Counted from the first letter of the whole stretch, positions 1 to 45,030 are shown. The stretch is DNA of 45,030 nt, filler included, from Jimgerdemannia flammicorona (GCA_003990765.1; 2 parts of 2 records of this genome joined end to end with filler, not necessarily neighbours in it); one strand, 5' to 3'. The notes: generated by a model from the letters alone, not told the origin. Made by a program: numbers and translations.

Positions 1-2
1 TT

Positions 3-752
3 TTTTTTGGTTCAATTACAAAATCCATTTATTTCGCTTCTACAACCTCGTCCCCCATTGCCAACCTTCTCTTCCAATACGCCCGACCCCAGGTTGCCCG
101 TCTCATCGATCCTCTTGTCCACCCCAACTGAGCGACTTCCTCACAGTCGGATGACTTCCGTCGCCTTCGGCCAAAACGTCCCTCCGTACCTTGGGAGTGC
201 TCCTCGCGGCGTTGGCGACCTTGATGCACACGGATGTGGTAGACGGCGTAATCTGGGTGATTGTGCTGTCGATGATCACTGTTCCCGTGATGGAATGGGA
301 CGATCGAGCTATAGATGGCAGACTTGATGGTGAACGCGCATCCGGTATTCCACTTCACGTCATGGACACTACAGCGGGCCATCCTAAACCATGCCCTAAA
401 CCATCTCTTTATCTCGCACGGCGATGTGGAGTCGGCGCACAAGGCGCTGTAGACAGAGACTCCGCTTCTTGTACAGCTGTACTTTGGAGATCAGCGTGTA
501 ACGATATGGCTCGGTCGGCACACGGTGATGGCAACGGAGGTTGGTCGAGGACCCCGAGTGTGGTTTCGCGGGAAACGTGAGGCGGATGCGGGCGCTGGAG
601 TAGATCGAGAGCACGAGGTCGATATAGTAGAGGAGGCGATGTATGGGGGAATTGGGTTAGTACACTTGCAATCGCTGGTTAAAGAAATGACGAAGGCCAG
701 GAATTACGATTTGTATGGTGGTGATGGAAACTGTGAAGATGAACTGATTTAG
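3..752 (+). pseudogene. Possible degenerate or partial gene of unknown family
   Basis: GC- and CpG-rich, protein-like segments (SIYFASTTSSPIANLLFQYARPQ; MADLMVNAHPVFHFTSW...HKAL*TETPLLVQLYFGD...CEDELI*) broken by stops and frame changes. No recognisable motif. Confidence 0.2.
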
Positions 753-959
753 ATGTAGTTGTATGCTATTTATTTAGAACAGTCTGCAATGATGGCGAAG
801 CGATTCTAAATGTGCACATGCGTACAATACAATTTACTAAACTTAAATTCAGTTCTTCAAAATCAATCGGCTAACAGGGAAGTCAAATAAGAGGGCGGAA
901 AGGAAATAATTCTTAAATGTCTTTGATTGTTTCTCAACACCATCCCCAGCTTGTGCACA

Positions 960-2472
960 TTAAATCTGTAACCCCTCCACCACCTCCTTCAACCTCCTCA
1001 ACACGCCAACTTCATTCTCATTCTCATTCTCCTTCTCCTCCTGCTCCATCGCCATGGCCTTTCCCGCAACCTCCTGCGCGGACGACGACGCGCGCAATTG
1101 GATCCGGGACAACTGGTCGGTAAGCGCGTCGAGCTCCGAAAACGGGTCCGTGGCGGAGGCGTGCGGTGTGGAGGATATGGACATTGTTGGCGTCGGCGCG
1201 CGGATGAAGTGCTTGAGGAGCCGAATGATCTGCCATGGGTATGCTCGGGCGTCAAACCATGGACGATTATAGCCACATATAGAAATATGCGCCAATGGAA
1301 GCCATCATAACACACGCTACTATACCTTAATGACCTGCCCCATAATATCGTCCTCCTTGGCACTTATTCCCGGCTCCTCCACGTCCATCTCGTCATCCTC
1401 GTCCGACGAAACACGTCGCTCCTCCACCCTCGCTCTTATCAGCATGTCGAGTCTTGACTGAGCGAGGTCCAGGGGCGTGCGTTTCCGACGCGGCCGCGGG
1501 GCGGCGGAGGTATACGGCGGTGAGGGGTCGAAGGGAGGGATTTGGGCGCCTATTAAGAGGGGTGAATGTCGGAGGTGATCATATATGAAAAGTGATGTAG
1601 TAGTGAGAACCAATTCGTGGAATGTGCTTAAGTATATGTGTTAATTGAAGCGAATTGAAAAACGGACTCACCCGCCTCAAGTAATGCCAATACGCAGTCA
1701 ACGTTGTTCGAGATCACGGCTGCCAGATGGACCGATAAGTGCATTAATGAGAAACGAGAAAGTGGGATTAGAATAGAGTTGGTGAGTTAAAATCAGAATC
1801 ATCCATTGCCACCCTTCCACATCCATTGCAATATAACCAAGACAAAGTACGTGCCCAGATCCAAGGGTCGATTACCCATCACGTCCCCCACCGGATTATT
1901 CACGTCCGCACCGCGCCGCACCAGCAGCCGGGTGACATCGGCCTTGCCACCGGCGCAGGCGACTAGGAGGGGCGTGCGCAGCTTGCTGTCGCGAATCAGG
2001 TCGGGGTTTCGAGTATGGCAAACCGAGAGGAGGGCGTCGACTTGATGGTGGGGAAAAGAGGTTTTTAAATTTGAAATGATGAAATTGAAGTGGTGAACGT
2101 GTTGATTTGGCTGGTAATTCAGATTACCGATAATACAATAAGATGTTTTTAGTAGTAGGCCACATGATCTGTTTTTTTTTTTTTTTTTTTTTTTATAAAA
2201 AAAAAGTCTGGACGATGAAATTGAAAGGGACGCGCACCTTTACTTGCATCCCCTTGCGCACAAGCGATCATCAGGTCCTCCTTCTCAGCTGACCATGCCA
2301 AAGCGGCTCTCAAGGCTGCGCTCGTGCTTGGCTGCGGAGCGCGCGTGTTCTGGATGCGTGGACGTTGAGTTTTGTGGAGCGGGTTGAAATGTCTTGGTGA
2401 CTCTGGTGGGAGTGGTTTATGAGGTTTTGGTGACAGACTCGTTGGCGGCAGACGAGCTGGAGTGTAAGGCAT
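960..2472 (-). CDS. Ankyrin-repeat protein, ANKRD54-like, 5 exons, 320 aa: complement(join(960..1229,1326..1549,1672..1719,1855..2040,2238..2472))
   Basis: The spliced model is open throughout (963 nt). Ankyrin repeats LRTPLLVACAGGKADVTRLLVRRGADVN, GNRPLDLAVISNNVDCVLALLEAGA and RTPLDLAQSRLDML. The C-terminal IIRLLKHFI...ELDALTDQL resembles the ANKRD54 tail as I recall it. Intron 1720..1854 is GC-AG. Confidence 0.85.
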
Positions 2473-2649
2473 TGGCGGTGGTGGAGGGGATGGGAGGAGG
2501 TCCAGAGTGTGGCTTGGGTTCCTTGTGGCGAGGACCCTGTCTCTTTCGAGGTCTGTGCACCTGTATGGTCATGTGACCCCATCAAACGTCTCTTCAACTT
2601 ACTACCACCACCACCCCACTTCCCCTCCACCCAACTACCCCGCAACCCA
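2473..2649. promoter_or_regulatory. Putative bidirectional promoter between the ankyrin gene and SIN1
   Basis: Only 177 nt separate the divergent ATGs. Contains the near-palindromic E-box GGTCATGTGACC at 2567..2578. Confidence 0.55.
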
Positions 2650-5600
2650 ATGGCCCTCATAACCGATCCAACCTTCCTCATCCACCAGATGCGCGTCAAG
2701 TACATGCGCATCGACGACCGTGTCGCAGAGCGCATCCTCACATTCTCGCCCACTACAATGACAAACGATTACATCAAGACAGCCGCTCCCGTCTATCCCG
2801 AGATGCAGTACGCTTACTCCCCCACCTACCACCACAACGACAACTTCCTCTCTGGCGGTGCTGCTGGCAGACCCGCACTAACCTCAACCCCATCCTTTGG
2901 CAAGCCAAAATCTCTGGCCTACGGCGGGCGGAGGAAGAAGGAGGTACAGGTCGTGCCGCCCCCAACACACACGAGGGACAACGACAAAAGCAGCGTCGAC
3001 AGCGATGACGAAATTGATATCGAGGAAGATGAGAGCGTGAGGTGAGCCAAGTTGTTTTTTAGGAAAAAACGAGCTTGGGAGATTGTGGAAACCTTGATCG
3101 ATGTACATAAATAGTTAAAAATGATGAAGAGAGAGAGAGAGAGAGGAGGGAGCCTACATCGTACATCGACACAAGCTCACATTCATCTTGTAAATATTGC
3201 AGCGGTAGCGGCAAACCACGACCGCCCATCTTCCGAAAAATCAGCGGCCTACCCAACAACAAGCCCCGCAAGAGCTCGGCACCGGCCCTCTTCGTCACCG
3301 CGCCTTCCAAACCGCCCGACAGCTCGCAACAGCTTTCCGCTGAATCCTTCTCGCCAACCCAAAACCCGCTCAGCTCCCCAGGCGACCTCATGTCTCCCCG
3401 CCTAATAATGGTAGATTCCGTCTCACCATCGCCCTCGGCGCAGATCGACCCCTATTCCCTCATCCCCTCCGTAGACTCGACCACCGATCCAACACCAAAA
3501 ACCTCCCCCGAGATCGAACCCTCAGACGCCGTCTCCGACGCCGCAAAATCTCACCCGGGTACCGAGGATCACGACGTCGACGACCTTACTCCCTTCTCCT
3601 CTCCCGGCGGAACAGGCGGCATGAGCACCATTGCGCCGAACCCGATCATTCCTCTTCCGCCACTCCCAACTCTTCGTCTAGCTAACCTAGCCCTGGACCC
3701 GCTGAATGCGACGACGCGCGAGGGGTTCCCACAGACGCACCACGACCGTACAACTCCCCTCGCCAATCCCTCCGGACGCCCTTTGCCGCTCACGCCGACC
3801 CGTTCCCGCTCCACCCCGACCTCGAATCTCCCCTCGACGACCTCGAGCTTCTCGACCCCGACCTCGCGCCCGCACGCCGCCTCCTCCCCCGCCGCCCCTA
3901 TCCTACCACAGCAGCTCAAGCCGCGCTCCGCCCTCACAGCTCTCATTGCCGAGAAGAAGTCTGCTGCAGAAAACCCGTTCGCTGCCGAGTTCTCGTTCCA
4001 TTCGGGTAAGGGCGAGCCGAGTCCGATGACCCTGTGCGTATACACCCCCTACGCCACCACGCCAAAGGAACCCATGACCGTCGTCGTGAAGAGGGAGTGT
4101 AGTGTCGAGGATGTGATTGGGTATGCGTTGTATCAGTACATGGACGAGAAACGCGAGCCCGGGTTGAAGGAGGAACTGTGGGATATTAATTTGTGGGTCC
4201 TGAGGATTGCGGAGGACGATGGCGAGATTGAGGAGGATTTGCCAGGTATGGGTTGCGCCGATTTTTTTTTTTTCTGTCACTCTTTGTCCATCATTGAGCT
4301 CAAGAGACGGGAGGGGGTAAAATACTTTTTTTTTTTTAAAAAAGAAAAAATTTAATTCGGGGAGGGGGCAATAGCGAACATCCATGCTTGTGGAATTATG
4401 CTGACCGCTTGATATTTATACGATTCGATTCATTACATATATTTGCTTTTCAACACATTCAACCAGCCGTGGACCGGTCGCAAAGGATTGCTAAAGTTTC
4501 TTTTGATCAATTTGCACTATGTGAGGCAACGCCAGCGCAAGGTGAGAATCATATGTTTTTCAATTGTTACCGAAAAAATGCGAATATATCTAAAAAAGGG
4601 AGGTCACATCGTTAAATAGCCGCGTCATAATGAGCACATTCGTCTACTTCTCACAACATCCACCCCGCTTCTGGCACATTTTTAGTCAAACTTAATGAAC
4701 AACTTCATGCCAAACTCATGAAGACCCGACCACCGCCTAACTACGGCTCCTCCGCCGTTCTCACTACCCTCCCCACCAACCCTTCCTCCACCACCACCAA
4801 CCTCGCCTCCACCGCCGCCGCGACCAACAACTCTACCCTTGCAGCCGCATCCGCTGCCGCCGCGCTCATGAACCCTGTCACGGCAACGCTAGCGGCGCCC
4901 GCGATGACGGCCTCGTCGTCTGCTCAACAGCCCTCTAACTCGCAACAACCTCCACCGGCATCGGCGGCGGCGGTGCCCGTCCCCTCGTCCAAATCGACGC
5001 TCACAAAGTCCACGCTCACCAACCCCGTGTACCAGTATCTCCGCGTGCGGCTCATGACTAGCCAGGAGGTCGCAGCCACCATGACCGTCGCCGTGTACGC
5101 CGACATGTTCCTCGGCGACGTGTTGGACCTCTTATGTCGCAAGCGCAAGCTCGACCCGAACCTGTACGTGCTCAAGTTCCCTGACTCTAACCTCATTGTG
5201 CCACTCGATTCCACCGTCGAGAGCTTGCATGGCGTACAGGAGATGACGCTTGTCAAGAAGATGGCGGGATTGACGGCACCGTCGAGCTGTGAGTGTTCGC
5301 TTGGTGTTTTGGGATGATCTAGTTCACTAATTGAATGAGAGCAGAATTGGGGTGAGGTTGGGAATGCGTTGTTATCACCGCGTAATGACACATATTTGCA
5401 TTTCCGTCCTTCTTGGCCACACCGGTGATCTTCACTTGACCATATAGCGAGTCATATCTGGCGATCACCGAGTCGGAAGAGGGCGGACCTATATCAGCCG
5501 ATGTACTCGCCAAACCCCTCGTCGTCGAACGAAGGCAGCGCGTATATGTCGCAGTATAAGGTGAATTGCAGTGGGTGGGGAGTGCGTTTAATGTTGTTTG

Positions 5601-6333
5601 GGTGGGGTTGTGGTTTTGGAGAATGATGAGTTGAGGAAGTGGAAGGGAGAGTCGTTAATTTAATAGCGGATGACTTTCCACATTCAAGCGTGCTGCCGTG
5701 TCTTTTGCGACCGGCAGTCCATAACGTGTTTCTTGACCTCACCTTTCGTACCCGCTATGCAAGTGCCTAAACCGCTCGTTACATCTCTGTCTCTCATGCA
5801 GAAATACATTGTAAACCGCAAGATGCCCGTGTTCGTTGGGCGCCGCGAGAGCACGCTAGCCATCGACGGGGACTACGTGCACATTATGCCGCCGGAGAAT
5901 AAGGGCATGTTTGAGATGAAGACGGTGAGTTTTCGAGATGCCGTGGCCTTCGTTACCGAACAATTCGTTTTGTATTATACCATTAATATATGCCCATCTA
6001 TTCATTGCAGTCGTCGTACCACATCAGCGCTGTCGAGTCATGCAAGCAGAGCAAGAAGGTGCCAACGAATTTCAAGCTCGTCGCGGTGCGCGATCGAGAT
6101 CAGAAGAGTTACGATCTGGAGGCGGAAACACCGAAAGAAGCGAGTGAGTTAGCCTTATACGGTGTTTAGCTTTCCGGAATATTGGCTACGGAGAGAAGTT
6201 CATCGTGTTTGCGAGATTGCTCGCCATGGATACATGCCCGTGAAAGACTCAATCTCCCTCTTTCGTACCTTTTGTAGGTGAGATCTGCACGGCAGTCAAC
6301 TTCTTGATACAAAAGAACAAGGGAACGAAGTGA
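2650..6333 (+). CDS. SIN1: TORC2 subunit Sin1/Avo1/MAPKAP1, 8 exons: join(2650..3041,3203..4245,4467..4541,4686..5288,5448..5560,5802..5924,6011..6143,6278..6333)
   Basis: N-terminus MALITDPTFLIHQMRVKYMRIDD; CRIM region SVEDVIGYALYQY...WVLRIAEDDGEIEEDLPAVDR; ubiquitin-like RBD FLGDVLDLLCRKRKLDP; C-terminal PH domain YIVNRKMPVFVGRRESTLAIDGDYVHIMP...YDLEAETPKEASEICTAV. All introns are GT-AG and phase-consistent. Confidence 0.93.
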
Positions 6334-7568
6334 AGGATGACAGGGCGATCAGAATAGGCGAAAAACAGGGACGCAGGTCCAGAGTGGGGAGAACTGTACT
6401 TGAGTTTGTATATATGATTTTCCATGTCTCAATTTTTTCTACTTCTTTTTTTCTTTTCTTGTACTTTTTTCTTCTTGTATTTTTTTCCTCCTGTTTCTCC
6501 CATTGAGAGATGCTTGATGTAAATATGACACTGCCCTTGTGGCTACCAGTTATACGTGACCGTTTGACATTATTCGTGTTCTTAGCCACGGTATACCTTG
6601 GACTCAATCCGTTGACATCGACCTTACAATAGCTATCTTATACATAGCTTTGTTGCGAAAGTCCTTGCTACCGCCTTACTTTCTCGCTTTAACGTGTATT
6701 CCCACATCATTTTCTCTTTCAAGCGAATCATAGACATTTTTTTTTTTTTTTCAACTTTGCTGGTCATTTTAAACATCTCTATGACGTTGATGGACTCCGA
6801 GTCCTTATTATGCGTTTGCTGTGCAGAAATATTAGAGCTCATTATATCAATGTTGCCTGACCGACCTGCCCTGAAAACGTTAACAATCGCAACGCGTACA
6901 AAAGCCTGCCCGCTCAATCCAGTGAACTGCGACACCGATATATCCAGGTGGGTTTTGTTCTTGTCCCCACGGATTCAAGACGGATTCGGCGGCGGTGTGG
7001 TAGTTTGAAGTCCAATGTGGATGTGGAGGGGAACCCGTAGCATTAACAATATTGGCAATGAAGTTTCGTCCTTGCTCAACGGATTCGTCAGTTGGCTTTC
7101 TCGAGAAGACGGGCTGCCAAGAAGAGATCACTGGGCGTTTGGATCAGCCCCCTCTAGGAATATTTCACTATTGAGAGCGGACACGTCTGCATACTCAATC
7201 AAGACCTCCTTAAAGCACCCATTGGCACGTGAATGGTGTGATTGTTTAATTATAGTGTTTAAGTGGTAAACCACTGTTGTTATATACCATTTGAAATAGC
7301 TGTTCATGCAGAACATGGGAGCCGCATGATAAAATTTTTCGCGTGGTGTGAAAGATATACTCCTAGGACACATGCTATGATTGACCAAGTTTTCGCTGGA
7401 TTCGGACCCTCCTTATTTTGATCTCCCATCTCCACCATACAACACATCATTACATCTTCTTTCGATAAGACGCAGTCCCAATTGGCCACTGACGCGACAG
7501 CCATCCGATAGTCCATTTAAAGAAACGCGATCGATATGTTTTTCCCCATTCCTCAATTCAAACCAACC

Positions 7569-8483
7569 ATGCCCGTCGTCGCCTTCGACGTCATTGGTAC
7601 CCTCTTTGCCCTCGATGTGGCCATCGACCAGCTCGCCGCTACCTTTCCCAACCTATCCGTCCCGTCCCATGTTGCCTTCTACCTCTGGCTCTGGGCTGGC
7701 CTCCGCGACTACTTCGCCAGCTCGCATGCCGGCCCCTATGTGCCTCTCATGACCGTGCTGCGTGCCTCGCTGCCACGCACCCTGGCCGTTGTGGGGTACG
7801 ACATGTCGGTGGTCAAAGACGAAGACTACGATGCTGTCATGGCCTCGTTCAAACGGTTGGAGCTCGCGCCCGGAATGGCCGACGCGGTGAAGCGTCTGAG
7901 CGGTCTCGGGTGGGAGGTGTGGGGGGTGACGAACGGTGGGAAGGAGGCGACGATCGCATCGTTGGGGCGGACAGGTTTGCTCGAGTATTTTGGCGGCGGG
8001 AAGAATGTGCAGTCGTGCGACGATTTGCAGCTTTCCAAGCCTCACCCCAGGGTTTACAATACTTGGATGAGGACGGTGGTCCATGAGACAAAAAAGATTG
8101 AGGTAGGTCCTTTTCGTAAACATTCGCGAACGTTGCAAGCCTTTGAGAGTCTCGGGTATATATACACGTAAATAATCATGTGTTGGAAAAAGACCTTTAT
8201 GTATATAAATCCCCTCTCACTCCCACCCCTCCCATTCCAGAATTTCTATTTCATCGCCACGCACGCATGGGATCTCGGTGGCGCGCATAACAACGCCATA
8301 CGCACCGTGTTCCTGACCACCGAGGAGAAGATCTACATCCCTGGAGTATTCGAGAAACCCGACGTTCAGGGCGACACCATAGAAGAGTGCGTAGAACAGA
8401 TGGTCGGGCTGGAGAGGCGGAAGAGCCTGCTTTGGACCAAGGGTACGGATGCCGTCAAGTTGAGAGTTACTGAACCGTTGTGA
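7569..8483 (+). CDS. HAD-superfamily hydrolase, type II 2-haloacid dehalogenase-like: join(7569..8102,8241..8483)
   Basis: Motif I AFDVIGTL, motif II VTNG, motif III SKPHP and motif IV ATHAWD. One GT-AG intron at 8103..8240. Confidence 0.9.
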
Positions 8484-9024
8484 GAGGACATTTGGTTTTC
8501 TCGTGTCATCGGGGACTTTTTTTTTTTTTTTTGTGTATTGGTTTTACTGTTATATAATCAATACTCCCTTGTGTATGTTTATGCAACGAACAATGTCCAA
8601 GGATTTGTAGGCTATCAACCCTGTATTTTTTTGTTGTAATCATTCGAATTCCTCTTTGGTGGAATTGGATATGCCTATCAGTCATAAATGTACTATACAA
8701 TGAGTGTACAGCACGATACTATTCACCTGCCAGTCAGTGTTGGAATGCGAGTATGTACCATCCACATTAATGACGACAAGTGGTTCTTGGCGTGACGTCA
8801 TCAATCCTGATCGATGTCTTTTGTTAGGCATTCTCTATAAAATAAAATTCACTTTGGTTGTCAGCATCATGCCGATCGTCTACATCTTGCAGGCCCACCA
8901 CACTTCAATCGAACTTCTGACATTTTCACCTTCTTCCATGCCATTAAACCCATGGCCGACAGTGATACACCATCTCTGCTCATGTTTCTGTTGACAGTAT
9001 ATACTCCTGGAGCTTGTCCACTAT

Positions 9025-9709
9025 AGATAGGTTATTCTAAATATGATACTATCTGGAAACTCTTGGTCAATCTCAAAAATATGCAAGATCTTTTTCAAGA
9101 ATTTAAAAACAAAAAAATGCATTGATCATTTATGCAGATTTTCTCTTTAAATAGTTAATAAAAGTTAAGTAATTAACTTAACTATTAGAGATTCACTGAG
9201 ATATTAGTACTAGAGAAGTATAAAAATATCTTTCTAATAAGATTTGAATCTCCTTACTATTGATCAAATAGTTATTATATAAAGTTCTCACTTTATATAA
9301 AGATAATTAATTTTTACTAATACAAGTAAAATTTATTAAAATTTATTTTTATTTTATTATTTTTAAAAAGAAAAATATAAAATTTTTATATAGTTTATTT
9401 AATTAGTTATATTTTCTCTTTTTATAATATTCTAATACTTTCTAAATATCTAAAACTCTTCTTTTAATATTTAGTTATAGTTAGAATATTTTTATTTTTT
9501 ATTTTTAATATTAATTATTTTATTTTAGCTAATTATAGAAACTTATAAAACATTATAAACTTTTCTAATTATTTTTAGTTTAAACTTTATTTTGATATAT
9601 ATTTAAGATTTTTTAAAAATTTTTCTTTTCAATTTTATATAAATATTCTCTTTATTTACTTAAATATATCTTAAAATATTTTTAAAATATCTTCTTTTAG
9701 AATAGTTGA
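9025..9709 (+). mobile_element. Relic 3' end of a chromovirus (chromodomain C-half, 3' UTR, PPT, partial LTR), related to Gypsy-A and inverted relative to it
   Basis: 9028-9110 reads IGYSKYDTIWKLLVNLKNMQDLFQEF, matching the Gypsy-A chromodomain. 9240-9700 aligns to the reverse complement of Gypsy-A ~9810-10340. Extremely AT-rich. Confidence 0.7.
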
Positions 9710-10163
9710 TATAATAGTTCTAGTTTCTTTAAGAGAAAGTAGCTAAGACTAGTAATTCTGACAAGCTTAAAGTAGCTCAAAGAGATACTTATAGATTTAA
9801 GTATTTTCAAAAAATTTCTAAAAAAAAATATTCTGAGCTTTATTTAATTAGAAAATAAGGATATTTATATAAAATCTGAAAGAAAGATCCAGAAGGATCT
9901 CAGAAAAAAAGAGAAAAGCTAAGAAATAAGTTCTTAGCAAAGATGACTAATAATATTCTATAATATTTCAAACTAGCCAAGATATGAAACTTAGTACTGA
10001 GAAAAGATAAGAATATTCTAATAAGGTCTTAGTACTAAGAGAAGATTTCTAGATATTTAAAAGATACTAGAACATAGTAGAATATATAAAAAAAGATAAG
10101 AAAAGACTAATAAAAATATACAAAAAAGTACTAAGACTAAATTATAACTATAAAATTATTATA
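9710..10163 (-). repeat. Gypsy-A 3' LTR, with PPT at 10164..10176
   Basis: Direct repeat of 15291..15717. Termini tataat/attata are mutated TGTAA/TTACA. The adjacent purine tract on the minus strand is AAGGAGAGAGAGA. Confidence 0.9.
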
Positions 10164-13100
10164 TCTCTCTCTCCTTAAGAACCAATATCCCCATTAAATT
10201 CTTAGATAATATAAGATTAAATATACTTAACTAAAATTTCTCAAACTTTTATCAGTATATTGATGAGAACTGGCTATCTTTATATAGAGCAGAGAGCCTA
10301 TATTAGATTAACTAACTAGGAGAGATTTAAATTTAGCTAGTAGTCTTATTTCAGTAAACTTTATGTTTACTAGATATTCTGCTAATTTCAGAGTCCCAAA
10401 GTGAACTTCATACTGGTTATTGCTATAGATCATTAATAATCCAAGAAAGTCACTATAAAGATTAAGTAATATGTTTTGCCTCAAAGTCTTGAATTAGATC
10501 TTAAGAGTTCTTGAGATTGATCAGTAGTTTCCAGATAGTATTATATTTAGAGTAACTCATCTACTGAATCAGATATTCAAGATAATAGTAACATATTTGC
10601 TTGTTAAGAATTTTCTTAACCTCATACTTGATATGATCTTCAATAATTACAGAAATAGATAGCTTGAGAATTCTACCAGAGTAGGACGGTAACTAATTCC
10701 AGATCTTAAGATATAATACATATGAAAGACTAGATATACTCTTATAATTTCAGGTAGCTTGAGATGGTAGGAGGATATAAAGACTTATTTGATAATCTCA
10801 AAAGTCTAATATACTTAAGTTGGAACTTATTTGATAGATGGTTGACTTGAAATTATATCTTGAGATTTTCAGTAGATAGTAAGACTTAATCTCTAATAGT
10901 ATAGGTAATATTATAGAACTTCTTATCAGCATACTTGGCTTGATGCTATTGGGCCTTCTGGAGGTTTATAGTAGCAATCTTGAGTAGCTCATTCATTTTG
11001 TTAGTAAGATTCTTAGTAGTAGAGACTTGTATTTAACTGCTTTTCTTAAAAAAAAAAAACTAGACTTGCAGAGATCTCAGGATCTTGACTATAGAGTAGT
11101 TAAAAAGAAAAAAGACCAGTAGATAATTGGATAGTATTGTTATATATAAATTCTGTATAAGTTAAATAGTGATCCCAATTATCTTACTTATAAGAAATAT
11201 AGTTTCTAAGTATCTATTCTAGAGTTCTGTTCATATACTTGATTTGTCTATTAGTTTGTAGGTAAAAGATAGTAGATATAGCCAATTGAGTTCTCAGAGT
11301 CTTAAAGAGAGTTTACTAAAAGTAACTGATAAACTTGGGATCACAATCACTGATAATTACTTATGATAGGTCATAGTGACAGAAGATGAACTTAAAGAAG
11401 ATTTTTACAATCTTAAGTATAGTAGTATTGGTAGTAGTTGATTCAGTAATCATAGTCTTAGTCAGATGGTTGACAAATACAATAATAGTATTAGTACTAG
11501 ATTGAGTTCATAGTAGTTGAGTTACAAAGTTCATTATAACTTACTTGAATTTCTTAGTTGAAATTAAGAGTGGTTATAGCAAACCAGTTAGTGCTTAATT
11601 GGTAGACTTATTGAACTGATAGAGATTATAGCTAGTAATATAGTTCTTGATTTCCATAACCATACTTGGCCAATAGTAGCAGTATTGAATATTTTTAACT
11701 GTTTTCTCAATTCTAAGATAATTAGTAAGAGGAAAGTAATGGTATTCTTGTAGTATCTTTTAGTATAGATTTATGTTATCAGATAGATAGACTTAGTCTT
11801 AATAATAGATCAGATTGTCCTCAATAGTATATATATCCTTGAGCTCATTTGAGAAAACTCTAGTAGTAATAGTATCTTTTTGTACCAAGATGACTTACAT
11901 AATTGTAATGAGGTCTGAGTATCTGGATAAGATATCTGATACTACAAGTATCTTGCCAGACTTATAAATAATCATTGGGTTGAAGGTTTGAAGCTTGGGA
12001 CTCCACTTGACTTATAGATATGATAGAGTAGATTGGGTATTGATGTACTTGAGTACTTAATGGTCAGTGATGACATCAAACTCAATATCTTCTAGATAGT
12101 ATTATCAGTAGTCTAGTATATATATTATTATCAGCAGCTCTTTCTCATAAGTGACTAGCTTTTATTTAGCTGAGACTAACTTATAGAATTTGAAGACAAT
12201 AGAGTAATATTCTTTACCATCATCTTAAAACAGAACTACTTCAAAGACAAAATTTGATACATTAGTAGTAATAGTAAATTTTAGACTTAGATTTACATTA
12301 TGCAGAACTAGAGTATGGGTCAGACTATTTTTGAGTTCTTAGAAGACTTATTGACAGAAGAGGTCCCAGGTATAAGATATATAGTAATCAGAGTAAGGTA
12401 TTTTCCTTATGAGATTAGTCAGTAGCTCAGCAATATTAAAGAAAGTAATGATAGTAGCAGCTAGACCAAGAAAGGACCAGAGTTCTGTGAGGTTTAATAG
12501 AATAGACCATTCTTGGATTGTCTCTATTTTATATAGATCAACTTGAATTCTTTGTACAGAGATAATATAGCTAAGATATTTGATTTGTTCTTTGAAGAAT
12601 TCATACTTCTTAAGCTTTGTATAAAGCTTGTGTTTTTGCAGGATCTTCAGAACTATTCAGATATACTTGAGGTATTCTTCTTTAGTTATACTAAAGATCA
12701 GAATATTATTAAGATATACCAATAAAGAGATAAATAGTTAATTCTTGAATATCTTATTTATGAGAGTCCAGAATATAGTAGATATATCAGTAAGATAAAA
12801 TACTAGAACTAGAAATTCATAAAGTCTAAAGAGAGTTATGAATGCAGTCTTAAAAATATCTTCTGGCTTGATTTGGATTTAGTGGTATTCTGATATAAGA
12901 TTTAACTTAGTAAAGTACTTGAAATTCTTGAGAGTATCAAAATTTGATCAATCAAGGATATTGGATATCAGTTCTTAACTATAAGCTTATTGAATATACA
13001 GTAGTCTATATATATTTACAAAATACTATTCTTTTTTTTGACAAATAGAACTGGTGAGCCAAGGGGGACTTACAGAGTTGAATAGCTTCTTATATAAGTA

Positions 13101-13797
13101 GTTCTTCTAGTTCTTTCTTATATAACTGCTTTAATTTTGAGTAGTGATATGTTATATATATATTTCTTGAGTAATATAGCTCTTGGGGTCAGTTTAATTT
13201 TATAATCAACTTCTTATATAGGTGGTAAACTAGGTAGCTTATCTGGAAAGATATCCTTGAATTCTTCAAGTAGTAGCTTGATGCTTTCATTGATTGATAG
13301 CTTCTTGTCTTGTCTCTTGAGATAGACTGCCTTCTTGAGTACTTTCTTATATTATATTGCTGACAGTATTGTAACTGGGGTCTTGTTTATAGACTTGTCT
13401 GTCTTAATAGTAATATTGACTCTATCTTGAAGTAAAGTAAATTTATTTTTACACTAATCAATATTTGAGTTGTATTTCATAAGCTAGAGTTTTCCTAAGA
13501 TCAGATTATAATCTCTAAGTAGTATGATCTCAAAGTCTACTTATTCCCAATATTTCTGGATCTTGACAAGTAGTTTGGCAGCAATTAACTCAATAGAATG
13601 TAGTATACTAACTATAGTTACTATGCTATTATTCTTAAGTACAGGCTTGGTGAGAATCTTGAGATTTTTGATAAGATTCTGGTTAATGAAGTTCTCTATA
13701 GCTCCACTGTCTATGAGTACTTGAAATTTTTTTCCTTTAACTAGACCTTTGAAAATGAGCATTGCTTGAGCTTAATTTTCAGTAAGACTTACTACTT

Positions 13798-14222
13798 AAT
13801 CAGTATTACCAAAATCTTTCTAATCTTACTTAGTTTTGGATAGTTCTTAGACTTTGGTAATCTTGAGTTAACTGGCTTTTTCTAAGATCATTTGTATGAC
13901 TTAGTCTCCTTTCTTGACTATATAGTCTTAATCCTTCTAATTGATAAGTAAGACTTGAACTTGTCTTTGATAGTCTAGATTAATAATACTAGTACTAATA
14001 TATATCTAAATAATATTTAATACCAAGTCCTGATCATAGTGCAATTCTAGTATACATAATGTCCTTTGGAATATTAGACTATAATTCCAATAGATATTAG
14101 AGTTCAGCCCTTAACTGGAATAGTGACTTACTTGATAGAGTATATATTAAGACCAATAACTTCTCCTAATTTATATTGAGAGATCTGTATCTTTAGATAA
14201 AGTATCTTGATCTTGAGTTTAG
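13798..14222 (-). pseudogene. dut: Degenerate trimeric dUTPase of Gypsy-A, between the gag knuckle and protease
   Basis: All five motifs recognisable: VIGLNIYS (AGLDLYS), RIAL*SGL (RIAPRSGL), IINLDYQRQV (VIDPDYRGEV), KKGD*VIQMILEK and K*D*KDFGNTD (RGxxGFGSTG). Confidence 0.85.
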
Positions 14223-15276
14223 GTTGACTGAAGGTGGGATTGACAGGTGTGTCTTTGGACAATACAGTAACTGGTCTTGAGAGTTCACTAATCTTCTTAG
14301 AATATTTGATTACAATATGTCCTATTTGGTAATAGAAGAAATAAGCTCTAGACTTCTTTAGGTAGTTTTTTTCTTCTGAAGTAAGCTTGCTATTTTTCTT
14401 ATTTATGATATTTAGGTTCATTGGTGCTGGACTAACTACTTTGGATTAGTTCTTATAATAGTTCTCAAAGTGGTTCTTCTTGTAGTATTCTGGTTCAAAG
14501 CAGTTGTTAAAAGTGATAATATCAAATCTATTGGCAATTCTCATAACCTCATTGAGAGTCTGTAGCTCTTCTAGCTTGACCATGACTCATATATTTCCTT
14601 TTAGGTCTCAGATATAGTGGTCTATCTTTTTATTATCAGATATTACTAGTAGTTTAAGTAAAATTAACAGGAATTATATATTGTAACTTTACATAGACTT
14701 GAGTAACTTGATGTTCACTAGCTTATCTTAGACTAACTTAGTAATATTAACAAACTTGAACTACTGGTAGAGAGCTTTCTTAAAAGATTTTCAATCTTGG
14801 ATTTTTATATTTAAGTATATAGAAGTAGTCATAATATAATTATATTACCAGATAGCTGTATTTTCTTGAAGAAGTATGGTAGCAAATTGGACTTGCATGT
14901 CTTCTTCCATTCTTATAAGTTTGAAGTATTGATCCAATTAGAAGATCTATATATCTATAGTTAGTTCTCCTTAATGATCATTAAAGATATCTGACTTGAG
15001 TAACTTAAAACTGATTAATATAGTAGTAGAATATGATATAGCTACAGTTTTGGTCTTCTGATATTCTAGTTATACTTGAAGTTATCAGATTTGATGAGTC
15101 ATGGTGGTAATTATATCCTCCAGATTGACTTGTGGTTCTACTCTATCTGCTTCTTCTATAGCAGAGAAATCTGGATAATAGGCTGATTTTCCATAATTCA
15201 TTTTGGGCTCATATAACTAGTTTTGACTAGTTTCTGAATTTGTATAAGATTTTTAATAAGGTAAGATATAATAACA

Positions 15277-15288
15277 CCACTGCTATCA
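15277..15288 (-). promoter_or_regulatory. Primer-binding site of Gypsy-A, initiator tRNA-Met type
   Basis: TGATAGCAGTGG (degenerate TGGTAGCAG...) 2 nt from the 5' LTR; the same motif occurs in Gypsy-C. Confidence 0.7.
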
Positions 15289-15290
15289 AG

Positions 15291-15717
15291 TGTAACAGTT
15301 CTAGTTTCTTTAAGAGAAAATAGCTAAGACTGGTAATTCTGATAGATCTAAAGTAGCTCAAAGAGATACTTGTAGGTTTAAGTGTTCTCAAAGAATTTCT
15401 GAGAGAAAATATTCTGAGCTTTATTTAAGTAGAGAATAAGGATATTTATATAGGATCTAAAAGAAAGATCTAGAAAGATCTCAGAAATGAAGAGAAAAGC
15501 TAAGAAATAAGTTTTTAGCAAAGATGACTAATAATATTTTACAATATTCCAAACTAGTCAAGACATGAGACTTGGTGCTAAAAAAAGATAAGAATGTTCT
15601 AGTGAGATCTTGGTACTAAGAGAAGATTTCTAGATATTTGAAAGATACTAAAACATAGTAGAATATATAAGAAAAGATAATAAAAAGATACAAAAAAGTG
15701 CAAAGACTAACATTACA
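15291..15717 (-). repeat. Gypsy-A 5' LTR
   Basis: TGTAAC...ATTACA termini; TATA-like CTATATAAATATCC on the minus strand near 15440-15453; close to 90% identical to 9710..10163 by eye. Confidence 0.9.
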
Positions 15718-16029
15718 AGATAGATATTTGATTATAGTATCTAAATCTAATTTCTGATATAGTATAGTATTATATAAAGTTTAGCAATCATAGTTATATA
15801 ATTTGTACAATTATATAAAAAGTACAACTATACAAAACTCACAATTATACAGATTTCACAGATGTACAATTTGTATAGATATACAAATCTCTCAACTATA
15901 TAAAATAACTTACAGGAAAAAAAGTTTTAACTTAGCTACTAAATAGCTAACAAAATTATATAAATATCTCTAGTATCAAGAGTAAATAAATCTCAAATTG
16001 AAATAGTTTAAATAAAGAGATAAAGAACT

Positions 16030-16285
16030 AGTAAGTCTACAGATAGAGATATTGTTAGAACTATTATCTCTATAGGAGAGATTGTACAGTATCTGGGCAT
16101 TTTCTTATCAGTATATAGATTAGTCTTGCTCAGAGCTTGGTGGGAAAGAAAGATGATAGAATAGAGAGATATCTTTCAGAGTTGGAGGGGGTACTATATT
16201 TTTCTTATTAGATAGATATTGATTTTGAATATTTATTGGCTGCCAAAGCTCTGGTATCTGGTATACTACTTGAATTTTTCTATAT
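16030..16285 (+). mobile_element. Old internal fragment of LINE ORF2
   Basis: Reads IVRTIISIGEIVQYLGIFLSVY...WWERK...ILNIYWLPKLWYLVYYLNF, matching VIGTIVPTGEAVRYLGIYLSVY...ILNVYWLPKLWYLAYHLDF in the full-length LINEs. Confidence 0.85.
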
Positions 16286-16712
16286 CCTCATAGTTATCTA
16301 GTTGCTCTAAAAACTATATAAATAGTACCAGATATCCAGATTGAGATAACTGAATTTTGAAGATACTATATCTTAAAGATACTATATTCTAAGAATATAG
16401 TGGAAGTCACATATTATATTTAACCATACTGTATATTCTATAATTACTCAGATAGTAACCAGGTAGCAACTATAACTATATAAAATACTCCAGAGATAAG
16501 AGTGAATAAACCTTAGTCTAAAAAGTTCAAAAGCAAATAACAAGTCTGCCTACTACACTTTGAGAGAAACTCTAAAGCTACTGCTAGGAGATTGTGAGCT
16601 TACTTTCTACTCTGATTTACTTTTCAATATAAAGAAAGAGTCTATTTTCAAGAGAAGTCTGCTACATTTTTAGTTTGCTTGCTAGATAAGTCTGAAATCT
16701 CTCTTTCTACAA

Positions 16713-16935
16713 AGCTAGTCTTCTGATGCAACTTTGTAGTAGAACCAGTCTATCTGATATAACTCAATATAAATGAAGCTAGTCTTAAGGTAACTTTGCC
16801 AAAAAAAGAATCCACTATTCTCAGAGAGCTCTATAGAAATCTTACCACAAGTCAGTCTATCTGATATAACTTTGTCATAGAGCTAGTCTATAATATAACT
16901 CTATACAAATGAAGTCAGTCTTTGATATAACTTAT
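16713..16935 (+). repeat. Degenerate ~30-nt repeats (six units, core AG[C/T][C/T]AGTCT..T[G/A]ATATAACT) arranged as two ~90-nt blocks in the Gypsy-B LTR region
   Basis: Units start near 16713, 16742, 16776, 16849, 16882 and 16912. Linkers TTGTNNTAG and ATA[T/C]AAATGA recur in both blocks. Confidence 0.65.
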
Positions 16936-17429
16936 CAAGAATCTGTACTATCTAAGTTATCTGAATTATTCAAATTATCTACCAACTAAGTTATTATTTA
17001 AGTTATCTACTATATTCAAGAAATCTGCTGATTCAGAAGAATTTGTACCAAATTGAGTTATCTACCAACCTGCTTATTAAGGAATCCACCAAATTTACCA
17101 AGAATGTTCTATCAGAAATTACATACTTTTGGAGATTCTTACACTATATAGAAATCATTATACTATTCAAAATTGTTATATAGAAATTATATATATAAGA
17201 AACCTGTTATACTATATAGAGACTATCAAACAAAATTACCACTATACCTAAGAAATATCTCAATATGGAAATTGATCATTATATTCAGATTGACTATTAA
17301 ATCACTAAATATCAATAAGAAATCTTAGAACATTTTATTGCTTTTTGACAAAGTAACTGGGGGCTCAAGCCAAACTACATTAACTCTCAACCTTATAATT
17401 AGCCTCTATTGAGCTGAGCTTATTATATT

Positions 17430-17445
17430 TGGGGGCTCAACTCAG
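17430..17445 (+). promoter_or_regulatory. Primer-binding site of Gypsy-B, tRNA-Pro type
   Basis: TGGGGGCTCA 2 nt after the LTR end; compare the MLV Pro PBS TGGGGGCTCG. Confidence 0.7.
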
Positions 17446-17884
17446 CTTACAAAAACTTATAGTCAAACTAGATATATTTGATACAATACTAATCTCTACT
17501 ACTACAGGAGAACTAGTCATTATCAGCATTTGGACAGGAAGAGAAGTAATTACTTCAAGACTTCAACTATCTACTATCAGAAAGATCTCAACCAGAAGCC
17601 AATATAGTACAGAACTCTCAGTCAGTACCAATAGACTTTCAGATTATACAGATAGCCCCACTAGAGTCCTTAATGAGCTCTTATAAGAACTTTAAGACCT
17701 CATTATATGAAGCTGATTTTCTGCTAAAGTTCTACAAATTTTACCTATTAAATTTCTTCCACTAGCTATCACAGAATAAGAAGACTAAGAAGTAGCTCCT
17801 TCAAGGATACTCAGACCCATTCCACCTTACTCAAGATCTATAATATCATCTTTAGGATACCCAAGTATCCTAAACTCCAGCAAT

Positions 17885-17954
17885 AATTCAGAAAGTGAAT
17901 CAGAATCAAAATCAGAATCAGAATTAGCATCAGGATCAGAACTAGAATTAGAAT
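17885..17954 (+). repeat. Degenerate (GAATCA)n hexamer repeat encoding an ES-rich tract upstream of the gag core
   Basis: gaatcagaatcaaaatcagaatcagaattagcatcaggatcagaactagaattagaa. Confidence 0.7.
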
Positions 17955-20900
17955 GAGAAGATAGTGATGATGAAATGGCCACCCTATTACCAACCTTCAC
18001 AGGATACTCAGAAGAAGATCTAAAGAATTCTTTTATAGAATTGAAGAAATCATAGCTCTAAAGAACCTCTCTCCTAAAAAAAAAGTTGTCATCTATAAGA
18101 CCCAACTTAGAGAACCAGCTAAAGGAATTTTCACTTGAGCAAGAAATGATATAAACTCAGACCTTGGAGCAGTCATCAATACAGCACCAACCTGGTTAGC
18201 AGAGTATAAAGCCATGACTCACCAGCTTATTGAAAAGTATATAGAAAATGAGACCCACCATAAGTCTCAACAATCTATTATAGGAATTAAGATGAATCTT
18301 AGAGAATCACATAGAGCATTTTTTATAAGAATTCAAAAGAGAATATATACTACTGAGTTCAATACCACCAATCAAGATATTATAGGTCTAATAACTGTCA
18401 TAAATGGGATTTTGCTAAACATTGCTCAGTATATCTATACTCTAGGCATCAGAAGGTCTAAAGAACAAGTAGATACAGCCTAAAGATTTTTCAATATCAG
18501 ATAAGGAACCATCTGGAGTGACCATGATAAGAAAGATGACAAGGAAGATATCTTGGTCAAAGCCCTACAAGGACTCCTCTAAGGACCAGAAAGGTCTGAA
18601 GAAAGGAAGCCAGCTAAAGAATAGAAGAAGAAAATAAATAAAATCTAAGACCTTAGCTCCAAGTTGGACTGATTGGTTGGACAGATTGAAAAACTCACTA
18701 TATATAAAAATTGGAGCTATCTATAAGACAACAGAGGGTATATATCACAAAGGAATCAAGGATACCTACTCAGAGATAACAGGAGTTATCAGTAAGAAGA
18801 AAAAAGAAATCTTGTCTAGATAGAGCTCAAGTTCAACACTTCTACTGTGGATAATTCAGACACTATACTACTGAATATAATAACAAAAGAAGTGACTAAA
18901 GAGACCCAGAACCACTAAATTGAAGGAATGAAATCCAGTATAAGAAGACTAAAGCTCACTCTGTCGAAGACTTTGAAGAAGTAACAGTGAAAACTAGTAA
19001 CCTGGACCTATATCTAGCTAAATTTATCACCAGAAAGACAGTCTATTCAGCAGAGAAAAGGAAGAGACCCATAGGAAGACCATCCAGAAATACCAGTAGG
19101 AAAATTCAAGAAGATAAAGAATATAAAGAAGAGTAAGTAAAAACACCTTTTCAGTCTCTCTCATATTTTATTCCTAAAATAAATAAACTACTACTAGAGA
19201 ATGAAGAAATGGAGCAAGAAGAGCCTACTGGTCTGAAGCCTAAGGAGTAGTATACCCTGAAGACCATACCCTGAGACATCTACAATAAAGCCTGGTAAAA
19301 TATTTAAGAAGTTAAGATAGAAGTTCCTCTCCTCTAGTTTCTGTAGTTGATACCTACTGAAGTTTAAAATAAACTATTGAGAATCACTAGGTCTAGTACT
19401 GGCCAAGTTTCAATCCCACAGTAAGAATCAGCTCCCACCCCTATTCAAGCTACAGAAAGACATGTCAGCACCTATTTATATAGAGATATTGGAGAACAAA
19501 AGGTGAAAATCCTTATAGATATAGAAGCAACTCTCTGTATCATTACCAAATAATTTCTAGATACCCTCTAATGGTCTATTGATAGACTATCCAATCTTAG
19601 TATTATGTATAGTAGTAGATAGAGCCTGAACCCAATTCTTCGGAGAAGTATGAAACATTACTATCTCTCTGAGACACATTCAGTTTTTCATTTTAAAAGC
19701 TATTGTCACTGAAGCTGTTATCTATGATATGATCCTTGGCACCAACTAGATGAAAGAAATGAATATAGTTGTTGATATTGGTCAATAAGTACTCAAGTTT
19801 GATTACTGAGGCAAGAAGTACAGAGTTAAGGTGATCAGTTATAAGCAATTAAAGAAGAAGAAGAAGCTCACTATCCAGAAAGAATATATCAGTAGTGAAG
19901 AGTCTACCACAGAAGAGAAAGAAGAATCCAAAGATAGAAATGATTCCAAGCTCAATCCCTGAATCAATCTAGTAGATAATAGATCAAAAGACAATATTTA
20001 GATCAGAAATACTATCCCTATCACTATTGGAACTATTGTTGGACAGATCAAAGGATACTCTATCTATCTCAAAAGATACAAGTGCCCCAAGCACTCCTCC
20101 AAGATCATTGGGACAAGAAATTTGTTTGGCACAGTCTGCTCTGAGTATAGAAAAGAAAAGAAGAAATACAGATATATTCTAAAGACACCTATAGCTAAAG
20201 CTGTAGAAATATAAGAAATCTAGAGTCAAGAGTCATCTAAAAAAGAAGAAACCTCTGAGCAAAAAGTTCTTGAACAAGAAAAACCCAAAGAGAAAGAATT
20301 CCTCAAACTCATTCTCTGGGATGACTCTCACTGGACACTACCTAAAGATAATGATTCCTAAAATATTGAAGAAGGATCAAGCATAGTTACCATTGTTTCA
20401 AAACAAGAAACACACCAAGAAAGAGCCTTTCAGCTAGGAAGATATTGATATCAAATGGTCTTCCACTCTCTCTGAGACTACTACTACCAATGCTACTTAC
20501 TGGATTAACAAGAAAGACAGAGACCCTAAGGCCAGAACTCCTAACTATAATTACATAGTTAACTATCTTCCAGGAAGTCACTATAAGATTACAAAGTCAA
20601 GCTAAAGGATAAGACCTCTTTACCTAAACAGAAGTATACCCCTTGGTCACCCTTCTCCTAACCTATGACCAAGATAGATACTGATTCTCAAGACAATAAG
20701 AAATCAATAACTGAGAATAACATTTTTGAGTAATAGAATATTGTAACCATAGAAGACACTCAGACTGATGAGACCACAGATACCAGAAGATTCACCTCAG
20801 TCAGAATATTACAATCTATACTCTAAAGAGAGGAAATAACAGAACTTAGATCCAAAAAAGCCAGGCCAAGAAACCAGAAAGAAGGACCCTCAAGATCTAT

Positions 20901-21099
20901 GATTTAGGAGAAGATATTCTAGCTCTTATTAGACATACAACCCACCAAGGATGGGTAGAAGATGCTACCAACTTTATGGAAACCTTAAACCCAACAGGAA
21001 AGAGAGGAATCAACCACTTTTACTGGAGCCAGATGGCTGCACCTCAACCTCAGAGCCTAGAGGCTTTCTGTCAGTGAAGCCTCAGCCCAAGGATAGTCT

Positions 21100-21520
21100 G
21101 AACTTAGCAAAGATGTTACCTAGTATATTCTGCTAATTCTAAGACCAAACCCCCATCTAAAGCTCACCAAGAAGATGTAGAGTATGATCTCTATAGTCTG
21201 GAAGATGAACTTATCAAGCCTGGAAGAATCTTGGTGTTCTGAATAAGACTAGCTATATAGCTGCCCAAAGGAACTTATATTTAGCTTACCTTAAGATCTG
21301 GACTTACCAGACAAGGAGTAACTGTAAAAGGAGGAACCATAGATATAGAATATATAGGTGAAATCAAGATCATCCTGTATAACAGTGGTACAGAATAATA
21401 CTAAATTCTTAGAAGATAGAAGATTGTTCAAGCAGTCTTTATGAAAGTCAAGACTCCTCAACTACAGGAAGTCTCCAAACTGACCAAAAGAATAAAGCAA
21501 GCTGAAGGATTTATACTCAG
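21100..21520 (+). pseudogene. dut: Degenerate dUTPase of Gypsy-B, between protease and RT
   Basis: KAHQEDVEYDLYS, LRSGL, GGTIDIEYIGEIKIILYN, KIVQAVF and KQAEGF. Confidence 0.85.
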
Positions 21521-22468
21521 ATAAGAAAGAAGTACATCTCCTCCAGATCAATTACCTAAAAAAGGTTGCCCTCCAAAGTATATTACCAATCAATCAAATT
21601 GCATAAGAACCTCATCCTAGAGCCTAGAGAGCAAACCATTTTCAAAATCTTTATATCACCTAACCCTAGGAATCTCTTCTTTGAACTCAATAAAGACATT
21701 CTGAACCTAGACATTGAGAGATATATATTCCCTAACAATATAAACTCTGTATAGTCTCAAGCAATCAACCAGAGCTGAGAAAATATCTTCTTACTAAAAG
21801 AACTATTATAGGACATCTTGTGTCCTTCCTCAACTAAATCTATAGAGAAGTCTATAAGCTAAACTTATCAGAAAATGGCAAAAGATCTCAGAAGAAAGGA
21901 AAGACCCCTCTGCAATCCAGGAGACAGTAAAGTCTTCCACCAATATTAGAGAAGAATTGATACCTCAGCAATAGCAAAAATTAGTAGAACTCCTCTACAA
22001 ATATCAAGATATCTTCACTACTAATTATGGCAACCTTCTATATAACCTATTATACCATTACAGTATAAATACAGAAAATATAACATCTATCTAGCAGAAA
22101 CCATATAGAATACCCCATTACCTAAAAACATTTGAGAAGGAACATATTCAGAAACTCTTAGACAATAGAGTCATCCAACCCCTCTATCAGTCTCTGGACC
22201 AGTTCTATACTTATTGTACTAAAGAAAAGAGGATGGAGACTCTGTATAGACTACAGGAAACTCAATTCAGTTACTGAAAAGGATGTCTATTCTTTACCCA
22301 GAATTGATGATCTCTTAGACCAGTTACAAGATATCAGATACTTCAATAGTATAAAACTTTTTATAGGATTCTATAAGATCCCCATAGATCCTAAAGATAT
22401 TCAGAAAACAGCCTTCCTTGTCTTAGGAAAACTGTTTAAATACCTCTGAATATCCTTTTTTTTTTTTT

Positions 22469-22568
22469 NNNNNNNNNNNNNNNNNNNNNNNNNNNNNNNN
22501 NNNNNNNNNNNNTTAATTAATTAANNNNNNNNNNNNNNNNNNNNNNNNNNNNNNNNNNNNNNNNNNNN
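22469..22568. other. Artificial contig-joining linker
   Basis: 44 N + TTAATTAATTAA (stops in all six frames) + 44 N = 100 nt. The flanking contigs are 22468 and 22462 nt. Confidence 0.95.
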
Positions 22569-22960
22569 CTTCCAGAAGTCCCATGGTAACCCATCCTCCC
22601 CTGGCGCCATTCCAAGCTTAGTGGCCGCAAGGACACTCTGGATCTCCTCTTCTTGCACCGGTAGTATCAAGTCACCCAATCCATCTACCTGCGGCGGTCT
22701 CCACTCTCCTAGTGTATCTGCTATTGCCTCCCCATCAGCACCCCCTTCTCCCTCGCTCCACAAATTCTGCCATCTCTCCTTCAATACTCCTAGGATATGT
22801 TGTGTGCCATGCACCATGATGCCCTCTGCATCTAGGATCCCCTCCCACCTATGCCGCACCCACCTAGCCTGAAGGAGTCTTGATAAGTACCTAGTAGGCC
22901 TCTCACCTTCCTCAAGCCCCTGCCACCGGAGCCTAGCAGCCATAGCTATTGACATCCTCA
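22569..22960 (-). mobile_element. 5'-truncated LINE (ORF2 EN-RT linker), cut by the contig start; same subfamily as LINE-1
   Basis: ARLRWQGLEEGERPTRYL...GMAPGEDGLPWDFWK; colinear with 29341-29720 and retains CpGs. Confidence 0.9.
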
Positions 22961-25900
22961 TTAAGATCTTCTAATTTGGTCTAGTGTTGTTATACTATTT
23001 AAATAGTCAAAAGTTCAGTAATATCTATTTTTCTCAGAAAGTGGTATGTTTGCAGTATAGTTGTCTAACACATTGGATTTATATGTTAAAGGGTCATGTG
23101 TTCAATACCATATGCTGGAAGTGATTCTGATGTCATTCACTACTAGAGAATTTCCTCTAAGGAATCTTCTTAAATGTCTATGTCTCATTTTCCACCAGTG
23201 GTATGAGGAGAATAGGCTGACTTTCAGTTTTGCTATTTTTTAGAGGGTCAGTATCCTTTTGTCTTGTCTTGCTGAGTTCATGATTTTGTTCATAATAATT
23301 ATAAGGGTACTGGATGTTCAAAAGAGATAATATATAGTATAGACTGATAGGTGCAGAGTGTTTGAATTTCAGTTGTTCAAAGAATTATATATATTCTTGA
23401 ACTAGATCAGTAGTATTCTGAAGGTTGGTCTTAGATTCCTATATTGCATTATGAATCAAATAGTCTTTCTATTTGACAAGGTACTCTGGATGATTCTTGT
23501 AGCTGTATTTGTTGAGGATTTGTTCAACTTTGTATTCTTCTTGGTCATTAATAATGACAGGTACAGGTAGTTCTGTATTTTGGTTGGGAAATAGCTTGTT
23601 ATCATTTTCATTATATCACTTGAGTTATTGGACATTGAAGACTGGGTGAATCTTAATAGTATCTAGTAGTACCAATTTGTAGGAAGTTGGAGAGACTTAT
23701 GCAATAACTTCAAATGGTTCAATGAATTTGCTATTTAGCTTTGTAGATGGTCTATGCTTGAGGTTATCAACTCAGTATCCTCAGATATCTAGTAGAACCT
23801 TTTCTCCAATATCAAAAGTTTCTTCTTAGTAGTACTGGTTGATATACTATAACTATTGTTCTTAAGCTTGGGATAAATTATTGATTGCAATCTGACTTAA
23901 ATTGTATATTTGGAGCAGGAATTCTTCAATAGCTTTGACTATAGAGAGTTCTATCAGTAGTTCAGATAAGTGTTAGAGAGGTGTTTGAGTTTTGTTCTAT
24001 GTTGGTAAAAAAATGGAGTTATTCTAAGAGAGGCTTGCTTACTGTTGTTGTATACAAACTTGACTGCAGTAAGGTGTTCATGCCAATCATCTTACCTATA
24101 GGAAACATAGTTCCTTAGTATTTGCTCCAGGGTTCAGTTCATTCTTTCAGTTTGGCCATCATTTTTGAGATAAAAGGCTATAGATAGTACAAGCTTCATT
24201 CCAAGGTATGTATGGAGGGCTTTTTAAAAATAGCTAGTGAATTTCAGGTCTCAGTTGCTAATAATGATCTTGAGAAGACCATGATAGTAGAAGATGTTGT
24301 CAAGCAAGAGTGTGGCTATATCTGGTATAGTTGCAGTAGTGATAGTTAGTACAAAATGGGTCTGTTTGCTGAGATAGTCTATGAAGATAATAATTGTATC
24401 TTTTCTATTCTTGGTTCAGAGTAGTTATACAATGAAGTCCATAGAGATTTGTTCTCAATTAGCAGATGGTACTGGAATAGGGTGGAGTAGGTCAGGTTTT
24501 GCTAGTGTTGAGGACTTGTTATATTGGTAGACATTATAGGAAGTGATGTAGGTCTTTAGCTGATCTGCTATATAAGGCCAATAGAAGTTTCAAAAGATAA
24601 CTTTATAGTATTTATCAAATCCTAAATGTCTGGCTGTAGGAATATCATAACATTCAAATAGGATAGTCCTTTGGAGATCTTAATTATTAGGAATATATAG
24701 TCTGTTCTTATAGTAGATAGTATTATCCTTCAGTTGATATTAGTGATATCAGGTATACTTGTCGATATCATTACTGCTTAGGATTTCTCAGAGTACTTGA
24801 GCTTCTTTATTATCAGCATATGCTACAGTAATTGTCCCATAATAGAGTTGGTAACTATGGTGAGAGTTTAGATGATCTCTTTAATTAGTAGTCTGGAGAT
24901 TACATCAGTAATAATGTTTTTCTTACTAGGGTAATACTGGATTTCATAGTTAAAGTTGGTAAGGACTTTCATCTATCTGACTTACTTCTATGAAAGGATA
25001 GCCTAAGTCTTGATATTGACTAATGATTTATGGTCTATCAGTACTGTGAAGTGTGCTCTTTTAAGATAGGGTCACTATTTGATCAGAGTGTCTACAATGG
25101 CTAATATTTCTTTCTTGTGGATTGCATAGTTGATTTTGACATCATTGAACTTGTGAGAATGATAGGCCACAGAGTGTCCTTCTTGTATGAGTACTGCTCT
25201 AAGAGCTAGATCAGAGGCATTAGTGGTAACTTTATATAGGAGGGCAGAGTTTGCCACTTGAAGTACTAAGGTAGTTATCAAGGCATCTTTCAGTGCTTAA
25301 AAGGCTATATCTTGTTCAGATCTCCAATTTATAAGATTATTGAAGTCTTTTTCTTGTTTTGTAGTCTAAGGCTATTCTTCTTTCTTACTATGCTTGGTCA
25401 TTTGGGTGAGAGCAGTAGCAATTTTGGCAAAGTTTGTAACAAATCACTAGTAGTAGTTTGTTAGTTCTAGGAATAACTGAAGGTTCTTCAACTTCTTAGA
25501 TCTGGGCCATTCCTTGATTGTGGAGATTTTGCTGAGGTCTACTTTGATTCCATTAAAAGTAACAATGTATTTAAGAAATTGAATTTTCTTCAGAAGAAAT
25601 TCACATTTGCTGAGTTTTACAAAGAGTCTGTTTTCTTGGAGTTTCAGTAGTACTAGTTTGAGGTGTTTGAGATGTTCCTCCAGAGTTTTGCTGAAGACTA
25701 GGATGTCATCAATATAGACAATAACAAATTTGTCCAGGTATGGATGTAGAATGGTATTCATCAGTGTTTGGAAGGTTGTAGAAGTATTAGTTAAGTCAAA
25801 AGACATAACCAAGAACTTGAAATATCTATAGTGGGTTCAGAAGGCTGTCTTATAGATATCTTCTTCTTTCATGGTGATTTGTTAGTAGCCATTTCACAAA

Positions 25901-27146
25901 TCAAAAGAGCTCATGAATTGTGGATTGGTAAGCCTATTGAATATTTCAATAATCTGAGATAGTGGGCAACAGTTCTTTATGATCTATTTGTTGAGGTCTT
26001 GATAATCAATATATATTTGCAGTTCTCCTTCTTTCTTGACAACAAAGAGGACTAGTGCACTATAGAGTGATACACTGGGTCTAATGAATCCTTATTCTAG
26101 AAGTTCATCAATCTTTTTCTTGAGTGCATCAATTTCTCTTAGAGACATATAGTAGATTGACTTGAAGGCTGGCTTGATATCAGGGATAGTCTTGATGGCA
26201 TGATCTACTACTTGTTTAGGTAGTAGGCCTTTTGGAAGTTTCTTCAGAAATATGTCTCAGAATTTCTGAAATAGGGGTCTGATATAGCTATTAACTTTGG
26301 AAAAATTTTCTTCAGAGTTCTCAGATTCTCCTTTGGATAGTCAGATGGAGATAGCAAAGAGAGAGCATTTCTTGGCTAATTTCTTGAGTTGTAGTTTGTT
26401 GATGTAGGTAATCTTTGGTCCAGAGTTACAGGAACTGAGTGGGTCTCTTTTATCTTATAGTTTGAAGTTGTGGCATCCTTTCTTGATGGTCAGAGAATGG
26501 TTTATCTAATTGATCATAGAGTTTTCTTATTTCAACCATGGGGTTCCCAGGATGATTTCATTGTCAGGAAGTGGTACAATCTGAAGTATAACATGTACTC
26601 AGTAGTTACCAATTTGGAAGAGTAGGTTATAGACTTCCTTACTAATGAAATAGGAGATTCTATTAGCTATAGCAACTGCTTGAGTCTGTTGTATCAGAGA
26701 GGTCAGGACCTTGAGTCTGTTGGCAGTTTCTTCATTGATGAAGTTGCCTGAGGCTCTACTGTCTATTATAATCTTAACAGGTGCTCAGTTGACAAAAGCT
26801 TAGAGTGTAAGTAGTTTGTCTGATCTAATGCTGGTAATTTCAGTTATAGGAGCTTTCTTTCTATTGGTTTTTCTTTGGGTCAGTTCATTGATATAAGAGA
26901 AGCAATCATTGATCATTTGGAAAGAGTATATTCCAATATTATAGAGATATCAGCCACTTGGTATAAATCCATCTTCAATTTTCTTATAGAATTGTTCTTC
27001 TTTGTTTATAATAGATTAGGTTGAGGCCTTATTTGATGAGCTAAATCCCCCTTTTTTTTTTTATTTTTTTATTTTTTTTATAGTCACTCAGACTTCCTTC
27101 CTTTATTATGCCCATCTATCCTATATAAATATAGTGATCCTGCCCC

Positions 27147-30100
27147 CTATCCAATCCCCCTAGGCCCCCCCCCCCTACCTCTATCTGATGAAAGGCTACT
27201 TTGTCTAATACTATCTCCACTCTCCCACCACTCTGTTCACAGATCTTTGCCACCAAACTATGACATCACCCCCCCTGAGGACCTCAACCCACCCACCATC
27301 CAATCAGCAGATCTCCCAACAACTCCTCTCACTGTAATACCTTCTCCTATAGCCCCATCTGCCACCCCTCCTCGAATACATAAAGCCAATGTTCAGCCAG
27401 TCCCACCCACACTGCCAATACCCACTCTACAGTGAGCCAACTATTACCTACACCACCTACTAGCCAAGATCTCAAGTCTTCCCAGTGGCCTCTCACACCC
27501 ACCAGCCTTTGCTCCATACCCAGTCTATTCTCTATTTCTACCCAAAAGTCCCCCAAAGCCTCACACTCTCCCAGCCAATGTTCTAGTGTCTGCACAAGTC
27601 CCCTAGCTTGCCCTACATTGTAACACTCCTCACAATCTAAACAGCCACCATCTACCAGATGTCTAGTATGGAAATTCAACATGACATTTCTCCACAGCAT
27701 TCACCACCATACCACCCAGAACTTGGGAGGAAGCCACCTCCACACCTCAGTACTCCAAGACCAGATACCTGCCCAGTCCCACTCCTCACCAATCCCTGCT
27801 ACCTGCCAGCCCCTTGGCCAAAGATCCTGGCCGAGACTCTGCTGATACTCCACTCCATCCCCAATATCAAACTCAGCAAGAGAAGTACCCTCCAGGAGCA
27901 GTCTATCCCATTGCCACATATCTGGACCCCACACCACCTCCCCCTTATTACCTTGCCAGTATAGGCCAATTTGGTGTGCCCCATCTACTACCTCCCACCA
28001 AAAGCCCTTAAATCGCAGCCACTGAGTTCTATTCAGTCCTACCAAAGAGAGCAGATCTCCTGAGGACCCTTGAGGGGAGATTCTCATCTTCTACACCTTC
28101 TGCAGCAGTGGCACCCAACCCCTGCCCTGCAGTTCAGCAGCTCTCTTCAACCACCAGGCTCATAAACAGTGCAGCCTCTTAGGGAAATTCATAAGACCAA
28201 GACCTCTCCTGACCACTGGTGTTGCAAGAGCATCCCAACTGACCTGGGATCTCCTCCCTGCCCAAATCCAATCTCTAGCCACCTTTATCAGCCTCTTTAC
28301 CACCCAAGCTGAGAAGTCTAGGTGATAGGCCATGTACCATAGCTTGGGGAACCAATAGATATTCAGAATTGACACCCTCTCTGCCAGAGAGATATGGTGG
28401 CCTCCCCAACCTCAAAGGACCTCTCCCCAAATAGTCACCCTGCTCTCCCACCACACTTGTGGCAAGACAGAACCATATACAGAAAGAAAGATTCCCAGAT
28501 ACTACACCACCTCACCAGTAGGGACAATTGTTCCAATGACATCCCCACCCACTAGCCCATTCCCTAGTACCATTGTCTCACACTTATACCAGTTAAGCTT
28601 TGCCCCTGAGTGAGCCTCATACCATTCCACTGTCTTCTTAAGTACCTTGACATCTGCCACAGACTCAAGTCCAACCACCATATCATCAGCAAAGGCCCCC
28701 ACCTTCCACACTATATCATATATAGAGAGCCCTACTACCCTCTGGTGAATCCTATCCATCAAAGGCTCTAATAAAGGGTATAGAGAATAGAGAACAGAGG
28801 ATCCCCCTGAGGAACTCCTCTTCCCAAGGAAAATGCCAGACCTCAGTGATCATTACACATCAGCACTGCTCAACTGCTCTCTAGCAGACTCAATATAGAA
28901 GCCCAAAATCTTAGAGGAACCCCAATTCAATCCAATACCTTGCCCAGTCAAACCTGCCATACATGGTCATAGGCCTTCTCCTGGTCCAAAAAGACCAACC
29001 TTCCATCCAATCCACAAGCCCGGGCCCCTTCAATGACCCCATATACCTATGCAGTTCTATCTTTTATAAGTCTGCTCCCAACAAAGCCCTGCTGCTCCTC
29101 CCCCAGCATCTGTTGTGTAACTTTCTGCAGCCTTGTGACAATCACCTTAGTCACCTTCTTCCTGTCCATATTCAGAAGCATAATCAGTTTCCAATTCTTC
29201 CAGTCTTCTCTTCTCCCCTTGTCTTTGTATAGTAAGGCCACCAGCCCAAGGTCCTGCTCTCCAACCCACTCACCACTCTGAAGAACATGGTCACAGAGAG
29301 CAGCCATCTCACCCAAAACTCCAGAGACTATTACTATCTTCTTCCAGAAGTCCCACAGTAACCCATCCTCCCCTGGTACCATTTCAAGCTTAGTTGCCAC
29401 AAGGATACTCTAGATCTTCTCTCCTTGCACCAGTAAGATCAAGTCACCCAGCCCCTGCTACTTGCAGTGGCCCCACTCCTCCAGAGTATCATCAATTGCT
29501 TCCTCATCAGCACTCCCTTCTCCCTCACTCTACAAACCCTGCCATCTCTTCTTCAAAACCTCTAAGATTTGTTGTGTGCCATACACTATGCCCCCCTCAG
29601 CATCTAAGACCCCATTCCACTGATGTCACACCCTCTTAGCTTTGAGGAGTCTTGACAAGTACCTAGTAGGCTGCTCACCCTCCTCAAGCCCCTGCTACCA
29701 TAACCTGATAGCCATTCCTCACATATGAGTCTCCTCCTCCTCTCGCAACACCTGTTATAGTTCCACTATCTCCATTTTTACCTGCTTTAACCTCCAATCC
29801 TCTACCCCATCAGAAGTAAGCAAATCTGCCCAATCCATTTGCAGTCTCCTCAGTCTGCTGGAAGCACACCTTATGCACTTCCTCCTCTGTCTCCCAGCTT
29901 CTCTACCAGCTCCTCTCCAATAGACCCTCACAGCCTCTTTCAGTCTCATCCAATGGACACCCACAGACAAACCCTCATGCCTCCAGATAGAAACCTTCGT
30001 CTGAATGTCCTCCACCCATGGGTCTCACAACTCTTTCTCAGCCAGCAGGGAGGAGTTGAGGCACCAATGTCCAGGTCTATCTCTACTCTCTCCAAACTGC

Positions 30101-30801
30101 CCCTGCCCCAAAAGCTCCCAGTAATCAGACCATGGACACTACTCCACCTCCAATATCTTCTAAACATTAGACCCCCAACACTCAGCTGTCAGAATCTAGT
30201 CAATCCTTGTACTCAATCCATTCACCCAATGTGTGTAGACCCTGGTGTTACCCCACCGTGTTCTGCCCATATCCCCTAAGGAACTCAAATTCTCTACCTC
30301 CTCCCATACATTCAGACCTCCACTTCTCCCCCCTGCATTCCTCTCTCCATCAGTTCTATCGAGATGCTAATCCTGAATCATATTAAAGTCCTCACCAAGA
30401 ACATCAACCTCTTCCTTCAAGAGAATACCCTCCTCCAGCAGCTCCTTAATCCATGCAGTCCTCTCACTCCTAACTACTGGGCAGTAGCGAGAGCCAACTC
30501 TCACTGACTCCCACCCTAGCCAATGCCAGTCTCTCCAGACCAAGTGATTACCCCAGCTTCTGATTCCCCCCAGGTCTCCTCTACCCTTCCTTACCAGAAT
30601 TGCCACTTTTTCAAACCAAGTAGCAGCCCTATCCCATTCCCTAGTCCACTTCACCTGATTGTCCTCATCCTCACACCTTATATCCTGTAGTAAAAAGAGA
30701 TCAGCCTCCAATCCCTTGAGCCAAGTAAAAATGTTCTTATGCCACCTAGATCCCCTTAACCCATTCACATTCAAAGAGAAAATGTTGGTTGTACTATTCA
30801 T
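27147..30801 (-). pseudogene. LINE-1 ORF2: APE endonuclease + RT + C-terminal Cys/His region
   Basis: IFSLNVNGL, LQD, EDFN (GDFN), PGEDGL, LDQEKAYD, PQGD, AFADD and CLDCEEC...EHWLGEC. Interrupted by stops and frameshifts. Confidence 0.9.
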
Positions 30802-30832
30802 AAGAAATAATGTTAAATAATGATCTCATCCT

Positions 30833-32847
30833 CTACAAGTCTGCAATCGGTTCCTCCTGTACCAAGTCCAAGTCATGTTCAGCAGCTAGTTCCTTTTCTC
30901 CAGCATCCCATGCCTCCAATCCTCCCAGTAGTTCCACCATTGCCCCATCTTCCCTCTCCTCAAAGTCCTCATGATACTCCAGACAGGCCTCCTGCCAGAG
31001 CTGCAAACTATAATGTTCTGCTCAACAATAGGCAGCCCACTCACCAGCAACCACCACCAGCTCCACCTTCCTTACCTCATCAACCTCATATCCCTCCTCC
31101 TCTAGGAAGATTGCAAGAATCTTCACCTTCAGCACCTCTATCACTCCATCTCTATACAGAATCTGTGCCCAATGCTCCTCTGGCATCACACGCAGATCAA
31201 TTTCTCCCAATGCCTCAGCTGTGAGATTATCCATCACCTTACTCATCCACAGCAAGTTCCCCACCTCCTTCCCTCTAGGGGTCCCTGGCCACCCAGCATC
31301 CAGCATCATAGTGTCTGCTCCTACACTAGCAGTCTCATCCCACTCCTCCTCTGGGACATCTACCAGCTTGTCCTCACCAACTGCCACCACCTGGCCCCCT
31401 TTTGCCATATTGGAGACTCCAAAGTGAACTCACTGGGCCCCCTTCATCAGCATATCCTCTGCTATCCCTCTCTTCCCAACTGGGTCCCTCCTGATAAGTG
31501 GGGGGGGGGTGCCATCTAACTTCTGCTCCCAAACTTTGAACATACTGTCAGCATAGGAATCCTTGTCCAACACCTTCTCAGCCTCTCCCTTGTTCACCAC
31601 CACCTCCTTTCCTCCTTTATCAGCCCAGATGCTGGCCTTGATGCCTCCAGACTCTACAGCCCCATCCAACTTCTTCTCTGCCCCTCCTTTCATACTTGCC
31701 AAAAGCTCCCTCTATTGCTTTTGCCCCTGGGCCCACTCCCACTGCTTCTTGTTAGTGCAGATATACTTCCCCTCCACAATCTCTAAGTACGTTGACTCTA
31801 TATATTCCTTCCAGGCCTTCACTCTCTACTTGACAGCCCCACTCATCTCTTTCAGTACCTCTAGTAGATCCTCCTCCTCCTCCTCACTCTCTTTCACCCT
31901 TGACACTTGACAGCTGAAAGTCCCCCATATCATCACTGCCAGCCAGTCACCCAACTTCCCAGTAGCCTCCTTCCCTGCCAGTCAAATCCTGACATCAATA
32001 TCCCCAGTCCTTATAGTAGTCTCCTCTCAAATCTGGAAACCAATATCCACCATATCACCATACTCCACCATCACCTCCTCAACTCTCCTCCTCATCTCAA
32101 CTGCCATCACCATAGGCACACCCTTCACCAGCAGCTGTACCACCTCAGGCAATGTACCATAGGGACCATTACCTCCCCAACTATCACCCCAGCCTTCAGA
32201 GCCTCGTCCAGCATGCCCACCTCCTCAAAACCCACCTCAACCCCCTCCAGCCCCTTCAGAAACTTCACTGAGACTGCCCCAGCCACCTGCTTCGAAATCA
32301 GCCCTAATACCATCCTCGTTGTCACCACTAAGCTCTAGAAACACAGAGTCACTGCAAACTCCAAGATTGATTTCTTGAGTAATGGTGCCACTGCCAGCTC
32401 CATTACACTATCTGCTAGGTCCTCCTTCTGCATTGAGACCCCCTGCCTCACCTGGCCATTAGCTGTCACATCTCTTTTTTTTTTCTGATCTCCTATCACA
32501 CTCCCATCAACAGTCACACTCCCAGCTATAGCCCCTCCAGCCCCTATGCTCCTATCTCTACCCTGAGAGCTACTCCCCCTCCTGATGCTAGCCTTGCCCT
32601 TCCCCTCAGCAGCACCAGCCCTGGTTCCAGCAGGTCATCCACCTGCCTTCACCTTGTCAGCAAAGCTAGAGGGACCAGGCCTTCCCTCAGATCCACCAGA
32701 TACTAGTCCTCCTCCAGAGCCTTTGCCACCCTTTGATCCTCCAAAAGCCCCCATCCCCAATCCATACTCTCTCCCAACATATTGCCAGCTGAAAGCACCA
32801 GGTCTACCTGACCCAGCACACCCATCAGAACTCTTGCTTAATGATAT
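30833..32847 (-). pseudogene. LINE-1 ORF1 (RRM-like core plus acidic C-terminal domain)
   Basis: Homologous to LINE-2 ORF1; the stop TAG lies at the same position in both copies. The start codon appears mutated ATG>ATA. Confidence 0.75.
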
Positions 32848-35095
32848 TTTTATAATACCTTTTCTCCTAGTTGTGTCAAAAAACTGTTGCTTGAAGTCTG
32901 TATAATGTGAATTATACTGGAGAAAGGTGAGCATATGGGTCATTAGAGCTAAATCTCTTTGATCCTCAGATGGTAGGCAGTAGTTCAGAGACTTCCTTAA
33001 CTGTCAGAGTTGACTCAATTTTTTCAAATAGGATCTGGATGATACAGAAACCAATAAGGATCTTGAATAGTATTTAACTATAGTTCTGGATAAGGATAAT
33101 GATTTTGTCTATATAATCTTCATCAATGACTCCTCTTTCTACTGAGAGTTCTTTCAATGCTAGGCTACTTTGACAGCATATTCTTCCAATATATTCTTTG
33201 GAAATTTGAATACTAATCTCTGTATAGACTTGCTTGACTTCTTGGTTAGAGACTATAGCTTCTTCAACTGTGTATAGATCATATCTAGCTGCTTTTTGAC
33301 TTTCTTTGGTTGGGGCCTTGGCAGTTTGTCTTAACTTGACAAAGTTTACTATCTTGGTGGTCAGATTATTGAGGTGGTATAGAGTAGTAACAGTTGCTCA
33401 TATTACTGTTCAGGGTTTTTGATTGGAGCAGACACTGGCCATGTGTTCTGTCTTTTAGCAATAGAAGCATACTCCACTTCTTCAGAGTTCATTTCTTTCT
33501 CCTTTAGTGAGTTTCTTAAAGATACTTGGCTGGGTGGGTTTAGGATTTCAGAGTGTCCAAGAGGTGGATGTGGAGAGAGCTCAGAATGCTTCATGCTTGG
33601 GTTCTTCTTTCTTAGTCCAAGTCTTTTTCTTATTATTGAATTGTCTTCAAGGCAGAATTGGTCCAGCTGTTAGGATTTGCTTGATCACAGTCTTAATTCT
33701 TGCCAGGTACTATTGTTAGTGATCATAACTAACTGGGCATCCTTGTTCACAGATTTTTCTTATAAGCCATTTGGATGGTACATTGAATAAATAGTCTGCT
33801 CTTGTACCATTTTATACTTCATCATTGGCAATATATCCTAGGTCAATAGTATTCAGGAGTAACTCGAGCTTTGTATAGAAGGTTTTGAATTCTTCTTTGC
33901 CATATATATCAAACTTGAGGTTGCAGAGTTTTACTCAAGATTCAGCAATTATTATTTCACTGCAATATTGAGCAATTATGAGTTGTTTGAGTCTAGGGGC
34001 TATAGGATGATTTCCATATCCTAGGGTATTATTGGCTATATTATAAGCAACTACTGTAAATCAAGTATCCCATGTGAGGGGTTTTTCAGAAAGAGTTCAC
34101 CACTATTCTTCAGCAGGCCCTCAGAAGAATATAACAACTTGGCAGACATAGGCTATAGTAGTAGCAAAGAGTTATTCCAGAGTATGGTCTTGATTGTTTG
34201 TCAGAAAGTAGTCAGTAACTTGCTCATTGGTCTATTGGTTGGCTTTAAAATTGATATCAACTATACTAATGAAGCTTTGGACTTCTTGTGCAGTACTATT
34301 GAAGGTTGTTAGGCTCAGATTTTTGGTTGGTTGGGTCTGTTTAGCTAAGGTAGTAATGGTTGCTACTATTATGGCTACCTGTGCTATGAGGTCTAGAATT
34401 TGTTGATTTGCCATATTGTTTATAGGAGGCAATTAGACTACTAGTAGTAGTGTTACTGGTACTACTTGAGGTACTGGTGCAGAGTATGATGGTGTTCTTT
34501 GAGTTTGTGTAAGCTGCTGGAGTAACCATTGTGGGTCTGAAGTAAGAGCTTGATAGATGGCTATCTGTTGCTGTATAGATGTGTTTTGTCCTGATGAAGG
34601 TGCATCTTTTTCTGTAGTATATCTGGGATTGAATTCACTGAGATACTCCTCCTTCTCTTCAGTTTGGTCCTCATATGTATAATTGCATTGAAGTAGATAG
34701 TATCAGTTATATATCAGATTTCAGATAGACTTAATTCAAGAGTTTGATCTGGTTTGGTATAAGTATCAGTTTCAGAAAGGGCTGTAGCTAGGCCTACTTT
34801 GGGTTCAGAATTAGGTGGTTGATAAAGGGTTTCTCTTGCTTCTTCTTTAAGAATATGGCAGGCTTTATAATTCTGAAAGTAGTAGTATAAGGCAGTCTTG
34901 GTCTCAGTATAGTGATAGTCAGTAGAGTTGAGCTACTTGGCTATAGAGACTTGGGCTTCATGAGGAACTAAGGCTAGAAAGACTACTGCTAGTTGTCCTA
35001 GGTCACTCAGATTTGTGGAGCTGACAAAACTCTTATTGAGAAGAGTGAGAAAGCATCTTGAAGCAAAATTAGATTGTAAACTACTGCTACCAAGT

Positions 35096-35790
35096 TGTAA
35101 GAGAATTACTTATTAGGATAACCATTACATAGTTCTGGAAGGATTTTCTGGAAGTTCTGAATGTTCTGGAAGACTGTTTTCTTAAGGTCAAGATCAATTT
35201 CATATAGAGTATATCCTCTATACTTATTGATTTTAAGATCAGGTTGACATCTCAACCAAAGTCCCTTTTTGGACTAGTTCTAGATATTTAGGATTTTCTA
35301 TATTTCAGAAAGTTTAGAAAACTAAGACTAGCTTAGTTGAATTGGTATATTGCTGCAGATAATACCCAATTAGAAAATTTTGTGATAGAGTTAGAAGTGA
35401 GACTTAATGGAGAGTGGATTTACTTAAAAGTGGTTTGTGGGTTATTAAATAGGTTTATTCACTATTCATAATATTACTATACTAGAAGTAGTTGTATAAG
35501 GGGATATTGGGGAAGTATTCAAAAGTTGTGTTTTTATCTGTTTGAATCTCTGAGATTCTGAGATCTGGAAGAGGGGGTATTTATACTAATGGGAGGCTAT
35601 CTAGACTATATTAAATATGAATATAGCACTTAGTATCTTGCTGAGTCAGAATGTAGTCATATAGTATAAGTGTGATCTGATATATCAAGAGATCATCTGA
35701 CTACTGAGTCAGTTCACAGTCATATTATATAATGCTAATCTAACTATACTAATGACTGCTGTGCTATTTATAGATTTAGATACTATCTGA
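35096..35790 (-). repeat. Gypsy-C 5' LTR (outer edge approximate)
   Basis: Directly next to the PBS; TATA-like GTATAAATACCCCC on the minus strand ~35573-35586. No partner LTR in the window. Confidence 0.6.
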
Positions 35791-35823
35791 ATAGTCTTTG
35801 ATGACATCATCATTGATGATGTC

Positions 35824-36369
35824 TGATGTTAGACAGGAAGGGGGAGTGATACAAATGCCTGAACACTGGCTTGGCGAGTGTGACATTTTGGGGATATTTT
35901 GGTGTCATATTGCAGACTGTTTAGAGTTGTGAGCCCTGGAGGGAGGGGAAGGGGGGAGGTGGGGAGAGCTTCACCATAGGCTGGTTGGAGGAGTAGAGGA
36001 TAAATAGCTGACCCTCAGTTGGGCTCTGGCCATATGGGTTGGGATGGCTGGGTATTGGATACATGTATTTGAGGAGGGTCAGTAGGTTGGGGTTGGAGAT
36101 AGAGTGGTATGTTGAGAATAGTTACTACTGGATATTTTGAATGGCTGGTGGTGAGGGTGGGGGCCAGATGGGGAGAGTTACAGGGGTTTAGTTCAGTGTA
36201 TCTCACAGAAAAGTGGTGGGAGAATTCAGGTAGTAGGTGACTGGATTGTCCTCTGGCAGGAGAGTGTAGAGAGTGGGGGAGTGGATCCAAGGGGTATCAG
36301 TTGAGGAGATGGGGTGATATTGTATTATTATTATTATAGATAGCAGTAATAAAGGGAAGTCCAAGTGAC

Positions 36370-36412
<43 letters not shown>
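35824..36412 (+). mobile_element. Short 5'-truncated LINE copy with an A40 tail
   Basis: Begins in QMPEHWLGEC; AATAAA at 36348; ends AGTCCAAGTGACTAT(A)40 like the other copies. Confidence 0.9.
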
Positions 36413-36417
<5 letters not shown>

Positions 36418-36535
36418 GCTAAGACAGTATGATCTTTATATCAAGCCCAAGAAGTACAAGTTTGCAGAAATTGAGATCTCTATCTTAGACATATTATCAA
36501 CTTAGATGGAATATATACAGACCTGCTCAAGATTC
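36413..36535 (+). pseudogene. Gypsy RT C-terminal fragment; the matching FDDIII piece is at 35797..35814
   Basis: EKLRQYDLYIKPKKYKFAE...YLRHIINLDGIYTD..KI. Confidence 0.7.
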
Positions 36536-37109
36536 ATTATATATTCCAAATAGTATTTATAGGTAGATATAGATAGTATCAGATATAATGAAGACTGATT
36601 TCTCACTGATATAATCTGATAGAAGTCTGAGAATAGATCCAAGATAGTATAGTATTTAGCTTCACTTCCAAAAGTAATAAAGATTTCTTGGTAATTACAT
36701 TGAGCTTTCTATAGTCAATACAGAGTCTTGAGGCAAACTCTCCAGACTTACTTTCTTTCTTTGAGATAAGGATAATGAGTGAAGCCCAGGGGCTGATAGC
36801 TTGCTTAATGATACCAACTTCTTCTATTTCTTTGAGTTCTACTCACAGCTATTCTCTGTAGACAGGTAGTATAGGTCTGGCTTTCTGATAGATGAGCTTG
36901 GTATTACTGATATCAACTTCATAGTAGTGCTTGGGTTCTTAATTGTGGATGTCTCTGAAGTCTGTAGAGAGTACTTCTTTATTCTGATATAGAATCTTGA
37001 GAAGTTGTTCTTCTAGAAGAAAATTTTCTCTAATGATATATGTATGCTTATTCTAGTTCTTATCTTTCTTATGCTTGAGTTTAGTAATCTTAGTGACAGT
37101 ATAGGCTCC

Positions 37110-37530
37110 TCTTCCAGTAGATCTAAAGTTTTATTTTCCTCTCTTAGTCTTGATAAGTTCAATGGTCTCAGTAATCTTAGGCTTCTTAACTTTATAGATT
37201 AGCATCTAGTCAATCCTGTCATACTTTTTGACTTTGAATAGAGTAGTGAGGTTGTGATTCCTAACTATAAGAAAGATCTCACCAGTATAATCAGGGTCAA
37301 TGACTCTTCCTTCAACTGAGATTTCACTCTTGGTCAGACTGCTCCTGATCTTGATAATTCCAGCATGGTTCTCTGGTAACTTGACTCCAATTCCAGTGTC
37401 AAGTAGAGTGGTGGTCTGTGGTTCAAAGATAGTATCTTAGATGCTAGCAAGATCTATTCCTACAGCTCCTTTAGTCTCATATTCTGGAATCTTGGCTTTA
37501 GAGTGAAACTTCTTAACCTTAAGAGTGATA
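37110..37530 (-). pseudogene. dut: Best-preserved dUTPase (Gypsy-D), between protease and RT
   Basis: LKVKKFHSKAKIPEYETKGAVGIDLAS...DTGI...IRSSL...RVIDPDYTGEI...YDRID*MLI...KRGK*NFRSTG; one frame, three stops. Confidence 0.92.
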
Positions 37531-38404
37531 TCTAGTTCTTGTTCCTCCTCATCATCACTATCAGCTTAAAGCTCTAGGGGCTGGTCATCTTCTTTGACTT
37601 TCTTTTTTGCTTCAACTACTTCTTGCTCATATCTTTATTGATGAATTTTTCTAACTTTACTAAAGCAGGATCAGTAGTCATTTAGGTATTCAAAGCAGTA
37701 TATTCTAGTATTATGGAGATATCTTCCTTGAGAGATATAGCCATCAATGATCTTGTTATACCACTGTTTATCTGTGAGCTTGATTGTCTTGCTTTTATTC
37801 TTGTACACTAAGTGCATAAAGACTTCTGTATTCTCTTTATCTCTTTTCTCTATATCTGATAGTACTCTTTTATGGATATTGATAGAGACTCATACTTTTC
37901 TTCTTCTATAGTTGATCTGTATCTTCTGAGCATTGAGGTCAATGATAGCTTTGACCTTATAAAGCCATTGGTTACCAATGAGGATATCATAATTAGTAGT
38001 ACTTGTAATGATCACATCTACTGAGATAGTAGCTCCTCTGATCTTGATGGAGACTTCTCAGATCTTGTCTAAAGGGGTAGCTTATGTATCATCTGCTGTA
38101 ACATAGACTATTTTGGTAGATTCTTTAATATCTCAGCCTAGGTGATCAATTGCCTTCTTACTCATAAGGCATTCTCTAGCACCAGTGTCAATAATAGTAT
38201 TAAAAATACAATATTTGATCTGACATTGAGTATAGGCTGAGGTCTTGTACTGATCTTTAGATTTTTTGCCTGAGTCTTCTTATTCATCTTCTTATACATT
38301 GTGAGCTTCTATGATCTTGTACTCTTAGTTCTTAACAGTGGTTGCAAGTCCTGCTCTCAACTGCTGTCTGAAGGCAGGGACTTCTGCTAGTTATCCAAAA
38401 GTAG

Positions 38405-38448
<44 letters not shown>

Positions 38449-38507
38449 GTCACTTGGACTCCGCCTTTATTACCAGTCTATGAATAAATATACATCATTC
38501 CGACCTA

Positions 38508-41500
38508 CTATCCAATCCCCACAGGGGGGCCCCTCCTTACTTCCTCATGAATGAAAATCATCCTTTCACCAACTACCCCCACTCTCTCCCCACTTTGCCC
38601 ACAGATTTTCTCCACCAAGCGGTGCCTCCGACCACCCCGCATCCCCCAACCCAGCCACCAGCCTGTTAAGGTGTCTTCCACAAGCCTATGCCATCGCAGC
38701 AGCCAGTCCCCCAAGCTCTGTCTCCTCCCATCCTCAAAAACAAATAGTCAATGACTGGCCAGCCCCACCCAAATAGCCAAAGCCCAACCTAAAGTAAGCC
38801 ACTCCTTCCCTATCCCCCCTACCAATCTATCCCTCAAGTCCTCCCATCACCCCTGTACTTCATCACTCCTACCCCATACCCCTAAGCGGTCCCCAATTGT
38901 CTGCCAAAAATCCCCCAACACCTCACACTCTCCTAGCCAATGTTCTGGCATCTGTATGTAACCCCCCTCCTGCCCTACATTATGGCACTCCTCACAGTCG
39001 AAGTAACCCCCTACAACAAGGTGCCCTGAGTGAAAATTGAGCATAACATTCCTCCGCAGCATGCACCACCAGACCACCCAGTACTTTGGTGGTAGCCATG
39101 CTCTCACTGCAGCACTCTAGGTCTAAACACCTTGCCAGTTCCACTCTTCACCAATTTCAACTCCTTGCCAACTGCTAGGCCACAGATCCTGGTCTGGTCC
39201 CCTTTGGCATTCCATTCTATCACCAATGTTGAACTCAACTAAAGGAGCACCACCCAGTAGTATATGGTCCCATCTCCACATTACTGGGTCCCAATCCTTC
39301 TCACCTTCATTCCCCTGCCAATGAATACCAATGCGGTGCACTCCTTCTGCAATTCCCCACCAAAATCCTTTATATCGTAGTTGGGCAGTGTTCTGAAGCC
39401 CAACCAAGGAGAGGAGATCACCAGTTGAGCCCCTTGGCAATGCCTGCCTCTCCTATAACTTCTGTAACAGAGGAACCCATCCACCTCCTCTCAACTCCAC
39501 CACCCTCTTCAGCCACCATGCTCTCAAGCAGTGTAACCATTTTGGGAAGTCAACCAGCCCAAGACTGCCTCTTGCCACTAGTAGGGACAAGGTCTCCCAA
39601 CTAATTTGACTCCACCTGCCAGCCCAAATCCATCCCTTCGCTGACTTCATCAATCTCTTCACTACCCAGGCTGGGAAGTCCAGATGATATGCCAGGTACC
39701 ACAACTTTGGCAGCCAGTAGACATTCAAAATTGAGACCCACCCTGCCAGAGAAAAATATCTTCCCCCCCAACTCTGCAGAGCCTCCTTCCAGATTCCAAT
39801 CCTCTGCTCCCACCAAAGCTTGGGCAGAACTGACCCATAGACTGACAAGTAGATACCTAAGTACCGCACTGCTTCACCGGTGGGGACAATTGTTCCTATA
39901 ACTTCCCCTCCCACCAGGCCATTACCGAGCACCATTGTCTCACACTTATGCCAATTCAGCTTAGCTTCAGAATACTCCTCATACCACTCTACAGTCCTCT
40001 TGAGCTCCTCAACATCAGCAATCGAACCCAAATCCACCACCATGTCGTCAGCAAAGGCCCCAACCTTCCATCCTATACCAAAGACAGAGAGCCCCACTAT
40101 CCTCTGCCTAATTCAGTCCATAAGTAGTTCTAGGGAAAGAGCATACAAAATGGGGGACAATGGATCCCCCTGGGGCACCCCCCTTCCCAAGGGGAATGCT
40201 ACCCCTCTATATCCATTACATGTGAGTGCAGCCCTACTCCCTTCCAGTAGGCTGACCATTGTTGACCGGAATTAATGTGGTACCCCCATTCTATCCAAAA
40301 CTTTCTCCAGCCAGACTCTTCACACCTGGTCATATGCCTTCTCCTGGTCCAAGAAAACTAGATGCCCATCTAGTCCACAGGCTCTCGCCCCTTCGATAAT
40401 GCCATGCACTCAGGCAGTGCCATCCCTGATGAGCCGACCACCCACAAATCCCCTCTGCTCAACACCCATGACTTGCTGGGCCACCTTCTATAGTCTCGCT
40501 ACCACCACCTTAGTTACCAACTTTCTGTCCATATCTAGCAGTATTATTGGCTACCAGTTCTTCCAATCCTCCCACCTTCCTTTGTTTTTATAGAGCAGTG
40601 TCACCAGCCCAAGGTCCTGCTCCCCCACCCATCTCTCTGTCTGTAGAATAAGGTTACACAATGCTGTTATCTCTCCCATCACCCCTGGGACTTCAACCAT
40701 TCACTTCCAAAAGTCCCAGGGCAGACCATCCTCCCCAGGTGCCATACCGGATGTTGTCACGGCAAGAACCTGGTGGATCTCATCCTCCTGTACAGGCATC
40801 ACCAGGTCCCCTAGCCCTTCGACTTGTGGTGGGTACCAATCCTCCAATGTTCATTCAATTGTAGCGGCATCTACCCCACCCTCCTCCTCACTCCACAATC
40901 CACTCCATCTCTCCTTCAGCGATCCAAGAATGTCCTGTACACTATGCACTAGTACACCATCAGAGTCCAATACCTCTTCTCACTATTGCTGGACCCACCT
41001 TGCCCTAAGGGCCCTTGTAAGAAGCTTGGAAGGCCTCTCTCCTTTCTCCAGATCCTGCCAGTGAAGATGTGCTGCCAAGCTCTATATCCTTGCCTCTTCC
41101 TCCTCCCGCAGTACCTGTTGAAGTTCTCCAACCTCCATTTTCACCCTCATTAATCTCCAATCTTCCTCTTCCTCCAACATTGTCAGCCTTGTCTACTCCT
41201 CCAGGAGCCTCATCAATCTGGCAGAGGCCCAGCACACTCTTTGTTTTCGCTGCTTCCCTGCCTCCTTGCCAGCCTCCTTCCAGTAAATCCTGGCCATTTC
41301 CTTCATCCTCATCCACCAAGTCCCAACTGTGGCCCCTTCCTGCCTCCAGTTCTCTACCCTCAGTTGAATGTCTTTAGCCCACTCATCCCACTGGGTCTTG
41401 TCATCTAACAAAGAGGAATTGAGGCGCTAATGTCCAGGTCCATCCCCACTTCCCCCAAAGCACCCCTGTCCTAAAAGCCCCCAGTGATCTGACCATGGAC

Positions 41501-42164
41501 ACCATTCCACCTCCAATAATTTCCAAACATCTAGTCCCCAGCAGCAGGCTGTCAAAATCCAGTCGATTCTAGTCCTCAGACTCTCTGCCCAATGTGTATA
41601 GACCCTCCTACTCCCCCAGCACTCCCTTCCAGCATCCAATAGCACACTTAGCCTTTCTACTTCCTCCCATGCCATCAGCCCTCTACTCCTGCTCTCAGCA
41701 CCTCGTCCTCCATCTGTTCTATCCAGCAGTATATTCCTAACCATATTGAAATCTCCCCCAAGCACATCCACTCCAGCCTCCACAAGTAATCCACTCTCCT
41801 ATAAGTCTTTCACCCAATCTACCCTCTCACCCCGTACCACAGGGCAGTAGCAGGAGCCAACCATAACTGGCTCCCAGCCTGCCTAAATCCACTCTCCCCA
41901 GACCAGTCTCTCCCCCCAGCACCACACATTCTGTATCTCCCCTCTGCCTTTCCTAACCAAAATCCCAACCTTGCCCTTCCAAATCGCCACACCTCCTCAT
42001 TCCTTCATCCATTCTAACCTATCAGAGTCATCTTCGTACCGGACATCCTGCAAGAGGAAGAGATCAGCCTCCAATCCCTTCATCCAAGTAAAAATGTTCC
42101 TATGTCGAGAAGCACCCTGTAACCCATTCACATTCAAAGAGAAAATGTTGGTTGTACTATTCAT
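38508..42164 (-). pseudogene. LINE-2 ORF2: APE endonuclease + RT
   Basis: MNSTTNIFSLNV, GGDFN, TRIDWIL, WSDH, LDQEKAYD, GVPQGDPLSPILY, AFADD and RYLG. Confidence 0.92.
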
Positions 42165-42197
42165 ATTGATGATATATGTGATGTCGTCAATCAGCCT

Positions 42198-44220
42198 CTA
42201 CTGCTCCATGCTCATCTCCTCCTGTGCCTTGTCCAAATTATGTTCCACAGCCACCTCCTCCTCTTCTGCCCTCTGAGCCTCCAATCCAGCCAGCAGCTTA
42301 TTCATCTCTCTATTGGCCTTCTCCTCAAACTCCTCTCGGTATTCGATACACACTTCCTGCCAGAGCTGTAGTCCATATCACTTGTTCCAGCAGTATTCAG
42401 CCCTTTCTCCAGCAACAACTGCCATCTCCTCCTCCCTCTCCTTATCCACCTCATACCCTTCCTCCTCCAGGTACACCACAAGAATTTCCACCTTCAATGC
42501 CTTCATTACACTATCCCCCTGCAGTATTTCCGCCCAATGCTCATCACTCATCACTCGCAAGTCCACTTCCCCCAACTCTTCCGCCGCCAGGTTATTCATC
42601 ATCCAGCACATCCAAAGCAAGTTCCCCACCTCTTTCTCCCCCGGAGTCACTGGCCTCCCTCCATCCAACATTGTGGTGTCAGCTCCAGCACTTGCAGACT
42701 CATCCCATACTTCCAGGACATCCACCAGTTCCTCCTCGCCAGCCGCCACCACCTGTCCCCCATACGCCACCTCTGGAACTCCAAATTGCACCCTCTGGGC
42801 CCCTCGCATTGGCACATCTTCCACCACCCTATTCCGGGAAGCTGGGCCATGCCTGATGAGAGAGGTAGGGGTAGGGGAGCCCACCCAGTCCTCCTCCCAC
42901 ACCTCCAGTGTACCATCTGCATATGGGTCCTTCCCAGCCTTCTTGTCCTCCCCCGCCTCCTTCTTGTCCTTCCCCTCCCCCTCGCCAGCCCAGACACTCA
43001 CTTCAGCTCCCCCTGTGCCCTTCACCTTGCTCGCCTCCCCCAGTGGTCTGCTATCCAGCTTGGCCAGCAACTTCTTCTGCCTCTTATGCCCCTGAGCCCT
43101 TTCCCACTACTCCTTGGTCACTCAAATCCACTTTCCATCCACTACCTCCAAGTGTGTCACCTCTTCAAAAGCCTCCCAAGCCTTCGCTCACCTCTCCACA
43201 GCACCCCCCAGCTCTTCTAGTACTTCCAGTAAATCCTCCTCCTCCTCCTCACTCCCCTTCACCCTTGTCACCTTACACAGGATCGCTCCCCAGACCATCA
43301 CCAAAGGCCAATCCCTTGCCTTCCCAGTGGCTTCTTTCACAGCTAGCCGAATCCTCACATCCACATCACCAGTCCTAAGTGAGGTCCCTTCCCAGACCCT
43401 GAACCCAATATCCACCATCTCGCCATATTCTGCCATGAAATCCTCAACTCTCTTCCTTGTCTCCATTGCTGTCACCATCAGCACTCCTTTCACCAGCAGT
43501 TGGACCACCCTGGGGTCCCACTTCAGGCACCGCGCCATTGGAACATACATCTTCCCAACCACCAATCCAACCTTCAGCGCCTCCTCCAGCGGTGCCGCCT
43601 CCTCAAAACCCACCTCCACTCCTTCCAGTCCCTTCAAAAACTTCACAGATGCTGTACCTGCCACCTGCTTAGCGATGAGCCCCAGCACTATTTTTGCCAT
43701 CACTGCTAGGCCCCGGAAGCACAGTGTGACCGCAAATGCCGAAATTGATTTCTTGAGTAATGGGGTCACCGCCAGCCCCGTTACACCATCTGCCAAGTCC
43801 CCTTGTCTTCTAAGCCTCAGCCACTCAGCCTCACCATCAGCCATCACATCTGGATTTTTTTCCAGATCAACAGTCCCAACACCATCAGCAGTCACACCCC
43901 CCCCCAGCCACTACTCCCACAGCTTCACCACCCCCCCTTTCAAGGGCCACACCCCCCGGCACCATTGCCTTCTCAGTCTCCTTGCCCTTCCTCAGCTAGC
44001 CCTCCAGCCCCAACATCTGCTGTCTCCCCTTCACCATCTCTGCGAAGCTTGCTCTCCCAGATCCTGATCCTCCACCACCTCCTCCACCCCTTCTACATCC
44101 ACCCACCAGCAGGCCCCTCATACCTCCCCCCAGGCCTGGACCCCTCCCCACCTACTGCCAGTCAAAAGCACTTGGGCCGCCCTGCCCAGTACGCACCTCA
44201 GGTTGCCTGTCGGTTGCCAT
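42198..44220 (-). pseudogene. LINE-2 ORF1
   Basis: ATG at 44220 (MATDRQPEV); RRM-like VEVGF...LLVKGV...EYGEMVDI...RTGDVDVRI; stop TAG at 42198, 33 nt before ORF2. Confidence 0.8.
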
Positions 44221-45030
44221 GTTGTTAGTCTCTTTTTGCCAAAAATGATGTCGAAAGTGCCTTCCAAAGGTTGTGTAACCTGAATGGTGTCCAAAAGTAA
44301 CATTAACTTTCTATTTCTTGAGGTCCTTGTAAATATCATACTAATGGATCTTGGTCTTATATAGCTTCTGTTTTTTCTTACTTTTACTTTCTCCTGAGAC
44401 TGGAGTAGTATCTTTAATAATTTAGCAGATAGCTTTATCTAACTCCATATCTTAATCAATCTCCTCAGATTGGATCTTACTTTAAATAGTGATGATTGAA
44501 GTCTTTTTTGGTCTTTCAACTGACTTACTGTTACTCTTCTTATCATAGAGCTTGGACTGGATTCTGATACCTTCAGTAACAAGATAGAATTTGGACTCTT
44601 TATAGTATTCTTCATCATCAGTATTACCAATCTCCTTAATGACTACTATATTGATTTATTCTCTGGTTCTGATAGTATTACTTGGTTGGACTCTGTACCT
44701 TATTTCAGTTATGTAATTCTTTACATAGTGGCCTTCTTCTCTGCATTTGAAGTATATGATAGTGTGTTCTTCTATAGTAGCTATAAATCTCTATACTGGT
44801 CTCCTATTGATACTTTATACTTCTCTGACAATGTCACTAAGATATGCAGTCATCTTGGCAAACTACTAGGTGAGTTTCTCTACTGAATTAGCTTTGGTCA
44901 TCTTTGAGATAAGTGGAGATAGTTATCTGTTGAGGACTGTAGTAGGTATGATATTGGTTAGCTTTAGTGGCTCTATCTTGATACCAGTTATCCTTTCTAT
45001 TGAGTCTTCAGCAAAATATTTTTTTTTTTT

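Follow-up and report, generated by a model that had tools for sequence, protein, structure and literature searches.

The interval from 9710 to 15717 is occupied by one dead Ty3/Gypsy retrotransposon on the minus strand (Gypsy-A), whose two LTRs have diverged since insertion almost solely by transitions outside CpG. Every retroelement in the window, the whole 45,030-nucleotide stretch of DNA that was analysed, is depleted of CpG, while the adjoining single-copy DNA is not and the neighbouring genes are unaffected. The pattern points to a repeat-specific process that mutates cytosines and is unlike classical fungal RIP.

The window is made up of two contigs with an artificial spacer between them, a fact that the earlier note on this DNA had missed; the Gypsy-A result lies entirely inside the first contig (Table 1). 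The source is Jimgerdemannia flammicorona, a mycorrhizal member of the Endogonales (Mucoromycota), as indicated by the product of a HAD-like hydrolase gene, which matches the whole of P0001 (NCBI: Jimgerdemannia flammicorona, 274 aa) at 273/274 residues, the alignment showing a single mismatch and one gap of 30 residues. The early-diverging fungus supposed in the earlier note is thereby given a name, and it is not a member of the Pezizomycotina with ordinary RIP, a case that the note had allowed for.

Table 1. Features of the window and the evidence for their assignment (rc, reverse complement).
Feature	Coordinates	Strand	Evidence and remarks
SIN1/AVO1 (TORC2 subunit) gene	3111..6152	+	Pfam; ORFs resembling three exons; serves as single-copy control DNA rich in CpG
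HAD-like hydrolase gene	7569..8480	+	Match to P0001; one 90-nt intron; taxon marker
A2, second Gypsy-A-family copy	9000..9711	+	Purine/pyrimidine BLAST; 5'-truncated (integrase tail + LTR)
LTR-L, 3' LTR of Gypsy-A	9712..10147	-	31/45 inferred C>T/G>A changes
Gypsy-A internal region	10148..15292	-	Pfam, with stops in the translations replaced by X
Gypsy-A integrase zinc finger	about 11768-11604	-	Pfam
Gypsy-A RNase H	about 12368-11982	-	Pfam
Gypsy-A RT	about 12938-12561	-	Pfam
Gypsy-A protease	about 13768-13427	-	Pfam
Gypsy-A dUTPase	about 14002-13802	-	Pfam
Gypsy-A gag	about 14790-14479	-	Pfam
LTR-R, 5' LTR of Gypsy-A	15293..15718	-	14/45 inferred changes
LINE piece a	16029..16300	+	Much-eroded remnant (GC 0.32), 89% identical to rc LINE1 and rc LINE2 in purine/pyrimidine code; more or less intact copies of the family at 27-33 kb and 38-44 kb
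Gypsy-B, Ty3/Gypsy	17001..22468	+	tblastn with P0011; Pfam; CpG rho 0.01
Gypsy-B dUTPase	about 21153-21512		Pfam dUTPase 3.7e-19
Gypsy-B RT start	22237-22458		Cut off by first contig's end
Artificial joint of two contigs	22469..22568	.	N44, TTAATTAATTAA, N44
LINE piece c	22569..22943	-	81% identity (94.7% purine/pyrimidine) to 29341-29715; cut by second contig's start
Gypsy-C, Gypsy-A relative	22950..27051	-	Pfam, RVT_1 1.7e-34; protease, RT, RNase H, integrase, SH3_Tf2-1; GC 0.34, CpG-free; about 80% purine/pyrimidine identity to Gypsy-A
LINE1, non-LTR retrotransposon copy	27052..32523	-	GC 0.49, CpG rho 0.05, CA/TG rho 1.23
LINE piece b	35824..36412	+	5'-truncated; pure A40 tail at end
LINE2	38407..43901	-	Pfam Exo_endo_phos 3.3e-7, RVT_1 3.2e-26; APE endonuclease + RT in one frame; T39 = poly-A tail on minus strand; GC 0.52, CpG rho 0.18

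Gypsy-A was assigned to Ty3/Gypsy by its LTR pair together with matches to Ty3_capsid, RVP_2, RVT_1, RT_RNaseH and Integrase_H2C2, found in this order on the minus strand. Coding sequence in the internal region is spread over three frames and carries many stops, 28 of them inside two tblastn segments obtained with P0011. By eye, there is a polypurine tract ~25 nt inside LTR-L, and a PBS-like stretch adjoins LTR-R. A2, which has a GC content of 0.16 and no CpG, sits tail to tail with Gypsy-A; in purine/pyrimidine BLAST, its positions 9023-9108 and 9234-9324 match the reverse complement of 10479-10564 (93%) and 10256-10340 (89%), respectively, and 9420-9683 match the reverse complement of both LTRs (85%).

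The LTRs were aligned with MAFFT and their differences counted by script over alignment columns 67-498, giving 372 identical positions, 45 transitions, 4 transversions and 11 gap columns (a single 11-nt indel; 421 aligned bases). Identity is 86.3% over 437 nt by blastn, and 98.6% over 419 nt after purine/pyrimidine collapse. Transitions make up 45/49 substitutions, above a 2:1 expectation (binomial p=3.7e-5); an earlier hand count had reached ~43 transitions and 2 transversions, and the examples given with it, GAGAG versus AAAAA and TG versus TA, are seen in the alignment. The polarity of the LTR differences was assumed to be C:G to T:A, the sole outgroup, A2, keeping the G/C state at only 4 sites, with 18 uninformative and 11 poorly aligned. 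With this polarity, the rate per site-copy is 0.176 for C>T (G/C sites) and 0.0048 for transversions, a 37-fold difference. None of the 45 transitions lies at a reconstructible CpG, since the reconstruction of the G/C state contains no CpG, and no alignment column opposes TG to CA, in keeping with the claim that many changes lie outside CpG. By 3' context, changes were found at 19/62 CpA, 7/26 CpC and 17/162 CpT sites (CpA versus CpT, odds ratio 3.8, p=4.8e-4); by 5' neighbour, at 19/128 sites after T, 8/26 after C, 13/66 after A and 5/36 after G, without a preference for TC or CC. CHG (8/40) and CHH (35/210) sites are equally mutated. Changes are unequally shared between LTR-L and LTR-R (31 versus 14, p=0.016), and on the coding strand of the element, which is the minus strand of the window, they comprise 33 C>T and 12 G>A. 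No clear same-strand runs were seen by eye in the order of the LTR changes.

Wherever it can be polarised, the direction of change is from C:G to T:A, as had been claimed. Among the conserved pol residues of Gypsy-A (n=176), 30 are accounted for by C>T/G>A only and 5 by the reverse, and 52 need a transversion; the corresponding figures for Gypsy-C (n=151) are 22, 4 and 30. At the 191 sites of LINE piece a where both reference copies agree, there are 44 forward changes, 10 reverse changes and 16 transversions (C>T 18/27, G>A 26/71, T>C 5/58, A>G 5/35), the forward changes affecting 12/16 CpT, 9/22 CpA and 8/32 CpC. LINE piece c is without bias (8 forward, 8 reverse, 4 transversions), and comparison of LINE1 with LINE2, which are diverged lineages, is unremarkable (1066 transitions, 787 transversions). 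As for the coding decay listed in the earlier note, YLDD>YLNN, H>Y, C>Y, D>N and Q/W/R>stop are present at positions conserved in at least 6/8 homologues, but G>D is absent among such positions.

In 1-kb bins, CpG o/e is 0.00-0.05 at 9001-22000 versus 0.83-1.21 at 1-9000, which bears out the near-absence of CpG from the LTR elements and its abundance in the genes. Positions 9000-27051 contain only 12 CpG, of which 8 are in LINE piece c. Over all retroelements of the window CpG o/e is 0.00-0.18, against 0.7-1.4 in single-copy DNA, represented by the ORFs of the SIN1/AVO1 gene (Pfam CRIM 1e-32, UBL_AVO1 2.3e-9, SIN1_PH 4.7e-12; GC 0.51-0.60, CpG o/e 1.14-1.37) and by unique non-coding DNA, intronic and intergenic (GC 0.40-0.48, CpG o/e 0.70-1.31). 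The boundary is sharp, the last CpG before the repeats, at 8957, being 43 nt from the repeat edge (~9000); on composition, the changes are confined to repeats. Depletion is graded. With symmetrised dinucleotides, CpG rho is 1.06 in genes, 0.18 in LINE2, 0.05 in LINE1 and 0.00-0.01 in all Gypsy elements, and the CA/TG ratio along the graded series of elements runs 1.26, 1.23, 1.13, 0.92, 0.88 and 0.42-0.71, indicating that CpG loss is earlier than any CpA loss. Where LINE2 has CG, LINE1 has CA or TG in 32/63 cases (among the eight commonest outcomes listed). Repeat-only CpG depletion with a TpG/CpA excess in the younger copies (CA/TG rho 1.23-1.26, LINE1 and LINE2) is the mark of methylation-type CpG decay. 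Within the one LINE family, GC ranges from 0.55 in LINE piece c, the least eroded copy, with 8 CpG, down to 0.32.

RIP of Neurospora crassa and other Pezizomycotina resembles the present case in repeat-confined C:G to T:A change, in AT-rich, stop-filled targets with few indels, and in a positive composite index. However, Neurospora-type RIP exhausts CpA and spares CpG, whereas in Gypsy-A CpG is gone and CpA only mildly reduced; moreover, RIP is known from Pezizomycotina and the host here belongs to the Mucoromycota. In a classically RIPed control contig (L001), (CA+TG)/(AC+GT) is 0.02-0.14 and CpG o/e 2.3-4.3 in 9/10 bins, as opposed to 0.81-1.04 and 0.00-0.05 in Gypsy-A. C:G to T:A transitions do dominate repeat divergence (LTRs 45:4; polarity 30:5, 22:4, 44:10), and the standard indices (TpA/ApT, (CpA+TpG)/(ApC+GpT) and the composite index) indicate RIP over 9000-17000 only: there the composite index is positive (0.23-0.77), and it is negative (-0.09 to -0.87) in Gypsy-B, Gypsy-C, 32524-38417 and the LINEs. 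In Gypsy-A, CpG is preferentially lost (o/e 0.00) and no strong preference for CpA was found, and the LTR and LINE contexts disagree. Hence the term 'RIP-like', as worded in the earlier note, is not supported: the CpA preference is weak and inconsistent (CpA 19/62 versus CpT 17/162 in the LTRs, CpT 12/16 versus CpA 9/22 in LINE piece a), and CpG is the first target rather than spared, the opposite of the control. That note had offered two interpretations; its taxon, GC-to-AT direction, non-CpG changes and repeat confinement hold, and, once the RIP-like label is dropped, its other option, dense 5mC followed by deamination, appears to fit better. RID has been described as an enzyme of Ascomycota alone (PMC13297926; PMC4352252).

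The reading I favour, with an even chance of being correct, is that the repeats are silenced, that their cytosines are methylated, and that these deaminate at two speeds, quickly at CpG and slowly at CpH. CpG, at which a putative DNMT1/DNMT5-type enzyme would maintain methylation, would go first, the young LINEs (CpG rho 0.05-0.18, TpG/CpA excess, GC otherwise intact) representing this early stage. CpA, CpC and CpT would, as in the transposons of Phycomyces, be methylated more sparsely, the putative enzyme being DIM-2-like or relaxed, and their slow loss would push old copies toward about 16-30% GC.

Several observations count against the two-speed reading and favour instead a homology- or duplication-triggered cytosine-deaminating defence, acting in all contexts, probably linked to the sexual cycle and independent of the ascomycete RID enzyme. 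The 37-fold C>T excess over transversions (45:4) is large for sparse CpH methylation; the 31 to 14 imbalance is not predicted by a uniform clock, and the more mutated LTR-L adjoins the inverted copy A2, the most AT-rich DNA of the window; in the LTRs CpA exceeds CpT 3.8-fold (odds ratio); the stretch at 9-17 kb has a composite RIP index above zero; and the edge of the repeats is sharp, whereas a blurred one might be expected if heterochromatin spreads. Decay through point changes with few indels likewise speaks for such a defence. Also counting against two-speed deamination are the assumed LTR polarity, on which A2 is little informative, and the equality of CHG and CHH in the LTRs, unlike Phycomyces. 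A triggered defence is nevertheless rather unlikely: CpG is lost first and completely and CpA mildly depleted, the reverse of L001; the context preference is not reproducible between the LTRs and LINE piece a; same-strand runs are not apparent by eye; and erosion is among the heaviest in the smallest repeat piece, of 272 nt, contrary to the repeat-length threshold of Neurospora RIP. In favour of such a defence, a RIP-index signal outside Dikarya has been noted, with caveats, in Zoophthora radicans and further Entomophthorales, likewise a composite-index hint of RIP-like composition, in a large, Ty3-rich genome (Stajich et al. 2024, PMC11105155); that report, on Zoopagomycota, gives window indices only, whereas here the LTR-pair spectrum is direct and the polarised counts go against the canonical RIP context. 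On the opposing side, a kingdom-wide screen classes J. flammicorona as 'no_rip' (PMC12543289, supplementary file 12), and RID-dependent RIP is described as found in Ascomycota only (PMC4352252).

Ordinary neutral decay, in which CpG methylation removes CpG and universal AT-biased mutation then acts on unconstrained DNA, selection or biased gene conversion keeping genes and flanks at ~50% GC, would account for the greater AT-richness of copies to which the transversion clock assigns a greater age (A2, 7-15% purine/pyrimidine differences from Gypsy-A, GC 0.16; LINE piece a, 16 transversions/191 sites, GC 0.32), and for the unremarkable LINE1/LINE2 comparison and the unbiased LINE piece c. It is quite improbable, however, as 45:4 at non-CpG sites in the one clean post-insertion pair of the window is far above the transition:transversion ratios of 1-3:1 in fungal mutation-accumulation studies, and unique introns and intergenic DNA of the same contig keep the GC and CpG contents given above. 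Pre-integration editing, in which an AID/APOBEC-like deaminase would act on retroelement cDNA as it is reverse-transcribed, is the least credible explanation by far: the A-rich, G-poor Gypsy coding strands speak for it weakly, such a composition being common to retroelements generally, but the 33 C>T versus 12 G>A are the reverse of minus-strand cDNA editing, which should leave a coding-strand G>A excess with a fixed 5' neighbour, no such 5' preference is seen in the LTRs, and LINE remnants are eroded likewise, in a manner graded with age.

For two-speed deamination, parallels exist in other fungi. Horns et al. reportedly described, in 2012, a CpG-biased 'RIP-like' C-to-T bias in transposons. 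Such a bias, present in basidiomycete and some ascomycete transposons, is tied to Dnmt1 subfamilies by Amselem et al. (2015, PMC4352252) and is likely methylation-dependent; it shares with the present case the repeat-only CpG loss and the TpG/CpA excess in younger copies, but the host here lies outside Dikarya and its older copies are eroded well past CpG (GC 0.16-0.30). Phycomyces blakesleeanus, from the same subphylum as the host, is described by Lax et al. (2024, PMC11258239) as encoding DIM2 and DNMT1 and as carrying 5mC in CG and CHH of its transposons, with methylation confined to repeats, CG and non-CG, and LTR elements the most methylated. That work measured methylation rather than mutation, whereas the process considered here is known from its mutational footprint alone, and the CHH-not-CHG pattern is not reproduced, CHG being hit as often as CHH in the LTRs. 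Phycomyces-like methylation of repeats in both CG and non-CG contexts would nonetheless yield the two-speed decay seen in J. flammicorona, the outcome of which would imitate RIP on standard indices while departing from canonical RIP in the order of its targets.

The HAD-like hydrolase ORF of the first contig was used as a query and retrieved a protein that NCBI names as Jimgerdemannia flammicorona. All of its residues (274/274) align to the window with a single mismatch and a gap of 30 residues that corresponds to an intron; among named relatives it is followed by Umbelopsis proteins (54-55%). The suspicion that the DNA comes from an early-diverging fungus is thus borne out: the 273/274 match places the organism in the Endogonales (Mucoromycota) and not among the Pezizomycotina with ordinary RIP. 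It also overrules an ESM Atlas look-up, a weaker kind of evidence, in which the CRIM domain of SIN1 clustered with Basidiomycota.

Alignment of the LTR pair and Pfam searches identify the region from 9710 to 15717 as one Ty3/Gypsy retrotransposon, hereafter Gypsy-A, whose domains are spread over three frames with numerous stops. Its neighbourhood is a field of further dead retroelements (see table). Ordinary blastn of the window against itself found just three repeat pairs. By contrast, BLAST after collapsing the sequence to purines and pyrimidines revealed, among other relationships, an inverted copy of the LTR, a pair of LINE remnants and the kinship of Gypsy-A with Gypsy-C, all of which the four-letter search had missed; since these relationships are visible only after the collapse, transitions dominate the divergence. 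The procedure is a cheap screen for transition-eroded repeats in general. The two contigs are placed end to end at an artificial joint, so that the features flanking it are not genomic neighbours, and the apparent position of LINE piece c as a short fragment embedded beside Gypsy-B is an artefact of that joint. The LTR and Gypsy-A findings lie wholly inside the first contig, both repeat families of which also occur in the second.

Features of the window, with the dinucleotide composition of the main elements
Feature	Position	Strand	Content or evidence	Symmetrised CpG	CA/TG	GC
Ankyrin-repeat ORF, upstream of SIN1	1799-2239	-	Pfam Ank, 2.8e-5			
HAD-like hydrolase	7569-8480		Aligned to J. flammicorona protein			
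A2, 5'-truncated copy of the Gypsy-A family	9000-9711	+	Tail to tail with Gypsy-A			0.16
Close inverted repeat, A2 plus Gypsy-A 3' end	9000-10147		Tail to tail			
Gypsy-A	9710-15717	-	Ty3/Gypsy			
Gypsy-A LTRs	9712-10147 and 15293-15718	-	blastn and MAFFT	0.00	0.42-0.71	0.23-0.27
Gypsy-A interior			Pfam, in order: Ty3 capsid, weak dUTPase, aspartyl protease, RT, RNase H, integrase zinc finger	0.01	0.88	0.29
Gypsy-A dUTPase domain	~13802-14002	-	Pfam, 7.2e-7			
LINE remnant (piece a)	16029-16300					0.32
Gypsy-B, with dUTPase	17-22.4 kb (17001-22468)	+		0.01	0.92	0.35
Microsatellite within Gypsy-B	17897-17959		(GAATCA)10			
Gypsy-B dUTPase domain	~21153-21512	+	Pfam, 3.7e-19			
Artificial joint of the two contigs	22469-22568		N44, TTAATTAATTAA (six-frame stop spacer), N44			
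LINE piece c	22569-22943					
Gypsy-C, related to Gypsy-A	23-27 kb (22950-27051)	-		0.01	1.13	0.34
LINE1, ~5.5 kb	27052-32523	-	APE endonuclease and RT	0.05	1.23	0.49
LINE piece b	35824-36412					
Perfect A40 tail	36373-36412					
Perfect T39 tail	38407-38445					
LINE2, ~5.5 kb	38407-43901	-	APE endonuclease and RT	0.18	1.26	0.52

Several features of these elements stand apart from the mutation spectrum. In both Gypsy-A and Gypsy-B the dUTPase domain sits between gag and protease, and a dUTPase encoded by the element deserves notice in a genome where cytosine deamination erodes the repeats. No DNA of the window is richer in AT than the two arms of the inverted repeat, A2 and the Gypsy-A 3' end (GC 0.16 and 0.23). 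The plus strand of the LINE family (27052-32523, 38418-43901) is about 36-38% C and 13-14% G, with a GC skew of -0.33 to -0.53; its coding strand is accordingly very G-rich, and both strands hold open frames 100-317 codons long. This composition is not explained by C>T decay and seems native to the family. Two LINE copies with identical terminal sequence carry the pure A40 and T39 tails. Such purity means either recent insertion or A:T runs that the prevailing mutation process leaves alone; a process with little effect on A:T pairs would fit the tails, but youth alone may suffice.

Over 421 aligned positions the two LTRs of Gypsy-A differ by 45 transitions and 4 transversions, plus a single indel of 11 nt; they are 98.6% identical in purine/pyrimidine code as against 86% in four letters. 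An excess of 45 transitions among 49 substitutions is significant even against a generous 2:1 expectation (p=3.7e-5). The C>T rate amounts to 0.176 per G/C site-copy, whereas transversions amount to 0.0048 per site-copy over all sites, a 37-fold gap. When the LTR is reconstructed with G or C as the ancestral state at every transition column, it contains zero CpG, and the alignment has no column with TG opposite CA, the trace of two-way CpG decay; as far as the pair shows, all 45 changes therefore lie outside CpG. The changes are unevenly shared between the two LTRs (31 versus 14, p=0.016), the heavier one adjoining an inverted copy of itself. Within the LTRs, CpA (19/62) and CpC (7/26) are hit more often than CpT (17/162; CpA versus CpT, p=4.8e-4), while in LINE piece a the order is CpT (12/16), CpA (9/22) and CpC (8/32). 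Context preference is thus unstable between the two. The window as a whole supplies one LTR pair (49 differences), along with some hundreds of sites at which polarity could be assigned. The LTRs showed no difference between CHG and CHH and no 5'-neighbour preference, and no clustering of their changes in strand runs was evident by eye.

The LTR pair by itself gives no polarity, and A2, the only outgroup, is too eroded to supply one: at the LTR differences it has the G/C state at 4, is uninformative at 18, is poorly aligned at 11 and shows a third state at 3, a further 2 being transversion sites. The GC to AT direction is nevertheless supported by two independent lines of evidence. The first is the pol region, polarised at residues that stay conserved in 6 or more of the 8 distant homologues compared, at about 26% identity; the protein relatives of Gypsy-A (13 matches, 20-37% identity) and of the LINEs (6 matches, 22-26%) are usable solely at highly conserved columns. 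By this measure 30 codons of Gypsy-A are accounted for by C>T/G>A alone (forward changes) and 5 by the reverse, with 52 requiring a transversion, 1 mixed and 88 unchanged; many of the 52 are surely alignment noise. Gypsy-C gives 22 forward, 4 reverse, 30 transversion, 1 mixed and 94 unchanged, and a MAFFT-based version of the Gypsy-A comparison gives 23 forward versus 3 reverse. That version shows most of the coding decay described in the earlier note (YLDD to YLNN, Q/W/R>stop and, within the zinc finger of the integrase, both H>Y and C>Y), as well as D>N; G>D is absent from the conserved positions. Stops face Q, R or W as the commonest homologue residue at 9 of 31 positions in Gypsy-A and 14 of 31 in Gypsy-C, the latter including six TGA opposite R. 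The second line is LINE piece a, polarised at sites where two GC-rich LINE copies agree: C>T at 18/27 and G>A at 26/71, as against T>C at 5/58 and A>G at 5/35, with 16 transversions. The ratio of forward to reverse rates corresponds to an equilibrium GC of about 0.2, near the value of A2, the most eroded DNA of the window. The less eroded pieces c (8 forward, 8 reverse, 4 transversions) and b (29, 20 and 43) depart from this pattern. Comparison of LINE1 with LINE2 (1066 transitions, 787 transversions) was rejected as a mutation spectrum, these being diverged lineages and not post-insertion twins.

The erosion follows the repeats closely. In 1-kb bins, CpG observed/expected is 0.00-0.05 for 9001-22000 (the N joint falls in the 22001 bin) and 0.83-1.21 in 9 kb of genes. 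Unique non-coding DNA of the first contig (a pair of intron-like gaps, 1.4 kb of intergenic sequence and the 3' flank) has a GC of 0.40-0.48 and a CpG observed/expected of 0.70-1.31. CpG persists up to 8957, 43 nt short of the repeat edge near 9000; beyond that edge GC falls to 0.27 and further on to 0.16. The restriction to repeats proposed earlier therefore holds on composition, as distinct from a measured spectrum. Of the converse picture, an excess confined to CpG with the same spectrum in single-copy DNA, the first half is contradicted, the excess going beyond CpG; the second was addressed through composition. Ordered from LINE2 to the Gypsy-A LTRs, the elements also show CT/AG rising from 1.24 to 2.05. 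This dinucleotide series indicates that CpG goes first, and entirely, that its products accumulate, and that CpA and CpC drop later.

The classical indices are positive for part of the repeats: the composite RIP index scores 9000-17000 as RIPed (0.23-0.77), but not the remaining repeats, which range from -0.09 to -0.87. The anatomy of the signal, in which CpG is lost first, is nonetheless unlike canonical RIP, as comparison with a metagenome contig, L001, makes clear. L001 is the sole metagenome locus matching the Gypsy-A RT; at 41% amino-acid identity it belongs to another family, and it was discarded as a further Gypsy-A copy and kept as a RIP control. Positions 1-9419 are textbook RIPed, CpA being nearly absent, with (CA+TG)/(AC+GT) of 0.02-0.14 and CpG observed/expected of 2.3-4.3 in 9 of 10 1-kb bins; 1001-2000 forms a 1-kb island of normal composition. 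On the same measures Gypsy-A gives 0.81-1.04 and 0.00-0.05. The observation in the LTRs and repeats is thus real and well beyond chance, but "RIP-like", the term used in the earlier note, overstates the sequence evidence: the footprint is a CpG-first, context-relaxed C>T erosion of repeats.

The most likely mechanism, to which I give about an even chance, is methylation-dependent deamination at two speeds. Maintenance CpG methylation on silenced repeats would remove CpG rapidly, and sparser non-CG methylation would slowly remove the remaining cytosines. Phycomyces, of the same subphylum as J. flammicorona, offers a precedent: 5mC in CG and CHH contexts marks its transposons, most of all the LTR elements, and its genome encodes DIM2 and DNMT1 (PMC11258239, PMC7862722). 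A true repeat-triggered process is unlikely but retains some weight, as it is favoured by those features that a uniform clock does not predict, namely the size of the transition excess (37-fold), the heavier load of the LTR beside its own inverted copy, the CpA bias within the LTRs and the knife-edge repeat boundary. Slightly more doubtful is its specific form, a RID-independent, repeat-triggered cytosine-deaminating defence of the Endogonales, acting on CpG first and then in all contexts, which would be a RIP analogue outside Dikarya; if real, it would have escaped index-based and k-mer screens on account of the repeats that make up three quarters of the genome. Plain neutral decay is improbable, given the transition:transversion ratio and the GC of unique non-coding DNA, and editing of retroelement cDNA, whose strand polarity is wrong for these changes, is scarcely credible.

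RIP and RIP-like mutagenesis are regarded as traits of the Dikarya, and largely of the Ascomycota. In the full-text literature searched, no report of repeat erosion in Endogonales, RIP-like or methylation-driven, was found. In a kingdom-wide screen, Badet and Croll 2025 (PMC12543289) describe repeat-enriched mutation signatures as exclusive to ascomycetes; J. flammicorona, a mycorrhizal species with a 231-Mb genome that is 73% repeat (supplementary file 1), is listed there with 23 k-mers enriched in non-coding DNA, 0 in repeats and the status 'no_rip'. With 73% of the assembly in repeats, a contrast of repeat with non-repeat DNA may have little power in this species. Dallaire et al. 2021 (PMC8647823), citing Venice et al. 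2020, state that RIP signatures are undetected in Mucoromycotina, and a 2026 review describes 5mC as near-undetectable in early-diverging fungi. Stajich et al. 2024 (PMC11105155) found signals in the RIP indices of Entomophthorales, which they present with explicit caveats, and state that RIP is otherwise seen only in Dikarya. Amselem et al. 2015 (PMC4352252) had already put forward a widespread RIP-like C>T bias, its signature being CpA, CpT or CpG, that follows Dnmt1 subfamilies.

Repeats worn down by C>T changes are seen here in a lineage for which the literature searched holds no prior description, and there is a smaller probability that something less familiar is at work. A species screened as 'no_rip' clearly bears a C-to-T footprint that is restricted to its repeats and affects other cytosines as well as those of CpG, and RIP indices can go positive without canonical RIP. 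On the conservative reading, cytosine methylation is a major, long-acting mutagen of transposons in the Endogonales, and methylation-driven erosion would account for an assembly GC of 43% as against about 51% in genes. If the bolder reading, that of a repeat-triggered defence, were true, the origin of repeat-directed mutagenesis would shift far deeper in fungal evolution.
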